In this document: positions 1 to 64,000 of the stretch, piece by piece
How the letters are laid out: every line of letters starts with the position of its first letter
How positions within the stretch are numbered: position 1 is the first letter of the stretch
From: an uncultured Collinsella sp.
GTDB lineage: Bacteria > Actinomycetota > Coriobacteriia > Coriobacteriales > Coriobacteriaceae
Reading direction: 5' to 3'
Length of the DNA stretch: 64,000 bases
Assembly: GCA_900540985.1 (NCBI GenBank)
Contig: UQIC01000007.1
Span: 1,773 to 65,772, forward strand
Program-made: the position numbers and the translations under genes
The notes under the pieces: generated by a model
The model's database searches: none
Seen by the model: the letters and a program-made list of their open reading frames with translations, nothing else
What the model was told of the DNA's origin: nothing

Positions 1-535
1 GATGCGGGGGCTTCTGGGCCTGGGCTTCCCGCTTAGGCGCGCCTGGTGGGCCAAGGCGCTCTGGTGCCTCGCGCTTTGCACGCTCTCGAACCTCGTGGTC
101 TTCGGCATCTACCTCGCGGGCTCGGCGTTCTCCTCGCAGGGCCTCACGGCCGCGGGCACGCTCACGATGCTCCTCTGCGCGCTCGCCAACACGGTGACCG
201 CGGCGTGGATGATCCCCGCAGGGCTCTTCCTCACGGCGCGGCTCGGCATGCTCGCGGGCATCTTCTGCCCGCTCGCCGCGCAGCTCGTGGGTGGGTTCGC
301 CTGGTCGCTGATGCCGCTGCCGCAGCTCTTTCCGCCGTCGGCGAGCATGGTCATCCCCACGAGCTTTATCCCCGTGCTGCCGAGCGGCGAGCCACTCGCC
401 GCGGACATGGCGCTCGGCGGGGCGCTCGCGGCGGACGGCATGCTCACACTGGCGGGCCTTGCGGTCTGCGCGCTCGCGTTCACCGCGCTCACGGCGGCGG
501 GCGCGGCCTGGTTCGCGCGCTCCGAGGAGAGGTGA
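1..535 (+). CDS. ABC-2 type transporter permease, 5' partial (lantibiotic/bacitracin-immunity-type permease)
   Basis: Frame-2 ORF running from the window edge. It is hydrophobic with several predicted TM helices. Its stop TGA overlaps the ATG of the next permease (TGATG). Position is upstream of a two-component system. Confidence 0.5.
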   Translation, partial: MRGLLGLGFPLRRAWWAKALWCLALCTLSNLVVFGIYLAGSAFSSQGLTAAGTLTMLLCALANTVTAAWMIPAGLFLTARLGMLAGIFCPLAAQLVGGFAWSLMPLPQLFPPSASMVIPTSFIPVLPSGEPLAADMALGGALAADGMLTLAGLAVCALAFTALTAAGAAWFARSEER

Positions 536-1350
536 TGGCCGTGACACGACTCTCCGACCCGACGCCACGCATGACTCTCCCGCGGGCCCTGCTCTCCGAG
601 GCCCTGCGCCTGGCGCGCTCCCCGCTCACGGCGGTGCACCTCGTCTGCGGCCTGGCAGCCGGTCTTGCCTGCGGCGAGTACTTCTCCGTAACCCGATGGG
701 ACCCGGCGCTGGGCGCGGACGCCTACGCCCAGTTCCTCGGCGCCCTCATGCCGCTCATGTCCGCCATCGTCTGCGGGCTCGCAGTGGACGAGGAGCGCGC
801 TGCCGGGCACCTCGCCAACCTCACGGCGGTCCCCTCGCGCGGGCGCGCCGTCGCGGCGAAGTTGCTCGCCCTTGCGGCGCTCGGCGCGGGCGCGCTGGCC
901 GTGGCGCTCGGCGTGTTCGGGGCCGTGCTCGCCGTCGCCGGGCGCCTGCCGCTCGGGCCCGTTCCGCTTGCGGCCACCTGGGCGGGCATCGTGCTGGGCA
1001 GCCTGCCCCTCTACGCGCTGGGGCTCGACGTGGCCCTGCGCCTCGGCCGCAACGCCGCCATCGGCGCCGGCGCGACGGGGATGCTCCTCGCGTTCTTCTC
1101 AGTGGGCGGACTTGCGCACGGCCTCATGACCGGCGAGCTCACCGGTGCCCTGGCGACACCCCTGAGCTGGGTGCCGCTCGCCTGGCCCGCGCGCCTGGGG
1201 TCGCTCGGGGTAGAGGTCTTCATCGACGCCGCACGCGCGGCGGGCCCTCTCCTCACGACCGCGCTCGCTGGCCTCGTGCTCACCCTGGCAACCGCCGCCG
1301 TCCTTATCGCCTGGTTCTGCCGCTTCGAGGACGGGAGGGCAGATGAGTAG
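535..1350 (+). CDS. ABC-2 type transporter permease (6 predicted TM helices)
   Basis: In-frame ATG at 535, translationally coupled to the upstream permease. Protein is Ala/Leu/Gly-rich with repeated 20-aa hydrophobic segments. The first 489 nt of the 434-aa track ORF (46..534) are Arg-rich and look like a wrong-frame extension. Confidence 0.55.
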   Translation: MAVTRLSDPTPRMTLPRALLSEALRLARSPLTAVHLVCGLAAGLACGEYFSVTRWDPALGADAYAQFLGALMPLMSAIVCGLAVDEERAAGHLANLTAVPSRGRAVAAKLLALAALGAGALAVALGVFGAVLAVAGRLPLGPVPLAATWAGIVLGSLPLYALGLDVALRLGRNAAIGAGATGMLLAFFSVGGLAHGLMTGELTGALATPLSWVPLAWPARLGSLGVEVFIDAARAAGPLLTTALAGLVLTLATAAVLIAWFCRFEDGRADE

Positions 1351-1531
1351 GAAGCCGCTCGCCGCCGTGCTCGCCCTCCTCTCCGCAGCACTCGTCCTGG
1401 GCGGGAATGCCCTGCTCGACGCCGGCTGGGGGTCGGCGCTACGCTCGATCGCCGACCGCGCGCTGCCCAACCCTGAGATCACCATGTGGGCGCCCGTGCC
1501 CGCGGCTGCGCGCAGGGCTCTGGACCGCTGA
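1343..1531 (+). CDS. Small putative secreted/membrane-anchored protein (62 aa)
   Basis: GGGAGGG Shine-Dalgarno 3 nt before the ATG. N-terminus MSRKPLAAVLALLSAALVLGG resembles a signal peptide. It overlaps the permease stop by 8 nt, the last gene before the two-component system. Confidence 0.3.
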   Translation: MSRKPLAAVLALLSAALVLGGNALLDAGWGSALRSIADRALPNPEITMWAPVPAAARRALDR

Positions 1532-1576
1532 GCGCGGCGCTAGTACAATTCCGACGGGAGTTTCAGGAGGTCAAAC

Positions 1577-2239
1577 ATGGCGAGAATACTGGCAGTGGAT
1601 GATGAGCGGGCGATCCTCGACGCGCTCGCGCGCGTCCTCGGCCGCGACGGCCATGAGGTCGTCAAGGCAGCGGACCCGACGGCGGTCCCGGGGATGGACC
1701 TCTCGCGCTTCGACCTCGTGCTCTGCGACGTCATGATGCCGGGGCTCGACGGCTTCGAGCTCGTGCGGCAGATCCGCCCGGACTTCGACGGGCCCATCAT
1801 CTTCCTGACCGCGCGCGTGGCCGAGGAGGACGCCGTGGCCGGCTACGGCCTGGGCGCCGACGACTACGTCCGCAAGCCCTTCGGGGCCGCGGAGCTGCGC
1901 GCCAAGGTCGCGGCCCATCTACGCCGTGAGCGCCGGCCGCGCTCGCACGCCCTCTCCTTCGGGGAGGTGCGGATCGACCTCGGGGCGCGCGGCCTCGCCG
2001 TGGGCGGAGAGGCCGTGCCGCTCACGCCCACCGAATACGCCATCTGCGAGTACCTCGCCCGCCACCCCGGGCAGGTCATGAGCCGCGCGCAGATCCGCGA
2101 GGCAGTGCTCGGCTGGGAGAGCGACGCCGACGACGCGGCCATATCCATGCAGGTCAGCCGCGCCCGGAGAAAACTCTCCGAGGCCGGCGCCGATCCGATC
2201 GCGACCGTCTGGGGGATGGGATACAAATGGCAGCTCTGA
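1577..2239 (+). CDS. OmpR-family response regulator (REC + winged-helix)
   Basis: GGAGG RBS. Receiver motifs DDE...D...MPGLDGFEL...K and a C-terminal winged-helix trans_reg_C-like segment. Confidence 0.9.
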   Translation: MARILAVDDERAILDALARVLGRDGHEVVKAADPTAVPGMDLSRFDLVLCDVMMPGLDGFELVRQIRPDFDGPIIFLTARVAEEDAVAGYGLGADDYVRKPFGAAELRAKVAAHLRRERRPRSHALSFGEVRIDLGARGLAVGGEAVPLTPTEYAICEYLARHPGQVMSRAQIREAVLGWESDADDAAISMQVSRARRKLSEAGADPIATVWGMGYKWQL

Positions 2240-3663
2240 GGACCGGGGCGCGAGGTCGCGGGGGCATGCCGCTCTCCTTCGTCATCGCGCGCTACTTCGC
2301 CTACGCGTTCGCGGCGGTCGCCACGGCGTGGCTCGCATCGTTCATGGCGCTCTCCGCGGCGATCAACGCGGGCTTCGTCTACGAGGCAAGCTGGGGGCCG
2401 GCCAATGCGCGCGAGGTCGCGGAGGGTCTGGCACGCGACGGCGTCTGCGGGCAGCAGGACGTGCCGACGGCGTACCGCTACCTCATCCTGAATAAGGACG
2501 GATACGTGCTGATGACAGACCTCGAGGGCACGCGGCTCAAGGACGCGACGGAAATGGCCCGTGCGGCACTCGCCGCGAATCCGGGCACAGTGGAGATCGA
2601 GGGCGGGGGCTCGGGCCTCACCTACGCCGCGTTCCCGCTCAAGGGCGGCGGGGCCTGCGCACTCGTCAGCGAGTACCTGCCGCAGTGGGTCTCGCGCGAC
2701 CTCGCCGGCCTGCTTCCCAACCCGCAGAATCTCATGCTCGTCGGCGCCGCTGCGGGAAGCGCGCTCGTGCTCGCGCTCGTGGCGCGCCGCGCGAGCCGCG
2801 TGATCTCGCGCAAGATGGCGCCGCTCGCGGAGGCGGCGGGGCGCGTCGGCGCGGGGGAGCTCGACTTCGCGGTCGGCAGCACCAACGTGCGCGAGGTGAA
2901 CGACGTCCTCGCCGCGATGGACGCCATGCGGACCTCCCTCGCCGAGTCGCTCGAGGCCCGCTGGGCCGCGGAGCGGGGGCAACGCGAGCAGGTGGCGTCG
3001 CTCGCCCACGACCTCAAGACGCCGCTCACCGTGCTGCGCGCCAACGCCGACTTCGTGGCGGAGGAGCTGGAAGACGAGAAAGACGCCGACCTCGCGGCCG
3101 CCGCGCGCGACATAGCCGGCAGTGTCGAAAGGCTCGACGGCTACGTGCGCCTGCTCATCGATGCCTCGCGCGGGTCCGACGGGGCGGAGAGGGCCCCCAT
3201 GCGGCCGGCCGAGCTCTGCGAGCAGGTCCTCGCCGAGGCCGCCCAGATCGCCCGGGCGCGAGGCGTGACACTCGACGCGGCCACGGGCCCCGCTGTCGCG
3301 GGCGCGCCCGAGGCCCCGCTCGACCGAACCGCCCTGGCGCGGGCCGCCGCGAACCTCGTGGCCAACGCCGCCGAGCACGCGCGCTCGCGCGTGGCGGTCT
3401 CCTGCGACGTCGCGGACGGGCACCTCGTCATCGAGGTGTCCGACGACGGACCGGGCTTCTCTCCCGCCGCCCTCGAACGCGGCTGCGAGCGCCTCTTCAC
3501 AGACGACTCCTCCCGCTCCTCGCGCGACGGAGGCCGCCACTACGGGCTCGGCCTCCACGCCGCCTCCGAGGCCGCAAGCGCCCACGGGGGCTCCGTCTCG
3601 CTCGCCAACAGCCCCTCGGGCGGCGCGGTGGCCACCATCGCGGTCCCCCTGTGCGGGGCCTGA
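2227..3663 (+). CDS. Sensor histidine kinase
   Basis: N-terminal TM helices. H-box LAHDLKTPLTVL and an HATPase_c G-box HYGLGLH...GGSVSL. Overlaps the response-regulator stop by 13 nt. An alternative start is the Met at 2266. Confidence 0.85.
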   Translation: MAALRTGARGRGGMPLSFVIARYFAYAFAAVATAWLASFMALSAAINAGFVYEASWGPANAREVAEGLARDGVCGQQDVPTAYRYLILNKDGYVLMTDLEGTRLKDATEMARAALAANPGTVEIEGGGSGLTYAAFPLKGGGACALVSEYLPQWVSRDLAGLLPNPQNLMLVGAAAGSALVLALVARRASRVISRKMAPLAEAAGRVGAGELDFAVGSTNVREVNDVLAAMDAMRTSLAESLEARWAAERGQREQVASLAHDLKTPLTVLRANADFVAEELEDEKDADLAAAARDIAGSVERLDGYVRLLIDASRGSDGAERAPMRPAELCEQVLAEAAQIARARGVTLDAATGPAVAGAPEAPLDRTALARAAANLVANAAEHARSRVAVSCDVADGHLVIEVSDDGPGFSPAALERGCERLFTDDSSRSSRDGGRHYGLGLHAASEAASAHGGSVSLANSPSGGAVATIAVPLCGA

Positions 3664-3861
3664 CGACTCAGGCCCTCACAACGGCGTGGCTCGCAATCAA
3701 ACGCTTCCCGGATAATAATACCCGTTGCAGGGATCGCCCTGGCTAGTCGCCATCTCGTCCGCCGCTGGAATGAATCCTTACTCCCATTCCTCCGAATACC
3801 GCCCCATGCCTTGTCATCTTGAAACACGGGGAGTAAATGGCGAAATCGCAGATGAAAGGGA

Positions 3862-3912
3862 ATAAAAAGGCAAAGAAAAAGCCTCCATTCCAACATGGGA
3901 ACGGAGGCTCGA
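3862..3912 (-). terminator. Rho-independent terminator downstream of guaA
   Basis: Hairpin GCCTCCATTCC/GGAACGGAGGC with a T-run on the minus strand. Confidence 0.4.
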
Positions 3913-4023
3913 TAATTGAGTTTACTCACCAATGTCGCTGGCGGCTTTGCCGTGACTCTCGTACGAAACAAAACTCAGCGTCACAGTGCGGCACTCAAAA
4001 ATGCAGGTCAAAACCCTGTCGGC

Positions 4024-5622
4024 CTATTCCCACTCAATCGTCGCGGGCGGCTTGGACGTGATGTCGTAGCACACGCGGTTGGCGCCGGGGACCTCGGCAA
4101 CGATGCGGCCGGAGATGCGGGCCAGGACATCGTAAGGCAGTTTGGCCCAGTCGGCGGTCATGGCATCGCTGGACTCGACGGCACGCAGGATGATCGGGCG
4201 CTGGTAGGTGCGCTCGTCGCCCATAACGCCAACGGACTTGATGTCAGGCAGGACCGCGAAATACTGCCAGCAGCTGTGCTCGGAGTTGCGCTCGCCGGTC
4301 TGCTCAAACAGACGCTGGTTGTAGGCGTCGAGCTCCTCGCGCACGATAGCGTCGGCGTTCTTGAGGATCTCGAGCTTCTCCTTGTCGACCGCACCGATGA
4401 TGCGGATGGCCAGACCCGGGCCCGGGAAAGGCTGGCGGAACACGATGTGACCCGGCAGGCCGAGCGCCAGACCAAGCGCACGGACCTCGTCCTTAAAGAA
4501 GTGATCGAGCGGCTCAATGAGGTCGAAGTGCACGCCCTCGGGGAACGGGATCAGGTTGTGGTGGCTCTTGATGGTGGCCGTCTTGCCGCCCGTCTTGCGA
4601 GCGCCGGACTCGATGATGTCGGGGTAGATGGTACCCTGAGCCAGGTACTTGACCGGCTTGCCATCGGTCTCGAGCTGCTGCGCCACGGCGAAGAACTCTT
4701 TCCAGAACTGCGTACCGATGATGCGGCGCTTCTCCTCGGGCTCTGTCACACCGGCCAGAAGCTCGGCATAGCGGTCCTCGGCGTGGACGTGGATAAAGTC
4801 GACATCGAACTGCTTGGTGAAGACTTCCTCCACCTGCTCGGGCTCGCCCTTGCGCAGCAGACCGTGGTTGATGAACACGCAGGTCATCTGCTTGCCCACG
4901 GCGCGAGCGCCCAGCGCAGCCACGACGGAGGAGTCGACGCCACCGGACAGGGCCAGAATCACGCGGTCGTCGCCGACCTTCTCGCGGAACTCGGCCGTCA
5001 TGGTCTCGACCAGGTTGTCCATACTCCAGTTGGGCTCCAGGCCGCAGATCTCAAACAGGAAGTTGCTCAGCAGCTGCTGACCATACTCGGAGTGCTTGAC
5101 CTCGGGGTGGAACTGCGTGGTGAAAATCTTGCGCTCGACGCACTCCATGGCAGCAACCGGGCACACGTCAGTGCTGGCGGTAACGGTAAAGCCCTCGGGC
5201 ACCTCGGAAACGGCGTCGCGGTGGCTCATCCACACGGTCTGCTCCATGGGCGTGGAATTAAAGAGCTTGGCGCCGGCCGTGCGCGTGATGGTGGCGCGGC
5301 CGTACTCGCCCACCTCGGAGTGGCCGACCTTGCCGCCGAGCGTCACGGCCGTGATCTGATGGCCGTAGCAGAAGCCCAGGACGGGAAGGCCCAGGTCAAA
5401 GATGGCGGGATCGATAGACGGAGCGTCCTCGGCATACACGGAGGCCGGACCGCCAGAAAGGATGAGCGCAGAGGCGTTCATCTCGCGAATCTCATCGGCC
5501 GAGATGTCGCAGGGGACAATCTCGGAATACACGTTGAGGTCGCGGACGCGACGGGCAATGAGCTGACCGTACTGCGCACCAAAGTCGAGTACGAGGACCT
5601 TTGCGGAAGCCTTTTGATCCAT
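4024..5622 (-). CDS. guaA: GMP synthase (glutamine-hydrolysing)
   Basis: Class I GATase motifs (GFCYGHQ) followed by ATP-pyrophosphatase SGGVDSS and a GMP synthase C-terminal domain. Start chosen at MDQKAS, preceded by AGAGGGGG. The track ORF begins 36 nt earlier at a GTG. Confidence 0.95.
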   Translation of the reverse strand: MDQKASAKVLVLDFGAQYGQLIARRVRDLNVYSEIVPCDISADEIREMNASALILSGGPASVYAEDAPSIDPAIFDLGLPVLGFCYGHQITAVTLGGKVGHSEVGEYGRATITRTAGAKLFNSTPMEQTVWMSHRDAVSEVPEGFTVTASTDVCPVAAMECVERKIFTTQFHPEVKHSEYGQQLLSNFLFEICGLEPNWSMDNLVETMTAEFREKVGDDRVILALSGGVDSSVVAALGARAVGKQMTCVFINHGLLRKGEPEQVEEVFTKQFDVDFIHVHAEDRYAELLAGVTEPEEKRRIIGTQFWKEFFAVAQQLETDGKPVKYLAQGTIYPDIIESGARKTGGKTATIKSHHNLIPFPEGVHFDLIEPLDHFFKDEVRALGLALGLPGHIVFRQPFPGPGLAIRIIGAVDKEKLEILKNADAIVREELDAYNQRLFEQTGERNSEHSCWQYFAVLPDIKSVGVMGDERTYQRPIILRAVESSDAMTADWAKLPYDVLARISGRIVAEVPGANRVCYDITSKPPATIEWE

Positions 5623-5889
5623 GGTTCCCCCTCTTGTTGGCGGGGAGCCGGTGCCCACCCGCGTGAATGAACGAAAATAGCCTTCATAGTGTACACGTTA
5701 TATGGGGTTTCTCGCCCCTCGCAGCCATCAGCGCACGGCAAACGCACGACCTAGGCCCTTATTTGACGGCAATTGAAGTGTTACCAAACGTTACAGATGA
5801 TGTAATACGTTTGAACATTGGACGCCCTGTGCCACAATACTGCCGAACGACTCCGCCCTTGCGGCGGCAAATACGATAGGAATACCAGC

Positions 5890-6903
5890 ATGAAGCGCAT
5901 CCTTCTCATCGCCACGGGCGGCACCATCGCATCGACCGAGGACGGCAACGGCCTCTCCCCCGCCCTGACCGGTGAGGAGCTCGCCCAGAGCGTCCCCGAG
6001 ATCTCGGACCTCTGCGAGCTCGACGTGGTGCAGCCCATGAACATCGACAGCACCAATATGCGCCCGAGCGACTGGATGCGTATCCGCGACGTCATCGTCG
6101 AGGGCTATGCCGACCACGACGGGTTTGTGGTCCTGCACGGCACCGACACCATGAGCTACACCGCGGCGGCGCTTTCCTATCTGATTCAGGACAGCCCCAA
6201 GCCCATCGTGCTCACCGGCTCGCAAAAGCCCATGGGCAATCCCTTTACCGATGCCAAGCTCAATCTGTACCAGAGTCTGCTCTATGCGCTCGACGAGCAT
6301 TCGCACGACGTCTCGATCGTGTTTGGCGGCGTCGCCATTGCCGGCACGCGCGCCCGCAAGCAGCGCACCATGAGCTTTAACGCGTTCATTAGCGTCAACT
6401 ATCCGCCCATTGCCTACATCCGCAACGACCGCATCGTGCGCAACGGGCTCCACGGCACTCATCAGGGCGAAAACCCGGTGCGTTTCTACGACAGCATCGA
6501 CCCGCGCGTGTTTGTCCTTAAGCTTACGCCCGGCGTGAACCCGGGTATCCTGGACGCCCTAGCCGATAGCTACGATGCTGTAATTCTTGAGACCTTTGGC
6601 ATTGGCGGTATTCCCGAGTTTGGCGAGTCCGGCGAGTCATTCCAGGAGGCAATTTTCCGCTGGGTCGATTCGGGTCGCACCGTCGTTATGACCACGCAGG
6701 TCCCCGAAGAGGGCCTCGATCTGGGCGTTTATGAGGTCGGCCGCGCTTACGCCGATCATCCGGGCATTCTGCGCGGCGATGACATGACCACCGAGACGCT
6801 CGTGGCCAAAACCATGTGGGCACTCGGCCAGTCACGTGATGCGGCAGAGATTCAGCGCCTGTTCTACAGCCAAGTCAACCACGACCGCATCCCGATGGCG
6901 TAA
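5890..6903 (+). CDS. ansA: L-asparaginase, type I
   Basis: N-terminus MKRILLIATGGTIAS with catalytic TGGTIA. Motifs HGTDTM and LTGSQ are present. Confidence 0.85.
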   Translation: MKRILLIATGGTIASTEDGNGLSPALTGEELAQSVPEISDLCELDVVQPMNIDSTNMRPSDWMRIRDVIVEGYADHDGFVVLHGTDTMSYTAAALSYLIQDSPKPIVLTGSQKPMGNPFTDAKLNLYQSLLYALDEHSHDVSIVFGGVAIAGTRARKQRTMSFNAFISVNYPPIAYIRNDRIVRNGLHGTHQGENPVRFYDSIDPRVFVLKLTPGVNPGILDALADSYDAVILETFGIGGIPEFGESGESFQEAIFRWVDSGRTVVMTTQVPEEGLDLGVYEVGRAYADHPGILRGDDMTTETLVAKTMWALGQSRDAAEIQRLFYSQVNHDRIPMA

Positions 6904-7224
6904 TCCCTAAGGCAGTTCCACTTATCGCAGCCTCAAACGACAGGTGGTCCCCCTCGGGCCGTGCAAAAATCGGAGTATTCTGCAATTTCTCCGCCGGAGA
7001 CATAGAATCGGCCGATTGTTAGACGAACTTTTAGGGCGAAGAGGCCGTCTAGTAAATAATTATTCCACATTTTTATTTAGCGTGTGGATTATCTACTGTC
7101 AAAAAGGCAAAGCCAGCCGCTCGAGCTACCATCTACGGCCAAACTGGTGCTGAATACTCGCGATTTTGCACATCGCAACCTGGGGGACCCGCCCAAAGAG
7201 CGTCAAATACAGCGGGGGAACGCC

Positions 7225-7443
7225 CTATCCGATACCCTCGAGAAGCTCTGACACCGTCATGCCGAGTGCGGGCGCGATCTTAAATAGAACCTTGAGCGTG
7301 AAATTTGCCGTCCCATCTTCGATTCGGTCGAGGTAGGGTCGGCTGATTCCTGTCGCCACACAAAAATCGACCTTGGAGATACCAAGGTCCCTGCGTGTCT
7401 CTTCGACCCGCCTGCCAAGAATCTGTTTCGCACGTTCGTCCAT
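7225..7443 (-). CDS. XRE-family helix-turn-helix transcriptional regulator (72 aa)
   Basis: HTH_XRE pattern ...LGISKVDFCVATGISRPYLDRIEDG.... Confidence 0.8.
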   Translation of the reverse strand: MDERAKQILGRRVEETRRDLGISKVDFCVATGISRPYLDRIEDGTANFTLKVLFKIAPALGMTVSELLEGIG

Positions 7444-7472
7444 GCAGCCGAGTTTGAAATGGAGCCGAACAT

Positions 7473-7496
7473 AAACGTAAACTATAGTTTACGTTT
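7473..7496. promoter_or_regulatory. Perfect 24-bp palindrome AAACGTAAACTATAGTTTACGTTT, candidate operator
   Basis: Lies between the divergent XRE gene start (7443) and the ORF start at 7520. Confidence 0.5.
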
Positions 7497-7519
7497 TGCC
7501 GAATACACAGGAGTTTTCT

Positions 7520-7909
7520 ATGTCGGGTTCTTCGGTCCGCATGTACCGAGCCACGCTTCGCACAAACAGCGCACCGCCCAAGCTCGTCGTCGTTGAAGCA
7601 GAATGCCTTTCGCCCGATGAGCGCACGGCATTTGCATTGCTATCAAGTCGCGTCGCCGCCGTTCTGATCCCTTGCCCGGCGCAAGGTGAACTTGCCATCC
7701 AATGCCAAACGCACAGCTGCCCGCTCAATCAGGCTGCCGTAATCGCAACCAGCCAACGCGGCCTGCCGCTCCTTCTAGAAGCCGGCATCGCACTCGCCCT
7801 TCGTGGCGCCGGATACGAAAACGAGGCCGCCGCCGATATGGTCTTTAAACCACGATCGAGCGGCGGCCTCGCAGCAGCCATTGAATATATGTGCAGGCTC
7901 GTTGCCTAA
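7520..7909 (+). CDS. Hypothetical protein (129 aa, Cys-containing)
   Basis: AGGAG RBS 6 nt upstream. Divergent from the XRE regulator. No family recognised. Confidence 0.5.
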   Translation: MSGSSVRMYRATLRTNSAPPKLVVVEAECLSPDERTAFALLSSRVAAVLIPCPAQGELAIQCQTHSCPLNQAAVIATSQRGLPLLLEAGIALALRGAGYENEAAADMVFKPRSSGGLAAAIEYMCRLVA

Positions 7910-7918
7910 AAGGACAAG

Positions 7919-8302
7919 CTAGAAACCAAGGCCAAAGCCCGTTCCGGTAATCGCCGAGTACATAAAGTAAACGTTGACCACGTTGAGGAACACACCCGTG
8001 ATGCAACCGTTGCGCAGGTAGCGCTCGCACACGATGCGCGCCATGGCGGCGGAATCATCATTGTTTTTAGCCTGGCGTCCTGCCGTAAAGTACGTCGCCA
8101 CGCTCAGCAGCAGGTTGAGCACCGGCAGTGCCAGCAACTCGTAGCTCTTGCCCCAGCGCGTCGCCTCGCCGGCGGCATTAAACTTCGTTGCCACCTCGGG
8201 ACCAATGCTGGGAATCACAAACGCCGCTACCACCAGCGGAAGCACTGCAAGCACCAGCAGCGCGATGCCCATGTAGCCGGCTTTTTTGCCATATTTAAAC
8301 AT
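7919..8302 (-). CDS. DUF1648 (SdpI N-terminal-like) membrane protein
   Basis: TM helix followed by IPSIGPEVATKFNAAGEATRWGKS, resembling the DUF1648 IP.HFN..GE.D.WGSK signature. Confidence 0.55.
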   Translation of the reverse strand: MFKYGKKAGYMGIALLVLAVLPLVVAAFVIPSIGPEVATKFNAAGEATRWGKSYELLALPVLNLLLSVATYFTAGRQAKNNDDSAAMARIVCERYLRNGCITGVFLNVVNVYFMYSAITGTGFGLGF

Positions 8303-8313
8303 GCGCGTCGTCC

Positions 8314-9390
8314 TTACACGTTAAAGCGGAAGTGCACGACGTCGCCATCGGCCATGACATAGTCCTTGCCCTCAATACGCAGCTTGCCGGCGGCCTTGGC
8401 GCCCTGCTCGCCGCCGAGCTCGATGTAGTCGTCATAGCCAATGACCTCGGCCTTAATAAAGCCGCGCTCAAAGTCGGTGTGGATGACACCGGCGGCCTGC
8501 GGGGCGGTCGCGCCCTGACGAACCGTCCAGGCCTTGACCTCCATCTCGCCGGCCGTAAAGAACGACTGCAGGCCGAGCAGCTTGTAGGCAGCCTGAGCGA
8601 GCACGTCCAGGCCGGGCTGCTCCAGGCCCAGGCTTTCTAGGTAGTCGGCGGCGTCCTCGGGATCGAGCTCGGAAAGCTCGGCCTCGATCTTGGCGCAGAT
8701 CGGCAGCGGCTTGACGCCATCGATGGGCGCCAGGTCCTCGTTGAGCATGTCCTCGTCTACGTTGGCCACATACAGGATGGGCTTCATGGTGAGCAGGAAC
8801 AGGCCCTTGGCGGCGGCACGCTCCTCGTCGGTCATCTCCATTGATGCGGCGCGCTTGCCTTCGTTGAGCCAGGCAAGCAGGCGCTTAGCGACCTCGAACT
8901 TGGGCATGAGTTCCTTGTCGCGCTTGGCCTCCTTCTCGAGCTTGGGCAGCTGTTTCTCGAGCGTGCCCATGTCGGCCAGGATGAGCTCGGTCATGATGGT
9001 GTCGGCATCGCCGGCAGGATCGACGAACTCGCCCGTGCGGCCCACCTCACGCATGACGTTGGGGTCCTTAAAGTAGCGCACGACCTCGCAGATGGCATCG
9101 GTCTCGCGGATGTTTGCCAAGAACTGGTTGCCCAGACCCTCGCCCTCGTTGGCACCCTTCACCAGGCCCGCGATGTCGACAAACTCGACCGTAGCCGGCA
9201 CAATGCGGCCGGGGTTGACGATGTCGGCGAGCTTTTGCAGGCGGCTATCGGGCACATCGACGATACCCACGTTGGGGTCGATCGTGGCAAACGGGTAGTT
9301 GGCGGCAAGGCCGGTCTTTTTGGTAAGCGCGGTGAACAGCGTCGACTTGCCCACGTTGGGCAGGCCCACGATACCGATGGAAAGGGACAC
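8314..9390 (-). CDS. ychF: Ribosome-binding ATPase YchF
   Basis: G1 motif [12 protein letters not shown], a TGS domain and the YchF C-terminus ...[12 protein letters not shown] start preceded by AAAGGAG. The upstream part of the track ORF is Ser/Arg-rich junk. Confidence 0.9.
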
Positions 9391-9517
9391 GACAGCTCCT
9401 TTTGGTACAGGTACTTCAAACCGTATAAGTATAGCGCCGCCACAGCATCCGGGCGAATCCGGACACCGCGGCGGCGCAAATGAAGCAGAGATGCGTGAGA
9501 GTTCGAGACAGCAGTCC

Positions 9518-10888
<1,371 letters not shown>

Positions 10889-11016
10889 TCAATCCATCCC
10901 CGTACGCGGCCTGCACGGTTTGGAATTGTTACCTAGAAGTGGAGTTTTTTATCTCTAGAATCGGCCTTGCGGTGCATACCGGCTCTGCAAGGCCGATTGT
11001 TTCGATGGACGATGGT

Positions 11017-12627
11017 TTACAGAAGACTCTCGAACTTCAGAAGACTCTCGAACTTCTCGCGAACCTGCGGGACGGTAAGGCCGATAATGACCTGGATTGA
11101 CTGACCTTGGACCACCAAGCCATGCGTACCGATCGCCTTGAAGGAAGCCTCGGGTGCAACGACGCTCTTGTCCTTGACGTTAACGCGCAGACGGGTAGCG
11201 CAGTTAGTTACATCGATGATGTTATCCGTGCCACCGAGCAGATCGAGGATGTTCTCGGCAAGCACCAAGCGCTCATCATCTTTACTCTGGGCGACCGATT
11301 TGCCAGCAGCAGCACCGCCCTGCTTTTGCTTGTAGTCGGCCTTGGACTTGAGCTCGACCTCAACATCGTCATCCTCGCGACCGGGGGTCTTAAAGTCGAA
11401 CTTGACGATCAGGAAACGGAAGACCACGACCCAAAGGGCGGTAAAGCACAGACCGACAAGGATGGAGATGGCGTACTGCAGACCGTGTGCGGCCCAAAGG
11501 GGCAGCCAGTCCCACGAGAGCATCGAGATGATGCCGCCGTCGAAGATACCCACGACGCCAAGGAGGTTTTGAGCCATGCAGCCAAGCGCTCCGAGCACGC
11601 AGTGGACGACGAACAGGCCGGGCGCGATGAACAGGAAGGTGAAGTCAAGCGGCTCGGTAATACCGCAAAGCATAGCGGTAAGGGTGACCGGGATCAGCAG
11701 AGCCTTGACGCGCTGCTTGCGCTCGGGTTTGGCGGTCATATAAAACGCAATGGCGACGCCAAGCGAGCCGAAGACCTTAGTCCAACCAGGGCAGGTATAG
11801 GCAGCCCAGGGTGCGGCATCCTTAAGAGCAATGCTCGGATCGGCAGCCAGTTGGGGCAGGATGTTGGCCCAAGCGGCAAAGATGCCGCCGTTGACCGCCG
11901 CGTTGTCGTAATAGAACGGCGTATAGATAAAGTGGTGCAGGCCTGTAGGGATCAGCACGCGCTCGAAGAAAGCAAAGACACCCACGCCAAACGTACCGGC
12001 GGAAAGGATGAATCCCTGGAAGGCGGAGATAGCAGCCTGAACATGCGGCCACACCAGGCAGGCGATAAGAGCGACCGGAACCATAACGAAGAAACCGATC
12101 ATATAGATGAACACGGAACCCGAGAACACGCCCAACCACTCGGGGAGCTCGGTGTCGAAGAACTTATTATGCAGCATCGTGGCGATACCAGAGATAATGA
12201 GCGCGCCCATGATGCCCATATCAAGCGTTTTGATGCTTGCGATAGTGGAAAGACCAGTACCGCTGCCCGCCTCGACAGAGTAGTCGACCCCAAAGACAGG
12301 GCCCCACTGCCCCAAGATTGTGCTTACAAAGTAGTTGAAGGTAAGGTAGATGGCCAAAGCCTCCATGCAGCAGCGAGCGTTCTGCTTGTTCGCGAGCGAG
12401 ATTGGCAACGCTACGCAAAACAGCAACGGCATCTGGTTAAAGAGCGTCCAACCACCCTGGAGCAGCACATTCCAGCAATCAAACCAAAGATGGCCCGCAG
12501 TGGCCATCTCGCCAAAGATCGCCTCTGTGGTAAACAACGTACCCAGGCCAACGACAATTCCGGAAAATGCGAAAAGAATTGCAGGCGTGTACATTGCACC
12601 GCCGAAACGTTGTATCTTTTGCATCAT
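11017..12627 (-). CDS. PTS glucose/alpha-glucoside-family EIICB component
   Basis: Multi-TM EIIC domain plus a C-terminal EIIB with the phospho-Cys motif CATRLRV. Start at MMQKIQ after AGAGGGGGA. Confidence 0.85.
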   Translation of the reverse strand: MMQKIQRFGGAMYTPAILFAFSGIVVGLGTLFTTEAIFGEMATAGHLWFDCWNVLLQGGWTLFNQMPLLFCVALPISLANKQNARCCMEALAIYLTFNYFVSTILGQWGPVFGVDYSVEAGSGTGLSTIASIKTLDMGIMGALIISGIATMLHNKFFDTELPEWLGVFSGSVFIYMIGFFVMVPVALIACLVWPHVQAAISAFQGFILSAGTFGVGVFAFFERVLIPTGLHHFIYTPFYYDNAAVNGGIFAAWANILPQLAADPSIALKDAAPWAAYTCPGWTKVFGSLGVAIAFYMTAKPERKQRVKALLIPVTLTAMLCGITEPLDFTFLFIAPGLFVVHCVLGALGCMAQNLLGVVGIFDGGIISMLSWDWLPLWAAHGLQYAISILVGLCFTALWVVVFRFLIVKFDFKTPGREDDDVEVELKSKADYKQKQGGAAAGKSVAQSKDDERLVLAENILDLLGGTDNIIDVTNCATRLRVNVKDKSVVAPEASFKAIGTHGLVVQGQSIQVIIGLTVPQVREKFESLLKFESLL

Positions 12628-12777
12628 GACGGGGAATCCCCCTCTCTTCATTCGGAGCGACTGCGGTTTTGGCTTCACTCGAGACCGCAGACGCGCCGTT
12701 TGCGTGTACCTCGTGCAATAGGACGGGTGGGCCCGCTTCCCTGACTTCTTGCGCTTCCATTTTTATCATATCACTTA

Positions 12778-12938
12778 TCTAGACAAGTTAGCATAAATAC
12801 TACGGTCGGTAAACGGTTGATTATTGGCCGTAAACGGTATATGTCCAGTATTTCGCCTGCTAAATCTGACATAGCTGATGGGCGAATTTTATTTTTCTTT
12901 TCTACTTGTCTAGATGTGCTTGTCTATATCTATAGACA
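12778..12938. promoter_or_regulatory. Divergent promoter region with GntR/HutC-type operator palindromes
   Basis: TCTAGACAAG at 12778 and its reverse complement CTTGTCTAGA at 12905. An 18-bp palindrome TGTCTATATCTATAGACA sits at 12921. All share a GTCTA...TAGAC core in an AT-rich spacer. Confidence 0.4.
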
Positions 12939-12984
12939 TACCTATACTTCATTACAACATTCACCGCCACGTTAAGGAGTCACC

Positions 12985-14010
12985 ATGAAAAGCGCGGTCT
13001 TCTATGGAAAGCACGACCTCAGAGTCGAGGAATCGGCAAAGCCGGCCGTGGGCAGGCGCGACGTTCTGATCAACGTCAAAGCTTGCGGCGTCTGCGGTAC
13101 CGACGTTCATATCTATGAAGGCGACAAGGGTGCAGCCGACGTTACCCCGCCCACGATCCTTGGTCATGAGTTTGCGGGCGTTGTCGAGGCCGTGGGCAGC
13201 GACGTCGCTGGCTTTAAACCGGGCGATCGCGTGTGCATCGACCCAAACCATCCCTGTGGCTGCTGCGAACCCTGCCGCGACGGAATCAACCACTACTGCG
13301 AGCATATGACCGGTTACGGCACCACCGTTAACGGCGGCTTTGCCGAGTACTGCTCCGTCGATATGCAGCAAGTCTACAAGTTGGGCGATCACACCAGCTT
13401 CGAGCAGGGCGCCATGACCGAGCCCGTCGCCTGCTGCCTGCACGGCATCGATATGTGCAACATCAAGCCCGGCAGCACAGTTGTCGTTATCGGCGGTGGC
13501 ATGATCGGTCTGCTCATGATGCAGCTTGCTAAAAACGCCGGCGCCACCAAGGTTGTCTTGCTCGAGCCTGTCGAAGGCAAGCGCAAGGTTGCGCTCAAAC
13601 TCGGCGCCGACCTGGCAATTGATTCCATCCACGAGGACGTCCAGGCCCGCCTGAAGCAGGAGGGCGTCGGCAACGTCGATGTCGTTATCGAGTGTGTTGG
13701 CAAGCCCGTCACCATCGAGCAGGCCATCCAGATTGCCGGCCACAAGGCTACGGTCATGATGTTCGGCCTCACCAAGCCCGATGAGACAATCACCGTCAAG
13801 CCCTTCGAGGTCTTCCAGAAGGAGCTTGTGCTTACCTCGTCCTACATCAACCCTTATACGCAGCGTCGCGCGCTCGAGCTCATCGACTCTGGCAGGCTCG
13901 ACGTTTCTTCGATGGTCGCCAAGGTGGCTTCCCTCGACGAACTCGGCGCCATCCTGTCAGACCCAGCTCTGCGTGCCATGGGTAAATATATAATCGACCC
14001 CAGCAAGTAA
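12985..14010 (+). CDS. Zn-dependent medium-chain alcohol/polyol dehydrogenase (sorbitol/threonine dehydrogenase-like)
   Basis: Motifs CGVCGTDVH, GHEFAGVVEAVG and a GGGMIGL Rossmann fold. RBS AAGGAG. Confidence 0.85.
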   Translation: MKSAVFYGKHDLRVEESAKPAVGRRDVLINVKACGVCGTDVHIYEGDKGAADVTPPTILGHEFAGVVEAVGSDVAGFKPGDRVCIDPNHPCGCCEPCRDGINHYCEHMTGYGTTVNGGFAEYCSVDMQQVYKLGDHTSFEQGAMTEPVACCLHGIDMCNIKPGSTVVVIGGGMIGLLMMQLAKNAGATKVVLLEPVEGKRKVALKLGADLAIDSIHEDVQARLKQEGVGNVDVVIECVGKPVTIEQAIQIAGHKATVMMFGLTKPDETITVKPFEVFQKELVLTSSYINPYTQRRALELIDSGRLDVSSMVAKVASLDELGAILSDPALRAMGKYIIDPSK

Positions 14011-14075
14011 ATCGATCGACACCTGCGCGAGCAGTCCTCATCCACCGCTCGCGCACTCAGCTCTAGGAGACCGTC

Positions 14076-14831
14076 ATGGCGCGAGCCATCTTCCAAACCA
14101 TTTATGACAACGTGAAGCAGTCGATTGACGACGGCACATACGCCTATCTAAGCTATCTGCCTTCGGAGACTGAACTCACACAGCTGTTTGGCTGTTCGCG
14201 CATGACGGTCCGTCGCGCCATCTCGATGCTTGCGGCAGATGGCTACGTGCTCCCCCAGCAAGGCAAAGGCATGCGCGTCATTCGCAACATCAGTGACGAG
14301 ACGAATCGTGGTGGCGGCGGACTCGAGACCTTTAAGGAAATCGCAGCCAGCCGAGGCTTTGAGCTCAAAACGGTTACCACTGTCTTTGAGCTCCTCGTCT
14401 GCAACAAGGCGCTCTCCAAGATTACCGGGTTTCCTGAAGGCTGTGAGCTCACGCGTGCCAAACGCATCCGTTATGCAGACGGACGGGCCGTGTGCTCCGA
14501 CGACTCCTATTACCTAAGCTCACAGGTACCGGGGCTGACACCCGAGATTGTCAACGATTCGATTTATCGTTACCTCGAAGAAGACCTTGGCATTAAGATT
14601 GCCACGGGCAAACGCGATGTAACGATTGAGCATCCCACGCCCGAGGATGCACGCGTGCTCGATCTCGACGACTTTAACGCACTCGCTGTTGTACGCGGAC
14701 AGACCTACAACGCCGACGGCATCCTTATGGAATACACCGAGACCAAACAGGTTCCCAGCTTCTTTTTACTCCACGAAACGGTCACCCGCCGCAATAACGG
14801 CAGCGAGACCCATCAGAGCAGTATGAGCTAA
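14076..14831 (+). CDS. GntR-family (HutC subfamily, UTRA effector domain) transcriptional regulator
   Basis: N-terminal wHTH ...LPSETELTQLFGCSRMTVRRAISML... with a roughly 150-aa UTRA-like C-terminus. RBS AGGAG. Confidence 0.85.
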   Translation: MARAIFQTIYDNVKQSIDDGTYAYLSYLPSETELTQLFGCSRMTVRRAISMLAADGYVLPQQGKGMRVIRNISDETNRGGGGLETFKEIAASRGFELKTVTTVFELLVCNKALSKITGFPEGCELTRAKRIRYADGRAVCSDDSYYLSSQVPGLTPEIVNDSIYRYLEEDLGIKIATGKRDVTIEHPTPEDARVLDLDDFNALAVVRGQTYNADGILMEYTETKQVPSFFLLHETVTRRNNGSETHQSSMS

Positions 14832-14840
14832 CCATCTAAT

Positions 14841-14912
14841 AGTTGCGGTGGAATAGTTCCTAGAATGGCCAGCTTAAGGGCAAAACAGGAACTATTCCAC
14901 CGCAACTTTTTT
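14841..14912 (+). terminator. Rho-independent terminator (21-bp perfect stem + T6)
   Basis: AGTTGCGGTGGAATAGTTCCT...AGGAACTATTCCACCGCAACT followed by TTTTTT. Confidence 0.65.
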
Positions 14913-14962
14913 GGCCAGCGGGGCAGTACCTGTTCCACCGGCCATCATTTACGCTCTTCTAG

Positions 14963-16216
14963 CTAGTCCGCGAGCTTCTCCACCTGATCGAGCATCTTGT
15001 CGAGCTTGGCCTTTGCTTCGGCTTTGACCTTCTCAGCTTCTTCGTGAGCCTTCGCCTTCTGGGCGGCCTTTTCCTCGGCTTCGGGATCGACGACGACCAG
15101 ATTGGACGCGTCGTGCTCAACAAGCTTGAGCGCATGCTCGGGACAAACCTTGACACAGGCGCCGCAGCCTAAACAATACGTGGACTCCAACGCAAAGCGG
15201 CCGCTTCCCACCAAATCGCAGGCGAACGTGGGGCACACGTTGACGCACTCGCCGCACGACGTGCACTTGTCAAAATCGCACTCCGGCGTGCTCACCTGCA
15301 TGTTCTGGGCAAGCTCGGGATGGTTTTGCAGTGTCGAGAGCACCAGCTGCCGCCCATGGGTGAGCGAACGGCGACGCTTGGTCGTCGTGGTGCCGCACAT
15401 GGTGTTGAGCGTGCGCTCCAGCTGGGTAATCTGATGGCGATGGGCCTTGAGCTTTTGCGTCACCGAGGCCAGCGCCGCCGTCGCCGGGTTGAGCTTGGTC
15501 ACCGTCAGGCCCGTGGTGCGGGCAATCTTTTCCATGTACTCCTTGCGCTCGTACTCGCGGCGCTTATGGCACTTGAGGCTCTTGGGGTCGACCTCTAGGC
15601 CCATACCCGTGCCAGACCACTCTTCGGCCTTCGCAATCGCCTCGCCAAGAATGTCCTCACCGCCGGTGTTGCGGCATTTATCGCACACGCCCAACGGCAG
15701 GTACACACTCACGTTGGGATAGTCGGCCAGTACCGAGAACCAGGTCTCTGCCGTAATATCGCCCACGCAGGCAACGACGACCTCGTTTTCACGCGGCATG
15801 CGTTTGAGGGCACGCGTGCAGGTGACGTAGGCGGTCTCGTGGCTCATAGCAGCAGAGACGATATCGTCATACAGGTTTTTAGGCGCCAGGCGCGGCGAGA
15901 TGATCGCCTCGGTCGGGCAGGCAGCGGCGCACAGACCGCACTTGCGGCAGGAGTCGAGGATCTCGATGGCGTCTTCCTCGACCTCGATAGCGTTGACCGG
16001 GCACACGTCCATGCACGCGGTGCAGCCGCTTTTTTCGTTTTTGCAGGTCAAGCACGGAATGGTGTTGCCGCGCGGGCGCTCCTTGTAGTCGGCAGGATTC
16101 CACTGCGGCGCCGATGGATCGAGTGCATCGGTCACGCCGCCAAGCGGGTTTTTAAGAAAGTCGAAACCCTTGCTGATCTCGATAATGTCATCAAACAGAT
16201 CGTGTTCCTGCGCCAT
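14963..16216 (-). CDS. 4Fe-4S ferredoxin-domain protein (two dicluster modules, K/A/E-rich coiled-coil tail)
   Basis: Two pairs of CxxCxxCxxxCP motifs at the N- and C-terminus. Start at MAQEHD after AGGGAGGG. Confidence 0.8.
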   Translation of the reverse strand: MAQEHDLFDDIIEISKGFDFLKNPLGGVTDALDPSAPQWNPADYKERPRGNTIPCLTCKNEKSGCTACMDVCPVNAIEVEEDAIEILDSCRKCGLCAAACPTEAIISPRLAPKNLYDDIVSAAMSHETAYVTCTRALKRMPRENEVVVACVGDITAETWFSVLADYPNVSVYLPLGVCDKCRNTGGEDILGEAIAKAEEWSGTGMGLEVDPKSLKCHKRREYERKEYMEKIARTTGLTVTKLNPATAALASVTQKLKAHRHQITQLERTLNTMCGTTTTKRRRSLTHGRQLVLSTLQNHPELAQNMQVSTPECDFDKCTSCGECVNVCPTFACDLVGSGRFALESTYCLGCGACVKVCPEHALKLVEHDASNLVVVDPEAEEKAAQKAKAHEEAEKVKAEAKAKLDKMLDQVEKLAD

Positions 16217-16367
16217 GCGCGGCCCCTCCCTGAGCAGTGCAAACAAGCAAGAGATAATGATACGCTATCGGCCCACGCCTTGGGCAAATTACATGCGGCG
16301 CATCTTTGCGGCAAATAGCCTATGGTCTATCGCCGCCTCGATTGCACAAGATCAATCAAGCGCCAAG

Positions 16368-16886
16368 CTATGCCTCGCACATGAGCTGCACGAGCTTTTG
16401 TTTGGTCACCTTGGCCTGCTCGTTGGCCATATTACGCTCGTTTCTAAAGACCGCATTTGCAACACCCTGCAGATCGGCATCGGAAATCTCGCTGCACGGA
16501 CCGTCCATCGACGCCGCCGTGGGGCATACGCACAACGGCAACTCGGCATAAAACGCAACGGCCTTGGCGATATCGAGCATCTTGCCGCCGCCAATACCCA
16601 CCACCATGTCGCAATACTCGGCCTGGGCTTCCTTAGCCATTTCGACAACGGCGTCTTCCGTACACGGACCGTCATAAATCTTAAAGAACGGCTCACTTAG
16701 GTCTTCGTCCAGAAATCCATCGACGATCTGCTTGCACAGCCGATCCTCGGTGCCCTGGTCAAACAAGACATAGGCAGCGCAGCCCAACCATGACAAATAC
16801 CTGCCCTGGCGCGAAAGCTCCCCCGGCCCCTGAACATACCGGCCGGGACCGCCGTAAACCATAGGAAGCGCCATACGAGAATCCAC
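16368..16886 (-). pseudogene. Truncated glycerol dehydrogenase / Fe-ADH paralog (N-terminal third only)
   Basis: Residues 1-130 are collinear with the adjacent intact gldA and include GGGKMLDIAKAVA. The sequence then diverges and stops at about 172 aa. About 150 nt of non-coding DNA follow before the next gene. Confidence 0.5.
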
Positions 16887-16905
16887 CCTTCATCAAACAA
16901 CGATT

Positions 16906-16968
16906 GGTGCAAACTAACCTGGCCCCTTTGCACCAACTTGGTGCGAAGGGGCCAGGTTAGTTTGCACC
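16906..16968. repeat. Large perfect hairpin (22-bp stem) of unknown role
   Basis: GGTGCAAACTAACCTGGCCCCT...AGGGGCCAGGTTAGTTTGCACC with a palindromic loop. Not followed by a T-run. Confidence 0.5.
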
Positions 16969-16972
16969 ATAG

Positions 16973-17008
16973 CAAAAAGGGGCAAAGTCATCTGTTGGCT
17001 TTGCCCCT
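16973..17008 (-). terminator. Rho-independent terminator of gldA
   Basis: AGGGGCAAAG/CTTTGCCCCT hairpin followed by a T-run on the minus strand. Confidence 0.6.
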
Positions 17009-17021
17009 TCCTTAGCTTGAT

Positions 17022-18122
17022 TTACTCATCCATGAGATAGTAGTGGCCCAGCGCGTCGGCACCCAGGATGGCGTTTGCGACCATCTCGGGCGTCACCTCA
17101 AAGGGCATGTTGCACATGGTGTCATCGGGTGCGCAGGCGGCCTCGGCAACAATCATGGCCTGCTCGCGCGTAAGCTCGGCAACGCCAAGTTCCTTCATCG
17201 TGACCGGCAGGCCAAGCTCAATGCAGAAGCCCAAGACTTCCTCGAGCTTCTCGGTCGGGGCATCCTCGAGTACCAGCTGGACGATAGTGCCAAAGGCGAC
17301 CTTCTCGCCGTGATACATGCCGTGGCACTCGGGCAGCATCGTCAGGCCATTGTGGATGGCATGAGCAGCAGCAAGGCCCGAGCTCTCAAAGCCAATGCCC
17401 GAAAGCAGCGTATTGGCCTCGATGATGTGCTCGACGGCAGGCGTGAGCGCACCCTTCTCCAGCGCGACCTTGGCCTTGACGCCATCGGCCATGAGCGTCT
17501 CGTAGCAGAGCTTGGCGAGCGCCAGGCCGGCCATTCCACCCTTACCGCCGGCGCAAGTGCCACCGTCGGCATCGTGCGTCGCCTGGGCCTCGAAGTAGGT
17601 TGCGAGCGCATCGCCCATACCGGAAACCGTCAGGCGCACCGGGCTCGCCGCGATAACCGTCGTATCCATAAGGACGATATTGGGGTTTGCCTTAAGGAAG
17701 AGGTACTTATCGAACTGGCCGTCATCGGTGTAAAGCACCGAAAGTGCCGAGCACGGTGCATCGGTCGAGGCAATGGTGGGGCAAATGATAACCGGGGACT
17801 CCAGGTAATAGGCGACGGCCTTCGCGGTGTCGAGGATCTTGCCGCCACCGACGCCGACGATGATGTCGCAACCGTTGTCGCGAGCGAGCGCAACCAGGCG
17901 ATCGACCTCGCCCTTGGAGCACTCGCCGTTAAAGTCCTCAAACAGCAGCTCGGCCTTGGCCTCGGCAAAGCCGCCCTCGATCTTGGCACCGACGCGCTTC
18001 TTGCCCGAAGGCGTCACGATGACGAGGGCCTTAGCGCCGAGCGGCTCGACATAGGAGCCGAGCTTGGCGAGCTCGTCCGGACCCTGGATGTACTTGCTGG
18101 GGCTATTGAAAATTGCAGCCAT
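17022..18122 (-). CDS. gldA: Glycerol dehydrogenase (iron-containing ADH family)
   Basis: GldA signatures GGGKILDTAKAVA and the metal-binding His/Asp pattern. 366 aa. Confidence 0.9.
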   Translation of the reverse strand: MAAIFNSPSKYIQGPDELAKLGSYVEPLGAKALVIVTPSGKKRVGAKIEGGFAEAKAELLFEDFNGECSKGEVDRLVALARDNGCDIIVGVGGGKILDTAKAVAYYLESPVIICPTIASTDAPCSALSVLYTDDGQFDKYLFLKANPNIVLMDTTVIAASPVRLTVSGMGDALATYFEAQATHDADGGTCAGGKGGMAGLALAKLCYETLMADGVKAKVALEKGALTPAVEHIIEANTLLSGIGFESSGLAAAHAIHNGLTMLPECHGMYHGEKVAFGTIVQLVLEDAPTEKLEEVLGFCIELGLPVTMKELGVAELTREQAMIVAEAACAPDDTMCNMPFEVTPEMVANAILGADALGHYYLMDE

Positions 18123-18138
18123 AACTATCCCATTCTCT

Positions 18139-18179
18139 AAAAAAGAAAGGGGCTCCGTACGGATACGTGCGGAGCCCCT
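18139..18179 (-). terminator. Rho-independent terminator of the Fe-ADH gene
   Basis: AGGGGCTCCG...CGGAGCCCCT hairpin followed by T8 on the minus strand. Confidence 0.6.
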
Positions 18180-18200
18180 CGTTACGATAACAAGAGTCGA

Positions 18201-19424
18201 TTAGAAATCGATGTCGGTGTCGTAGTAGCAGGCCTTGAGGATCTTCTCGAAGTCGGCAGCCTTGGTCTCACGCGGGTTCTCGGGCGTGCAGGCGTCCTGC
18301 TCGGCGTTCGCGGCGATCTCGGGCAGCTTGGCGAGGAACTCCTCCTCGGAAACCATCTGCGGGTTCTCGGCGTCGACCTTCACGCCACCATTCGCGTAAT
18401 CCTTGATGGACTGCGGAATGTTGAGCTGGTCGTTGAGATCGCGAATCTTCTGGACGAGTGCAGCGATGAGCTCCTCGTTGGTCTCGCCGGGAAGGTGCAG
18501 GATCTCCTTGGCCACGTAAGCGTAACGCTCGGCAGCACGCGGGTCCTTGGAGTTCCACTGGATGACCTTGCCCAGGTACATGGCGTTAGCAGCACCGTGG
18601 ATGATGTGGCCATTCTCAAAGGCAGCACCGGTCTTGTGAGCCATGGAGTGAACGATGCCGAGCAGGCCCGAGGAGAAGGCGATACCGGCGATGCACTGAG
18701 CCTCGTGCATGTGCTGACGGGCCTCATGGTCGCCAGCATAGGACTTGGGCAGCCACTCGACGATCTCGCGGATGCCGTGCAGGGCGTTGGCGTCGGTGAA
18801 CATAGAGGCGCAGGTGGAAACGTAGGCCTCCATGCAGTGGGTCAGAGCATCCATGCCGGTGTGAGCGCACAGCTTGGCGGGCATGGTGTAGGTGAGCTCG
18901 GGGTCGACGATGGCGACATCAGGGGTGATGTTGAAGTCGGCCAGCGGGTACTTGATGCCCTTGGCGTAGTCGGTAATGACGGAGAACGCGGTGACCTCGG
19001 TAGCGGTGCCGGAGGTAGAAGAGATGGCGCAGAAATGAGCCTTCTGACGCAGCTCGGGGAAGCTGAACGGCTGGATGATGTTATCGAAGGACTCCTCGGG
19101 ATACTCGTAGAAGACCCACATGGCCTTAGCGGCATCGATGGGCGAGCCGCCACCGATGGCGATAATCCAGTCGGGCTCGAACTCGCGCATGGCCTCGGCG
19201 CCCTTCATGACCGTCTCGATGGACGGGTCGGACTCGACGCCCTCGAACAGCTTGACCTCGAAGCCGCCTTCCTTAAGGTCGTTCTCGACGTCCTGCAGGA
19301 ACCCGCCGCGGCGCATAGAGCTGCCGCCAGAAACGATGATGGCCTTCTTGCCCTTGAGGTTCTTCACCTCGTGGCGAGCGCCCTCACCAAAGTACAGATC
19401 GCGAGGATTGGTAAAACGTCCCAT
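18201..19424 (-). CDS. Iron-containing alcohol dehydrogenase (1,3-propanediol/butanol dehydrogenase-like)
   Basis: Fe-ADH signatures GGGSPIDAAKA and His-rich metal ligands. Start at MGRFTN after TAGGAGG. Confidence 0.85.
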   Translation of the reverse strand: MGRFTNPRDLYFGEGARHEVKNLKGKKAIIVSGGSSMRRGGFLQDVENDLKEGGFEVKLFEGVESDPSIETVMKGAEAMREFEPDWIIAIGGGSPIDAAKAMWVFYEYPEESFDNIIQPFSFPELRQKAHFCAISSTSGTATEVTAFSVITDYAKGIKYPLADFNITPDVAIVDPELTYTMPAKLCAHTGMDALTHCMEAYVSTCASMFTDANALHGIREIVEWLPKSYAGDHEARQHMHEAQCIAGIAFSSGLLGIVHSMAHKTGAAFENGHIIHGAANAMYLGKVIQWNSKDPRAAERYAYVAKEILHLPGETNEELIAALVQKIRDLNDQLNIPQSIKDYANGGVKVDAENPQMVSEEEFLAKLPEIAANAEQDACTPENPRETKAADFEKILKACYYDTDIDF

Positions 19425-19924
19425 ACTGTGCCTCCTAAACAAGCCCCTCTTAGACTTGCGTATATAACGGAGCACCCAATTGGCTCCGTTAGGACCGGTT
19501 TGCGCGTTGCCGGCGATGACAATGCGCGATGTCTAAACGTCTCAACGCTCAGACAAACACTATTTTACCGTTCTGGTTGGTCAGTTATTCACCTAAAGCC
19601 GCCAATGATGAAACGTTTTTTCTATCCCTGAAGACCCTTGTGCGGCATTCATACTCCCAAGCTGGGCAAACGTTTTATCAAGGTTGACTACATATCCCGG
19701 GCAGGACTGTGCCCCTCCAAAATATGCACCGTTCGCCGCCAAAAATCGACCGTTTGCGGCACCGTGATACCACTCGGCCGTCCATGGTGCCGACATTTGT
19801 GCGACATCCGACTTCGTGGTGCAAAGGTGCAAGTCCAAGTGCGGCACCCCCGGTGTGCCACATGCGGGTAAACTAGAACCTTATATAGAAACATCTGAAC
19901 CCTAACCGCAGCAAAGGAGGCCCC

Positions 19925-21001
19925 ATGGCATTCGATTCCATTCAAGAGGATTGCCATCGCCTCGTTCTTGAGGCCTTGCGCCGCGACAATATCCCGCTCA
20001 CCGACGGTGCCGCCGTAGAGCGTCTGATGGAGCAATTCACCCGCAACCCCGCACCGCTCATCGTGCACGACCGCGACCGCGCCGGGCATCTCATTGCCAA
20101 GGTGGTCCAGGCTGTCGACTACCGCATTCCCTTTATCCCTGACGATACCCAGGCAGAGCAAGAAGAGGCAGCTGCCGAGAACATGCTCCGCGAGGCGGCC
20201 GCACTCGATCCGGCCAACTGGGATGCCCAGCGCATGCTGACGGCACTCACCGCCGAATCCAACGAGGAATACGTGCAGTATCTGGTGTCCAAGTGCGACG
20301 AGGTGGAGCACGATCTGGCGCTCAAGATCGCCTCTGCGCAGGACCCCTACGAGCGCGAGGCCGCAGGCGACCTTATGCGCCGTCCCTATCTGCGCTGGCT
20401 TGCTGCCTTGGCATCGCGCGCGCTCATTAGCGGACGCTACCGCATGTCGCTCGAAGCCGCAAATCGCAGCTTGGACTTTGCGCCCAACGACCCCGCTGGT
20501 GTCCGCCACACCGCGATGCTCGCCATGGCAAAGCTCGAATACCCCGCCGAGGAGCTCAAGCGCTTTCGCTCCGCTCACTCCGTGCCGTACCTCGCGAATA
20601 CCCCGCCGCGCCGCCGCCCCAAAGATGCAGAGCGCGACTTGGACCCGTGGACGCTCATCGCGCTGATGAGCGCGGCCTGGCGCGAACTGGACTACGAGGA
20701 TGCCGAGCACTACTTGCGCATCCTTGCGCGCTCGTGTCCGCACGCAGCCGAAGCACTCTACTTCCAAACCGAGTTTCCCGATGGCGTCTATGCCCGCGTC
20801 AACGTGGGTGTGGGCTCCACCGACGAGCTTGTCCTTGCGCTGTCCGAGGCGACGCCGGTACTGCAGGAGGGCCTGGGCGCCCCCGACAACGCCAGCTTTG
20901 CCGCCTGGGTCGCCACCAACGACATCGTACGCTCCCAGATCGACGAACGAATCCTGCGCGCGGCCGAGCAGGGGCTTCCATTTAAGGGAGGGGACCTCTA
21001 A
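19925..21001 (+). CDS. Hypothetical alpha-helical protein (358 aa)
   Basis: AAGGAGG RBS. No recognisable catalytic motifs. Shares local similarity with the downstream gene. Confidence 0.6.
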   Translation: MAFDSIQEDCHRLVLEALRRDNIPLTDGAAVERLMEQFTRNPAPLIVHDRDRAGHLIAKVVQAVDYRIPFIPDDTQAEQEEAAAENMLREAAALDPANWDAQRMLTALTAESNEEYVQYLVSKCDEVEHDLALKIASAQDPYEREAAGDLMRRPYLRWLAALASRALISGRYRMSLEAANRSLDFAPNDPAGVRHTAMLAMAKLEYPAEELKRFRSAHSVPYLANTPPRRRPKDAERDLDPWTLIALMSAAWRELDYEDAEHYLRILARSCPHAAEALYFQTEFPDGVYARVNVGVGSTDELVLALSEATPVLQEGLGAPDNASFAAWVATNDIVRSQIDERILRAAEQGLPFKGGDL

Positions 21002-22044
21002 TGGATCCGAGCGTCTACATCCCCGCCTACCTGGAGCGCACCTATCTGGCGTCGCACCCCGAGCTCACCGATGCAGCACGCGAGCTTGTCCATAACGACA
21101 TTAGCGCGAATCCCCAAAAGTATGCGCAGTCCGAGCATGCCCAGGCGCTGCTGTCCTACGCCGGTGTTCATCGCCACCTGCTCGACGAGCTCCATCGCAT
21201 CGAGGACATGGGCAGCGACGAGGAGTTCGAGCAGACGCGCAATCGCCTGTTCGACGACATGCGCGATGAGCTGCTCAAGATCGTCCGCATCGATGCGTAT
21301 GTCCTCGACGCGCAGCTGCTCGCCATCATCCTGGCCGACACGCCCGTTGACGCCTGCCTGGGCGACCTGATGAAGCTCGAGGCGACCACGGCCGATTACC
21401 TGCAGCAAAGCGTGCCCGGGTTCGATATGGAGGCCCCACACTACTGGGCCAATAATGTTTTGGCCGACGGTGTCACCGCAGCAGACCTTACCGTGAGCGA
21501 GCCGGCTCTTATCGGGTGGCTTCACACGCTCGAGGCCATCTCGCAGCTGTGCATGGCGAGCGCCCGCTACCGCGCTGCTGCCAACTACGCCCGCCGTGTT
21601 CTTAAGGCAGAAGGCTATCCCACCCGAGCTGCAGGCACCGTGCTACTCGCCCTCGCTCGCTTGGAAGACGAGGACGGCTTTTTTGCCCTGGCCCACCAGC
21701 TCGAGGAGCAGATGGGGGCCGATACCCTCGAGAACTCCCCCTGGTACCTGCTCGCCCGCACGATCTTGCTGTTCAAAACGAACAAGATGCGCCCGGCGAC
21801 ACGCGCGCTGCGTGAGTTTGCCAACCGCTGCGAGGGCGGTGCGTTCTTCTTACTGAACCCCATGTACCAGACACCGTACCTTCCCTGCCGGCCCGAGCCA
21901 CACGATCCCTGGGATCTTTCGCACCAGGCCGTTTGGGAAGCGGACGGCATTATCTCGGACACTCCAGACTTTGCCCCCTGGGCCAATGCCTGCGAAGACG
22001 TATCGCAGCTTGCCCAGGAATTTGCGCGCCGCTACGGTTTTTAG
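21001..22044 (+). CDS. Hypothetical alpha-helical protein (347 aa), paralog-like of the upstream gene
   Basis: Start overlaps the upstream stop (TAATG). Has matching segments, for example ...RSCPHAAEALYFQ vs ...NRCEGGAFFLLNPMYQ. Confidence 0.6.
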   Translation: MDPSVYIPAYLERTYLASHPELTDAARELVHNDISANPQKYAQSEHAQALLSYAGVHRHLLDELHRIEDMGSDEEFEQTRNRLFDDMRDELLKIVRIDAYVLDAQLLAIILADTPVDACLGDLMKLEATTADYLQQSVPGFDMEAPHYWANNVLADGVTAADLTVSEPALIGWLHTLEAISQLCMASARYRAAANYARRVLKAEGYPTRAAGTVLLALARLEDEDGFFALAHQLEEQMGADTLENSPWYLLARTILLFKTNKMRPATRALREFANRCEGGAFFLLNPMYQTPYLPCRPEPHDPWDLSHQAVWEADGIISDTPDFAPWANACEDVSQLAQEFARRYGF

Positions 22045-22089
22045 TGACGCACTCGACCCGACCATGTCGTTTACGTTAGGAACGGTTTC

Positions 22090-24264
22090 ATGAACCTCCG
22101 CTCATCTCTTGCCTGCACCTCGAGCGATATCGCTCGCTGGGGGCTGCGCTCCGTCCTTAAGCGCCAGGGTGGCGTACTCCCCGGCCGCATCGCCATGAAG
22201 ATCGACCCCGAGTTGCTGAGCGACCTTGCCGGCCTTGTCGACCGCAGCGTGGTGATCACCGGCACCAACGGCAAGACCACCACCTCCAACCTCATCGCCG
22301 ACGCTGTTGCCGCCAGCGGTGCCACCGTGGTATGCAACCGCGCCGGCAACAACATGGAGCCGGGCGTGGTGGGTGCACTGCTCGAGGCGCGCAGCGGCCT
22401 CAAGCGAGCCGGCGGCAAGCGCGTGGGCGTTTTTGAATGCGATGAGCTCTACACCGTGCGCGTCCTGCCCAAGCTCAAGCCGACGTACTTCGTGCTGCTC
22501 AACCTGTTCCGCGACCAGCTGGACCGCTACGGCGAGATTGACCACACCCAGGACGTCATCGCCCACGCGCTGGAGCTTTCGCCGGCAACGACGCTCATCT
22601 ACAACGCCGACGACCCGCTGTGTGCCGCAATCGCCGCGCGCGTTCCCAACGCGAGCATCGCCTTTGGCATCGACGGCGCCACCAACACCGAGTCCGACCG
22701 TATTAGCGACTCACGTTTTTGCTCACAGTGCAACGCACCGCTGGAGTATGACTACGTGCAATACGGCCAGCTCGGCGCCTACCATTGCCCCTCGTGCGGC
22801 TGGGCCCGCCCTGCGCTTGTCCGTCGCGTGACGGGCGTGAAGCTCGGCTGCGACGGCTACGGCTTTGACCTGGTGTTTGGATCTGCGTCCGACGCGGCTG
22901 CCGTACACATCGCCACGCGCTACAACGGCCTGTACATGGTCTACAACGTTGCCGCCGCCTTCTTTGCCGCACATGAGTTAGGCGTGGATACGGCGCACCT
23001 GCAGCCCACGCTCGATGCCTACGTCCCCGCCGGCGGACGCATGGGCCGCTGGGATATCGCCGGCCGCACCGTCGAGGCCAACCTGGCCAAGAATCCCGTA
23101 GGCTTCGATCGACAGATCCAGTCCATCAAGACGGCAGGCGGCAGACTCTGCGCTTTCTTCCTCAACGACAACGATGCCGACGGCCACGATGTATCGTGGA
23201 TCTACGACGTCGACTTCGAGCGCATCGCCGACACGCCGGGTCTTGTCGCCTTTGCCGGAGGCACGCGTGCGCACGACATGCAGGTACGCCTCAAGTACGC
23301 CGGCATCGATGCCGCGATTATCTCGGACGTCGCGCAGGCAATTGGCGCCGTGGCAGACGAGGCCGCCAATGACACCTTCTACGCCGTCGCCAACTACACG
23401 GCCTTCCCGCCGCTGGTCAAGGAGCTCGACGAGCTGAAAGGCGCTGCCGCCGACGCTGTTGCCGGGCGCGCCGTAGCCCGTGCCGACGGCAGCGCTCTTC
23501 CTGTCGGCATCGCGCCAGTCGAGCTTTCGAGCCCGCTGCGCATCGTCTACCTGTATCCCGATGCCCTTAACCTCTACGGCGACGGCGGCAACGTCATCGC
23601 CCTCGAGCGCCGCTGCGCCTGGCGTGGCATTCCCGTGCGCGTGGACGAGGTCCGTATGGGCGAATCACTCGATCTCACCGATGCCGATATCGTCATGATG
23701 GGCGGTGGCTCCGACCGCGACCAGCTAGCCGTGGCACACGAGCTGCTCGCCCAAAAAGACAAGGTCGCGGCCTATGTTGAGGATGGCGGCTCGCTGCTTG
23801 CCATCTGTGGCAGCTATCAGCTGCTCGGCCGTTCGTACTATATGGGCGAAGATCGCATCGAGGGCCTGGGCGTCATTGCCGCCGAAACCGTACGCGGCTC
23901 CGACCGCCTGATCGGCAACGTTGCCGTCAAGACCGACCTGTCACCCGAGCCCTTTGTGGGATTCGAGAACCATGGAGGTCGCACGCTTTTGGACGCTGAG
24001 GCCACGCCGCTCGGAACGTCCGTCGTCACGGGCACCGGCAACAACGGCGACGATGGCTTTGAGGGCCTGATCTACAAGGGCGTCATCGGCACGTACCTGC
24101 ATGGCCCGGCGCTGCCCAAGAACCCCGAGCTCGCCGACTGGCTGATCGCCCATGCCCTCGAGCGCCGTGGCGATGCACAGGCCGCCGCCCTGCTGCCGCT
24201 CAAGCCCCTCGATGACACCTACGAGCACGCCGCCCACGACGCCGCCATGAAGCTCCTCCCCTAG
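22090..24264 (+). CDS. murT-gatD: Fused MurT-GatD lipid II isoglutaminyl synthase (Mur ligase-like + DUF1727 + class I GATase)
   Basis: N-terminal MurT features: P-loop GTNGKTTTSNLIA and a C4 zinc ribbon CSQCN...CPSCG. C-terminal GatD/CobQ-like amidotransferase features: RIVYLYPDALNLYGDGGN and ICGSYQLLG with catalytic Cys. Confidence 0.8.
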   Translation: MNLRSSLACTSSDIARWGLRSVLKRQGGVLPGRIAMKIDPELLSDLAGLVDRSVVITGTNGKTTTSNLIADAVAASGATVVCNRAGNNMEPGVVGALLEARSGLKRAGGKRVGVFECDELYTVRVLPKLKPTYFVLLNLFRDQLDRYGEIDHTQDVIAHALELSPATTLIYNADDPLCAAIAARVPNASIAFGIDGATNTESDRISDSRFCSQCNAPLEYDYVQYGQLGAYHCPSCGWARPALVRRVTGVKLGCDGYGFDLVFGSASDAAAVHIATRYNGLYMVYNVAAAFFAAHELGVDTAHLQPTLDAYVPAGGRMGRWDIAGRTVEANLAKNPVGFDRQIQSIKTAGGRLCAFFLNDNDADGHDVSWIYDVDFERIADTPGLVAFAGGTRAHDMQVRLKYAGIDAAIISDVAQAIGAVADEAANDTFYAVANYTAFPPLVKELDELKGAAADAVAGRAVARADGSALPVGIAPVELSSPLRIVYLYPDALNLYGDGGNVIALERRCAWRGIPVRVDEVRMGESLDLTDADIVMMGGGSDRDQLAVAHELLAQKDKVAAYVEDGGSLLAICGSYQLLGRSYYMGEDRIEGLGVIAAETVRGSDRLIGNVAVKTDLSPEPFVGFENHGGRTLLDAEATPLGTSVVTGTGNNGDDGFEGLIYKGVIGTYLHGPALPKNPELADWLIAHALERRGDAQAAALLPLKPLDDTYEHAAHDAAMKLLP

Positions 24265-24274
24265 CACCTCACAA

Positions 24275-24308
24275 CCACAAAGGGGACAGGCACCTTTGTG
24301 GTGGTTTT
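24275..24308 (+). terminator. Rho-independent terminator of murT-gatD
   Basis: CCACAAAGG...CCTTTGTGG followed by TGGTTTT. Confidence 0.6.
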
Positions 24309-24322
24309 GACCCATCCCAGCG

Positions 24323-24466
24323 GTTTGTCTCAATCTGCAACATCTAGACCGTTAAAAGTCGTCTTACTGTTACAGAATGAGATGTTCGTCCCGACGCCTG
24401 CCTTTTGTCTCGATCTGTAACAGATAGAGCCGATTTGCCCGCCCAGATGTTACAGATTGAGATATT
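24323..24466. repeat. Array of four 15-bp GTTACAGATTGAGAY-like motifs in alternating orientation (two tandem hairpins)
   Basis: Sites at 24325, 24366, 24405 and 24445. Sites 3 and 4 pair 15/15 with two G-U pairs. The block is bracketed by direct repeats CCTTTGTGGTGGTTTT at 24293 and 24491. Confidence 0.5.
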
Positions 24467-24562
24467 TGAAAATCGGAATAGAAGCCTACTCCTTTGTGGT
24501 GGTTTTCCAGTTTGCCAACGATATACGCGCCGGCAAAAAAGTCTGCTATACTCTTTCCCGCT

Positions 24563-24639
24563 GTCCCCATCGTCTAGCGGCCAAGGACGCCACCCTTTCA
24601 AGGTGGATATCGCGGGTTCGAATCCCGCTGGGGGCACCA
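24563..24639 (+). tRNA. tRNA-Glu (anticodon TTC)
   Basis: Cloverleaf with acceptor GTCCCCA/TGGGGGC, anticodon loop CTTTCAA, T-arm GCGGGTTCGAATCCCGC, and an encoded CCA. Confidence 0.85.
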
Positions 24640-24650
24640 CAGAATCTGAG

Positions 24651-24685
24651 AAGCCCGTTACCAATTCGGTAGCGGGCTTTTTGCT
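24651..24685 (+). terminator. Rho-independent terminator after tRNA-Glu
   Basis: AAGCCCGTTACC...GGTAGCGGGCTT followed by TTTTT. Confidence 0.6.
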
Positions 24686-24689
24686 ACCC

Positions 24690-24745
24690 ATGCGCCGGGA
24701 TTCGAACCCGACAGGGTGCGGATCCCGGCATCATCGCAAGGCCTG
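24690..24745 (-). other. tRNA-like 3' fragment (T-arm GGGTTCGAATCCCGG) without a complete cloverleaf
   Basis: The minus strand reads ...CCCTGTCGGGTTCGAATCCCGGCGCATGGG. No matching 5' acceptor or anticodon arm was found. Confidence 0.25.
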
Positions 24746-25021
24746 TGGTCAAAAAATGGCAAATATGAGTACTGTTACCATTTTAGTTACAGCGATTTCA
24801 TGCCTTCAGAAGGCGATTTAGCCGTCAGGCGTCCTACGGCGGAAAAATTGCAGACGTTTATCGGCTAAGTACTTGGACATATGTTGCGTAACACTTCATA
24901 TTTTGCAAATAAATAATGCTACAGGACTTGTGACAGTACTCATATTTGACGTTTTTTGCCCACAACCCTTTATACCTAGGCATATCGGTAGCAAAACGAG
25001 CTTCAAAGCGCCCTTCGCAAA

Positions 25022-25054
25022 CAAAAACCGGGGCCCGCATGATGCGGACCCCGG
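25022..25054 (-). terminator. Rho-independent terminator of the glutamine synthetase gene
   Basis: CCGGGGCCCGC...GCGGACCCCGG hairpin followed by T5 on the minus strand. Confidence 0.55.
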
Positions 25055-25085
25055 CTCAATACCGTGACGATATGTCAGTTACGCT

Positions 25086-27173
<2,088 letters not shown>

Positions 27174-27392
27174 ACGGAACTCCCTTCGTATCGGCACCGC
27201 GTGAGAAGCGGTGTTGATTACTAACGAACGAGTCATAGCTTAGACTCGCCGTGTTTCCGCAACATTACCGTTATGTTGCTGTCGCGAAACCAATCAATGA
27301 GGTTACCGCATCGCGGCGGCGTTGCCACCCTCAACAGCCAATCAACTGTATAAATTGCAGACCTTTCCCCATGGTTTAAGGGTAGTCAATTT

Positions 27393-27450
27393 GGGATGGG
27401 GCTCCATTAACTGGTATTTCACATCAGATACCAGTCTTTATAGCCCCATC
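27393..27450. other. Imperfect two-stem hairpin in the 360-bp leader between glnN and metF
   Basis: Outer stem GGATGGGGCT/AGCCCCATCC and inner stem CTGGTAT/ATACCAG. Confidence 0.3.
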
Positions 27451-27599
27451 CTAGATTGGCCACCCTGTTATAGGGAATGCCGATAGCAAAGCATTTTCGA
27501 TTGGTATCCCCAAATAGCGAGTGAAACTCCACCGTGACACAGTGGTGCTGTAGAATCCTTACAACACATCACACTATTACGCATCTAGAGGAGCACGAT

Positions 27600-28472
27600 A
27601 TGCGCGTCGACGAGGTTTTTAAGCAGGCAGCATCCCAGGGCACCGCACCCGTTTCGTTTGAGATGTTCCCGCCCAAGGGCGAGCTTACCCTCGATACGGC
27701 TCGCGAAGTGGCAGGCAATCTGTGCAAGCTTTCGCCGAGCTTTGTCTCGGTCACCTGCTCTGCCGGCGGCTCGGGCAACGGCGCCACCACCGCCCCCATC
27801 GCACATATGATTACGAGCGAATTCGATACACCCTCGGTGGCACACCTTACCTGTGTGGGCCGCTCGCACGCCGATATCGCCGCCAAGATCGACGAGTATC
27901 GCACCGCCGGCGTTGAAAACATCCTGGCCCTGCGTGGTGATCTTCCCGCTGGCGCGACCGAGGACGACAAGCCCGCCTCTGACTACGCCTACGCCCGCGA
28001 CCTCATCCCCGAGCTCGTCGACGCCGGCTTTTGCGTGGGCGCCGCAGCCTACCCCGAAGGCCACATTGCCTGCGAGGACCTCAACGCCTCGGTCGAGCAC
28101 CTCAAGCAAAAGCAAGACGCCGGCGCGAGCTTCTTTGTGACACAGCTCTTCTTTGATAACGAGTGCTTCTATCGCTTCCGCGAGCTTGCCGACAAAGCCG
28201 GCATCACCGTGCCTATCACCGCGGGCATCATGCCGTTTATGGGCAAGTCGCAAATCAGCCGCATGGTCTTTATGTGCGGCGCATCGCTGCCCTCCCCCGT
28301 CATCAAGATTCTCGCCAAGTACGAGAACGACCCCGAGAGCCTGCAGGCAGCCGGTGTAGATTATGCTGCTCGTCAGCTTTGCGACCTCAAGGAGCACGGT
28401 GCCGACGGTCTGCACCTGTACACTATGAACCGTCCTGCAATCGCCGCGACCATTATGGAGCGCCTGGGGTAA
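27600..28472 (+). CDS. metF: 5,10-methylenetetrahydrofolate reductase
   Basis: Start MRVDEVFK after AGAGGAG. MTHFR TIM-barrel motifs are present. Confidence 0.9.
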   Translation: MRVDEVFKQAASQGTAPVSFEMFPPKGELTLDTAREVAGNLCKLSPSFVSVTCSAGGSGNGATTAPIAHMITSEFDTPSVAHLTCVGRSHADIAAKIDEYRTAGVENILALRGDLPAGATEDDKPASDYAYARDLIPELVDAGFCVGAAAYPEGHIACEDLNASVEHLKQKQDAGASFFVTQLFFDNECFYRFRELADKAGITVPITAGIMPFMGKSQISRMVFMCGASLPSPVIKILAKYENDPESLQAAGVDYAARQLCDLKEHGADGLHLYTMNRPAIAATIMERLG

Positions 28473-29260
28473 TGGAAAAACCGCACGTCGATACAACCGT
28501 TGTTGAAGTGCCGGCCGACCTTGCGTCGCCGGCGCTTTACCGTATCGATGCTGCGCACCATCCCCGTGTCGACCGTGCCGAGATGCTGCGGTATCTGGGC
28601 TACGGCGGCCAGCAGATTGAGCCCGAACTGTCACGACGTATTGAGCTTGTCGTTGAACGTCTGGAACTGGACATTGAGCCCCGTGGCGTGCGCCGCGTAT
28701 TTGCCATCGATGCCACGGGCGTCGACGAACAGGGCGAGCCTTGCATCCGCCTGGTCGGCACCAACGTTGAGCTGCGCGGTCGCGATATCTATCGTCATCT
28801 TAAGGACGCCCGCTTTGCCGCACTCATGGCATGCACCCTCGGCATGGACGCCGAGCGTCGCCTGCGCACCACGGGAGCCCAACATCCCCTGGAGGGCGCC
28901 GTGCTCGACGCCGCGTGCTCCGCTTACGTGGAAGCCGCCGTTGAGCAAATGGACCAGCAGGTCAAGACGGACGCCGCCACGCACGGGCTCGCCGGCAACT
29001 GGCGCTTTAGTCCCGGCTACGGCGACTGCCCGCTCTCGGCCCAGCGCTCGATCGTCAATGCGCTCAACGCCACGCGGCTCATCGGGCTTACCGTCACACC
29101 CACCAGCCTGCTCATGCCCACCAAAAGCGTGACCGCGGTGATCGGCCTATTCGACGGCGAGGTCCACGACGCCCAGAGCCGCCCCACCTGCAATATCTGC
29201 CGTATGCGCGAGCACTGCCGCTTCCGCGCCGCCCACACCACCTGCTATTCCAGCCATTAG
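28472..29260 (+). CDS. Stand-alone methionine synthase reactivation (AdoMet-binding, Met_synt_B12-like) domain protein
   Basis: TAATG overlap with metF. About 262 aa. Contains ...NWRFSPGYGDCPLSAQRSIVNALNATRLIGLTVTPTSLLMPTKSVTAVIG.... The downstream metH lacks this domain. Confidence 0.55.
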   Translation: MEKPHVDTTVVEVPADLASPALYRIDAAHHPRVDRAEMLRYLGYGGQQIEPELSRRIELVVERLELDIEPRGVRRVFAIDATGVDEQGEPCIRLVGTNVELRGRDIYRHLKDARFAALMACTLGMDAERRLRTTGAQHPLEGAVLDAACSAYVEAAVEQMDQQVKTDAATHGLAGNWRFSPGYGDCPLSAQRSIVNALNATRLIGLTVTPTSLLMPTKSVTAVIGLFDGEVHDAQSRPTCNICRMREHCRFRAAHTTCYSSH

Positions 29261-29269
29261 GAGCCCTCG

Positions 29270-31828
29270 ATGTTTACTCCGCTTATCACTCATGATTCTG
29301 ACGGCACTGCATTGGCGGCACCCGTTGATGCCGCACGCCGTAATGGCGCTGCATACAAGACGCGCACGATCGACGATCTGCGCATTAAGGACGATCACCT
29401 GCGTGCGGCCATCGAGGGCACGGGACACCTGCTGTTCGACGGCGGCATGGGCACCATGTTGCAGGCCGCTGGCATGAAGGCGGGCGCCCTGCCCGAGCTG
29501 CTCAACTTTGAGGAGCCCCAGGTTATCACTGATATCCAACGTCAATATGTCGAGGCCGGCTGCGACGTGATCACCTCCAACACCTTTGGCGCCAACGCCC
29601 ACAAGCTCGACGGTGCTGCCACTGTGGCAGACGTCTTTGCCGCGGCCGTCGCCTGTGCCCGCGAGGCCGGTGCCCGCTACGTCGCCGGTGACATCGGCCC
29701 CATCGGCGCGCTGCTTCGCCCCTTGGGTACCCTCAGCTTCGACGAGGCCTACGACCTCTTTGCCGAGGAAGTGCGCGCCGGCGTCGCCGCGGGTGTGGAC
29801 CTCTTTATTATCGAGACTATGACCGACCTGGCCGAGATCAAGGCGGCGGTCCTCGCCTGCTGCGAGAACTCCGACCTGCCCGTCTTTGCCACCATGACCT
29901 TTGAGGAAGACGGTCGCACCTTCCTGGGAACGAGTCCCGAGGTGGCCGCCATCACGCTCGACGCCATCGGCGCCGACGTTTTGGGCATCAACTGCAGCCA
30001 AGGACCGGCCGAGCTCCGAGGACTCGCCGCACGTATGCTCACCGTTACCGACAAGCCTGTTATGGTGCAGGCCAACGCAGGACTGCCCCACGTGGACGAC
30101 GACGGCAACACCGTCTTTGATATCCAGGCCCCCGAATACGCCGAAGCCGTCGCCGGCATGATCGCCGACGGCGTGAGCGTCGTGGGCGGCTGCTGCGGCA
30201 CCACGCCGGCGCACATGGCGGCCTTGCGCACGCTTATCGACAACCACACGCCCAGCCCGCGCCGCCGCAAGCCCAGCATGTCGGTCACGAGCGCCCAAAC
30301 GGTCGTGGACCTTCCCTGCGACGGCCACAAGATCGCCGTCATCGGCGAGCGCATCAACCCCACCGGCAAAAAGCGCCTGCAGCAGGCCCTGCGCGACGGC
30401 GACCTGGACTACGTCGTGAGCCAGGGCATCAGCCAGCAGGAACAGGGCGCCGACATTCTGGACGTCAACGTGGGCCTGCCCGAGATCGACGAGGTCAAGA
30501 TCATCCAACAGGCGACCGAACAGCTCCAGGGCTCCACGCTGCTGCCACTGCAGATCGACTCCACCGACCCCGCCGCCGTCGAGGCCGCCGTGCGCCGCTA
30601 CGCCGGCAAGCCCATCATCAACTCGGTCAATGGCAAGCAGCAGATCATGGATGAGATCTTTCCGCTGGTCGCCCACTACGGCACCAACGTTGTCGGCCTT
30701 ACGCTCGACGAAGGCGGCATCCCCGATACCGCCGAGGCTCGCTTCGCCATCGCCGAGCGCATCGTTGCCGAGGCTGCCCGCTACGGCATCGGACCGGACC
30801 GCATCCTCATCGACTGCCTGGTCATGACCGCCTCGACCAATCAACGCCAGGCCGAGCAGATCCTGCGCGCCATGTCCCTGTGCAAGGAGCGTCTGGGCGT
30901 CAAATGCGCGCTCGGCGTGTCGAACATCAGCTTTGGCCTGCCTGCCCGCCCGCTGCTGGGTTCGGTCTTTTTGGCCGCCGCCTTCGGCGCGGGCCTGGAC
31001 GCCCCCATCATGAACCCGGGCTCCAAGCGCTTTATGGATACCGTCTACAGCTATCGCGTCCTGAGCGTTGAGGACGAGGGCTCGACCGGATACATCGAGC
31101 GCTACGCCGGCTGGACCGATCAGTATAAGATCGCCGCAAACCCGGCAGCAGCTCAGGCCGCATCGAGTGATGCCGTGCCCGCTGCTGGCACCGCCGGCAC
31201 CGACGGCAACGACGACCCGATTCGTCGCATGGTCGTCTCGGGCCGCAAAGGCGAGATCGCTGCCGAGACCGAGCGTCTGCTGGCAGACCACGACGCCATG
31301 GACCTCATCAACAATCACTTTATCCCCGCCCTCGACGAGGTTGGCGTCCTCTTTGACCAGGGCAAGTTCTTCTTGCCGCAGCTCATGGCCTCGGCCGAGG
31401 CCGCACGCGTGGGCTTCGACACCATCAAACGCCTGATGCCCGCCGGCGAGATTGCCGACAAGGGCAAGATCTGCGTGGCCACCGTCAAGGGCGACATCCA
31501 CGATATTGGCAAGAACATCGTCAAGATGCTGCTCGATAACTACGGCTACACCGTCTTTGATCTGGGTCGCGACGTCGACCCGCAGGAGGTGCTCAAGACC
31601 GTGCAGGAGCGCGACATTAAGCTCGTCGGCCTCTCGGCGCTTATGACCACCACGGTCGTCGCCATGGAAGAGACCATCAAGCTGCTTCATGCCGAGGTGC
31701 CGGGCGTCAAGATCATCGTGGGCGGCGCCGTACTCACCCCCGAATACGCCAAGCAGATCGGCGCGGACTACTACGCCAAGGACGCCGCCGAAAGCGCTCG
31801 CATCGCCGAAGAGGTCTTTGGGCAGTAA
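29270..31828 (+). CDS. metH: Methionine synthase lacking the activation domain (Hcy S-methyltransferase + pterin-binding + B12-cap + B12-binding)
   Basis: Homocysteine-binding domain with Zn ligands GGCCGTTP. Pterin-binding domain present. B12-binding motif DIHDIGKN with GG..L...Y. 852 aa. Confidence 0.9.
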   Translation: MFTPLITHDSDGTALAAPVDAARRNGAAYKTRTIDDLRIKDDHLRAAIEGTGHLLFDGGMGTMLQAAGMKAGALPELLNFEEPQVITDIQRQYVEAGCDVITSNTFGANAHKLDGAATVADVFAAAVACAREAGARYVAGDIGPIGALLRPLGTLSFDEAYDLFAEEVRAGVAAGVDLFIIETMTDLAEIKAAVLACCENSDLPVFATMTFEEDGRTFLGTSPEVAAITLDAIGADVLGINCSQGPAELRGLAARMLTVTDKPVMVQANAGLPHVDDDGNTVFDIQAPEYAEAVAGMIADGVSVVGGCCGTTPAHMAALRTLIDNHTPSPRRRKPSMSVTSAQTVVDLPCDGHKIAVIGERINPTGKKRLQQALRDGDLDYVVSQGISQQEQGADILDVNVGLPEIDEVKIIQQATEQLQGSTLLPLQIDSTDPAAVEAAVRRYAGKPIINSVNGKQQIMDEIFPLVAHYGTNVVGLTLDEGGIPDTAEARFAIAERIVAEAARYGIGPDRILIDCLVMTASTNQRQAEQILRAMSLCKERLGVKCALGVSNISFGLPARPLLGSVFLAAAFGAGLDAPIMNPGSKRFMDTVYSYRVLSVEDEGSTGYIERYAGWTDQYKIAANPAAAQAASSDAVPAAGTAGTDGNDDPIRRMVVSGRKGEIAAETERLLADHDAMDLINNHFIPALDEVGVLFDQGKFFLPQLMASAEAARVGFDTIKRLMPAGEIADKGKICVATVKGDIHDIGKNIVKMLLDNYGYTVFDLGRDVDPQEVLKTVQERDIKLVGLSALMTTTVVAMEETIKLLHAEVPGVKIIVGGAVLTPEYAKQIGADYYAKDAAESARIAEEVFGQ

Positions 31829-31853
31829 CACAACGGAAACAACCGAGCACCAA

Positions 31854-31891
31854 AACGTGCCGCACGCGCCACTTGGCACGTGCGGCACGTT
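31854..31891 (+). terminator. Strong 13-bp perfect hairpin after metH (terminator-like; no clear T-run)
   Basis: AACGTGCCGCACG...CGTGCGGCACGTT. Confidence 0.35.
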
Positions 31892-31936
31892 AGAATAGAT
31901 AAGACTATGCTCGTTTTGGCAGATAGGAGCGCAAGG

Positions 31937-33301
31937 ATGGCGATCACGCCCGCAGAAATCGCGGAAACCCGCGGCATGGTTGAGGAACAGAACCTCGACA
32001 TCAGGACCATCACCATGGGTGTTTCGCTCATGGGTTGCGGCGACGAGAACCTCGACCGCATGTGCACGAAAATCTACGACCACGTGACGCACACGGCTGA
32101 GCACCTGGTCGAGACCGCCGAGAACCTCGAGCGCGAGTACGGTATCCCCATCGTCAACAAGCGCGTTTCCGTCACCCCGGTGGCGCAGATCGCCGCGTGC
32201 TGCAAGGATGAGGACCTCACCCCCATCGCGCATGCCCTCGACCGCGCGGCCGAGACGCTCGGCATCGATTACCTGGGTGGCTTCTCCGCGCTCGTTCAGA
32301 AGGGCATCGGCGATGCCGACCGCCGCGTCATCCAGTCCATCCCCCAGGCGCTCGCCACCACCAGCCGCGTCTGCTCCAGCGTCAACGTCGCCAGCCTGCG
32401 TGCCGGTATCAACATGGACGCCGTGCTTATGGCCGCCCAGACCATCATCGATGCCGCCAAACTCACGGCCGACCAGGATTCCGTCGGCGCTTCCAAGTTT
32501 GTCTGCTTTGCCAACATGGTCGAGGACTCCCCGTTTATGGCGGGCGCCGTCCACGGCGGTGGCGAGGCCGACGCCGTCATCAACGTAGGCGTCTCGGGCC
32601 CCGGCGTTATGGCCGCAGCCTTGGAGACACTGCCCGATTCCGCATCGATGATGGAAGTCGCCGAGAAGATCAAGCAGACCGCCTTTAAGATCACCCGTGC
32701 CGGCGAGCTCATGAGCCGCGAGGCCGCCCATCGCCTGGGCGTCGAGAAGGGCATTGTCGACCTGTCGCTGGCACCTACGCCTGCCATCGGCGACTCCGTC
32801 GCGCGCATCCTCGAGATCATCGGCGTGGGCACCTGCGGTGGCCCCGGCACGACCTGCGCGCTCGCCATGCTCAACGATGCCGTCAAGAAGGGCGGCGTCA
32901 TGGCCAGCTCCAGCGTGGGCGGCCTCTCTGGCGCTTTCATCCCCGTGTCCGAGGACGCCGGCATGATCGCCGCCGTCGAGGCCGGCGCACTTTCACTCGA
33001 GAAGCTCGAGGCCATGACCTGCGTGTGCTCCGTTGGCCTGGACATGATCGCCATCCCCGGCGTCACCCCGGTCGAGACCATCGCCGGCATCATCGCCGAC
33101 GAGATGGCCATCGGCGTCATCAACAACAAGACCACGGCCGTCCGCGTGATTCCTGCCATCGGCAAGGGCGTGGGCGACTGCGTCGAGTACGGCGGCCTGT
33201 TCGGCCGTGCGCCCATCATGCCGGTGAACCCCAACGCCGGCACCGTGCTTGCCCACCGTGGTGGACGCTTCCCGGCACCGCTGAACTCGCTGAAGAACTA
33301 G
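31937..33301 (+). CDS. UPF0210 / DUF711 family protein
   Basis: N-terminus [34 protein letters not shown]. About 454 aa. RBS AGGAG. Confidence 0.8.
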
Positions 33302-33546
33302 CTGAGGGGGACTGGTGAGGAGCCCCGGGGAGGGCAAATATATAAGGTCGCCTGCTCGGACAGTCCTGACTCGCACGGAGAGCACATTAAGTGCTCTCCG
33401 GCTCGTGCGGAACTCGCGATCGACTTCATATGCCGCCGGGCGGCCGGGGCGAACGCGGGTCCCTAGGTTTTCAAAAAAGCGGTCGGCGCGCAGGTGCGCC
33501 GACCGCCGATATATGGGGTCTGATGTTTTTGACCGGAGAGGACTAC

Positions 33547-36285
33547 TTACTCGTCGAGGAGATCCTCTGGCATGTCGTTGCCGTCGCCTAGGTCGACTGG
33601 AGCCTCTTCGGTGTCGGCTGCGGCCTCGGCGCCCTCGCCTTCGGGTTTTTCCTTGGCTGCCGTCATACGGGCGACAGCGCAGATGCGGTCGTTGTCGTCG
33701 ACGGTCATCATCTTGACGCCCTGGGTGGCGCGGCCAGTCTGGCTGATCTCGTCGGTCTTGACGCGAATGACCGTCGCGCCCTCCGTCACGATGAACAGCT
33801 CGTGCTGCGGGCCCACCGTCTTCATGGCCGCGAGGTTACCCTTACGCTCGGTCATTTGAATGGTGTAGACGCCCTGACCGCCGCGATTCTGCTCCGGGTA
33901 GTCCGCGACCGGCGTGCGCTTGCCGTAGCCGCGCTCGGTGATGACGAACAGATCGCCGTTGCCGTTAGTGACTTCCATGCCCAGAACGCTCACGCCGTCC
34001 TTCAGACCGATACCGCGAACGCCGCTGGTATCGCGGCCGGTGGCGCGCACCTGCTCCTCGGAGAACATGATCGCCTTGCCCGCGGTGGTGGCCAGGATAA
34101 TCTTGTCGCCCTCGCGCACGCGGCGCACGTTCAGCAGCGCGTCGTCGTCACGCAGGTTGATAGCGATCAGGCCGTCGCGACGGCTGCGGTCATATGCGCT
34201 CATCACGGTCTTCTTGACCATGCCGCTCTTGGTGGCAAACATCAGGTACTCGTCGGCCGGGAACTCGCGGCAGCTGATGACGCTCGCGATCTTCTCGCCT
34301 TCCTCGAAGGGCAGCAGGTTGACGATCGCGGTACCGCGCGCCTGGCGCGTACCCACCGGCAGCTCGTGCACCTTCAGGCGATAGACCTTGCCCTTGCTCG
34401 AGAAGAACAGCACGTACTCGTGCGTGGACGCGATGAACATCTCGTCGATAACATCGTCCTCTTTGAGGTTGACGCCCGACACGCCCTTGCCACCGCGCTT
34501 CTGGGCACGGTAGGCAGCCACCGGGATACGCTTAACGTAGCCGGTGTGGGTGATGGTCACGACCATATCCTCGTCGGCGATGAGGTCCTCGACATCCAGG
34601 TCCTTCTCAACCTGGCTGATCTCGGTACGGCGCTTGTCGCCAAACTTCTTGGAGATCTCGCGCATCTCTTCCTTGATGACGCCCAGAATCTTCTCCTCGT
34701 GCGCCAGCAGGTCCTCGTAGTAGGCGATGGCGCGGCGCAGGCCGTCCAACTCTTCTTGGATCTTGTCGCGCTCTAGGCCGGTCAGGCGGCGCAGCTTCAT
34801 CTCGAGGATGGCCGTGGTCTGTTCGGGCGTAAAACCAAAGCGCTCGATCAGGCGACTGCTGGCCTCGGAGTCGGTCTGCGAGGAGCGGATGATGCTAATG
34901 ACCTCGTCGATATGGTCAAGGGCCATCAGGTAGCCCTCGAGGATATGGGCACGCGCCTGGGCCTTCTTAAGGTCGAAGCGGGTGCGGCGAGTGACGACGT
35001 CGACCTGGTGGTCGATGTAGTGCTGCAGCATCTCGCGCAGGCTCAGGCATTTGGGAACGCCGTTGACAAGCGCCAGGTTGTTGGCGCCGAAGGTCGTCTG
35101 CAGCGAGGTGTACTTATACAGGTTGTTGAGCACGACCTGCGGAATGACGCCCTTCTTGAGCTCGATGACCAGACGGATGCCCTTCTGGTTGGACTCATCG
35201 CGCATATCCGAGATGCCCTCGATGCGCTTGTCGTTGACGAGCTGGGCGATCTTCTCCTGCAGGGTGCCCTTGTTGACCATGTAGGGAATCTCGGTAAAGA
35301 CCAGACGGCTGCGGCCGGTCTTGGTGGACTCCACATGTGCCTTGGCACGCACGGTAATGGAGCCGCGGCCGGTCTCGTAGCTCTGCTTAATGCCGGCGCT
35401 ACCCATGATGATGGCGCCGGTGGGGAAGTCCGGACCGGGCATGATCTGCATGAGCTCGTCGACGGTGGCGTCGGGGTTGTCGATCAGGTAGCAGGTGGCC
35501 TCGATCGCCTCGGTGAGGTTATGCGGGGCGATGTTGGTGGCCATGCCGACGGCGATGCCCTGACTGCCGTTGACCAGCAGGTTGGGGAAGCGCGCAGGCA
35601 GCGCCACGGGCTCGGCGAGCGATTCGTCGTAGTTGGGCTGCCAGTCGACGGTATCCTTCTGCAAGTCACGCAACAGTTCCATGGCGGGCTTTGCCAGGCG
35701 GCTCTCGGTGTAACGCATGGCCGCCGCGCCGTCGCCGTCGATGTTGCCGAAGTTGCCGTGACCGTCGATGAGCGGCGTGCGCATGGAGAACCACTGCGCC
35801 AGGCGGACCATGGCCTCATAGACCGCGGAGTCGCCATGCGGGTGGTACTTACCGATAACTTCGCCGACCGTCCAGGCCGACTTCTTGTGCGGGCGGTTGG
35901 GGTAGATGCCGCTCTCGTTCATCGCGTACAGGATGCGGCGGTGCACCGGCTTTAAGCCGTCACGCACGTCCGGCAGGGCGCGCGCCGTGATAACCGACAT
36001 CGAATACTCGATGAACGACTGCTTCATCTCGCGACCGAACTCCGAAATCTGGAGCTGGCCGCCGTTGATATCCTCGCCGGCCGAGGCGCCACGGTCGACT
36101 TCGCCAAAGCTCTCCTCGAGCTCGGCGTCGTCGTCCTCTTCCTCATCATCGGCATCGGGGTTATAGGCGTCCGGATCGCCGTCCTCGCCCTGCTCAGCAC
36201 GGGCAAGCAGGCGCTTCAGATCGTCGGGCATACCGGCATCGCCGGCCTCGCCCATACCCTCGTTGTTGTTGATATCGTCTGCCAC
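33547..36285 (-). CDS. gyrA: DNA gyrase subunit A, with an acidic N-terminal extension of about 75 aa
   Basis: QRDR region [30 protein letters not shown]. Six GyrA-box beta-pinwheel blades and an acidic C-tail. GTG start with AGGAGG 4 nt upstream. Confidence 0.95.
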
Positions 36286-36440
36286 GTTACCTCCTCATGG
36301 TTTGCGTGGTCCATTAGTTCCCAACCACGGAGACGGCTTTTCCAGGTGCCGCAGATTCGCCCGAAAGAGGAGGGAAGCGTACTTGGGTACGCGACCGACG
36401 ATTGAGGGCGAAGGTGCGGTGGCTGGGAAAGCCGCAGGGA

Positions 36441-38513
<2,073 letters not shown>

Positions 38514-38520
38514 TTATCGT

Positions 38521-38550
38521 AAAAAAATACCCTCGGGAACGAGGGTATTT
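38521..38550. terminator. Bidirectional hairpin terminator between the DUF721 gene and gyrB
   Basis: A7 TACCCTCG GGAA CGAGGGTA T3. Confidence 0.5.
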
Positions 38551-38576
38551 GGCTCTACAAGGCCACCAGATGCGAT

Positions 38577-39140
38577 TTAAGGCTCTTTTTTGCTTTGCAC
38601 GCCCTTGGCCCACTCGGCACTGGCTCTCATGGCGTTCTCGAGGGCCTCGCGCAGTTTTTGGTCCTCGATGGGTGCCACTTGGTGCTCGATCTCGGCACGC
38701 TCGGCATCGCTTAGGTCGGCATGCGGAGCCGGCGGACGCTCGGCCACGGCCGGACGCAGGCGCTCTTTTGCAGCGGGCGGTGTGTGGCCGGGGGCGGTCG
38801 TCTTGAACACCAGCCCATCGACGTGCGCGCCGGCGCGCTCCATGCGCGCGCGGATGATCTCGCGCAACAGCGTCATTTCCTGCGTCCACGAGGGCGAGTC
38901 GAGATACACCAGCAGCTCATTGGACTCGGGCAGGTAGCGCAGGCCCGTCACATGCCGCCCCTCGTGCGTGCCCGAGCACACCGCGTTCCACGCGCGATAG
39001 ACCGCGCGCGACTCCTCGGCAGCCTCCATCTGCGCGCGGCGCTCAGGTGTTGCAGCCGCCAGGATGCGCTGGCGCTCTGCGTTCAAAAATCCACTGAAGG
39101 CAACCGTCTCGCTCTCGCGCTCGTAATTAGCACGTCTCAC
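38577..39140 (-). CDS. DUF721-domain protein (DciA-like helicase-loading candidate)
   Basis: Conserved position between recF and gyrB. Central ...LLVYLDSPSWTQEMTLLREII... resembles a DUF721 core. Overlaps the recF stop. Confidence 0.6.
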   Translation of the reverse strand: MRRANYERESETVAFSGFLNAERQRILAAATPERRAQMEAAEESRAVYRAWNAVCSGTHEGRHVTGLRYLPESNELLVYLDSPSWTQEMTLLREIIRARMERAGAHVDGLVFKTTAPGHTPPAAKERLRPAVAERPPAPHADLSDAERAEIEHQVAPIEDQKLREALENAMRASAEWAKGVQSKKEP

Positions 39141-40233
39141 CCATGCTCACCACCTTGGCTCGATCAAGCAGGTCATCGGTAAAGTACCCCAGGTTGGTCG
39201 TGGTTATGACCGTCTGGATATCATCGCCGATCAGCCGCAGGAAAGCACCGCGACGCTCGCCGTCGAGCTCGCTCATCACGTCGTCCAAAAGCAGCAGCGG
39301 GGCGGTGCCCAGGACATCGCGAGCCACGGCCACCTCGGCCACCTTCCAGGACAGTACCAACGTTCGCTGCTGTCCTTGGCTGGCAAATGAACGGGCGGAG
39401 CGACCCGCAACGGTAAACTCAATCTCGTCGCGATGCGGTCCCACCAGCGTCACGCCGCGGCGAATTTCCTCGTCGGCGTGCCCATCAAGGGCAGCCAGCA
39501 TGCGCTCGTACGCCCAGCCCTTCAGCTCTTCGCGATCCTCGACCTGGGGCAAATCCCCCAGCGTGGACGCATAGGACACGTTGGCGGCTTCACCGGACGC
39601 CACTTGCCCGTAGGCAGTACGCACATGGCCCGCCAGCCGGTCGAGCAGGGCCAACCGGTGCACGAGCAGAGCCGCGCCCGCGCGGGCAATCGAATCGTTC
39701 CACGCGCCGAGCATCTCGCGGCAGCACCAGGCCTCCTTGAGCAAGGCGTTACGCTGGGTCACGCAGCGACCATAGGTGCTCGCAAGATCGGCATAGCGTG
39801 CGCTCAGTTGCATGCCAAAGTCGTCGAGGGCGGCGCGGCGCACACTGGCGCCTCGCTTAACCATGTCCAGATGGTCGGGGCAAAACAGCACGCTCGGCAG
39901 AACCCCGCGCACACCGGCGGCAGAGCATCTCTTGCCGTTGCGGCTAAACGAGCGTTTACCGTCCTCCGCGCTCAATCCCATATCAAGTACGCGGCCGTCG
40001 CCCTCGAGCCTCAGCTCGATCTTGCACGAGCCCACGCCATCATGGACGAGCTCGGCTGCGGTCGGATGCCTAAACGAGGCGCCGCTCGTCAGCAGCTGCA
40101 GCGCCTCTATGAGATTGGTCTTTCCCGCCGCGTTGGGTCCCGCAAGTATCGTCACGCCCTCGTCCAGGGCAAGACGATAGTTATCGAAGCTGCGGTAGTG
40201 CGCGACGGAAAGATCGCGGGCGAACATGGTCAT
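39127..40233 (-). CDS. recF: DNA replication and repair protein RecF
   Basis: Walker A GPNAAGKTN. SMC-like signature and Walker B LLLDDVMSELD. Confidence 0.9.
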   Translation of the reverse strand: MTMFARDLSVAHYRSFDNYRLALDEGVTILAGPNAAGKTNLIEALQLLTSGASFRHPTAAELVHDGVGSCKIELRLEGDGRVLDMGLSAEDGKRSFSRNGKRCSAAGVRGVLPSVLFCPDHLDMVKRGASVRRAALDDFGMQLSARYADLASTYGRCVTQRNALLKEAWCCREMLGAWNDSIARAGAALLVHRLALLDRLAGHVRTAYGQVASGEAANVSYASTLGDLPQVEDREELKGWAYERMLAALDGHADEEIRRGVTLVGPHRDEIEFTVAGRSARSFASQGQQRTLVLSWKVAEVAVARDVLGTAPLLLLDDVMSELDGERRGAFLRLIGDDIQTVITTTNLGYFTDDLLDRAKVVSMGETC

Positions 40234-40242
40234 GGCGCAACG

Positions 40243-41346
40243 CTAGATGCGGACCGGCATGACCAGGTACAGGTAGTTGATCTTGTCGTAGGACTTGAAG
40301 ATGCCCGCCTGCGAGTAGCTCTTGAGCTCCAGCGTGATCTCCTTCTCCTTGGACAGGGCATTGAGGCAGCCGAAGATGTAGTGGTAGTTGAAGGCGATGG
40401 TACCCGACTCGCCCTCGGCCTCGACATCGATCGTCTCCTGTGCAAGGTCCTGGTCATTGGAAATGGAGGACAGGCCCATCTGCCCGTTCTCGACATCGAT
40501 CTCGAACTTGACGGCGGGGTTGGCGCTCGCGATAACGGCCACGCGCTTGAGGGCGGCGTTAAAGGCGGCGACGTCGATCTTGACGCTCGTCACGCACGAA
40601 TCGGGGATGAGCTGCTTGTAGTTGGGGTACACGCCCTCGATGCGGCGCGACACGTAGGTGGTATTGCCGGCCTCGAAGACGACCTGGGTGTCGGTAGCCC
40701 CGATCATGATGGTCGCCTGGCTGGCCATGATGTTCAGCGCGTCGTTAAAGGCGTCAGCCGGAACGTTGAGCTCAAAGGAACCCTCGAGGGTCGAGGTCTC
40801 GACCTGCGTATCGCATACGGCCAAGCGGAAGGAATCGGTCGCCACCAGGCGCACGGTGTTGTTCTCGACCTTCATGTGCACGCCGCCCAGGATGGGGCGG
40901 GCCTTGTCGGTCGAGGTGACGCGCCATACGCGCCCGACCATCTCGGACAAGATATCGGTCGGCAGCTCCACGGCACTCTCGATGGCATAGGCCGGAAACT
41001 CGGGGAAGTCATTGGCATCGAGCGTGTTCAGGCGGAACGAGCTCTTCTCGCAACCAATCAGCACCTGGCGCTCGGACAGCTCAAAGGTGACCGGGGCATC
41101 GGGGAGGGTCTTGGTGATATTGGAGAGCATCTTACAGGGGATAACCATCTCGCCCTCTTCTTCGACATGCGCCGCGATGCGATGACGGATCGAGATGGTG
41201 TAGTTAGAGGTCTGGAATTCCAAGATGCCGTCTTGCGCCTTAACGAGCACGCCCGACAGGATGGGGAGGGTGGATGCCGAAGTGACACCCTTCATAACGA
41301 CGCCGATGGCTTGTGTAAGCGAGCTCTGGCTGACGGTGAACTTCAT
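40243..41346 (-). CDS. dnaN: DNA polymerase III beta sliding clamp
   Basis: 367 aa with a three-domain beta-clamp pattern. Located immediately downstream of dnaA. Confidence 0.95.
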   Translation of the reverse strand: MKFTVSQSSLTQAIGVVMKGVTSASTLPILSGVLVKAQDGILEFQTSNYTISIRHRIAAHVEEEGEMVIPCKMLSNITKTLPDAPVTFELSERQVLIGCEKSSFRLNTLDANDFPEFPAYAIESAVELPTDILSEMVGRVWRVTSTDKARPILGGVHMKVENNTVRLVATDSFRLAVCDTQVETSTLEGSFELNVPADAFNDALNIMASQATIMIGATDTQVVFEAGNTTYVSRRIEGVYPNYKQLIPDSCVTSVKIDVAAFNAALKRVAVIASANPAVKFEIDVENGQMGLSSISNDQDLAQETIDVEAEGESGTIAFNYHYIFGCLNALSKEKEITLELKSYSQAGIFKSYDKINYLYLVMPVRI

Positions 41347-41584
41347 CTTTTAATACCTTTCTATAGATATAAATATCTTAATAATAGTAATAGCACTGAC
41401 GAAACTGTTGATTACTCCCAAAGACGCAGGTCAGACCCAGAAAGAGAATCGACAGCAACCTGTGTGCAACAGGGGTGGTTTTCCACGTTCAAAACCTGCG
41501 CAAAACTTTTCATCACCGCGGGTTGGGTTTTAGACACCTTATGCCCGTGGTTTCGACAAGTTTTCAACAGGTGTCTCTATTTCC
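41347..41584. promoter_or_regulatory. oriC segment (dnaA-dnaN spacer): AT-rich DUE plus DnaA-box-like 9-mers
   Basis: 41347-41400 is about 20% GC (TTTAATACCTTTCTATAGATATAAATATCTTAATAATAGTAATAG). Box-like sites are TTTTCCACG at 41479, TTTCGACAA at 41551 and TTTTCAACA at 41561. Confidence 0.5.
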
Positions 41585-43309
41585 CTACGAGCGCAGTGTA
41601 ATTTTATCGCGCAGCGACTTAAGGTCTTCGGTGACGGTGCGGTCTTCCTGGATCATCTTCTGGACTTTTTTGTAACTCGTGCTGACGGTCGAGTGGTTGC
41701 GGTTGCCAAATTCGGCGCCCACCGCCGTGGTCGTCATCTCGCACATCTCGATGGCCAGGTAGATAGCGATATGGCGTGCTTTGGCGATATTGGCGTTGCG
41801 ACGCGGGCCGATGAGCTCCTCGTGCGTCACGCCGTACTGCTCTTCGATGACGGACTGAACCGTTTGCACGTTGATCTTTTTGGCCGATGTGTCGAAGTAC
41901 TGGCTGGCGATGGCGTCGATATCGTCAAAGGTGAGCTCCCCGCCCTCGCGTTCGCGGTCGCCCGCCTCGCCGGCGCAGCGCTCGCAGAAGCTCTCGAGTT
42001 CGCGGATGTTGGTGCCCGACACCTCTGCCATGTGCTTAAAGTGCTCATCGGTCAGGTGCCCGCCGTCGCCCCCGTAGGCCGCCAGCAGTGAGTCGTCGCC
42101 TGCCTCGGGAGCGGCGACGATGGTGTTCTCGTAATAGCGCTGCAAGATCTTGTATTTCATCTCGTAGCTGGGCTCTGCGACCAGGCAGAGCATGCCGGCG
42201 TTGAAGCGGCTGGTCAGACGCTCGTCCATGCTCAGGTCCTTGGGGGCGCGGTCTGCCGCGATGACGACCTTCTTGTTGTTGCGGATGAACTCGTCCATGA
42301 GCTGGAAAAAGTAGTCCACGCTCGCGCGCTTGCCGATGATGTTTTGGATGTCATCGATGATGAGCACGTCCACGCCGTGGTACGCCTGCATGATGGGGGC
42401 GTTGCTCTTCTTTTGACGGTCGAACTCGGTCATCAGGTCGTCCAGATATGCCTGGGAGTTGGCATACTTGACCTTGATCTCGGGCGACTTCTCGGCGAGC
42501 TCGTTTTTGATGGCAAGCAGCAGGTGCGTCTTGCCCAGGCCCGATTTGCCGTAGATGAAAAGTGATGTGCATGTGCCGCGCTCGTCCGCGAGGGCGGCAA
42601 ACTTGAGTGCCGAGCGATAGGCATGGCTGTTCTCGGGGCCGTAGACAAAGTTCTCAAAGGTAAATTTTGAGTTCGCGGCGAGCGGGGCTCCATCCGTATT
42701 CTGCTCGGCCGGCACGGTCGGTGCTGGCATGGGTGAAGCGGGGGTCGCAGCTTGCGTGGATTTAGTCGGCGCTCCGCCCTTCATCTGGTTCATCATGCGG
42801 CGAAAATCGTCGGCTGAGAGCGTGTTCTTGATTGCAATGCCCGAATCCGCGCCCGCCGCTGCGTCGTGAGCGATGGGCATGTGCGTGACGGGTGCGTTCG
42901 TTGACGTCGCTACCGCGGTCGGCAACGGCGCCATGGTTTCACGGGAAACATCGCTGTGCTGGTGCTCGATTGTCGGCACGTCGCTTGCGGAGGCTGGTAC
43001 CGTCGGGGAAGCAGCGGGAGCCGTGGCGGGCGCCGTCGCGGCAGCGGATTCCGTCGCGGCGCCTTGCGGCGCCACGATGTCGAGCGCAATCGGTGCAAAG
43101 GCGATTTCTTCCAGATAAGCCTCAATAGTCGGCTGATGCTTTTTGAGCTGCGCGATGGCAAAGCGCGAGGGGGCCTCGATCGTGAGCGTATCTTCGGTCA
43201 GGCTTATGGCCCGCGATTGCCCCAGCATGTTGATGAGGCGTGCATCTTGGCCGTCGCGCTGGCAAAAGGCGATGGCATCCCCCAGGATGATGCTTGCTTC
43301 CTCGTCCAC
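41585..43309 (-). CDS. dnaA: Chromosomal replication initiator DnaA
   Basis: AAA+ Walker A GKSGLGKTHLL, sensor motifs and a C-terminal domain IV HTH ...HSTVSTSYKKV.... A long Ala/Pro/Thr-rich linker sits after domain I. Confidence 0.95.
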   Translation of the reverse strand: MDEEASIILGDAIAFCQRDGQDARLINMLGQSRAISLTEDTLTIEAPSRFAIAQLKKHQPTIEAYLEEIAFAPIALDIVAPQGAATESAAATAPATAPAASPTVPASASDVPTIEHQHSDVSRETMAPLPTAVATSTNAPVTHMPIAHDAAAGADSGIAIKNTLSADDFRRMMNQMKGGAPTKSTQAATPASPMPAPTVPAEQNTDGAPLAANSKFTFENFVYGPENSHAYRSALKFAALADERGTCTSLFIYGKSGLGKTHLLLAIKNELAEKSPEIKVKYANSQAYLDDLMTEFDRQKKSNAPIMQAYHGVDVLIIDDIQNIIGKRASVDYFFQLMDEFIRNNKKVVIAADRAPKDLSMDERLTSRFNAGMLCLVAEPSYEMKYKILQRYYENTIVAAPEAGDDSLLAAYGGDGGHLTDEHFKHMAEVSGTNIRELESFCERCAGEAGDREREGGELTFDDIDAIASQYFDTSAKKINVQTVQSVIEEQYGVTHEELIGPRRNANIAKARHIAIYLAIEMCEMTTTAVGAEFGNRNHSTVSTSYKKVQKMIQEDRTVTEDLKSLRDKITLRS

Positions 43310-43324
43310 TGTCTCTCCCGTTCT

Positions 43325-44677
43325 TTAGCTCTGAGCTCGCACGCGAGCGGCGCCGAGTTCGGTCAGATGGTATTTCTGGCCATGCTTGATGACCAAGCCG
43401 GCCTGCGCCAAGTCATTGAGCGTGCGTGACCAAGTGGGGGCCGAGTTTCCAAACGCCCTCGCCAGATCGGTTGCACCGCACGCTTGATTTTGCGCTAGAT
43501 AGCCCAGCGCGGCGTTGCCGCGATCGCTTACGAACACGTCCGGTTGTGGCTGCGCATACTGATTTGCTGCATTAGGATACATCATTTGAGCTGCTGGTTG
43601 TTGAGAACTCTGCATCGGCGGCATTTGCTGTTGAAAACTTTGAGGCCACTGTTGGTAAGGCTGCGGAGGCATCTGCTGGGCCCAAGGGTTGTACTGCTGC
43701 TGCGGCATCTGCTGGTACGGCTGCTGATATCCCTGCTGGTACTGCTGCGGGAACTGCTGGCCATACCCCAGTGGCGGCATCTGCTGATATGGATATCCCT
43801 GTTGGTACGGCTGATAGCCCATTTGCTGGCCACCCGGTGCGCCCGTCGCCTGCTGCATTGCTGCTGCATCCTGATCCGCCAGCGGCACGGCCTCTGGCAT
43901 GTTTGGCGGCATCGACATCGATGTCGCCTGGGGCTCTTGTGTGGGAAGCATTCCGGGCTGCTGCATCTGCCTCACGGGGGGCTGCATCTGCTGCGTTGCC
44001 ATGGGCTGCTGCGCAAAAGCTCCCGGCAGGGGATATGTGGGCTGCTCCGTCTCGGGCCGCACGGCAGCATCGCGTCCGCCGGCACGCTCGATTTCCTGCA
44101 CTCGTTTAGGGTTCAGGCTTACCGTAACCACGGTGCCGTTGCCCATGTTGTCCTCGATGGATACGGCACCGCCGGCGTTTTCCAAATACTCCTGCACCAT
44201 GGGAAACCCTGCTCCGGTTCCACGGATATAGCGCTTCATCTTGCTGTTTGCGCTGGTAACGCCAAAGTCGAAAGCGCGTTCCTTGTCGTCGATGCCGGGT
44301 CCTTGATCAGCAAAGCGGATGGTGTCTCCGCCGTCCAGAATCGAGATGATGGGCTCGGCAAAGTGCGCGTGGATAAAGTTTTCGACAATCTCGCGGATGA
44401 CCATGAGCGAGATGTGGCCACCTTGTTCTTTCATGCACTGGTAGACGGTGTTGGTCGTCTCTTCCAAATACGTGCGGACATCTTGCGGATCAATGACGAT
44501 CACACGCGGTGTCGACAGCATGTCGTCATAGACGGCGATACGCGCGGCGTACATGGCTTTTGGCGCCTGCGTGGTCGTCTGCTCGCCTTCCGCACGCTCT
44601 TCGCGCACGCCGGTGATGTGCTCGTTGTCGGGTGCCGGGTCTCCAGAATCGACCATGGTGTAAAAGTCATCAGACAT
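43325..44677 (-). CDS. GHKL (HATPase_c-like) ATPase domain + Q/Y/P-rich low-complexity region + C-terminal winged-helix HTH protein
   Basis: N-box REIVENFIHAH. G1 box DQGPGID. G2 box GTGAGF. About 170 aa enriched in Q, P, Y and M. C-terminal MarR-like segment LGYLAQNQACGATDLARAFGNSAPTWSRTLNDLAQAGLVIKHGQKYHLTELG. Ends 16 nt before the dnaA start. Confidence 0.7.
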   Translation of the reverse strand: MSDDFYTMVDSGDPAPDNEHITGVREERAEGEQTTTQAPKAMYAARIAVYDDMLSTPRVIVIDPQDVRTYLEETTNTVYQCMKEQGGHISLMVIREIVENFIHAHFAEPIISILDGGDTIRFADQGPGIDDKERAFDFGVTSANSKMKRYIRGTGAGFPMVQEYLENAGGAVSIEDNMGNGTVVTVSLNPKRVQEIERAGGRDAAVRPETEQPTYPLPGAFAQQPMATQQMQPPVRQMQQPGMLPTQEPQATSMSMPPNMPEAVPLADQDAAAMQQATGAPGGQQMGYQPYQQGYPYQQMPPLGYGQQFPQQYQQGYQQPYQQMPQQQYNPWAQQMPPQPYQQWPQSFQQQMPPMQSSQQPAAQMMYPNAANQYAQPQPDVFVSDRGNAALGYLAQNQACGATDLARAFGNSAPTWSRTLNDLAQAGLVIKHGQKYHLTELGAARVRAQS

Positions 44678-44920
44678 GCCGCTCGCAATCTTTCAAAAGG
44701 TTTCGAACAAATAGTAGCTCACCGCGCAATGTTTCTCATCTTTCGACAACTTTTCAAAACCTGTTGAAAACTTTGGAAAACGGGCGAAAAGTTCTCAACA
44801 TTGCCAACATGACCTGTTGAAAACTCGATGAAATATCGTGAAAAGTTGTCATGCACCGCTAAATCGAGCTTGGCTTATGGGGGAACCGTGTGAACTGCGC
44901 AACCTTTTACCTTTGATTTC
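44678..44920. promoter_or_regulatory. DnaA-box-like repeat cluster (candidate primary oriC / inc region)
   Basis: At least 8 copies of TTTTCAACA / TTTCGACAA / TTTCGAACA-like 9-mers in both orientations. These include two exact CCTGTTGAAAAC 12-mers at 44760 and 44812. Genes diverge from this point. Confidence 0.45.
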
Positions 44921-44950
44921 TTGACATTTGAACATTGATTTCCCTACAAT
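44921..44950 (+). promoter_or_regulatory. Sigma70-type promoter of rpmH operon (TTGACA-18-TACAAT)
   Basis: Consensus -35 and -10 hexamers about 70 nt upstream of rpmH. Confidence 0.45.
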
Positions 44951-45022
44951 CTTCAAGCTCACGTGTCTATATCTGCGTCCGCGTCCCCGCGGACACTCGA
45001 AATGCAGCAGGAGGAACTTAAG

Positions 45023-45157
45023 ATGAAGCGTACGTATCAGCCTAATAAGCGTAAGCGTGCCAAGACCCATGGCTTCCGTGCCCGTATGGCCACTAAGGGT
45101 GGTCGTGCCGTGCTCGCTCGTCGTCGCGCCAAGGGCCGCAAGCGTCTCACTGTCTAG
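45023..45157 (+). CDS. rpmH: 50S ribosomal protein L34
   Basis: [54 protein letters not shown]. Confidence 0.9.
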
Positions 45158-45177
45158 CAGCGATACACACATCTCGC

Positions 45178-45516
45178 ATGAAGACTATTAAGTCTCGGCA
45201 AGATTTCGAGCATGTGTTCAGTCAGGGGCGTCGTTTTAATCACCCTCTGATTCGAATGACCATATGTGAATCGGTTGGCGAAGGCGACTCCGGAAGGGTC
45301 GCCTTCGTTGGTGCTAAACGGCTCGGTTGCGCTGTCGTGCGCAACCGTTCTAAGCGTGTGATGCGCGAGGCCGCCCGCAGCTGCGGATTTCCCGTTGCGG
45401 GTTATGACATCATCTTGTTCGCAACTCCCAAGACGAGGGTTTCCTCGCCGCAGGAGATGGACAAGGCATTGCGTTTGCTTATGAAACGCGCCGGCGTTGC
45501 CGGGGAGGAGCGATGA
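45178..45516 (+). CDS. rnpA: RNase P protein component
   Basis: RnpA motif ...RNRSKRVMREAAR.... Follows rpmH. Confidence 0.9.
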   Translation: MKTIKSRQDFEHVFSQGRRFNHPLIRMTICESVGEGDSGRVAFVGAKRLGCAVVRNRSKRVMREAARSCGFPVAGYDIILFATPKTRVSSPQEMDKALRLLMKRAGVAGEER

Positions 45517-45737
45517 GCAATCACGTTTTGCGACGTGTTGCCATCGCTCCTATTCGCATATATCAACAGGTTATTTCGCCCTTATTGCCTGACGCCTGCA
45601 TTTATTACCCAACGTGCTCGCAATACGCCGTCCAGGCGATTGAGAAGTACGGTGTTTTTAGAGGCTGCTGGCTTGCCGTGAGGCGCATCGCTCGCTGTAA
45701 TCCCCTGCACGTCGGCGGTTATGACCCTGTGCCCTAG
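45513..45737 (+). CDS. yidD: Membrane protein insertion efficiency factor YidD
   Basis: Conserved CxxxPTCSxYA, here CIYYPTCSQYA. Confidence 0.85.
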   Translation: MSNHVLRRVAIAPIRIYQQVISPLLPDACIYYPTCSQYAVQAIEKYGVFRGCWLAVRRIARCNPLHVGGYDPVP

Positions 45738-45766
45738 CGGGCACTCGCTATCGGAGGAAAACTTAC

Positions 45767-46537
45767 ATGTGGGATTGGATCGTTAACATCCTTTTCGAGC
45801 TGCTCAAGCTCATCCAGACCTTTGCGGTCGACTGGGGCCTGTCCATCATCATCCTGGTGGTCATCATCCGTCTGCTGCTGACGCCGCTTATGCTCAAATC
45901 GACCAAGTCGACGGCTCGCATGCAGGTGCTGCAGCCCAAGATGCTCGAGATCCAGGAGCGCTATGCCGACGATCCCCAGCGTCAGGCCGAGGAGATGCAG
46001 AAGTTCTACAGCGAGAACAAGTTCAACCCGATGGCTGGTTGTTTGCCGCTGTTGATCCAGATGCCTGTCCTGTTCGCCCTGTTTACGTTGCTGCGCAACT
46101 TGCCGCAGTACTTTAACGACGGCACGTTCTCGTTCTTCAACATCCTGCCCGACCTGACCACCACGCCGAGCGCTTCCTTTGCCGATGGCTTTATGGTTGC
46201 GCTGCCTGCGCTGGTCTGCCTGATTCTGTTCGCCGTCCTGACCCTGATTCCGCAGCTCTATATGTCGCGCAACCAGACCGGCCAGCAGGCTCAGAGCATG
46301 CGTATGATGGCTGTTGTCATGACGGTCATGATGCTCTGGATGGGCTGGAGCCTTCCCGTTGGTGTTCTGCTGTACTACGACGTCTCGTCTGCTTGGCAGG
46401 TTATCCAGCAGATTTTTGTGACGCAGAAGGTTATCGAGAAGGCCAAGGCCGATGAGGAGGAGCGTCTTAAGAACGCGCCGCTGCAGGTTGAGGTCACTCG
46501 TCGAGAGAAGAAGCCGCGCCCGCACAAGAAGAAGTAG
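45767..46537 (+). CDS. yidC: Membrane protein insertase YidC (short Gram-positive type)
   Basis: Five TM helices with the conserved RLLLTPL...Q.P...L motif. RBS GGAGG. Confidence 0.9.
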   Translation: MWDWIVNILFELLKLIQTFAVDWGLSIIILVVIIRLLLTPLMLKSTKSTARMQVLQPKMLEIQERYADDPQRQAEEMQKFYSENKFNPMAGCLPLLIQMPVLFALFTLLRNLPQYFNDGTFSFFNILPDLTTTPSASFADGFMVALPALVCLILFAVLTLIPQLYMSRNQTGQQAQSMRMMAVVMTVMMLWMGWSLPVGVLLYYDVSSAWQVIQQIFVTQKVIEKAKADEEERLKNAPLQVEVTRREKKPRPHKKK

Positions 46538-46554
46538 TGGGATATCAATCTTAT

Positions 46555-46566
46555 TTAGGTACCTAA
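46555..46566. repeat. 12-bp palindrome TTAGGTACCTAA (copy 1)
   Basis: Identical copy at 50059. Each is followed by C and lies within 20 nt after a stop codon. Confidence 0.5.
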
Positions 46567-46581
46567 CTTTTGGAGTACGTT

Positions 46582-47151
46582 ATGTCTGAAGAGATCATCG
46601 AGGATATGCTTGAGGAGGTTGCCCCGCAGGTCGCGGGCGATTATCCCGAGATTGCACAGCGCTACAAGGCTGGTGAAGAGCTGACCGATGAGGAGCTCGA
46701 CACCATTGCCGATGTTGCGATTTCCATCCTGCGTTCCATCCTTTCGCACTTCGATGCCGCCAACTCTCCTATCGATGAGTATGAGGGTGACGAGGGTGAG
46801 CTGATTCTGGATGTAACGGCTCCCGATCTTGCTGTTCTCATTGGCCGTCATGGTCGCACCCTTGATGCCCTTCAGGTTATGTTCTCTTTGCTGGTGAGCC
46901 GCAAGCTTGGCTTTAGGTATCCGGTTGTAGTGGACGTCGAGGGATACAAGAGCCGCCGTCAGGACAAGGTTGCCTCCATGGCTCAGTCTGCTGCCGAGCG
47001 CGCCATCCGCACTCACAAGAGTGTTTCGCTTCCGCCCATGAATGCCTACGAGCGTCGACTGGTTCACATTGCACTTCGTGGCAATGATGCGGTCGATACT
47101 CATTCTGAGGGTTCTGACCCTGATCGCCATGTAGTGATTGTTGCTCGATAA
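46582..47151 (+). CDS. jag: Jag/KhpB RNA-binding protein (KH + R3H domains)
   Basis: C-terminal R3H ...YERRLVHIALRG.... Located downstream of yidC. Confidence 0.85.
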   Translation: MSEEIIEDMLEEVAPQVAGDYPEIAQRYKAGEELTDEELDTIADVAISILRSILSHFDAANSPIDEYEGDEGELILDVTAPDLAVLIGRHGRTLDALQVMFSLLVSRKLGFRYPVVVDVEGYKSRRQDKVASMAQSAAERAIRTHKSVSLPPMNAYERRLVHIALRGNDAVDTHSEGSDPDRHVVIVAR

Positions 47152-47180
47152 TCTACTCGAGCTTATGCTAAGGGGACGTG

Positions 47181-47212
47181 GTTTCCACGTCCCCTTTTTT
47201 TGTCAAAAGTTC
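47181..47212 (+). terminator. Rho-independent terminator after jag
   Basis: AGGGGACGTGG...CCACGTCCCCT followed by T7. Confidence 0.65.
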
Positions 47213-47247
47213 TCGATACACTGATTTTTGTCAGAAAGGAGCTTTCG

Positions 47248-47985
47248 TTGTTAGTACTTACTGATCAGCAGGCTGACGAGATGTTGTGTCGTCTAACTTC
47301 CTATTGCAAAGAGTATTCCTTGAGCGTAACTGATGTTGAACTGAGGAAATGTATTCAGCATTTGGATTTGGTTCTGGAAATAAATAAGACAACCAATCTC
47401 ACCCGTATTCTTAACGTAGAAGATGCTGCAGTACTTCATATCCTTGACTCACTTGTTTTGCTCCCTTATATCGATAAGGCTCCTGAGGGAGCTTTGCTCG
47501 ATATGGGAACAGGTGCGGGCTTCCCTGGTATTCCATTAACCATAACCACGCATCGTAAAGCAACTTATATTGACTCTGTTGGCAAGAAGGTTGATGCAGT
47601 CAATTCCTTTGTCCATGCTCTTGGATTGAAACATGCTCATGCGGTCCATGATCGTCTTGAAGAATATGCTCGAAGCCATAAGAAGCAGTTCTCTGTCGTA
47701 ACCGCCCGCGCACTGGCCCCTTTACCGATTCTTGTTGAGTATGCGGCGCCGTACCTCAAGGATGGAGGGCTATTTGTTATCACCAAGGGCAATCCTTCGG
47801 ATGAGGAGCTTGCTTCCGGCATGTCAGCAGCAAAGATTTGCGGCTTCACTTTGCTTCTGAATGACGCTATCGATTTGCCTGAGGGCCTGGGCCACAGGGA
47901 GTTCATTGTTCTTAAGAAGAGTCATCCAGCATCCGTTTCATTGCCTCGTGCAAATGGCATGGCCAAGAAGAATCCGCTTGCCTAG
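47248..47985 (+). CDS. rsmG: 16S rRNA (guanine527-N7)-methyltransferase RsmG (GidB)
   Basis: SAM motif LDMGTGAGFPGIPL. TTG start 6 nt after AAGGAG. The track ORF starts 48 nt earlier at an ATG without an RBS. GC content is about 43-45%. Confidence 0.8.
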   Translation: MLVLTDQQADEMLCRLTSYCKEYSLSVTDVELRKCIQHLDLVLEINKTTNLTRILNVEDAAVLHILDSLVLLPYIDKAPEGALLDMGTGAGFPGIPLTITTHRKATYIDSVGKKVDAVNSFVHALGLKHAHAVHDRLEEYARSHKKQFSVVTARALAPLPILVEYAAPYLKDGGLFVITKGNPSDEELASGMSAAKICGFTLLLNDAIDLPEGLGHREFIVLKKSHPASVSLPRANGMAKKNPLA

Positions 47986-47986
47986 A

Positions 47987-48002
47987 TGTTTCACGTGAAA
48001 CA
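47987..48002. promoter_or_regulatory. parS site 1 (TGTTTCACGTGAAACA)
   Basis: Perfect 16-bp palindrome matching the ParB-binding parS consensus. Confidence 0.8.
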
Positions 48003-48025
48003 TAATGGATACTAACAACTTGCAG

Positions 48026-48041
48026 TGTTTCACGTGAAACA
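48026..48041. promoter_or_regulatory. parS site 2 (TGTTTCACGTGAAACA)
   Basis: Identical perfect palindrome. Confidence 0.8.
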
Positions 48042-48064
48042 TGGCGGTTGATATCGAATCGGAA

Positions 48065-48080
48065 TGTTTCACGTGAAACA
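48065..48080. promoter_or_regulatory. parS site 3 (TGTTTCACGTGAAACA)
   Basis: Identical perfect palindrome, 40 nt upstream of parA. Confidence 0.8.
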
Positions 48081-48119
48081 TCCTCCGTTTGATAGCTTTA
48101 ATACACACCAGGAGGGACC

Positions 48120-48920
48120 GTGGGATTTCGCGACGTTAAGCGTTCTAAGAGCGCAAAAGACACGCGTATTATTGCAATCATCAATCAAAAAGGCGGCGTC
48201 GGTAAGTCAACGACGGCTGTAAACCTTGCAGCAGCACTGGGTGAGCAGGGTCGTAAGACGCTGATTGTCGATTTTGATCCGCAAGGAAACAGCACTAGCG
48301 GATTTGGAATTGAAAAAGAAGACCTTGACTACTGCATTTATGATGCATTGTTGAACGATGTGCCGGCAGAATCACTTGTTCTTGATACAAATTGTAAAAA
48401 GGTATTCGTTATTCCGGCTACAATTCAGCTTGCAGGCGCGGAAATTGAGCTCGTAAGCGCAATCGCTCGTGAAACCCGCCTCAAAGATTTGCTTGAGCCG
48501 ATTCAGGACGAGTTCGATTTTATTTTCATTGACTGTCCCCCCTCGCTCGGCCTGCTTACTATCAACGCCTTGACCGCAGCAGACAGCGTTTTGATTCCGA
48601 TCCAATGCGAGTATTATGCACTCGAGGGCGTTACGAAGCTGCTTGAGTCAATGAAGATGGTCAAATCACGTCTGAACAAGGGCTTAGACACCTATGGTGT
48701 GCTTATGACCATGTATGACTCGCGTACTTCTCTATCGAATCAGGTTGTTGAGGAGGTTCAATCGTACTTTGGTGATAAGGCGTTTAAGACGCTGATCCCC
48801 CGTACGGTTAAAATCTCCGAAGCTCCGTCTTTTGGAGAACCGGTAATTACCTATGCACCTCAAAATAAGGGTGCAAAAGCGTATATGAACCTTGCAAAAG
48901 AGGTGATCAAGCGTGCCTAG
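48120..48920 (+). CDS. parA: Chromosome partitioning ATPase ParA/Soj
   Basis: Deviant Walker A KGGVGKST. GTG start after AGGAGG. Confidence 0.9.
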   Translation: MGFRDVKRSKSAKDTRIIAIINQKGGVGKSTTAVNLAAALGEQGRKTLIVDFDPQGNSTSGFGIEKEDLDYCIYDALLNDVPAESLVLDTNCKKVFVIPATIQLAGAEIELVSAIARETRLKDLLEPIQDEFDFIFIDCPPSLGLLTINALTAADSVLIPIQCEYYALEGVTKLLESMKMVKSRLNKGLDTYGVLMTMYDSRTSLSNQVVEEVQSYFGDKAFKTLIPRTVKISEAPSFGEPVITYAPQNKGAKAYMNLAKEVIKRA

Positions 48921-49818
48921 TGTAAAGAAACGTGGCGGATTGGGACGTGGACTCAATGCTTTGGTCTCAGAGGCCGAGTATGAGACCGGTGGTTCGACTA
49001 CATCGGCTGCAACTACTTCATCTGAAATAAAACTACCTATTGAGGATATCGTTCCCAACCCTAATCAGCCGCGAATTCACTTTAACGAAACTGAACTTCG
49101 TGAGCTGAGCGAGTCAATCCAAGAACATGGCGTTTTGCAGCCGCTATTGGTTCGCAAGCATGGAAACGGCTATGAGATCATTGCCGGTGAGCGTCGTTAC
49201 CAGGCGTCAAAACTTGCTGGTCTTGAGGAACTGCCTGTCATCATTAAAGATGTTAATGATGAAGAGATGCTAGCTCTTGCTCTTATCGAAAACCTTCAGC
49301 GTTCTGATCTAAATCCCGTCGAAGAGGCTAAGGGCTACCGCCAGCTTATCGATGCCAGCGGTATGACCCAGGAGGCATTGTCGAAGGCGGTAAGCAAGTC
49401 ACGTTCTGCAATTACAAACTCGCTGCGTCTTCTTGACCTCCCCGAAGTCGTGCAGCAGATGATTTTTGAGGGCAAACTTACTGCTGGTCATGCACGTGCG
49501 ATTCTTGCAGTTCCCTATGAGGATGCTCGAATTCGACTTGCTGAGAAGGTTGTTGCTGAGGGCCTTTCCGTAAGAGCGACAGAAAATCTTGCTCCGTTGT
49601 TTTCTGCCGGAGAGACACCTAAAACTCCGAGGCCTGCAACGCCCCAGTCTTTTAAAAAGGCTGCCCGCGTGCTTCGTCAGGTTTTTAATACCAACGTGCG
49701 TGTGAAGAGCTCGCGTGGAAAAAATAAGATTGAGATTGAGTTTAAAGACGAGGAAGAGCTCTCTCGTATTCTTGGCGAAATGATTCAGTTTGATCAAGGA
49801 GACCAAGATGAGGAATAG
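48913..49818 (+). CDS. parB: Chromosome partitioning protein ParB/Spo0J
   Basis: ParB box GERRYQA, HTH and CTP-binding region GLGRGL. Overlaps parA by 8 nt. Confidence 0.9.
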   Translation: MPSVKKRGGLGRGLNALVSEAEYETGGSTTSAATTSSEIKLPIEDIVPNPNQPRIHFNETELRELSESIQEHGVLQPLLVRKHGNGYEIIAGERRYQASKLAGLEELPVIIKDVNDEEMLALALIENLQRSDLNPVEEAKGYRQLIDASGMTQEALSKAVSKSRSAITNSLRLLDLPEVVQQMIFEGKLTAGHARAILAVPYEDARIRLAEKVVAEGLSVRATENLAPLFSAGETPKTPRPATPQSFKKAARVLRQVFNTNVRVKSSRGKNKIEIEFKDEEELSRILGEMIQFDQGDQDEE

Positions 49819-50062
49819 GATTTTAACTGCGATTGCATTGGCGACGACTCTCGCGGCTGGCGCCTTTGCTGGCTTTAAGATCGCGACAGACGATGATCTT
49901 CGAGGTCGTTTGCTTCGTGGTGCGCAAGATATCGTCGATACATCCAAGAAGAAAATGGATGTTATGACAGAAGATGTTGCCATGCGCACTGCTCAGGTAA
50001 CGAAGAATCCCAAGATCAATCAAGGTTGGGTTAGCAACCAATGGGAAAATGTAGGCTATTAG
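49808..50062 (+). CDS. Small hypothetical protein (84 aa) with N-terminal hydrophobic segment
   Basis: AAGGAG RBS. Overlaps the parB stop by 11 nt. Lies in the same low-GC block. Confidence 0.35.
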   Translation: MRNRILTAIALATTLAAGAFAGFKIATDDDLRGRLLRGAQDIVDTSKKKMDVMTEDVAMRTAQVTKNPKINQGWVSNQWENVGY

Positions 50063-50070
50063 GTACCTAA
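50059..50070. repeat. 12-bp palindrome TTAGGTACCTAA (copy 2)
   Basis: Identical to 46555-46566. Confidence 0.5.
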
Positions 50071-50091
50071 CAATTACCAGTATATTTTGGA

Positions 50092-50131
50092 GGGTCTTTG
50101 TCTGATTCACGAGACAAGGACCCCTTATTTT
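50092..50131 (+). terminator. Rho-independent terminator of the parAB operon
   Basis: GGGTCTTTGTC...GACAAGGACCC followed by CTTATTTT. Confidence 0.5.
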
Positions 50132-50226
50132 GCCCGTAAAAAATGGGACCAGCAGCAGCAAAGTTAAAATTGTGGTCAATAAATGAAACAGTCCCGGTTA
50201 CATATCCTGCAACCGGGACTGTTCGA

Positions 50227-50242
50227 TGTTTCACATGAAACG
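50227..50242. promoter_or_regulatory. Degenerate parS site 4 (TGTTTCACATGAAACG, 14/16)
   Basis: Lies between the parAB terminator and the rlmN 3' end, inside a hairpin region. Confidence 0.5.
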
Positions 50243-50260
50243 TTTTGGGGTGCGACTCCC

Positions 50261-51313
50261 CTATGCGTTCTTCTGAACTTTGAAGCGCTGCTTCAGCTGT
50301 CCGCAGGCGGCGTCAATATCGTTACCACGGGAGTTACGAATCGTGGTCTCGATGCCACGGGACTCAAGACGACGCTGAAGATCCTCAACCTTATGAATCG
50401 GCGACGGCTTGAGCGGGCTGCCCTCGATGTCGTTAAGCTGAATCAGGTTAACGTGGCACAGCGTTCCTTCGCAGAAGTCGCAGAGCGCCTGCATCTCGGG
50501 ATTCGTATCGTTGACGCCTTCGATCATGGCATACTCATAGGTCGGGCGGCGGCCAGTCTTCTCGGTGTAAAGCTGAAGCGCCTCGTGAAGGCGAAGCAGC
50601 GTGTACTTCTTAACACCGGGCATGAGCTTGTTGCGTGTCGACTGGATGGCGGAATGCAGGGAAACGGCAAGCGTGAACTGCTCGGGGATGTCGGCAAATT
50701 TGCGAATACCGGGAATAACGCCGCTGGTAGAGACGGTGAGGTGACGAGCGCCGATACCGATGCCATCGGGGTCGTTGAGGATTCGCAGCGCCTTGAGAAC
50801 CTCGTCGTAGTTGGCAAACGGCTCGCCCTGGCCCATGAAGACAACGCTCGTGGCACGCTCGCCAAAGGCGTTGGATACATGAAGCACCTGGTCGACGATC
50901 TCTTGAGCGGTCAGCGAGCGCTTGAGGCCGTTGAGACCGGTAGCGCAAAAGGCGCAGCCCATGCCGCAGCCTGCCTGGGTGGAAACGCAAACAGAAAGCT
51001 TGTTACGGCGGGGCATGCCGACAGTCTCGACGGAAACGCCGTCGTGGTACTCGAGCAGATACTTGCGAGAGCCATCTTTGGAAACCTGCTTGGTTAGTTC
51101 AGTCGGCGTGTCAAAGGCAAAAGCCTCTTTAAGCTGTTCGCGGAAAGCCTTGGGAAGGTTGGTCATATCGTCAAACGAACAAACGTTCTTCTCAAAGACC
51201 CATTCGATGAGCTGCTTCGCGCGGAAGGCGGGCTGGCCAAGTTCGGCCACAAGGTCGCGAATATCGTTTTGGCTCAAGTCGCGAATGTCCTGAGATTTAG
51301 TCCTGGGATTCAT
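50261..51313 (-). CDS. rlmN: 23S rRNA m2A2503 / tRNA m2A37 methyltransferase RlmN (radical SAM)
   Basis: Radical-SAM CxxxCxxC (CGMGCAFC) and C-terminal catalytic Cys. Confidence 0.9.
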   Translation of the reverse strand: MNPRTKSQDIRDLSQNDIRDLVAELGQPAFRAKQLIEWVFEKNVCSFDDMTNLPKAFREQLKEAFAFDTPTELTKQVSKDGSRKYLLEYHDGVSVETVGMPRRNKLSVCVSTQAGCGMGCAFCATGLNGLKRSLTAQEIVDQVLHVSNAFGERATSVVFMGQGEPFANYDEVLKALRILNDPDGIGIGARHLTVSTSGVIPGIRKFADIPEQFTLAVSLHSAIQSTRNKLMPGVKKYTLLRLHEALQLYTEKTGRRPTYEYAMIEGVNDTNPEMQALCDFCEGTLCHVNLIQLNDIEGSPLKPSPIHKVEDLQRRLESRGIETTIRNSRGNDIDAACGQLKQRFKVQKNA

Positions 51314-51398
51314 GGAAGCCTTTCGATTTTGGGGAAACGTAGAGGGTATCGCTACAATATGGTATCAGCTGCAGAAATTATAGAGGAGGAGTCTGCCC

Positions 51399-52364
51399 AT
51401 GCCGGGTAAAAGCCTAGAGAACATGCACGTAGCGGTCTTGGCGGGCGGTCATTCCGCTGAGCGCGAGATCTCGCTCAATTCGGGAAAGAACGTCGTGGTT
51501 GCCTTGAAGGAGGCCGGCTACACTTCGGTGGAGCTGCTCGACACGGCTGCCGATGATTTTATGGTAACCATGGCGACCGGCGGCTTTGACGTGGCGTTTA
51601 TCGCCATGCACGGTGCCGGCGGCGAGGATGGCGCCATGCAGGGCGCTATGGAGACCCTGGGTATCCCCTACACGGCCTCGGGCGTGCTTGCCAGCGCCTG
51701 CGGTGCCGACAAGGAGGTCTCTAAGCTCCTGTACGCCAAGGCGGGCATTCCCGTTGCCCCCGGCCTTGCGCTCGAGGTGGGCGATGAAGTCGATATCGAT
51801 CATATCGTCGAGGTTTGTGGCGAGCGCTGCTTTGTGAAGCCGGCCGTCAACGGTTCCAGCTATGGCATTTCCCTGGTCCATGAGCCCTCCGAGCTGCCCG
51901 CGGCAATCGCCAAGGCGTTTGAGTACGGCGACAAAGTGCTGGTCGAGAAGTGCATCGAGGGTACCGAGATCACCGTCGGCGTATACGGCGAAGATGACGT
52001 GCGCGCTCTGCCGATTGTCGAGATTCACAAGCCCGAGGACTGCGAGTTCTACGATCTGGACGTGAAATATGTCGACCCTACGGACATCCATCGCATTCCG
52101 GCGCAGATTTCACCCGAGAACTACGCTCGTGCCCAGGAGCTTGCCTGTGCCGCTCACAAGGCGCTCGGTTGCCTGGGCATCTCGCGCAGCGATTTTATCG
52201 TGAGCGAGGACGGCCCCGTTATCCTCGAGACCAATACCATTCCCGGCATGACCGATACGTCGCTGTATCCGGATGAGATCCGCCACACCGACGACATGAC
52301 GTTCCCGCAGGTTTGTGACAGTCTGATCCGTATGGGTCTTCGTCGAGCGGGCATTGCATGCTAA
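51399..52364 (+). CDS. ddl: D-alanine--D-alanine ligase
   Basis: Begins MHVAVLAGGHSAEREISL. ATP-grasp motifs. RBS GAGGAGG. Confidence 0.9.
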   Translation: MPGKSLENMHVAVLAGGHSAEREISLNSGKNVVVALKEAGYTSVELLDTAADDFMVTMATGGFDVAFIAMHGAGGEDGAMQGAMETLGIPYTASGVLASACGADKEVSKLLYAKAGIPVAPGLALEVGDEVDIDHIVEVCGERCFVKPAVNGSSYGISLVHEPSELPAAIAKAFEYGDKVLVEKCIEGTEITVGVYGEDDVRALPIVEIHKPEDCEFYDLDVKYVDPTDIHRIPAQISPENYARAQELACAAHKALGCLGISRSDFIVSEDGPVILETNTIPGMTDTSLYPDEIRHTDDMTFPQVCDSLIRMGLRRAGIAC

Positions 52365-55252
52365 TCGAGGACGCGGTTTCGTCAGGAACGCCGCAGTTTG
52401 TCATCGACTCCTATGCCACGCTTGCCGAACGCGCCAAAACGCAGCCCTTCGGCCTTATCGAGGAAGATGTGATTGTCCTCGATACCGAGACCACGGGTCT
52501 TTCGGTGCAGGACAACGAGCTGATCGAGATCTCGGCGGCCCGTCTTTCGGGCCGCGAGGTTATCGACCGCTTCGATACCTTCGTGCATCCCAGGCAGCTG
52601 ATTCCCGCCGAGATTACCGAGCTCACGAGCATTACAAATGCCGATGTGGCAGATGCCCCGTCGGCCGTTGAGGCCGTCGCCGCTCTCGCCGATTTTGTCG
52701 GTGGTTGTCCGGTGATCGCACATAACGCCACGTTCGACCGCTCGTTTATCGAGTCGGTCAAAGGCGGCGTCAACGTGAGCGATATTTGGATCGATTCGCT
52801 GGCGCTGTCGCGAATCGCGCTTCCGCGCCTGGCCTCGCACAAGCTGTCTTTTATGGCCGATCTGTTTGGCTGTGACTCGGTATCACACCGTGCCAATGCC
52901 GACGTCGACGCCCTGTGTGGCGTATGGCGCGTGTTGCTCGTGGCGCTCACCGACTTGCCCCAGGGCCTCATGGCGCGCCTAGCCGACATGCATCCGGATG
53001 TGCCTTGGTCCTATCGTCCTATCTTCTCATTCTTGGCAGGGCAGAACCCTGGTTCTATCTTCTCTCTCAGCGCCGCTCGTGCTGACGTTCTCAAGGCCGA
53101 TCGCGCCGACGATCGGGTGGACGCCGACGAACTACCGGTCCTCAAGATGCCGAGTCGTGAGGAGATTGAGGCAGACTATGCGCCGGGTGGCCTGGTCAAT
53201 CGCATGTATCCCACTTACGAGCCGCGTGATGAGCAGATCGCGATGGCGCTCGAGGTCCGCGATGCGCTGGTCACGGGCACTCATCGTGTAATTGAGGCGG
53301 GCACAGGCGTCGGCAAATCGATGGCCTATCTGGTGCCTTTTGCCGAGGCAGCACGCCGTAACAACATCACGGTTGGTATTGCGACCAAATCGAACAATCT
53401 AGCCGACCAGCTCATGTACTATGAGCTTCCAAAACTTGCCGAGCAACTGGAAGGTGGTCTGTCATTTTGCGCTCTCAAGGGGTATGACCACTATCCGTGC
53501 CTGCGCAAGCTTGAGCGCATGAGCCGCGGCCAGGTCGAGATTACCACCAAGCGCGATCCGGCGGACACGCTCACGGCGGTCGCGGTCATTATGGCGTACG
53601 TCTGCCAATCAGCCGATGGCGACCTCGACTCACTTGGCATTCGGTGGCGCAGCGTCAACCGCCCCGACTTTACGACGGCCTCGCGCGAGTGTGCTCGTCG
53701 CCTCTGCCCGTTTTTCCCTGATAAATGCTTGGTCCACGGCGCTCGTCGTCGTGCGGCGCATGCCGATGTGGTGGTCACCAACCATTCCCTGCTGTTCCGT
53801 AACGTCGCGGCCGAGGGCAGGATTTTGCCTCCGATTCGTCATTGGGTAATCGACGAGGCCCATTCCATCGAGCGCGAGGCGCGCCGTCAGTGGGCGCGCG
53901 TGGTGTCGGCGGACGAATCACGCGTTCTGTTTGAGCGCCTGGGTGGCTCGAGCACCGGTGCGCTAAGCCAGGTCTCCCGTGATTTGGCAACCTCTGAGGG
54001 CTCTACACTCTATCTGGGCCTTACTGCCAAGGCGACGTCGACGGTTGCGCGCGCGAGCATGGCAATCGCCGACGTGTTCGATGGCGTTCGCGAGCTCGGC
54101 CGCCGTGCCCGTGGGGGTTATGACAATGCCAATCTATGGATTGGCCCCGAGTTGCGCGAATCTGACGACTGGCATGATTTCTTACAGTCGGCCTACACTG
54201 CCATCGACGCATTGGAACAAGCTGACAAGAGCGTCGATGCGCTGGTGCAAGCCGTCGCCGCCGACAAGCTCGAGGTTGTTGTCGACCTGGGTGATATCTC
54301 GCGCCGCCTGCACGAGCTGGCCGAGAACCTCAAACTCATCATTGATGGCACCGATGAACACTACGTGTATTCGCTGCAGGTCAATCGCAGGTTGCGTGCC
54401 GGCGGAGAGTCAATGACCGCAGAGCGCATCGACATTGGCGAGGCCTTGGCAACCGAGTGGCTGCCCGAGGTTCACACGGCTATCTTTGCCTCGGCGACCA
54501 TGACGGTGTCCAAAAGCTTTGAACACTTTAACCACGCGGTCGGCCTCGATCGCATCGGTGCTTCAACATCCTCATCGTTGCACTTGGACTCGAGCTACGA
54601 CTTCGATTCGAACATGGCTGTAGTCGTTGCGGGCGATATCCCCGATCCGCGCGATCGTGAGAGCTATCTTACGGCGCTCGAGCGCGTGCTGGTCGACGCC
54701 CATCTTGCCATGGGCGGATCGGTGCTCACGCTGTTCACCAATCGGCGCGACATGGAAGACCTGTACGCCCGCGTTGAGCCCAAGATGGCCCGTGCGGGTC
54801 TGGAGCTCAACTGCCAGCAGCGCAACTCATCTCCTCGTCGCCTGCGCGACCGGTTTATCAACGAGCCGACCTCGTCGCTTTTTGCTCTTAAGGCCTTCTG
54901 GGAGGGATTCGACGCCAGCGGCGAGACGCTGCGCTGCGTCATCATTCCCAAGCTGCCGTTCTCGAGTCCCACGGACCCGCTCTCGTGCGAGCGCAACCTG
55001 CGCGAAGACCGCGCTTGGGCGCGCTATTCGCTGCCCGAGGCGGTGCTCGAGGTCAAGCAGGCGGCCGGCCGCCTTATCCGCTCGTCGACCGATTGCGGCG
55101 TGCTGATTCTGGCCGACCCGCGCCTGGTGACGAAGGGCTACGGAAAGAAGTTCTTAACGTCGCTGCCCACGAGCTCCTACCAGCGCATCGAATCGGCGCA
55201 GATCGGGCACTATCTGCAACTGTGGCGTGCACGCCACGAGCGGCGGCGCTAA
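52358..55252 (+). CDS. dinG: DinG-family ATP-dependent helicase with N-terminal DnaQ-like 3'-5' exonuclease domain
   Basis: Exo motifs DTETTG and HNATFD. Helicase motifs EAGTGVGKS (Walker A) and DEAH (VIDEAHS) with a helicase C domain. Confidence 0.85.
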   Translation: MLIEDAVSSGTPQFVIDSYATLAERAKTQPFGLIEEDVIVLDTETTGLSVQDNELIEISAARLSGREVIDRFDTFVHPRQLIPAEITELTSITNADVADAPSAVEAVAALADFVGGCPVIAHNATFDRSFIESVKGGVNVSDIWIDSLALSRIALPRLASHKLSFMADLFGCDSVSHRANADVDALCGVWRVLLVALTDLPQGLMARLADMHPDVPWSYRPIFSFLAGQNPGSIFSLSAARADVLKADRADDRVDADELPVLKMPSREEIEADYAPGGLVNRMYPTYEPRDEQIAMALEVRDALVTGTHRVIEAGTGVGKSMAYLVPFAEAARRNNITVGIATKSNNLADQLMYYELPKLAEQLEGGLSFCALKGYDHYPCLRKLERMSRGQVEITTKRDPADTLTAVAVIMAYVCQSADGDLDSLGIRWRSVNRPDFTTASRECARRLCPFFPDKCLVHGARRRAAHADVVVTNHSLLFRNVAAEGRILPPIRHWVIDEAHSIEREARRQWARVVSADESRVLFERLGGSSTGALSQVSRDLATSEGSTLYLGLTAKATSTVARASMAIADVFDGVRELGRRARGGYDNANLWIGPELRESDDWHDFLQSAYTAIDALEQADKSVDALVQAVAADKLEVVVDLGDISRRLHELAENLKLIIDGTDEHYVYSLQVNRRLRAGGESMTAERIDIGEALATEWLPEVHTAIFASATMTVSKSFEHFNHAVGLDRIGASTSSSLHLDSSYDFDSNMAVVVAGDIPDPRDRESYLTALERVLVDAHLAMGGSVLTLFTNRRDMEDLYARVEPKMARAGLELNCQQRNSSPRRLRDRFINEPTSSLFALKAFWEGFDASGETLRCVIIPKLPFSSPTDPLSCERNLREDRAWARYSLPEAVLEVKQAAGRLIRSSTDCGVLILADPRLVTKGYGKKFLTSLPTSSYQRIESAQIGHYLQLWRARHERRR

Positions 55253-56166
55253 AGCGGACAGACGAGGGTTTTTGCCATATCGCACAGACGCTTTGACAGG
55301 GCGGGGTCATCCAAGATGCGGATGGCTCCGCCCGCTGCGATTATCTGGCTCAGTAGCCAACGCTCGGAGCCGTAATGCACGGTTACCGTTGCCATGTCTG
55401 CCCCGCTGCGCTCGATTAGGGTGATGCCGGCCCAGTCCAGATACTCCGCCATATCGAATGGCATCAAGAGCTTTGCGCTACGCTGCGTCCGAGCAAGGGA
55501 ATCGTGGAGGGATGTGACGTCCGGTGCATGAGGCACGACGGAGTCTTCCGTCAAGGCGAGTCCCTCGATTTTATCCATGCGATAGGTGCGCTGCTCATCG
55601 ACCGCGATGTCCCAGGCAATCAGGTATGTTTGGTCGCCGTTTGCCGTAATGCGCAAGGGGTCGACCAGACGCTCACGTGGCCGTGCATCGTCCATCGAGC
55701 GATACGAGATGCGGCAGCGAACGCCGTCCTGAATGGCGCAGCTCAGCTGCTGCCAGTGCGACCCGTGGTTGACGGTGTCAAAGACGCGCTGGTTATAGCC
55801 GAGCTCTTCGGGTAGAAGGGCATGTCGAATCCGAGCTGCCGTCTGCGGCTCGATCCCCAACGATTCAAGTTCATGGTTGAGCACAGCGCCCTCGGCGGCA
55901 CTCAGGCGCAGCGGTAGCACACGCCCGGCGTCACCGGTGAGGACCACACGCTCGCCGCGGCATTCGCAGATGATGCGCGCGCCCGATTCTCGGTCCGCGA
56001 GCGTCGAGACGATCTCGAGAATCTCGTCGAGCGACACCCCCGTGATGCCAAAGCGACTGCAAATCTCGGTTCGTGTCATGCCGCTCTCGCCGGCGGCGTA
56101 GAGGGCCTCCATGATGTCGATGGCGCGCGAGAGTCTCTGCTCGCTGGTGAGTTTACGCACGGGCAT
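55249..56166 (-). CDS. HTH-WYL-WCX transcriptional regulator (PafC-like)
   Basis: N-terminal wHTH with a WYL core ...TYLIAWDIAVDEQRTYRMDKI.... Overlaps the upstream paralog by 14 nt. Confidence 0.7.
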   Translation of the reverse strand: MPVRKLTSEQRLSRAIDIMEALYAAGESGMTRTEICSRFGITGVSLDEILEIVSTLADRESGARIICECRGERVVLTGDAGRVLPLRLSAAEGAVLNHELESLGIEPQTAARIRHALLPEELGYNQRVFDTVNHGSHWQQLSCAIQDGVRCRISYRSMDDARPRERLVDPLRITANGDQTYLIAWDIAVDEQRTYRMDKIEGLALTEDSVVPHAPDVTSLHDSLARTQRSAKLLMPFDMAEYLDWAGITLIERSGADMATVTVHYGSERWLLSQIIAAGGAIRILDDPALSKRLCDMAKTLVCPL

Positions 56167-57175
56167 ACTCGTGCACCGTCCTTTCGATGAGGTGGTTCCA
56201 CGCCTGCTTGAGCGATTTGGGGGCCATGGGCCTCATGCCGTCCATGGCGTGGGCCATGCAAAATGAGGCAGCGGCTTCAAGGTCGCGCACGTCAACGGTC
56301 CAGGTCCATCCTGCATCGGTGTGTGCGAGCTCACCTCGCCCACGCGTGAGGCCGTTGATCATATCGATCTGCGTCTGAGGGGCGAACGAGAACGTAGCTG
56401 CAACGGGCGGTCGGTCGGCAAAATCGAATTCAAAGAACAGATAGTCGTTGAGATTGAAGTCCGCGGGGATGACGTAGGCCTTCGAAGGACGCCAAGCGCG
56501 AACGATACGGTCGCAGCGGAATGTCCTGATGTCGCCGGTGACGTTGTCGAGGCCGCAGAAGTACGCCACGCCCTCGCGCTCGAACATGCCGTAGACGCAG
56601 ACGGTACGTTCTTTCTGCTCACCGCGTCCGTTCTGATATAAAAATCGCAGCGCGCATCGCTCGGCAAAGGCGCTCCATACCGCATCGACGGTGGGAGAGC
56701 GGCGGATCGGTGCTTCGTCCACCGTCGTCCTACCGGTGAGGTAGGCAATCTTGGAGCGAATATCGGCAAGCGGTGCGGCAAAAGTGGATGAGCCGGCCGC
56801 TAGTGTCTGGTCGATGGCGTTGAGCAGGATATCGGCGTCGTCTGCGGTGATGAGGCCGCCTGCTGCAAAGGTGTGCTCGCGGTCGATTGTCCACGAGCTT
56901 TCCTCGGTCTCCTGTGCACCGGCGGGGCGAACCTCCTTGATTAAGATGCCACGCTCGAGCAGTTTGTCACGATCGCGCCGAAACTTGCGCTTATCCGAGT
57001 CGATGTTGCCCGAGTCATATCCCAGGTCAGAATCCAAGACGATCTGCTCGGTCGTTAGCGGTTCGGGGGAGCTATTGAGCACAAAGAAAAGATTGAGGAT
57101 GCGCTGAGCCGTTTTATCGAAACTGGGCTCCGAATTCCCCTTTTTAATTGTCTCGGTCGTGTCGCTTGCCGTCAT
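56153..57175 (-). CDS. HTH-WYL-WCX transcriptional regulator (PafB-like)
   Basis: wHTH ...LTTEQIVLDSDLGY.... WYL-like core ...VAYFCGLDNVTGDIRTFRCDRI.... Tandem with the paralog. Confidence 0.7.
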   Translation of the reverse strand: MTASDTTETIKKGNSEPSFDKTAQRILNLFFVLNSSPEPLTTEQIVLDSDLGYDSGNIDSDKRKFRRDRDKLLERGILIKEVRPAGAQETEESSWTIDREHTFAAGGLITADDADILLNAIDQTLAAGSSTFAAPLADIRSKIAYLTGRTTVDEAPIRRSPTVDAVWSAFAERCALRFLYQNGRGEQKERTVCVYGMFEREGVAYFCGLDNVTGDIRTFRCDRIVRAWRPSKAYVIPADFNLNDYLFFEFDFADRPPVAATFSFAPQTQIDMINGLTRGRGELAHTDAGWTWTVDVRDLEAAASFCMAHAMDGMRPMAPKSLKQAWNHLIERTVHEYARA

Positions 57176-57373
57176 AGAGTCCTCGCATGAGAAGGTGGTT
57201 TGCTGCCATGATTTTAGTCCGATATGGAGATTAGGCTATATCCTTGTCCGCTCAGGGCGTTAAGATGGCCCGAATTCGGTCGTTTGCGCTCGCTCGGGGT
57301 ATACTTTCGACTATATACGGTTCTAATGTGCATGCATTGGGCCTATTTGTCGGATTATGGATGTGGAGCGCAC

Positions 57374-60300
57374 ATGGCGAACACCCAGAACTATATTAAC
57401 CACCTGCTGCAGAACACCGGCATTACGCCGGCATGCAGCGAAGAAGAGCGCTTGGCTGCCGAGGATATCGCTCGGATCTTCCGCAACCACGGCTTTGATC
57501 CCGAAGTTCAGGAGTTCAATGCCCCGGCGCCCAGTAGGTTGGCATTTGCCGTTACCGGTATTCTTGCGTTTGCCGGTGCCCTGCTGATGGGCATCGGCGG
57601 CGGTATCGGCTTGGTCGGCACCTTGCTGGCCATTGTCGGCGCCGTTCTTTACGTGCTCGAGCGCACGGGGCATCCCGTGGTTTCGCGCCTGGGCAAGACG
57701 GGCGTGAGCCAAAATGTCATCGCCTACCACAAGGCCTCGGGCCCGCTCGCGTCCCCGCGTAACCGCCCGGTGGTCGTTGTCGCACACTACGACTCTCCCC
57801 GTGCTGAGCTGCTCGCCCGCGAGCCCTATGCTTCGTATCGTGCGCTCATCGCCAAGCTGTTGCCCGTTGCCACGGTTGCCCCTGCTGCTGTTGCCATCCT
57901 GCGCATCCTGCCGCTCCCCGGCGCGCTCAAGGTTCTGCTGTGGATTGTCGCGATCCTCGCTTCCCTCGTTGCGCTCGCCAACGCGGCAAACATCATCTCT
58001 AACCGCCACATTCTTCCCTATACGTCCGGCGCGGTGTGCAACAAGTCTTCTGTCGCCGCTATGCTCGGCGTTATGGACAACGTTGCTCCCTTCCAGGGCG
58101 AAAACGAGTTTCCCGACGATGTTCCGTTCGATACCTATTTTGGGGAGCAAAAGCGTCGTGCCGAGGAAATGGCGCGTGCAGCGGCGGAATATGCCGCGGC
58201 CCAGCAGCAAAACGACTACGGCAACACCATCGAGTACGAAGAGCCTACCTACGCCGAGGACGAGTTCGGTCAGCCGATTGCTCCCGACACTCAGACCGAG
58301 CCCGAACAGGGTGAGGCTTTCGACGAGCAGATCGAGGGCTTTGAGGGTGCGTCTGCCGACGAGACGCTGATCGGCGCCATCGTGCCCGAGGATCAGAATC
58401 AGGCTGTCCAGGCTGAAGAGTTCAATGACGAGGTTTCCGCTGCCGAGCCGGTGGAGGAGCCTGTCGCGGCCGAGCCCGAGCCCAAGCTCTATCGCAATGC
58501 CGCCGGCAACATCCGCTTTGGTTCGGATGCCATCCGTGCGCTCGGAATGCTTCCCGAGTCCTGCACGCTCGATTACGAGGAGGGCGAGGAGCCGACGTTT
58601 GAGCTCGAGCCTGCCCCCGTTGTCACCGTGGATGATGAGTCTGCCGCGGTTACCGCTGCCGTTGCCGAGTCCGAGGCGGTGTCCGCGATCGATCCTGCGG
58701 CAGGACTGGACATTTTGGCTCCCGCCGCGCCGGCGCAAGACGTTGCGGACGAGTCTGACGACGATTACGTTGAACAGCCGAGGCGCGTGTCTTACGAGAG
58801 CGATACTGATTTCTCGGCCGAGATTCCCGCGGCAACGCCCCATGCCGATATTGCATCCGCGTTCTCGTCGATTGGCGCCAGCGCTTCCAATTTCTTTAAG
58901 GGTGCGCTTGCAAAGGGCAAGAAATTTGTCGACGATTTCGAGGAGAAGCGCGCTGCCGCACGCGAGGCTGCCGAGCAGGAGGCTATCGCTCAGCAGCAGG
59001 CAGCCGAGGCGGCACGTGAGCTCGCGGCGCAAGAGTTCGAGCAGAACGAGGCTATGCAGTCCGTGCCCGTCGACGCCGCCGAAGCTACAACGTCTTTCGA
59101 GGCCCAGCAACCGACGTCCGCGGATGTTGTTGAGGCGACGACGTCTTTCGAGGCTCAGCAGCACGTCGATAGCACCATGTCGTTTGATGCCGCGAAGTTC
59201 GATTCCACGATAACGTTTGAAAAGCAAGGCACCGCGATTGCCGAGCCCCTTCCTGTTTCCGATGAGCAGGGCGACGCGGTGGACGATGACGAGCCTATTG
59301 ATGCTGCCGAAATCCAAGATGCCACCGAGGACGAGCCCGTCGAGGCCAACTCTGACGAAGAGCAATACGCGGCAGCCGAGCAAGATGATTCGACCGAGGC
59401 CGAGCAGGAGGAAGTGCCTGCGGTTTCCGAGACTCCCGAGACAGATGAGTCGAGGCCTTATTCCACGCAGATTTTCACCATGCCGACCCCGAGTGGTTCC
59501 GGTGCCACGGTTGCCAATGTCGCTCCCACCCAGGACGAAACGGTCGATTCCCTAATGGCCCAGATTTCCTCCCAGGCATCGCCGCGCCCGCAGATGAATG
59601 TTCCCGATCCGGTGTCGGCACCGTCGCCTGCACCTTCCTCGTCTCCGCTGGCTTCGGTCCCCGATCCGTCGCTGCCGTCTATGAAGCAGGCAAACGTTGC
59701 GTCTCGCACGTCGCTGTTCGACCTTCCCGACCCCTCCGCACAGGTCAATGATCCCTTTGCTACTGCCCAGGGCCCCGAACCCACATCGGCACCCGTTGCG
59801 CCTCCTATGCCCGTTGCGTCGGGCGCACAGCCGATCGAGACCATTTCGGCTCCCGCCCCGGCGGCACCCAAGTCTCGTAAGCGCGGCCTGGGTGGTCTGT
59901 TCGGCCGTAAAAAGAAAAACGAGCAGGACAGCATGAGTGACTGGCTGGGCGTCGAAGACGATTACGATGCCAAGAAGTCCGGTCGCGGTATCGGTTCGTG
60001 GGATAACTTCGAGGACGATAACGATGGCTGGAAGGGTGGCGCTACGTCTTCCGATGGCGCTTCTTCCGAAGATATGCTCTCGGCTGTCGCCTCTATGGGC
60101 GATGATGAGCTGCTCGGTCACGATATCTGGTTTGTGGCAACGGGCGCCTCGGATTGTGATGGCGCTGGCATGAAGGCCTTCTTGGCTTCGCATCGCGATA
60201 AGCTCCGCGGCGTATTCTTTATCAATCTTGAATCCGTCGGCGCCGGTAGGCTTTCGGTGGTGACGGTCGAGGGCGAACAACAACTGCTCAAGGGCGATCG

Positions 60301-60550
60301 CCGCATCATGAACCTGGTCAGCAAGGTCTGCAAGTCGTTCCATGTCGATTGTGGCGCGCTCGAGATGCCCTATGCCAAGACCGATGCCTATGCTGCGCTC
60401 GAGGCGAGCCGCCGAGCCCTTACCATCGCCGGCGTGGACGGCACGCGTCTGGCTTGCGCTCGTACCGAGGACGACCTGCCCCACAATGTCAACCCGACGA
60501 ACATTGCTACGGTATCCGAGGTCGTGACCGAGGTTATCCGCCGTTCGTAG
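57374..60550 (+). CDS. Membrane protein with split, degenerate M28 peptidase-like domain and a ~600-aa acidic low-complexity insertion
   Basis: M28-like N-terminal half ...SQNVIAYHKASG...RPVVVVAHYDSP flanked by four TM helices. Then GAVCNKSS in place of GAxDNxSG. A long E/A/D/P/Q-rich region with short repeats (EATTSFEAQQ). C-terminal half WFVATGASDCDGAG in place of WF..GAEE.GL.GS, then FINLESVGAG and PHN. Confidence 0.6.
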   Translation: MANTQNYINHLLQNTGITPACSEEERLAAEDIARIFRNHGFDPEVQEFNAPAPSRLAFAVTGILAFAGALLMGIGGGIGLVGTLLAIVGAVLYVLERTGHPVVSRLGKTGVSQNVIAYHKASGPLASPRNRPVVVVAHYDSPRAELLAREPYASYRALIAKLLPVATVAPAAVAILRILPLPGALKVLLWIVAILASLVALANAANIISNRHILPYTSGAVCNKSSVAAMLGVMDNVAPFQGENEFPDDVPFDTYFGEQKRRAEEMARAAAEYAAAQQQNDYGNTIEYEEPTYAEDEFGQPIAPDTQTEPEQGEAFDEQIEGFEGASADETLIGAIVPEDQNQAVQAEEFNDEVSAAEPVEEPVAAEPEPKLYRNAAGNIRFGSDAIRALGMLPESCTLDYEEGEEPTFELEPAPVVTVDDESAAVTAAVAESEAVSAIDPAAGLDILAPAAPAQDVADESDDDYVEQPRRVSYESDTDFSAEIPAATPHADIASAFSSIGASASNFFKGALAKGKKFVDDFEEKRAAAREAAEQEAIAQQQAAEAARELAAQEFEQNEAMQSVPVDAAEATTSFEAQQPTSADVVEATTSFEAQQHVDSTMSFDAAKFDSTITFEKQGTAIAEPLPVSDEQGDAVDDDEPIDAAEIQDATEDEPVEANSDEEQYAAAEQDDSTEAEQEEVPAVSETPETDESRPYSTQIFTMPTPSGSGATVANVAPTQDETVDSLMAQISSQASPRPQMNVPDPVSAPSPAPSSSPLASVPDPSLPSMKQANVASRTSLFDLPDPSAQVNDPFATAQGPEPTSAPVAPPMPVASGAQPIETISAPAPAAPKSRKRGLGGLFGRKKKNEQDSMSDWLGVEDDYDAKKSGRGIGSWDNFEDDNDGWKGGATSSDGASSEDMLSAVASMGDDELLGHDIWFVATGASDCDGAGMKAFLASHRDKLRGVFFINLESVGAGRLSVVTVEGEQQLLKGDRRIMNLVSKVCKSFHVDCGALEMPYAKTDAYAALEASRRALTIAGVDGTRLACARTEDDLPHNVNPTNIATVSEVVTEVIRRS

Positions 60551-60571
60551 ACGGAGCTCTAAGGAGTCAAC

Positions 60572-60790
60572 GTGTTTTCGTATATTAAGCGCCATTGGCC
60601 TGTCTACGTGATTTTGACCTTGATTGCCATTGCGTTAGGATTTGGGGCTGCCTACATCGTGGGTGCAAAGGGCTCGACCCCCGCCTCCGCAATCAGCGAA
60701 GAGGTGGAGCAAGAACAGAGTACGGGTGCCGATGGGATTCCTGAGTCCGAGCAGGCAATCGTTGATGGTGGATCTTCGTCTGCAGAGTAG
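60572..60790 (+). CDS. Small membrane protein (72 aa)
   Basis: GTG start 6 nt after AAGGAG. One TM helix followed by an acidic tail. Confidence 0.4.
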   Translation: MFSYIKRHWPVYVILTLIAIALGFGAAYIVGAKGSTPASAISEEVEQEQSTGADGIPESEQAIVDGGSSSAE

Positions 60791-60813
60791 ATGCGGCGAT
60801 TTAAATGATTGAA

Positions 60814-60849
60814 AGCGGGCGAGCCAGGAGACTGGCTCGCCCGCTTTTT
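60814..60849. terminator. Bidirectional Rho-independent terminator
   Basis: AGCGGGCGAGCC...GGCTCGCCCGCT followed by TTTTT. Lies between convergent genes. Confidence 0.65.
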
Positions 60850-60856
60850 CATCGCG

Positions 60857-63800
60857 CTAGCGCTTCTTTGGGATCGACCTAAGGCGAGCGAACCATAGGG
60901 CTGCGGCACCCGAGGTCAGGAGCGCGGTGATGCAAGCGGCGATGGGAACTGATCCTGTTGCCGGTAGGTCCTGCGGTAGGGTACAGCGTTGAATGACGCT
61001 GTCCTCGTCATGTGACTCAAGTTTATCGCCGCCACCGTTGCGGCAAAGATCGACGCGCGCGCTGTTGGTGAGTGCGGTTTGGGGCGTATAAGCCGACGTT
61101 GCCTGCATGTGTACGACTGCGCCCCGAGCGTCTGTGCCAAGGATTGCTTTGGCATCGTCAAGGTCGTCGTGCTCATCTTTGAGATCATCGCGGGTCCAAG
61201 AATCCGCATCGCTTCGAGTCGTAAAGTCGGCGGCTACCGCACCGTATTCAATTCGAATGCCTGTTACGACGGTATTGGATGCAAGGTCGAGCTCTTCCGC
61301 CTCGAGTGTGGTGGATTCCGTGGTCGAGACATCCGCCTTCCAGAGGCGCCAGCCGTCGTAATCGACGAGGCGGCAGTCCTCACCAAGGCTCTCTTTTACT
61401 TCGTCGGACTCAAGCCAAGGATTTTCGTGTCCATCGTCAAGTGTCGCGTTCGCCGGCTCATCGACGTCTGTCGAGTCCAACGGCGTCGTGCGATACCACA
61501 CGTTGCACAGACCGTTGAGGTCGCCGATGGCGACGGGGGTTTCGATTGAGATGAATCTCGCCGTGCCGTCTTTGGCGCACTCAAGATCATCGGTAATCGT
61601 AAACTCATCAACCCAAGTAGCGGAATCGTTTCGAGCATCGATGGTATAGGAGAAAAGCCCATCACTATTGGTTTGCGTCGTGGCGCGGTTTTTACCATCG
61701 CCGTTAGCCAACAGGCCTTTTTCGATAGGTTGGACAAGTTCCTGACGCTTGTCGACCTGTCCCTTGATCTCGATGGGCGCATCCTTCATCGCGACGGGTT
61801 GGACATCTCCCGTATCCTTTATTTCAAACGTTATCTCCTCGGCAAGGTCATAGGTCCGCGGAGACATCATTTCGCGCAACGAGTAGGTGCCGGGTGCAAG
61901 ATGTTCGACGCGGTGCGGCTTGTCGGATGAGGTCCAGGAGTCTATTTCGGTTTTATCGGGACCATATAAGGTGAGTTGTGCGCCTTCCACTTCCTGCTCA
62001 CCGCTTGCATCGACCTTGGAGATATCAACCTTGGTGTAATCGTCGGATACGTTAAGCCGTGCTTCTACGACGGGTGTTTTCTGGTCGGCATAAGTAAGGT
62101 CGACAATATGGGATGTCCGATCGAGTAAAAAGCCTGCCGGCGCTTGAGTCTCGACGACCTCGTAGCGTGCGGTGCCAGATCCCAGCGGGAGGTTGTCCGC
62201 GCGTGCTTCTCCAGTTTCATCCGACGTGACGGTCGCGACGGTCTCACCGTCGAGCGCGGCAATGCTACCGTCGGGGCGCACGATATCACCCGAGGCACGG
62301 ATCTCAAAGACGGCGCCCGCGAGGCTGCTGCCGTCTATGGCATCGGTTTTAACGATCCTGATGTTTCCGGTCGCGGCGTGGTCATAATACGAGGCGATTG
62401 CAACGGGCGTTAGGTTCATGTCGGCGGGTATGTTTACCTCGATTTCTTCGCCGACAAGATAGGGCTCTTTGGCCGAGGTTTCGCGTACATAATAGGTGCC
62501 CGGTACGAGCGATTCGGGCAGTGTGACGGTCCCGGTCGCGTCAGTCGTAAAGGTGTCCATTACGTTATGTGCTGGATACCAGCAAGTTTGTGAGACAGGT
62601 TCGTGATTGCTGTCGAGGAGTTGGAAGGTGAATCCGGCTAGTGGAACAGAAGCGCCTGTTTGGGCATCGCGTTTTACAATCTGGAGATGCGTCGACAGAG
62701 CGTGGTTATCCACGATATATTGAAGCTCGGCGCCGTTGGAAATCTGATTGGCCCCGACGGTCCATTCCCCTGCACGTTTAAAACCCTCGGGGACGGTTTC
62801 CGGAACCTCGCGAACCGTGTAGCCGGCACGGTCGTATGGGACGGCTCCGTGGACACCGGCGGGTCGCTTACCTGTGCCGAACCATGCTTCGGGCTGGTCT
62901 TTGGTGGAGGCAAAGCCATAGATGTTTGTGGTCAGTGTGCCAACAACCTGCTGAGAGCTGTTGCTGACAACCTCAAAGACAACACCACCCGCCGGCTGCT
63001 CCAGGCCGGATTGGTCGCTATTGCCGTAATCCTTGAATTTGGAAATCTCAAGGTCAAACGCAATGGAGATATCGGAAATGCGAGATTCGATCTCGACCAC
63101 GCCTGAATCGCCGAGCTGGTCGGCTCCAACGGTATAGGTCCAGCTGTCGTTGGATGGCAGGTAGCCCTCGGGGGCTTTTGATTCGTAGATGGTAAAGGTT
63201 CCTAAGGGGACATCGGCGAGGGTGGCCCGACCGCTTTCGTCGGTCGTGAGGATTTGCGCCCATCCAGGGGTTGATTGCGACACACACGTGAACTCTGCTC
63301 CTGCGAGTGAAGATCCCGCCTGGGGGCCGGCATTCGTCGCGGCATCGAGTTTTACGATATGCAGGTTGATGATGCCGGGCTGTTCATCAATGGCGACCTG
63401 TCCACCGTCATTCCCCGTGGTAAAGGCGATGCGATCACGACGGGGGACATAGCCGGCCGGCGCCTTCGTTTCAACTAGGTAGTATGCAGTGTTGGGCAGA
63501 AGAGTTGCTTGCGCCCGACCGTTGCTGTCCATCTGGATGGTGCCGACACGCGCGCCGCTGGCGCTCTCAAAAATATCGAATGTTGCCCCGCCAAACTGAT
63601 AAGTATTGTTTCCGCTGGTAATGGCAGCGTTTGCAGACTGCTTTTGGAAGGAAACAGAGACCGCCGGCAGTACATAGAGCATGTCCTGACGTTTGCTGCC
63701 GCCCGATACGGCTCCTAGATAGCGTCGCGCGCGGTGCGGAGCGGCTTTGATGTTTCCTGATTTTGCGCTGTCGTGGAGCCACCGCGCCGCCGCCACGACT

Positions 63801-64000
63801 TCATTGTCAGCGGTAAAGTGCCCACTCTTGGTTTTGCCCTGAGCGGTCGTGTAAGAGTAAGTACCGTCGACATGGGTAGTGCCGTTGAGCATCCATACGG
63901 CAAGCTGGGTTGCGGCGCGGGCGCGATCGGGTGAAAGATGGTAACCGCCAAACGACGTGGCGGTAGGATATCCGTGACAAACGATTGCCGCGAACTCGTC
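60857..64000 (-). CDS. LPxTG cell-wall-anchored adhesin with TQXA thioester-domain motif and multiple Cna B/SpaA-type isopeptide repeats (5' partial)
   Basis: C-terminal LPATG followed by a hydrophobic stretch and RLRSIPKKR. At least six repeats of the ...GTY.V.E...P.GY... prealbumin-like fold type. The reading frame stays open to the window edge. ATQLAVW sits near the N-terminus. Confidence 0.8.
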   Translation of the reverse strand, partial: DEFAAIVCHGYPTATSFGGYHLSPDRARAATQLAVWMLNGTTHVDGTYSYTTAQGKTKSGHFTADNEVVAAARWLHDSAKSGNIKAAPHRARRYLGAVSGGSKRQDMLYVLPAVSVSFQKQSANAAITSGNNTYQFGGATFDIFESASGARVGTIQMDSNGRAQATLLPNTAYYLVETKAPAGYVPRRDRIAFTTGNDGGQVAIDEQPGIINLHIVKLDAATNAGPQAGSSLAGAEFTCVSQSTPGWAQILTTDESGRATLADVPLGTFTIYESKAPEGYLPSNDSWTYTVGADQLGDSGVVEIESRISDISIAFDLEISKFKDYGNSDQSGLEQPAGGVVFEVVSNSSQQVVGTLTTNIYGFASTKDQPEAWFGTGKRPAGVHGAVPYDRAGYTVREVPETVPEGFKRAGEWTVGANQISNGAELQYIVDNHALSTHLQIVKRDAQTGASVPLAGFTFQLLDSNHEPVSQTCWYPAHNVMDTFTTDATGTVTLPESLVPGTYYVRETSAKEPYLVGEEIEVNIPADMNLTPVAIASYYDHAATGNIRIVKTDAIDGSSLAGAVFEIRASGDIVRPDGSIAALDGETVATVTSDETGEARADNLPLGSGTARYEVVETQAPAGFLLDRTSHIVDLTYADQKTPVVEARLNVSDDYTKVDISKVDASGEQEVEGAQLTLYGPDKTEIDSWTSSDKPHRVEHLAPGTYSLREMMSPRTYDLAEEITFEIKDTGDVQPVAMKDAPIEIKGQVDKRQELVQPIEKGLLANGDGKNRATTQTNSDGLFSYTIDARNDSATWVDEFTITDDLECAKDGTARFISIETPVAIGDLNGLCNVWYRTTPLDSTDVDEPANATLDDGHENPWLESDEVKESLGEDCRLVDYDGWRLWKADVSTTESTTLEAEELDLASNTVVTGIRIEYGAVAADFTTRSDADSWTRDDLKDEHDDLDDAKAILGTDARGAVVHMQATSAYTPQTALTNSARVDLCRNGGGDKLESHDEDSVIQRCTLPQDLPATGSVPIAACITALLTSGAAALWFARLRSIPKKR

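Follow-up and report, generated by a model that had tools for sequence, protein, structure and literature searches.

Collinsella is an abundant actinobacterium of the human gut. In the Collinsella DNA analysed here (the window, a stretch of 64 kb in all), the spacer between a fused murT-gatD gene and a tRNA-Glu gene holds two copies of a 16-bp sequence with four 15-nt motifs between them, and the question raised by this locus is what such a block is and how it came to lie there. The earlier note, made from the window alone, had called it a short interspersed element-like structure and had offered three readings: a MITE-like insertion that duplicated its target, a structured small RNA, and an array of binding sites for a regulator of the tRNA.

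Anatomy of the murT-gatD/tRNA-Glu spacer

The features of the spacer, with positions in the window, are as follows.

24265-24520, no strand: whole insertion/deletion block (hairpin module, array, half module and short joints), a 257-column gap in alignment A2
24271-24308, plus strand: hairpin module, with the 5' arm at 24271-24283, the loop GGACAGGCA at 24284-24292, the 3' arm at 24293-24305 and a T tail to 24308
24309-24327, no strand: 19-nt joint ending in GTTTG, from the sequence and the monomer logo
24328-24342, minus strand: motif 1 (TGTTGCAGATTGAGA on the minus strand), one mismatch to the consensus
24343-24367, no strand: loop 1, 25 nt (TCTAGACCGTTAAAAGTCGTCTTAC), fitting the family loop consensus nCTAG-N6-AAAA-N6-CTAGn
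24368-24382, plus strand: motif 2 (TGTTACAGAATGAGA), one mismatch to the consensus
24383-24407, no strand: link of 25 nt that joins hairpin units 1 and 2
24408-24422, minus strand: motif 3 (TGTTACAGATCGAGA on the minus strand), one mismatch to the consensus
24423-24447, no strand: loop 2, 25 nt (GATAGAGCCGATTTGCCCGCCCAGA), with the family loop consensus in the orientation opposite to loop 1
24448-24462, plus strand: motif 4 (TGTTACAGATTGAGA), exact consensus
24491-24506, plus strand: second module arm CCTTTGTGGTGGTTTT with no partner arm, corresponding to the better-conserved arm of the module
24544-24552, plus strand: putative extended -10 (TGcTATACT) of the tRNA-Glu promoter, outside the block, assigned from its sequence and alignment A2
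24563-24639, plus strand: tRNA-Glu (UUC), a neighbour outside the element

The 16-bp direct repeat described in the earlier note is an exact pair and is unique in the window: CCTTTGTGGTGGTTTT is found at 24293-24308 and 24491-24506, 198 bp apart from start to start, and no further match occurs in the 64 kb at up to two mismatches (expected number, 0.00). The first copy belongs to a hairpin (24271-24308) that starts 7 nt past the stop codon of the fused MurT-GatD open reading frame (22090-24264, 724 aa) and has 13-nt arms with 92% complementarity, a 9-nt loop, a T4 tail and a folding energy of -16.5 kcal/mol. Its fold z-score is only -1.6, and a consensus terminator scan with a loop limit of 8 nt did not list it, its own loop being 9 nt long. 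Judged by its sequence, the module is terminator-like and probably ends the murT-gatD transcript here. CCTTTGTGGTGGTTTT had been described as the 3' half of the murT-gatD terminator, and the first copy is indeed the 3' arm of the hairpin, but the hairpin itself is a dispersed repeat module, as set out below. The second copy lacks the 5' half of the hairpin, just as had been stated; it has no partner arm, and the minus strand of the region (24491-24506) does not fold into the module hairpin. This 16-mer may be what is left of a second, decayed module, or it may have arisen by partial duplication.

The array proper follows the murT-gatD hairpin and precedes the tRNA-Glu promoter. Its four motifs have an exact start-to-start period of 40 bp with three 25-nt spacers, and the consensus TGTTACAGATTGAGA has six matches at up to three mismatches in the window, compared with 0.72 expected and with none of 100 shuffled sequences reaching six. 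The alternating motifs form two tandem hairpins, the second of them near-perfect, in agreement with the first description: the folding energy is -18.0 kcal/mol for the first hairpin and -25.7 kcal/mol for the second (z = -7.5, 14 of 15 pairs). Taken as a whole, the block is in addition an imperfect palindrome of large size, with z = -6.0 on one strand and -6.65 on the other, and both its motifs and its hairpin recur elsewhere; neither these points nor the 40-bp period had been recorded in the earlier note. The semi-conserved CAAAC/GTTTG borders each outward-facing motif of the arrays, and loop 2 of the window clearly resembles its counterpart in arrays elsewhere, such as the one at L064. A search of positions 23500-25500 against Rfam 15, with E up to 1, returned tRNA-Glu alone above threshold, and a simple promoter scan did not list the extended -10 at 24544-24552.

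A family of intergenic arrays across Collinsella

In broad terms, the suggestion of a short interspersed element has held up: relatives contain further copies, which make up a multi-copy, genus-wide family, and the block is absent from the spacer of related Collinsella. When the motif-pair pattern TCTCNNTCTGNAACA-N15-45-TGTTNCAGANNGAGA was scanned in one genome per bacterial species, with an estimated chance occurrence of about 0.1, at least 120 genome stretches matched, amounting to 0.86 Mb of array-centred sequence. The matches listed come from Collinsella, Coriobacteriaceae or gut bins, with the exception of one bin labelled Acutalibacteraceae, the array locus of which is orthologous to Collinsella loci. 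At least 754 motifs are present in the stretches listed, a raw count that orthologous loci inflate and in which degenerate copies are under-sampled because detection relied on a near-consensus pattern.

The geometry of the arrays is nearly invariant. Among the matches listed, neighbouring motifs are spaced by 40 nt (493) or 41 nt (85) in 578 of 610 distances; a (-)(+) pair is 40 nt apart in 350 of 354 cases, and the (+)(-) step is 40 or 41 nt. The same matches mostly contain 4, 6 or 8 motifs per array (range 2-14), the first motif being (-) in 117 of 122 arrays and the last (+) in 116 of 122. The array unit is a 55-bp palindrome composed of motif(-), a 25-nt loop and motif(+), and links of 25/26 nt chain these units, so that the orientation of the 15-mer flips every 40/41 bp; the TGTTACAGATTGAGA 15-mer itself is no palindrome, and stems form from pairs only. 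Spacers are fixed in length and variable in sequence, with 301 of 352 loops unique in the matches listed. Loops follow a weak oriented consensus (gcTAG.cGccaAAA.cgggtCTAgc), which is present in either orientation and mixed within arrays, and links carry CAAAC or GTTTG at both ends.

At least 145 arrays, again a raw count inflated by orthologous loci, were grouped into about 24 clusters of orthologous intergenic sites. Single assemblies contribute at least 4-5 arrays each, and a Chao-type hand estimate based on how large the clusters are comes to roughly 25-35 sites. The unit number within one site varies between species (for example 4, 5, 5, 6, 10, 13 and 14) while individual spacers stay recognisably orthologous, so that arrays must gain and lose units as a whole. 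Of 125 arrays, none falls within a called gene; by the calls of a crude GC3-based caller, 47 are in convergent, 34 in divergent and 33 in tandem contexts, and many are found just past gene ends, adjoining terminators. The neighbours are ordinary chromosomal genes, including those for EF-Tu, RF3, DXP synthase, glycogen phosphorylase, Nramp, PTS, LacI/GH1 and ThiD. Pfam and NCBIfam scans of 40 neighbour genes at 24 sites detected no transposase, integrase or Cas protein and no Y1_Tnp or RAYT-like gene, an all-against-all comparison of array neighbours revealed no recurrent protein family, and about 0.86 Mb of array-centred loci contained no autonomous IS with matching inverted repeats. Six of eight viral-contig matches are host DNA flanking prophage calls at known sites and not phage-borne arrays.

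The hairpin at the left of the window array belongs to the same system. This module, AACCACCACAAAGG-GGACAGGCA-CCTTTGTGGTGGTTT, often caps an array. In alignment A1, both stem and loop of the window hairpin can be aligned with hairpins that lie 15-90 nt from an array at unrelated loci, and four further sites show the module in colinear order with their arrays. We counted 37 copies with a conserved loop in 25 of the 120 unrelated loci listed, and with the copy of the window included, 32 of 38 have an array no more than 120 nt away. A module flanks about one array in five on one side (14 on the left, 9 on the right), and 3 arrays are flanked on both sides. Among 46 unique copies, 32 changes fall in the 3' arm versus 84 in the 5' arm. 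Capping modules tend to face the array; their orientation is uneven by copies (25 versus 7) but amounts to no more than a trend when independent site-sides are compared (9 versus 3). Strand-specific G.U wobble, indicative of the strand of an RNA terminator, was sought in the A-to-G changes of the module and rejected, with counts of 22 versus 22.

Sequence comparison of orthologous arrays points to constraint on the motif. Differences amount to 3.6% at inner motif positions, 14.4% in loops and 16.2% in links (182 ordered pairs of equal-length orthologous arrays, with motif labels taken from one member only, which limits ascertainment bias), and spacers thus diverge about four times faster than motifs. 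No compensatory covariation was found at any stem position between hairpin arms or within loops. The T/C polymorphism at motif position 11 has z = +1.5 across loops and -4.1 across links, and in the arms it is unpaired as often as paired; negative z-scores within loops were dismissed as covariation, since they stem from a single oriented loop consensus that occurs both ways round. Because hairpin arms vary independently, the conservation of the motif is of sequence and not of pairing. The slow divergence of motifs could be due to gene conversion among copies, not to selection at each site.

The spacers also carry information on dispersal. The best spacer identity between sites has a mean of 0.51 and a maximum of 0.83, compared with 0.35 and 0.44 for shuffled spacers, and the window array is 73-78% identical to arrays at other sites over 140-190 nt. 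This similarity suggests that the family spread by the copying of multi-unit segments and not by independent assembly. The existence of the family, its modular construction and the constraint on its sequence can be regarded as established.

Origin of the block and competing explanations

At the orthologous locus, the block is present in some relatives and missing from others. The spacer comparison that the earlier note had envisaged reveals a block of about 257 bp that is absent in relatives with 84-85% identical MurT-GatD: the 257-column gap of alignment A2 occurs in L127, L128 and L122 and reaches from directly behind the stop codon to a point some 20 nt before the tRNA promoter. In L122/L123, L127 and L128, the stop codon is separated from AAGTCTGATATACT by 17-22 unrelated nt only, and neither CCTTTGTGGTGGTTTT nor the hairpin is found at the empty sites of L122, L127 and L128. 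The same four-motif block is present in L121 (95%), L093 and L072. Since relatives at 75% and 70% MurT-GatD identity also lack the array, the parsimonious view is that the block was gained in the clade of the window.

In our view, the block is probably a single member of a REP/BIME-like family, specific to Collinsella, of intergenic arrays built from palindromic repeats. The family is new for Coriobacteriia and apparently undescribed; full-text literature searches yielded no description of repeats of such kind in Collinsella or Coriobacteriia. The 15-mer, together with the adjacent CTA and CAAAC positions, may be the recognition site of a putative sequence-specific DNA-acting protein, which would act on the duplex or on the extruded hairpin. 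Such recognition is suggested by the sequence constraint without covariation, the rigid phasing and the indifference to flanking-gene orientation, and it would, via selection or copy correction, hold the motifs near-invariant while the spacers drift. Arrays would lengthen and shorten by slippage or unequal recombination between motifs, with which the whole 80-bp steps in unit number are consistent, and new sites would be seeded by rare copying of multi-unit segments.

Among the alternatives, a selfish, still-mobile REPIN-like element is unlikely. The 55-bp palindromes would fold as single-stranded DNA, to be copied by a transposase of the RAYT/IS200 type (HUH) or of another kind whose gene lies elsewhere in the genome, and motif conservation would reflect replication from master copies, not host function. 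Consistent with this explanation are the clustering of inverted doublets in tandem, their position outside genes, their dispersal to about 24 sites and the homology of spacers from different sites, and the A/T-rich loop centre would favour extrusion. However, the sites are stable across many species with one apparent lineage-specific gain, the roughly fourfold better retention of motifs than of spacers is not predicted by pure master-copy dynamics, and the motif is non-palindromic and has no GTAG-type head. RAYT genes are typically flanked by their own repeats, and no Y1 transposase was present among the 40 neighbours.

Rather unlikely, in our estimation, is a more ambitious proposal, in which the arrays are a new nucleoprotein platform or repeat system, not REP-like junk, and a lineage-specific protein reads a 15-bp word every 40 bp. 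The 15-bp words would stand head-to-head and tail-to-tail with capping hairpin modules, and the diverged words of sister lineages would imply co-evolution of protein and repeat as in RAYT-REP or Cas-repeat pairs, but with a putative novel enzyme. Diverged-motif arrays are indeed present in block-less relatives, between tRNA-Glu and a type III glutamine synthetase gene, and these arrays (TGTGCAGATCTCAGA and GTGCATATCTCAGAC) share the layout of the main family, with a 15-nt word, spacers of 25-27 nt and a period of 82-83 bp. Both families were found in the tRNA-Glu/glnA spacer of relatives only, and a single metagenome scan gave the same locus once.

As for a possible partner protein, three genes have arrays on both sides, with motif pairs 1.2-1.4 kb apart. 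The first encodes a 364-aa protein with a weak DUF559 match, is bracketed in 9 of the 9 species where it was seen, and has arrays 3-53 nt from the ends of its open reading frame. The second encodes an AAA+ ATPase of 368 aa that carries a winged-helix tail; a paralogue sharing 32% identity with it abuts another array. The third encodes an Nramp transporter. None of these three genes is present in the 64-kb window, and PDB sequence searches gave no transposase identity for two of the bracketed proteins. The DUF559-like nuclease-type gene and the AAA+/winged-helix gene are candidates for encoding a partner protein, not evidence of one. The AAA+/winged-helix gene, too, was bracketed by arrays in every species where it was seen.

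A structured RNA is improbable. Transcribed arrays, for example in 3' untranslated regions, would stabilise mRNA, terminate transcription or yield small RNAs, in keeping with the hairpin strengths of -18 to -26 kcal/mol, the many arrays right behind gene ends and beside terminators, and the folding of the block, which is far better than that of shuffled sequences on both strands. The loop also contributes pairing of about -2 kcal/mol beyond the motif stem when compared with shuffled loops, mainly via its TAG/CTA ends. The small RNA suggested in the earlier note nevertheless finds neither an Rfam match nor compensatory covariation, and the T/C polymorphism of the arms is not preferentially paired. 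Arrays moreover occur in all gene-orientation contexts, being about equally frequent in divergent promoter regions and in tandem contexts (34 versus 33); loop orientation is mixed within arrays, and in the window the array follows a terminator-like hairpin and precedes the next promoter.

Still less probable is a non-autonomous transposon, bounded by motifs, that landed in the murT-gatD terminator and duplicated CCTTTGTGGTGGTTTT. An exact repeat does flank the array, the block is missing in relatives, and the inverted motifs at the array ends resemble terminal inverted repeats. The target duplication on which this MITE-like reading had been built is contradicted, however, by the empty sites L122, L127 and L128, which hold neither the 16-mer nor the hairpin, and by the recurrence of the module beside unrelated arrays; for these two reasons, the 16-mer pair is best regarded as module arms and not as a target duplication. 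The repeats are also not adjacent to the outermost motifs but 19 and 28 nt away from them, and no transposase adjoins any site (40 neighbour genes). Flanking direct repeats are significant at only 3 of 24 representative sites, with inconsistent lengths and offsets, and module arms explain two of these three. A two-step variant, with the module arriving first and the array second, is conceivable; it predicts an intermediate in which the hairpin with a single CCTTTGTGGTGGTTTT is followed directly by CCAGTTTGCCAACG / CCAGTTTGCC with no array, and a search of viral contigs found no such hairpin-only intermediate.

An operator array for a regulator of tRNA-Glu or murT-gatD is very improbable, even though the array precedes the tRNA promoter by about 80 nt and phased inverted sites look like operators, for the roughly 24 array sites flank unrelated genes, no other tRNA is present among the neighbours examined, and block-less relatives keep an identical tRNA promoter, including the extended -10. 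The sequence comparisons gave no evidence of an effect of the array on tRNA-Glu expression.

Implications and comparison with known systems

The block should be annotated neither as a tRNA regulator, nor as a small-RNA gene, nor as the scar of a transposon. With its rigid 40-bp alternation, its tightly constrained 15-mer and its varying unit number at fixed sites, the family provides a ready multi-locus marker of the VNTR type for strain typing in metagenomes, and the arrays are a probable source of assembly breaks and of false CRISPR or small-RNA calls in metagenome-assembled genomes of Collinsella. They also offer a tractable test of REP/BIME-like function in a setting where no RAYT was found beside any array.

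Several known repeat systems share part of this architecture. CRISPR loci likewise have short conserved repeats, variable spacers of fixed length and unit numbers that vary between strains. However, CRISPR repeats are direct and their spacers acquired, whereas the Collinsella repeats alternate and their spacers are consensus-derived and vertically inherited; CRISPR loci have cas genes, whereas the Collinsella arrays are many and small per genome, with no cas domains among their neighbours. Pneumococcal BOX elements (boxA-boxB(n)-boxC) and neisserial NIME/dRS3 are modular intergenic mosaics, and they resemble the arrays in their composite modules, variable number of internal units and intergenic location. 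They have no sequence relation to the arrays, and BOX units are direct, whereas the Collinsella units alternate with a 40-bp period.

MITEs such as Correia/NEMIS and RUP are, like the arrays, short, non-coding and bounded by inverted repeats, with presence/absence differences and long hairpins. Terminal inverted repeats are present in the Collinsella family, in which arrays run from (-) to (+) and then into CAAAC-like bases. In contrast to MITEs, no consistent target-site duplication or related IS was found at the array-centred loci, and a MITE is a single element of fixed length, whereas the Collinsella array is a modular tandem.

The closest analogues of the arrays are the BIME-2-type REP clusters and the REPIN clusters of pseudomonads. 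REPINs, which are mobilised by RAYTs in Pseudomonas, share with the arrays the hairpin-capable inverted doublet, the tandem clusters and the long vertical inheritance; the arrays differ from them in the lack of a cognate transposase among the genes searched, in their fewer copies and in the fourfold conservation of motif over spacer. BIME-2/REP clusters of E. coli and other enterobacteria are, as are the arrays, extragenic and dispersed over the chromosome among ordinary genes, often near gene ends and terminators, and they too consist of a short conserved element in strict alternation, with fixed classes of linker length and a variable number of units. A REP unit, however, is an imperfect palindrome of 20-40 nt with a GTAG-type head, whereas the 15-nt Collinsella motif is non-palindromic and without GTAG, its conserved neighbours being CTA and CAAAC. 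REP copies occupy hundreds of sites and the Collinsella arrays about two dozen; a cognate RAYT is typical of REPs, and none adjoins the arrays among 40 genes at 24 sites. Finally, BIME-2/REP clusters are enterobacterial, whereas the Collinsella arrays belong to Coriobacteriia and possess an extra capping hairpin module.

An inverted-repeat element and a probable integration site next to tRNA-Glu

Downstream of the tRNA-Glu gene, the window carries two further features.
24690-24730 (minus strand): 3' part of a tRNA, in which CGGGATTCGAACCCG is reverse-complementary to the T arm of tRNA-Glu
24749-24960: element of about 210 bp with terminal inverted repeats, between the terminators of tRNA-Glu and of the type III glutamine synthetase gene, glnA-III

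The termini of the longer element are perfect 16-bp inverted repeats, CAAATATGAGTACTGT, at 24760-24775 (plus strand) and 24933-24948 (minus strand), which still match at 23 of 26 positions when extended to 26 bp. Because the same pair is present both in L121, the ortholog that carries the block, and at a different locus of another genome (L019, 7153/7337), it seems to be a genuinely mobile, MITE-like element. The tRNA fragment, for which ARAGORN called no tRNA gene at 24690-24730 on the minus strand, is probably an attachment-site remnant. In the relative L126, a large serine recombinase lies directly after tRNA-Glu, and three IMG/VR contigs (L133-L135) join the tRNA-Glu locus to prophage-like DNA. 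Together with the remnant, these junctions and the recombinase make tRNA-Glu appear to be a hot spot for integration.

Other inverted repeats in the window

Three further long inverted repeats were found in the window.
14838-14910: inverted repeat, 24-nt arms, 25-nt spacer, AATAGTTGCGGTGGAATAGTTCCT
16905-16969: near-perfect palindrome, 32-nt arms
27379-27466: imperfect inverted repeat, 39-nt arms

A perfect 16-bp palindrome, TGTTTCACGTGAAACA, occurs in three copies at 47986-48080, spaced by 40 and about 38 bp. This cluster, which is unrelated to the 15-mer array family, looks like an operator cluster for a dimeric regulator.

Diverged arrays and traces at array sites

In relatives without the block, the spacer from tRNA-Glu to glnA-III contains arrays built on a diverged 15-nt motif.
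L122/L123: 3912-4050
L127: 4446-4585
L128: 3868-4145
L138: 11601-11741

The motifs are TGTGCAGATCTCAGA and GTGCATATCTCAGAC; their orientation flips from one copy to the next, across spacers of 25-27 nt. Observed solely at this site, these arrays are possibly sister families of the window's array. In the empty site of L128 (3680-3702), the 21-nt spacer from the murT-gatD stop codon to the tRNA promoter contains CCACACCACAAG, which is similar to CCACCACAAAGG, the hairpin module's 5' arm; the likeness may be due to chance or may hint at a preferred landing sequence. Among 24 representative array sites, hairpin-module arms account for all significant flanking repeats but one, the 10-bp direct repeat CCAGGGGCGG, whose copies lie 30 nt to the left and 13 nt to the right of the L001 array at 2711-2926 (p about 0.01 vs shuffles).

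Genes bracketed by arrays

Three genes in the compared stretches have arrays on either side.
L008 4785-6243, also L113, L036, L050, L065, L048, L119, L015 and L088: 364-aa protein, weak DUF559 (nuclease-like) match
L030 4672-6229 and L037 2360-3916: AAA+ ATPase, 368 aa, winged-helix C-terminus
L112 2567-4324: Nramp transporter

A paralogue of the ATPase, in L107, likewise adjoins an array. The DUF559-like protein and the ATPase are candidates for partner proteins, or for cargo of array-mediated recombination.

Follow-up and report, generated by a model that had tools for sequence, protein, structure and literature searches.

Organization of the locus

The locus was analysed within a window, the whole stretch of 64 kb of DNA from an uncultured Collinsella sp. 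Along the window, the genes gyrA, gyrB, dciA, recF, dnaN and dnaA and a gene encoding an ATPase-winged-helix (ATPase-wHTH) protein are followed by the divergent group rpmH, rnpA, yidC, jag, rsmG, three parS sites, parA and parB, which is the classic neighbourhood of a replication origin (Table 1). The same order of rpmH, dnaA, dnaN, recF and gyrB was found in 10 relatives. The genes dnaN, dnaA, the HATPase_c and wHTH gene, rnpA, yidC, parA and parB were confirmed by Pfam; rpmH (45023-45157) was assigned from its reading frame and from homologues in related loci. The flip in gene orientation at 44678-45022, reported in the preliminary description, was confirmed, and the GC content, given there as 65% for the genome, is 60% in the window itself. 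The rpmH promoter is the sole promoter-like match returned by a consensus promoter scan of positions 41200-45200. The search for parS sites gave five matches with at most three mismatches against 0.18 expected, three of them perfect; these three sites and parAB are located about 3 kb from the origin locus. No Rfam match to an RNA element was obtained in the intergenic blocks.

Table 1. Features of the predicted origin region (positions in the 64-kb window; PWM, box-scoring matrix)
Feature	Position	Strand	Remarks
dnaN	40243..41346	-	all three Pfam DNA_pol3_beta domains matched
AT-rich part of predicted DNA unwinding element	41347..41378		from DnaA-trios to dnaN start codon
Five predicted DnaA-trios	41379..41393	+	5'-TAA TAA TAG TAA TAG-3'
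3-nt G/C spacer	41394..41396		GTG on - strand; separates proximal box from trios
Trio-proximal degenerate DnaA box GTTTCGTCA	41397..41405	-	abuts box 1
BUS box 1 TAATCAACA	41406..41414	-	faces trios and dnaN; PWM 12.3 bits
DnaA box TTTTCATCA	41507..41515	+	PWM 14.0 bits
Tandem direct DnaA boxes GTTTCGACA-A-GTTTTCAACA	41550..41569	+	by dnaA stop codon; PWM 10.5 and 19.7 bits; include the exact 12-mer
dnaA	41585..43309	-	574 aa, divergent initiator; Pfam Bac_DnaA and Bac_DnaA_C
ATPase-wHTH gene	43325..44677	-	histidine-kinase-like ATPase, disordered Q/P-rich linker, winged helix; 15 nt from dnaA
High-scoring DnaA-box pair AGTTTTCAACAG, 18 nt, AGTTCTCAACAA	43599..43637	-	PWM 19.7 and 16.0 bits
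Putative -10 element TACTAT of ATPase-wHTH/dnaA operon	44711..44716	-	directly downstream of box array
Upstream DnaA-box array	44740..44823		six boxes, PWM 10 to 19.7 bits
Array box CTTTCGACA	44740	+	
Array box TTTTCAAAA	44751	+	
Array box TTTTCAACA	44762	-	
Array box TTTTCCAAA	44772	-	
Array box TTCTCAACA	44792	+	
Array box TTTTCAACA	44815	-	
rpmH promoter TTGACA-18-TACAAT	44921..44950	+	divergent from origin array; 11/12 consensus positions
Three perfect parS sites TGTTTCACGTGAAACA	47987..48080		39 bp spacing; upstream of parA-parB

The DnaA-box motif

Variant DnaA-box 9-mers had been proposed to flank dnaA on both sides. They are indeed enriched in the window, and word enrichment in relatives and exchange at orthologous sites, described below, also back the claim. 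At a tolerance of one mismatch, TTTTCAACA matches 18 times against 6.9 expected, and 10 of these matches, including all four exact copies, fall within 41507-44823. The shorter word TTTCRACA gives nine matches where 2.65 are expected, seven of them within 41551-44822. As noticed earlier, the exact 12-mer CCTGTTGAAAAC occurs twice upstream, at 44760-44771 and 44813-44824 (previously given as 44812), and its reverse complement once in the dnaA-dnaN spacer, at 41560-41571. Allowing one mismatch adds a copy at 43627 within the ATPase-wHTH gene, which makes four matches compared to 0.25 expected in the window. The register of the 9-mer had to be corrected by one base, from TTTCGACAA to (G/C)TTTCGACA. 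With up to one mismatch, neither the canonical box TTATCCACA (7 versus 5.9 expected) nor the actinobacterial box TTGTCCACA (12 versus 8.9) is enriched in the window, and neither has a match in the intergenic blocks.

The initial DnaA-based contig scan yielded 80 Collinsella loci, the intergenic DNA of which is 94-100% identical and thus of no use for footprinting. Distant relatives were drawn from the representatives of 50% clusters and from further homologue searches. With the window left out, TTTTCNACA ranks first among the words in the intergenic DNA of 10 distant relatives (30 versus 7, p ~2e-42) and, in 60 upstream regions from metagenomes, belongs to the top words (107 versus 4). At orthologous sites TTTTCAACA, TTATCAACA, TTTTCCACA and the canonical TTATCCACA replace one another. 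This interchange implies that the words are DnaA boxes with a relaxed sixth position, mostly occupied by a base other than C. The local consensus departs from the canonical box at positions 3 and 6, and the relatives' orthologous sites are canonical. Among the trio-proximal boxes, 0 of 33 have C as the sixth base. The conserved motif is wider than the 9-mer and includes A at position -1 and G/C at position 0. The DnaA box of this lineage would then be written as (A)(G/C)TT(T/A)TC(A>C,G,T)ACA, or in short AGTTWTCNACA with a non-C sixth base. No relevant description of TTTTCAACA or TTATCAACA as a box, nor of any Collinsella origin, was found in the literature.

The weight matrix used for box scoring was trained on the relatives only, with the window excluded. 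All nine matches of at least 14 bits fall in 41507-44823, and no second such cluster exists in the 64 kb. Two box clusters separated by dnaA, as first described, are evident in the number of boxes per kb, which is 10.3 for the upstream region and 6.5 for the spacer but 0.12 across the dnaA coding sequence and 0-0.1 in the flanks.

The predicted unwinding module in the dnaA-dnaN spacer

The AT-rich stretch reported beside dnaN is real: the lowest-GC 55-mer in the window is 41337-41391, with 18% GC. Among the 45-bp duplexes in the 64 kb, 41348-41392 has the lowest stability, the region also ranks lowest at 30 and 60 bp, and the GC content of 41347-41393 is 17%. The AT-rich tail, which contains the dnaN Shine-Dalgarno sequence (AAAGG, - strand), is found at the same place in 11 of 11 aligned loci. 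Folding of the strand of the unwinding element showed nothing unusual (z = 0.2).

A basal unwinding system (BUS) has been defined in incC of Bacillus subtilis (Richardson 2016; Pelliciari 2021, PMC8287927). The definition used here is a DnaA box with at most two mismatches within 16 bp of at least three NAN trios, the first of which is typically 3'-GAT-5'. In the spacer, box 1 has two mismatches from TTATCCACA and is followed, after 12 bp including box 2, by five trios which, counted away from the boxes, read 3'-GAT AAT GAT AAT AAT-5'. The (TAR)x5 run occurs only once in the window when both strands are searched. The orthologues of box 1 keep its register and read ATATCAACA, TAATCCACA, TTATCCACA (twice), TAGTCCACA, TTGCCCACA and TAATCCCCA, and those of the degenerate proximal box read GCGTCCACC, TCGTCCACA, TCATCCACC and ACATCAACC. 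The register of the module is conserved in 11 loci from two families; alignment A1 of these loci contains no gap from box 1 to the last trio, and its positions T54, A55, T56, T57, A58 and T60 are invariant across both families. The module is also carried by 33 of 36 metagenomic spacers. The distance from box to trios is 3 nt in eight Coriobacteriaceae sequences and 4 nt in 33 of the 36 metagenomic spacers. The dnaN-side end of the spacer holds a complete predicted basal unwinding module, composed of two abutting boxes, 3 nt, five trios and the least stable duplex.

The AAGTTTTCAACAGG repeats might instead be operators through which the adjacent winged-helix protein regulates its own operon. 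Such a role would fit their location both ahead of that gene and within it, the extension of the motif past 9 bp (A and G/C at -1 and 0) and the palindromic form of some copies, such as TTTTCAA-N6-TTGAAAA, which suits a dimer. However, the core departs from the relaxed DnaA box TTWTNCACA at only one of nine positions, a perfect TTATCCACA substitutes for it at orthologous sites, and single and direct-repeat copies are common. The motif with the same AG flank also forms the tandem boxes feeding the DnaA-trios, which is a DnaA-specific arrangement, and the published BUS predictions for other Coriobacteriia (Slackia and Eggerthella), compared by box sequence alone, also use box-like 9-mers. We consider the operator explanation improbable.

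The upstream array and the intragenic boxes

The upstream array is colinear in seven Coriobacteriaceae, in which TTTTCAACA, TTATCAACA and TTTTCCACA swap at the same columns. The TACTAT hexamer next to the array is a candidate -10 element on the strength of a conserved GTGAGCTACTAT block with an invariant TAT (alignment A6); the consensus promoter scan of 41200-45200 did not call it. In Atopobiaceae, a TATACT flanked by boxes is found immediately upstream of dnaA. The pair at 43599..43637 lies within the part of the ATPase-wHTH gene encoding the Q-rich linker, about 300 nt upstream of dnaA. A similar intragenic pair is present in two relatives' loci (L085 and L087) in a different reading frame, where it encodes different residues, and Atopobiaceae carry as an alternative two boxes in the gap separating the ATPase-wHTH gene from dnaA. 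A further intragenic box at 44379 is probably incidental, since the invariant peptide IVENF encoded there fixes its sequence.

The characterised actinobacterial origins, those of Mycobacterium and Streptomyces, are monopartite and located in the dnaA-dnaN spacer, so that the role of the upstream array may be purely regulatory. The spacer alone would then constitute oriC, and the array and the intragenic pair would serve DnaA only as operators for autoregulation of the ATPase-wHTH/dnaA operon. The confinement of the complete unwinding module to the spacer, the end of the array at a conserved -10-like element and the position of the Atopobiaceae boxes on either side of TATACT near dnaA agree with this. 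On the other hand, the box density is higher upstream than in the spacer (10.3 against 6.5 per kb), a family-wide colinear array of at least six sites goes beyond the usual needs of autoregulation, and bipartite origins with the same layout are known in Firmicutes and Epsilonproteobacteria. A monopartite origin is a serious possibility, albeit not the one we favour. Most likely the upstream array has two roles, and could be both a sub-region for DnaA assembly and an autoregulatory operator.

DnaA and the ATPase-wHTH protein

DnaA of this locus is unusually divergent and scores 309 bits against TIGR00362, under the cut-off of 343.9 bits. It retains the Walker A (GKSGLGKT), Walker B (LIIDD) and arginine-finger (RLTSRF) motifs, and a hydrophobic Met occupies the position of B. 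subtilis I190 in the ISM. The domain IV helix reads RNHSTVST versus RDHTTVLH in Escherichia coli. Since five of the eight base-contacting residues of domain IV are unlike those of E. coli, we can only infer the specificity of this DnaA. The otherwise highly conserved Asp433 is replaced by N in Collinsella aerofaciens and by S in Atopobiaceae. Position 6 of the box is C in 6 of 21 sites in lineages with Asp433 and in 1 of 26 sites in those with Asn or Ser (Fisher p = 0.035, not phylogenetically corrected), and A dominates at this position in all lineages. Co-variation of residue 433 with box position 6 is only suggestive.

The product of the ATPase-wHTH gene matches Pfam HATPase_c at 1e-10, and HVO_A0261_N (31.8 bits, cut-off 35) and MarR_2 (21.8 bits, cut-off 27) below the curated cut-offs. 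An AF2 model, built on a shallow alignment and only of moderate quality in the N-terminal domain, resembles histidine-kinase catalytic domains in Foldseek, with generic matches only. NCBIfam holds no family for the protein. The upstream neighbour of the gene is rpmH in 70 of 70 loci, and the downstream one is dnaA in 56 of 57. The gene is probably co-transcribed with dnaA. The protein may be a lineage-specific initiation regulator that binds origin DNA or DnaA and couples ATP or a signal to firing. A bolder proposal is that initiation in Coriobacteriales has been rewired in two linked respects, through a DnaA box with a non-C sixth base, accompanied by replacement of otherwise near-invariant helix-5 contacts including Asp433, and through the origin-embedded orphan ATPase-wHTH regulator; we regard this as doubtful.

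Origin assignment and proposed mechanism

The origin location suggested in the preliminary description is supported by the gene neighbourhood, by the conserved boxes and unwinding module and by the three parS sites with parAB 3 kb away. GC skew in the window changes from -0.027 on the left side of the locus to +0.034 on its right side. Cumulated over the window, G-C reaches its minimum at 34,716, which is 6.6 kb away from the predicted unwinding element, and dips almost as low a second time at about 40 kb; the trough is broad (34.7-41 kb) and has no sharp point. The offset of this minimum could mean that the true origin lies elsewhere on the chromosome and that the locus is incidental AT-rich promoter DNA. 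This is very improbable in view of the extreme enrichment p-values, the conservation across two families and 80 metagenome loci, the lack of another cluster of matches of at least 14 bits in 64 kb, the adjacent parS sites and parAB, and the switch of skew sign across the locus. The best explanation, which we hold to be very likely, is that the locus is oriC of C. aerofaciens, with DnaA-box clusters and a dnaN-proximal unwinding site. The sequence architecture, the statistics and the conservation are demonstrated here. The origin is an ordinary one of standard, textbook bacterial build; distinctive are the shifted DnaA-box sequence TTTTCAACA and the embedded ATPase-wHTH gene.

DnaA binding and unwinding at this locus are predictions from the sequence, as would be any need for both clusters. 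In the proposed mechanism, DnaA would occupy the double-stranded boxes at 44740-44823, 43599-43637 and 41406-41569, and unwinding would proceed from the spacer end nearest dnaN. There, DnaA on the tandem boxes TAATCAACA and GTTTCGTCA (41414-41397, - strand) would be guided to the five DnaA-trios of the + strand (41393-41379), and the ATP-DnaA filament would stretch this strand and open the adjoining 17%-GC DNA (41347-41393). The helicase would be loaded at the opened DNA with the aid of DciA, the product of a gene four genes away. The upstream array could act as a second sub-region for the assembly of DnaA, as known from the bipartite origins of B. subtilis and Helicobacter pylori, and as the autoregulatory operator of the ATPase-wHTH/dnaA operon, the -10 element of which would lie just downstream.

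To our knowledge, no origin has been characterised by experiment in Collinsella and its relatives, which are abundant gut Actinomycetota. Knowledge of the correct box consensus and of the exact unwinding site can improve origin calling for growth-rate (peak-to-trough) estimates, help to rotate genomes whose DnaA scores below the annotation cut-off, and guide the design of oriC-based or origin-compatible genetic tools. For work at the bench, the conserved embedded ATPase-wHTH gene and the divergent recognition helix of DnaA are of interest.

Comparison with known origins

Published BUS predictions include Coriobacterium glomerans, Atopobium parvulum, Eggerthella lenta and Slackia (PMC8287927). 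A near-identical element was already predicted in C. glomerans by Pelliciari et al. 2021 (PMC8287927); its box 1 TAATCAACA is identical, and GTTTCAACC stands at the position of the proximal box. The predicted module shares with the BUS of B. subtilis the tandem boxes, the short G/C spacer, at least three 3'-(G/A)AT-5' trios, the AT-rich tract and a location between dnaA and dnaN. It differs in position 6 of the box, which is A (or G or T) and not C, and in the helicase-loading partner, DciA here versus DnaD/DnaB/DnaI.

Bipartite origins are represented by incAB and incC of B. subtilis, oriC1 and oriC2 of H. pylori (PMC3479198) and the origin of Clostridioides difficile (PMC7561715). As in these, box clusters flank dnaA and unwinding, predicted in the present case, is confined to the dnaN-side sub-region. 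Unlike these, an extra protein-coding gene of 1.35 kb with its own box pair is located between the upstream cluster and dnaA, which places the two clusters 3.1 kb apart. With oriC of Mycobacterium and Streptomyces (boxes TTGTCCACA / YWRTCCACA) the locus shares the phylum, the dnaA-dnaN location and a DnaA with a long domain II, whereas TTGTCCACA is unenriched here, a box-rich upstream region is present, and helix 5 of DnaA reads RNHSTVST and not RDHTTVMY.

Lineage-specific DnaA boxes have been described in cyanobacteria (TTTTCCACA) and in epsilonproteobacteria (TCATTCACN), where shifts at one or two positions of the 9-mer go with helix-5 changes at 435, 438 and 439 (PMC5043019). In the Collinsella locus, too, a shift of the 9-mer stands alongside substitutions of helix-5 contacts, but here it is position 6 that is shifted, and Asp433 itself is replaced.

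Gene environment of the predicted origin

The genes and sites around dnaA form the complete usual surroundings of a bacterial origin. The window comes from Collinsella aerofaciens, and one of the collected loci (L001) is 100% identical to it. On the C. aerofaciens contig DAJPGF010000001.1 (2.28 Mb) the locus occupies 2.181-2.192 Mb. The three parS sites compare with 0.18 matches expected by chance in the window scan. Two more parS-like sites, with two mismatches each, are found at 42935-42950, within dnaA, and at 50227-50242. The DciA-family gene between recF and gyrB implies that helicase loading here would be of the DciA type; in several relatives the DciA orthologue is too divergent for detection with Pfam. 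The GC3 of rsmG, parA and parB is just 0.43-0.48, and the segment 47200-49818 has a GC content of 47-51% versus 60% for the window, which is odd for housekeeping genes near an origin. Beside gyrA, an ORF of 1194 aa (29147-32731, minus strand) remains without a Pfam assignment at E ≤ 0.01.

Features of the predicted origin region (window positions)
Feature	Position	Strand	Remark
gyrA	33547-36285	-	
gyrB	36441-38489	-	
dciA	38577-39140	-	Pfam 28.4 bits; between recF and gyrB
recF	39127-40233	-	
dnaN	40243-41346	-	
dnaA	41585-43309	-	
ATPase-wHTH gene	43325-44677	-	450 aa; histidine-kinase-like ATPase domain, disordered Q/P-rich linker, winged helix
rpmH, rnpA, yidC, jag/khpB, rsmG, parA, parB	from 45023	+	divergent
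parS, three perfect copies (TGTTTCACGTGAAACA)	47987-48080		between rsmG and parA; exactly 39 bp apart

The part of the window up to dnaN has a GC skew of -0.027, and the part beginning with rpmH one of +0.034. Within these 64 kb the minimum of the cumulative skew lies at 34,716, with a near-equal trough at about 40 kb. The in-window skew agrees with an origin at this locus, though it is not sharp.

Repeats and AT-rich DNA

The preliminary description had reported a 12-mer pair with an inverted copy in the dnaA-dnaN spacer and an extremely AT-rich stretch beside dnaN, and both are present. The 12-mer CCTGTTGAAAAC occurs exactly at 44760 and 44813 (the second start had been placed at 44812), and its reverse complement at 41560. 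A fourth copy with one mismatch lies within coding DNA at 43627, giving four matches against 0.25 expected in the window. Of all 55-mers in the 64 kb, the one at 41337-41391 has the lowest GC content (18%). The least stable duplex, calculated from nearest-neighbour energies for 30, 45 and 60 bp, is 41348-41392, about 5 SD off the mean. The GC content had been given as 65%, but that of the window is 60%. The second most AT-rich spot, 7050-7104, lies well away from the origin cluster, 3′ of an asparaginase gene, and holds two canonical-looking boxes in inverted arrangement, TTATTCCACA and TGTGGATTA.

The family of 9-mers is likewise real, but the register of TTTCGACAA was off by one base, the box being (G/C)TTTCGACA. 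With at most one mismatch, TTTTCAACA is found 18 times in the window versus 6.9 expected, and 10 of the 18 matches, including all four exact copies, fall within 41507-44823. As had been stated, the 9-mers differ from the E. coli and actinobacterial consensus: the canonical boxes TTATCCACA and TTGTCCACA show no enrichment in the window and are missing from the two intergenic blocks. Neither an Rfam family nor an unusual single-strand fold accounts for these blocks.

Identity of the putative DnaA box

The first comparative loci were too similar to be of use, and therefore ten divergent loci were gathered: seven from Coriobacteriaceae (DnaA identity 55-64%) and three from Atopobiaceae, including Olsenella uli and O. 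profusa. With the window left out, all one-gap 9-mers in the intergenic DNA around the origin of the ten relatives were ranked without a prior. The top-ranked word was TTTTCNACA, followed by TTNTCAACA; TTTTCNACA had 30 occurrences, against 7 in flanking DNA of 15-fold greater length (p about 2e-42). A further 80 metagenome loci agree with this ranking: in 60 dereplicated upstream regions TTTTCNACA was counted 107 versus 4 times. With a position matrix built from the relatives only, all nine window matches of at least 14 bits are within 41507-44823. The leave-one-out box density is 10.3 per kb in the rpmH-proximal (upstream) intergenic region, 12 per kb in the ATPase-dnaA gap where present and 6.5 per kb in the dnaA-dnaN spacer, compared with 0.12 per kb in the dnaA coding sequence and 0-0.11 per kb in the flanks.

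Orthologous alignment columns exchange TTTTCAACA, TTATCAACA, TTTTCCACA and perfect TTATCCACA. This exchange ties the variant directly to the canonical DnaA box and, together with the window-independent word enrichment, supports the proposal of DnaA-box-like 9-mers on both sides of dnaA. The boxes of the family share the consensus A-(G/C)-T-T-(T/A)-T-C-N-A-C-A; at box position 6, A is commoner than C in Coriobacteriaceae and commoner than T, G or C in Atopobiaceae. The locus is best read as an ordinary DnaA-dependent origin whose boxes are a variant specific to this lineage.

The DnaA encoded here is unusually divergent. Its identity falls below 40% beyond close relatives (39% for the Atopobiaceae representative P0128), and it scores 309 bits against NCBIfam TIGR00362, under the cut-off of 343.9 bits. 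In NCBI records it is frequently called 'DnaA/Hda family' or 'ATP-binding protein'. Walker A, Walker B and the RLTSRF arginine-finger motif are retained, and a hydrophobic Met occupies the position of B. subtilis I190 in the ssDNA-contacting motif (ISM). Five of the eight base-contacting positions given in PMC5043019 differ from E. coli (P423T, D433N, T435S, L438S and H439T), and in domain IV the sequence of helix 5 is RNHSTVST in place of RDHTTV(L/M)(H/Y). Asp433 has been described as highly conserved; C. aerofaciens DnaA has Asn at this position, and Atopobiaceae have Ser. These sequences lend weak support to a connection of residue 433 with C at box position 6.

The ATPase-wHTH gene

The ATPase-wHTH gene ends 15 nt upstream of dnaA. 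In all loci examined it sits between rpmH and dnaA: a divergent rpmH precedes it in 70 of 70 loci, and dnaA comes after it in 56 of 57. It occurs in Coriobacteriaceae, Atopobiaceae and metagenomic relatives with identities to the query down to 39%. The ATP-binding motifs N (E96/N100), G1 (DQGPG) and G2 are intact, and an N-terminal FYPFV motif and a TWSR helix are invariant. The modelled protein resembles the catalytic domains of histidine kinases, apparently lacking the dimerisation/His domain. No curated family was found for it, and the source annotations vary between anti-sigma regulatory factor, MarR regulator and ATP-binding protein.

Two strong predicted DnaA boxes are located in the part of the gene encoding the Q-rich low-complexity linker (43599-43637, minus strand), about 300 nt upstream of dnaA. 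The pair recurs in the divergent relatives L085 (about 3614-3645) and L087 (about 3669-3700) in another reading frame, where it encodes other residues, which suggests selection at the DNA level. Atopobiaceae instead have two boxes flanking TATACT in the ATPase-wHTH-dnaA gap. Either arrangement may represent an internal promoter or operator of dnaA. A third intragenic match, at 44379, is probably incidental, as it is imposed by the invariant peptide IVENF.

Predicted unwinding module and proposed initiation

On the minus strand, read in the sense of dnaA, the spacer ends with TAATCAACA, GTTTCGTCA, GTG, CTA TTA CTA TTA TTA, AGATATTTATATCTATAGAAAGGTATTAAAAG and the ATG of dnaN, in this order. The module consists of two abutting boxes, three bases and five trinucleotides, which read 3′-GAT AAT GAT AAT AAT-5′ on the plus strand. 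The AT-rich tract beyond the trios contains the dnaN ribosome-binding site. The (TAR)x5 run occurs a single time in the window, counting both strands. A basal unwinding system (BUS) is defined by a box at most 16 bp from at least three NAN trios, the first usually 3′-GAT-5′ (Pelliciari et al., PMC8287927), and by its sequence the module fits this definition. In a MAFFT alignment the segment is gap-free across all 11 loci from two families, with an invariant trio core TATTA-T; box 1 appears as TAATCAACA, ATATCAACA, TAATCCACA, TTATCCACA (twice), TAGTCCACA, TTGCCCACA and TAATCCCCA. A box, 4 nt and at least three trios are present in 33 of 36 unique metagenomic spacers, the sixth base of the trio-proximal box being A in 14, G in 12, T in 7 and C in none (n = 33). 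A small palindrome CCTGTGTGCAACAGG (41459-41473) occupies mid-spacer, where relatives have a convergent pair of DnaA boxes, e.g. TGTTGATAA and TTTTCAACA in L082 and L085. The palindrome may be what is left of such a pair, or it may act as a weak terminator of dnaA.

The repeats might alternatively be operators of the neighbouring winged-helix protein. This is unlikely, as the tandem boxes feeding the trios consist of this very motif, AG flank included, and perfect TTATCCACA stands in for it in relatives. We propose that the boxes are occupied by DnaA and that an ATP-DnaA filament would grow from the dnaN-proximal tandem pair onto the plus-strand trios, opening the 17%-GC DNA at 41347-41393. 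The helicase would then be loaded with the loader-type protein DciA.

The upstream array (44740-44823) ends at a conserved GTGAGCTACTAT block, which looks like a putative -10 element of the ATPase-wHTH/dnaA operon. By binding to the array, DnaA should also repress this operon or tune its expression. A purely regulatory array with no part in origin firing is a minority reading, albeit one of appreciable probability. The array could also be needed for firing, which would make the origin truly bipartite, like that of B. subtilis or H. pylori.

The leads deserving experiment are the ATPase-wHTH gene and the changed recognition helix of DnaA. The origin itself is of modest interest. Its unwinding module had already been predicted in sister genera. 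In a supplementary table, Pelliciari et al. (PMC8287927) give the complement of TAATCAACA GTTTCAACC GCC TTATTACTA as the entry for Coriobacterium glomerans, and the table has comparable entries for Atopobium parvulum, for Eggerthella lenta and for Slackia; the element was therefore already predicted for this class. Box 1 of the predicted C. glomerans BUS is identical to box 1 of the window.

Follow-up and report, generated by a model that had tools for sequence, protein, structure and literature searches.

A GHKL ATPase and winged-helix protein encoded directly upstream of dnaA in Coriobacteriia, a candidate regulator of replication initiation

The dnaA gene and the replication origin are among the most studied bacterial loci, and lineage-specific initiation factors, e.g., DciA, SirA and HobA, are still emerging. 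In Bacillus subtilis the origin is bipartite (incA/B - dnaA - incC), with DnaA-box clusters on both sides of dnaA. Among ATP-binding proteins, the GHL ATPases (MutL, GyrB, Hsp90, MORC) require a transducer domain for hydrolysis, and the GHKL pocket belongs to a class of sites targeted by known inhibitors. DIP2311 (PDB 3LMM), a Corynebacterium diphtheriae protein solved by structural genomics, combines AlbA_2, HATPase_c_4 and a winged helix.

Here we analysed a 64,000-nt stretch of Collinsella DNA (the window), in which an ORF labelled X separates dnaA from a cluster of DnaA boxes. Our literature searches (on Coriobacteriia dnaA/oriC and on GHKL and winged-helix proteins) found no publication on the X family and no paper on replication control in Coriobacteriia, a class that includes abundant human gut genera (Collinsella, Eggerthella, Gordonibacter).

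X and dnaA as a conserved pair

In the window, X is neighbored on one side by rpmH, rnpA, yidD, yidC, jag and rsmG, and on the other by dnaA, dnaN, recF and gyrB (Table 1). The stop codon of X (TAA, 43327-43325) is followed by the dnaA start codon (GTG, 43309-43307), with promoter-like or terminator-like sites absent from the 15-nt spacer between the two genes. The dnaA product matched the Pfam models Bac_DnaA (143 bits) and Bac_DnaA_C (74 bits).

Table 1. Coordinates of the X-dnaA locus in the window
Feature	Position	Strand	Description
dnaA-dnaN spacer	41347-41584	.	DnaA boxes, trio-like repeats, AT-rich stretch
dnaA	41585-43309	-	574 aa, GTG start; domain II long, A/P/T-rich
X-dnaA spacer	43310-43324	-	15 nt; ribosome-binding site GGGAGAG at 43319-43313
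X (whole ORF)	43325-44677	-	450 aa + stop, ATG start; leading member of the conserved X-dnaA pair
Winged helix-turn-helix, C-terminal	43328-43543	-	residues 379-450 of X
Disordered low-complexity linker	43544-44077	-	residues 201-378 of X; rich in Q/P/A/M/Y/G
Box 11-mer GTTTTCAACAG, exact	43628-43638	-	within the linker-coding region; 11-mer shared with three intergenic boxes
GHKL/Bergerat ATP-binding domain	44078-44560	-	residues ~40-200 of X
N-terminal aromatic motif FYTMV	44651-44665	-	residues 5-9 of X
rpmH-X spacer	44678-44962	.	DnaA-box cluster
Promoter-like site	44921-44950	+	TTGACA-18-TACAAT, 11/12, oriented toward rpmH

That X or its Q-rich middle is an artefact of assembly or annotation, a degenerate histidine-kinase remnant or an antisense product is extremely improbable. 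The coding DNA is indeed of low complexity and rich in CAG/CAA, and a 407-aa ORF runs on the opposite strand (43544-44767, +). However, at least five independent assemblies and 79 Collinsella loci encode this 450-aa protein in identical form, homologues are full length with 33-98% identity to the window protein, the family comprises 264 clusters at E <1e-30 (50% identity; 819 clusters with the weak tail included), its catalytic motifs do not vary and X folds confidently at both ends. The antisense ORF is backed by nothing more than a lack of stop codons in DNA that is GC-rich. The initial annotation had allowed that the Q-rich segment could be a homopolymer-driven assembly error, yet its DNA repeats are imperfect, lack homopolymer runs and show only a weak periodicity of 12/24 nt (64-76% matches). 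On the basis of this repeat check and of the identical protein across assemblies, the assembly artefact was rejected; the antisense ORF was rejected too. A plasmid or mobile origin was likewise rejected, as a megablast of 41585-45200 against plasmids gave no match, and so was a defence system, for which PADLOC returned a winged-helix similarity to Csa3/CasR only.

The pairing of X with dnaA was found across the family. The dnaA gene directly follows X on the same strand in all 154 loci scorable for both. At ~80% identity these loci group into 30 clusters, the most distant sharing 33% identity with the window protein, and no exception was met among the 146 whose downstream sequence exceeds 2.5 kb. 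The gap between the two genes measures 0-230 nt in 29 of the 30 clusters (0-20 nt in Coriobacteriales-type loci; the outlier has 378 nt), and no convincing terminator or promoter was found in the gaps across the loci inspected. The description of X in the initial annotation as inserted between dnaA and its boxes is therefore misleading, and the synteny that it proposed to check held, the orthologues of all lineages examined lying directly 5' of dnaA. All named homologues come from Coriobacteriia (Collinsella, Olsenella, Gordonibacter, Raoultibacter and others); the contig scan of genomes was dominated by near-identical Collinsella 'species', and the taxonomic breadth of the family is taken from profile searches and a metagenome scan. 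An inverted orientation of the pair with respect to rpmH and dnaN was seen in 22 loci (~10 clusters), where a box-rich region still lies 5' of X, and boxes with DnaA-trio-like repeats and the conserved AT-rich TTATTATTAC...TTAGATATAT element still lie 3' of dnaA. Since the inversion keeps both flanks in place, the conserved unit is the whole X-dnaA module with its flanks. X-dnaA is thus an ancient, class-wide two-gene unit in the Coriobacteriia sampled, and X most likely leads a dnaA operon in which the two genes would be co-transcribed.

Domain make-up of X

An AlphaFold model of X contains two confidently folded parts, residues 40-200 (pLDDT ~85-95) and 380-450 (~93), separated by residues 201-378 (<50). 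The first is a GHKL/Bergerat ATPase domain, as the initial annotation had proposed from its N, G1 and G2 boxes: Pfam HATPase_c matched residues 93-189 with 42.4 bits (cut-off 26.4), and the domain conserves the ARIAVYDD..PRV strands, motif I (R95-E96-x-V-E99-N100-x-x-H103-A104), G1 (D124-Q-G-P-G128), G2 (G153-x-G155-x-G157-x-P159) and G181-T..T185. In 32-49 diverse sequences E99, N100, H103, D124, G126, G128, G153, G155, G157, G181 and T185 are invariant and E96 is kept in at least 90%. This conservation of the ATP-site residues points to a functional nucleotide site.

The C-terminal domain was recognized as a MarR-like winged helix in the initial annotation, and the confident fold of residues 379-450 agrees with this, though the winged-helix models that match residues 385-444 (HVO_A0261_N, 31.8 bits; MarR_2; HTH_IclR) all do so below their cut-offs. 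Its recognition helix (~413-425) carries T415 and R418, and its wing K431, K435, L438 and G442; T415, R418, K431 and K435 are invariant in a 40-sequence alignment (A3), and K435 is also kept in at least 90% of a 32-sequence alignment (A1). At the opposite end of the protein, F5 and Y6 of the N-terminal aromatic motif are invariant in A3. This motif, which is of low confidence in the AlphaFold model, reads FYPFV in other Coriobacteriales and F[DN][YF][ST][FHY]V in Eggerthellales, right before ARIA[LV]YDD.

The two domains are joined by the low-complexity region, for which ~170 aa had been reported; it spans 179 aa and consists of 28% Q, 18% P, 11% A, 9% M and 7% Y, with only 10 charged residues. 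The initial annotation had further regarded it as condensate-prone, and while the disordered, Q/P-rich character holds for the window protein, it is not conserved, with linkers ranging from ~20 aa (in proteins of ~260 aa) to ~360 aa and many members having 20-50 aa. Because linker length varies to this extent, the prion-like segment is not family-defining, and a mechanism common to the whole family cannot have phase separation at its core. The long members (517-708 aa) have no extra Pfam domains, and harbor longer linkers or N-terminal extensions instead. As a side observation, the GTTTTCAACAG copy within the linker-coding region is kept across Collinsella loci, though the close kinship of these loci makes this little informative.

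The view that X cannot be assigned to a described family also stood, as no curated family claims it, and a search of NCBIfam returned only kinase fragments far under threshold.

Flanking DnaA boxes and the apparent origin

The upstream box cluster noted in the initial annotation (44678-44920) is real and reflects an excess of TTTTCAACA. This 9-mer occurs exactly four times in the 64 kb (0.28 expected) and 18 times with up to one mismatch (6.9 expected), with nine of the 18 lying within 41507-44823. In the rpmH-X spacer, two exact copies (44762-44770 and 44815-44823, -) are accompanied by two copies with one mismatch (44751-44759 and 44792-44800, +) and by the box variants TTTTCCAAA and TTGTCGAAA. 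Of 27 representative loci, 24 have the box word TTTTCCAC 5' of X and 24 have TTTTCAAC there, and the 7-mer box fragments TTTTCCA, TTTCCAC and TTTCAAC are enriched 11-15 fold in the same position. No conserved operator-like motif besides the DnaA boxes emerged from this k-mer enrichment, which is confounded by intergenic AT bias; TTATTCA and GAATTCA were also enriched 5' of X, and the enrichment is dominated by DnaA-box words and general AT-richness. As X most likely leads the dnaA operon, the rpmH-X spacer probably serves as the promoter region of this operon and, at the same time, as the left origin half.

Downstream of dnaA, the dnaA-dnaN spacer contains one exact box (41561-41569), one with a single mismatch (41507-41515), an AT-rich stretch (41351-41393, 85% AT over 40 nt) and, on the + strand at 41379-41393, five trinucleotides, 5'-TAA TAA TAG TAA TAG-3', which resemble the DnaA-trio (consensus 3'-GAT-5'; PMC6669920). 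This spacer probably forms the half of the origin where unwinding takes place. With the box cluster upstream and the boxes, trio-like repeats and AT-rich region downstream, X and dnaA are apparently enclosed between the two halves of a bipartite oriC.

Possible roles of X and comparison with known systems

A role of X in initiation or in dnaA transcription is suggested by the gene linkage. The reading that we favor, and to which we give about an even chance, is that X regulates the dnaA operon or the origin as a one-component, ATP-responsive DNA-binding protein. Nucleotide binding at the GHKL domain, probably together with dimerization, would control DNA binding by the winged helix, which would target the operon promoter or the origin, and X would thereby tune DnaA synthesis and/or origin firing. 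The two folded domains are connected by a disordered linker free to expand and contract, and production of X in step with DnaA would maintain a fixed X:DnaA ratio. Of these steps, co-transcription, DNA binding and its target are inferred, and ATP-driven dimerization may be proposed by analogy only, since the GHKL domain has neither a transducer nor a visible dimerization module. Genes that do not regulate initiation can also show conserved operon linkage to dnaA, and so the linkage by itself does not define the target of X. A bolder version, which we deem unlikely, is that X is a lineage-specific component of the Coriobacteriia initiation machinery and a second ATP switch at oriC: its ATP-bound GHKL dimers, tethered by the winged helices, would bridge the two box clusters or act on DnaA, the expandable Q/P/Y-rich linker would set its local concentration at the origin, and X would be needed for origin firing or would gate it.

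Several other explanations have to be weighed against the favored one. X might act as a kinase or a partner-switching protein of the anti-sigma (SpoIIAB/RsbW-like) or PDK/BCKDK type, its GHKL domain phosphorylating or sequestering a partner, e.g., DnaA domain I/II or a sigma factor, with the winged helix serving only for localization. We consider this rather unlikely, as genes for STAS anti-anti-sigma proteins, sigma factors and phosphatases are absent from all neighborhoods examined, histidine-kinase CA domains and 3LMM score equally well or better, and the known anti-sigma kinases, to our knowledge, lack a DNA-binding domain; moreover, HATPase_c_2 is neither among the matches of the window protein at E <=1 nor among the 25 commonest of the 53 families matched by 49 members at E <=0.1. 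Alternatively, X could shape the origin as part of the initiation machinery, rather than serve as a transcription factor, with ATP-driven GHKL dimers bridging winged-helix-bound DNA at both box clusters and looping out the operon, and long linkers helping to concentrate X at oriC. Given that X has no transducer domain and in structure resembles kinase-type CA domains more than GHL clamps, that condensation cannot be general with many linkers this short, and that X binding sites were not found, this too appears rather improbable. A further explanation, that X is an ordinary transcription factor of unrelated genes and its adjacency to dnaA a historical, functionally meaningless trait, would fit the generic annotations (NCBI sometimes lists a 'MarR family transcriptional regulator') and the sub-threshold similarity of the winged helix to MarR/IclR/ArsR models. 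Yet X lacks the MarR dimerization helices, having a winged helix of only ~70 aa, and without selection one would hardly expect a linkage that is class-wide to 33% identity, persists through inversion and, in many lineages, is spaced by 0-20 nt, making this explanation quite improbable.

At the genomic level, a class-wide pairing that survives inversion of the module strongly suggests a new regulator or cofactor, and X is a good candidate for a replication-initiation regulator specific to this lineage. Should X turn out to be an ordinary transcriptional autoregulator, the origin architecture of the class would still have been defined, and a name would have been gained for a family whose present annotation is just 'ATP-binding protein'.

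Comparison with known systems sets X apart from each of them. Its nearest solved fold is DIP2311, itself uncharacterized, with which X shares 13-14% identity and a structural resemblance only: HATPase_c_4 was matched by none of 49 X members and AlbA_2 was not matched, and X has an inter-domain disordered linker and its tie to dnaA. A sequence-level kinship with DIP2311 (through HATPase_c_4) or with anti-sigma kinases (through HATPase_c_2) was rejected, neither model being among the family matches listed. With histidine kinases (HK853, VicK/CovS, CpxA, WalK) X shares the CA-type N, G1 and G2 boxes, but it is not a two-component histidine kinase: it has no DHp/HisKA domain (no HisKA-type Pfam match in X or the 49 members), phospho-acceptor His, sensor or transmembrane part or nearby response regulator, its N-box helix is preceded in the model by two strands and one helix rather than a helical hairpin, and its motif I has Glu four residues before the Mg-binding Asn, where histidine kinases have Asn or His. 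Nor is X an anti-sigma kinase, as it differs from SpoIIAB/RsbW and BCKDK/PDK in having a DNA-binding domain and no STAS or sigma-factor partner genes.

The GHL ATPases also share motifs with X. X has the G1, G2 and GT motifs, its motif I (REIVENxxHA) resembles the KELVENSLDA of MutL, a weak profile match covers MutL residues 16-77 (E 0.03), and the Glu-x3-Asn of motif I is present (E96, N100), with catalytic roles that may be assigned by analogy; in contrast to these enzymes, the transducer domain, which brings a lysine to the gamma-phosphate, is absent, the fold of X ending at ~200 and giving way to disorder. X is not a MarR-family member, as it reaches neither the MarR and MarR_2 cut-offs nor the ~140-aa fold with N- and C-terminal dimerization helices. 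The winged helix of Csa3 is its best PDB sequence-profile match (E 3.6e-5), and Csa3/CasR, a ligand-sensor regulator, follows the same logic in that a domain binding small molecules is coupled to a winged helix, but the sensors are unrelated (CARF in Csa3, GHKL in X) and X has no CRISPR context. As for known DnaA and oriC regulators, a PDB sequence search gave nothing relevant, and in Pfam and NCBIfam, where X matched HATPase_c and generic winged-helix models only, no homology was found to YabA, SirA, Soj/ParA, DnaD, Hda, DiaA, HobA, SeqA, MtrA or AdpA. The arrangement of the locus itself is that of the bipartite B. subtilis oriC, with box clusters on both sides of dnaA and, as in the basal unwinding system of that species, a downstream cluster followed by trio-like repeats and an AT-rich stretch before dnaN (PMC6669920); whereas the Bacillus origin has no X homologue, the unit enclosed here consists of X together with dnaA.

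Domain architecture, conservation and linker of X

The domain composition that the initial annotation read from X, the protein encoded directly 5' of dnaA, was examined by profile search and structure prediction. Pfam HATPase_c matched residues 93-189 (42.4 bits, above cut-off), and an AlphaFold model built on 40 homologues placed two confident folds (residues ~40-200, pLDDT 85-93, and 380-450, pLDDT ~93) around a disordered middle (residues 201-378, pLDDT < 50); a separate model of residues 1-215 was consistent with it. The proposed C-terminal MarR-like winged helix was confidently modelled, and it is conserved. Several Pfam winged-helix models matched residues 385-444, all below their own cut-offs, an NCBIfam search with X gave no usable family, and the best PDB sequence match was the HK853 catalytic domain (E 1e-3).

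HMMER was run exhaustively against 1.84 billion cluster representatives; 819 clusters matched at E up to 1e-3, and 264 still did so at E up to 1e-30. This sets the family well apart from the very large population of histidine kinases. Across 32-49 diverse members, aligned at 33-98% identity, the ARIAVYDD...PRV element, G1 (D124-Q-G-P-G-I), G2 (G153-x-G-x-G157-x-P) and G181-T..T185 were invariant; in motif I (R95-E96-x-V-E99-N100-x-x-H103-A), E99, N100 and H103 were likewise invariant, and E96 was kept in at least 90%. Winged-helix residues G401, K435, L438 and G442 were kept in at least 90% of the diverse set, and T415, R418 and K431 were invariant within the 40-sequence alignment only. Coriobacteriales members carry an aromatic motif (FYPFV; FYTMV in the window) at the very N-terminus; in Eggerthellales it stands directly ahead of ARIA[LV]YDD. 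X is, then, a genuine protein of two folded domains, in which the nucleotide site looks intact and the winged helix is conserved.

All organism-named homologues belong to the class Coriobacteriia (Collinsella, Olsenella, Tractidigestivibacter, Atopobiaceae, Coriobacteriales, Gordonibacter, Rubneribacter, Raoultibacter, Eggerthellaceae), across which the distribution is class-wide; in the source records they carry generic names ('ATP-binding protein', 'MarR family transcriptional regulator', JGI 'anti-sigma regulatory factor (Ser/Thr protein kinase)'). One contig labelled 'Oscillospiraceae bacterium' (L016, CAVEDI010000055.1) encodes a protein 99% identical to Collinsella X at the same locus; it was probably binned into that MAG as a contaminant.

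The linker contains Q 28%, P 18%, A 11%, M 9% and Y 7%, with 10 charged residues in 179, and its coding DNA shows a weak 12/24-nt periodicity. An assembly artefact, which the initial annotation had considered, is contradicted by the identical linker sequence in many independent assemblies, and the segment is therefore genuine; the identical X protein is encoded on several genome contigs, and the window belongs to the Collinsella aerofaciens group. The prion-like region is present in the window protein but is not kept across the family, in which the linker, the sole non-conserved part in the alignments, ranges from ~20 aa (in 260-aa proteins) to ~360 aa, with no extra domains in long-linker members. 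It is a lineage-specific expansion, interesting though not central. DnaA is unusually long in these organisms, with 574 aa in the window and 656-658 aa in relatives (L085, 6345-8321; L086, 6501-8471), and its domain II is A/P/T/S-rich and of low complexity, so that both proteins of the putative operon carry expanded disordered segments.

Linkage of X to dnaA

Synteny with dnaA among orthologues, a check put forward in the initial annotation, held in every lineage examined. Scoring by tblastn of 172 loci, pooled from look-ups in genomes, metagenomes and contigs, placed dnaA downstream of X on the same strand in all 154 with both genes detectable (30 clusters at ~80% identity), and it was present in every locus that had more than 2.5 kb of sequence beyond X. 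Contig look-ups of six divergent members gave five with scorable downstream sequence, and dnaA followed immediately in 5/5 (P0220, P0270, P0235, P0265 and P0206, the last with only the DnaA N-terminal domain on its contig); in the sixth, P0269, a downstream fragment matching DnaA_N below cut-off is suggestive only. Several Coriobacteriales-type lineages have X and dnaA 0-20 nt apart; in the others the gap is at most ~230 nt, save one (L169, 378 nt), and the gaps checked held no convincing promoter or terminator. The linkage is firmly invariant, close and co-directional.

In the window, GGGAGAG forms the ribosome-binding site of dnaA within the X-dnaA spacer; dnaN and then recF come after dnaA, and rpmH, rnpA, yidD, yidC, jag and rsmG diverge from X on the plus strand from 44963. 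The ORF antisense to X is regarded as spurious, its sole support being the lack of stop codons in GC-rich, repeat-like DNA. A DciA/DUF721-like gene lies between recF and gyrB in L001/L002 (11535-12098, weak PF05258 match), with a window equivalent downstream of recF; this order also occurs in other Actinobacteria. GC content shifts within the window: it is ~0.55-0.65 over most of the length, rises to 0.70-0.73 over positions 1-4000 and drops to 0.47-0.51 at ~46-50 kb (46001-50000).

Features of the X-dnaA region in the window
Feature	Position	Strand	Remarks
X	43325-44677	-	ORF, 450 aa; TAA stop 43327-43325
dnaA	41585-43309	-	GTG start, 574 aa; 15 nt past X stop
Exact TTTTCAACA	41561-41569; 43629-43637; 44762-44770; 44815-44823
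Box extended to GTTTTCAACAG	43628-43638	-	in linker-coding DNA of X; encodes ..SFQQQ..
TTGTCGAAA or TTGTTCGAAA	44737-44745; 44703-44712; 41545-41553		second repeated word
AT-rich element with TAA/TAG repeats (DnaA-trio-like)	41351-41393		just before dnaN
5'-TAA TAA TAG TAA TAG-3'	41379-41393	+	window copy of the repeats
Antisense ORF	43544-44767	+	407 aa

A conserved module at the apparent origin

Exact TTTTCAACA occurs 4 times in the window against 0.28 expected, and of the 18 matches in the 64 kb at up to one mismatch, 9 fall between 41507 and 44823. The copy within X is the same 11-mer as the three intergenic boxes; it could work as a DnaA box inside the gene or simply result from CAA/CAG-rich coding. 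In each spacer the second repeated word adjoins box-like sequences (TGAAAAGTTGTCGAAAG in the upstream spacer, TGAAAACTTGTCGAAAC in the downstream one), and it may represent either a DnaA box that has diverged or a binding site of some other protein, for instance X.

Two arrangements were found, rnpA<-rpmH<-|X->dnaA->dnaN in 123 loci and dnaN<-|X->dnaA->rpmH->rnpA in 22 (about ten clusters). The inverted clusters are Eggerthellales-like (L106, L110, L112-L115, L125, L140-L143, L146, L150, L151, L158, L164, L166, L167, L171), the whole box-X-dnaA-DUE module being flipped relative to rpmH/rnpA and dnaN. In both, DnaA-box words are plentiful 5' of X: 24/27 representatives have TTTTCCAC there and 24/27 have TTTTCAAC, and 7-mers taken from these two words show 11-15 fold enrichment relative to the remainder of the loci. 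In both, too, an AT-rich element with a trinucleotide period (e.g. TTATTATTACAACTATTAAAACCTTAGATATAT) is conserved 3' of dnaA, including in L093, L105, L110, L112 and L114, and stays there where the module is inverted and rpmH comes after dnaA; in the window its repeats adjoin an 85%-AT stretch. What is conserved is therefore the unit [box cluster]-X-dnaA-[boxes + trios + AT-rich], and X firmly sits inside this origin module.

Possible roles of X and comparison with known origins

A glutamate four residues before the Mg-binding Asn is typical of GHKL ATPases and Ser kinases that supply their own general base, and histidine kinases lack it; E96...N100 of X is presumably this arrangement. GHKL-domain comparison scored BCKD kinase 10.7, PDK2 9.4 and SpoIIAB 9.1, and MutL, MLH1 and Topo II 7.2-7.6. 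At the sequence level the family profile reached KinB at 5e-4 and MutL residues 16-77 at 0.03; HATPase_c_4 matched none of 49 members, and HATPase_c_2 was absent among the 25 commonest of 53 families matched. A DHp domain, a transducer domain and partner genes are all absent, and X therefore falls outside histidine kinases, GHL ATPases, anti-sigma kinases and MarR proteins. A kinase or partner-switch acting on DnaA appears unlikely as a role, an architectural ATP clamp at the origin is equally doubtful, and a regulator unrelated to dnaA is slightly less probable still.

The reading we favour, at roughly even confidence, is that X is a one-component, ATP-responsive regulator. The box-rich spacer would drive a single X and dnaA transcript, X is predicted to bind DNA, its bound nucleotide would control that binding, and its target would be the dnaA operon and/or the origin. 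The component domains are known, and GHKL-like proteins with winged helices already exist; the family, its Coriobacteriia restriction and its obligatory dnaA pairing inside the origin appear undescribed, no description having been found in the searched literature. Its interest is moderately high because its role is directly testable in gut Coriobacteriia.

The trinucleotide repeats in the window fit the DnaA-trio consensus (3'-GAT-5'), and the succession of box, trios and AT-rich DNA there is that of the basal unwinding system (PMC6669920). X and dnaA lie together inside an apparent bipartite oriC. In Bacillus subtilis, dnaA alone lies inside the bipartite oriC, whereas the Coriobacteriia module encloses both X and dnaA.
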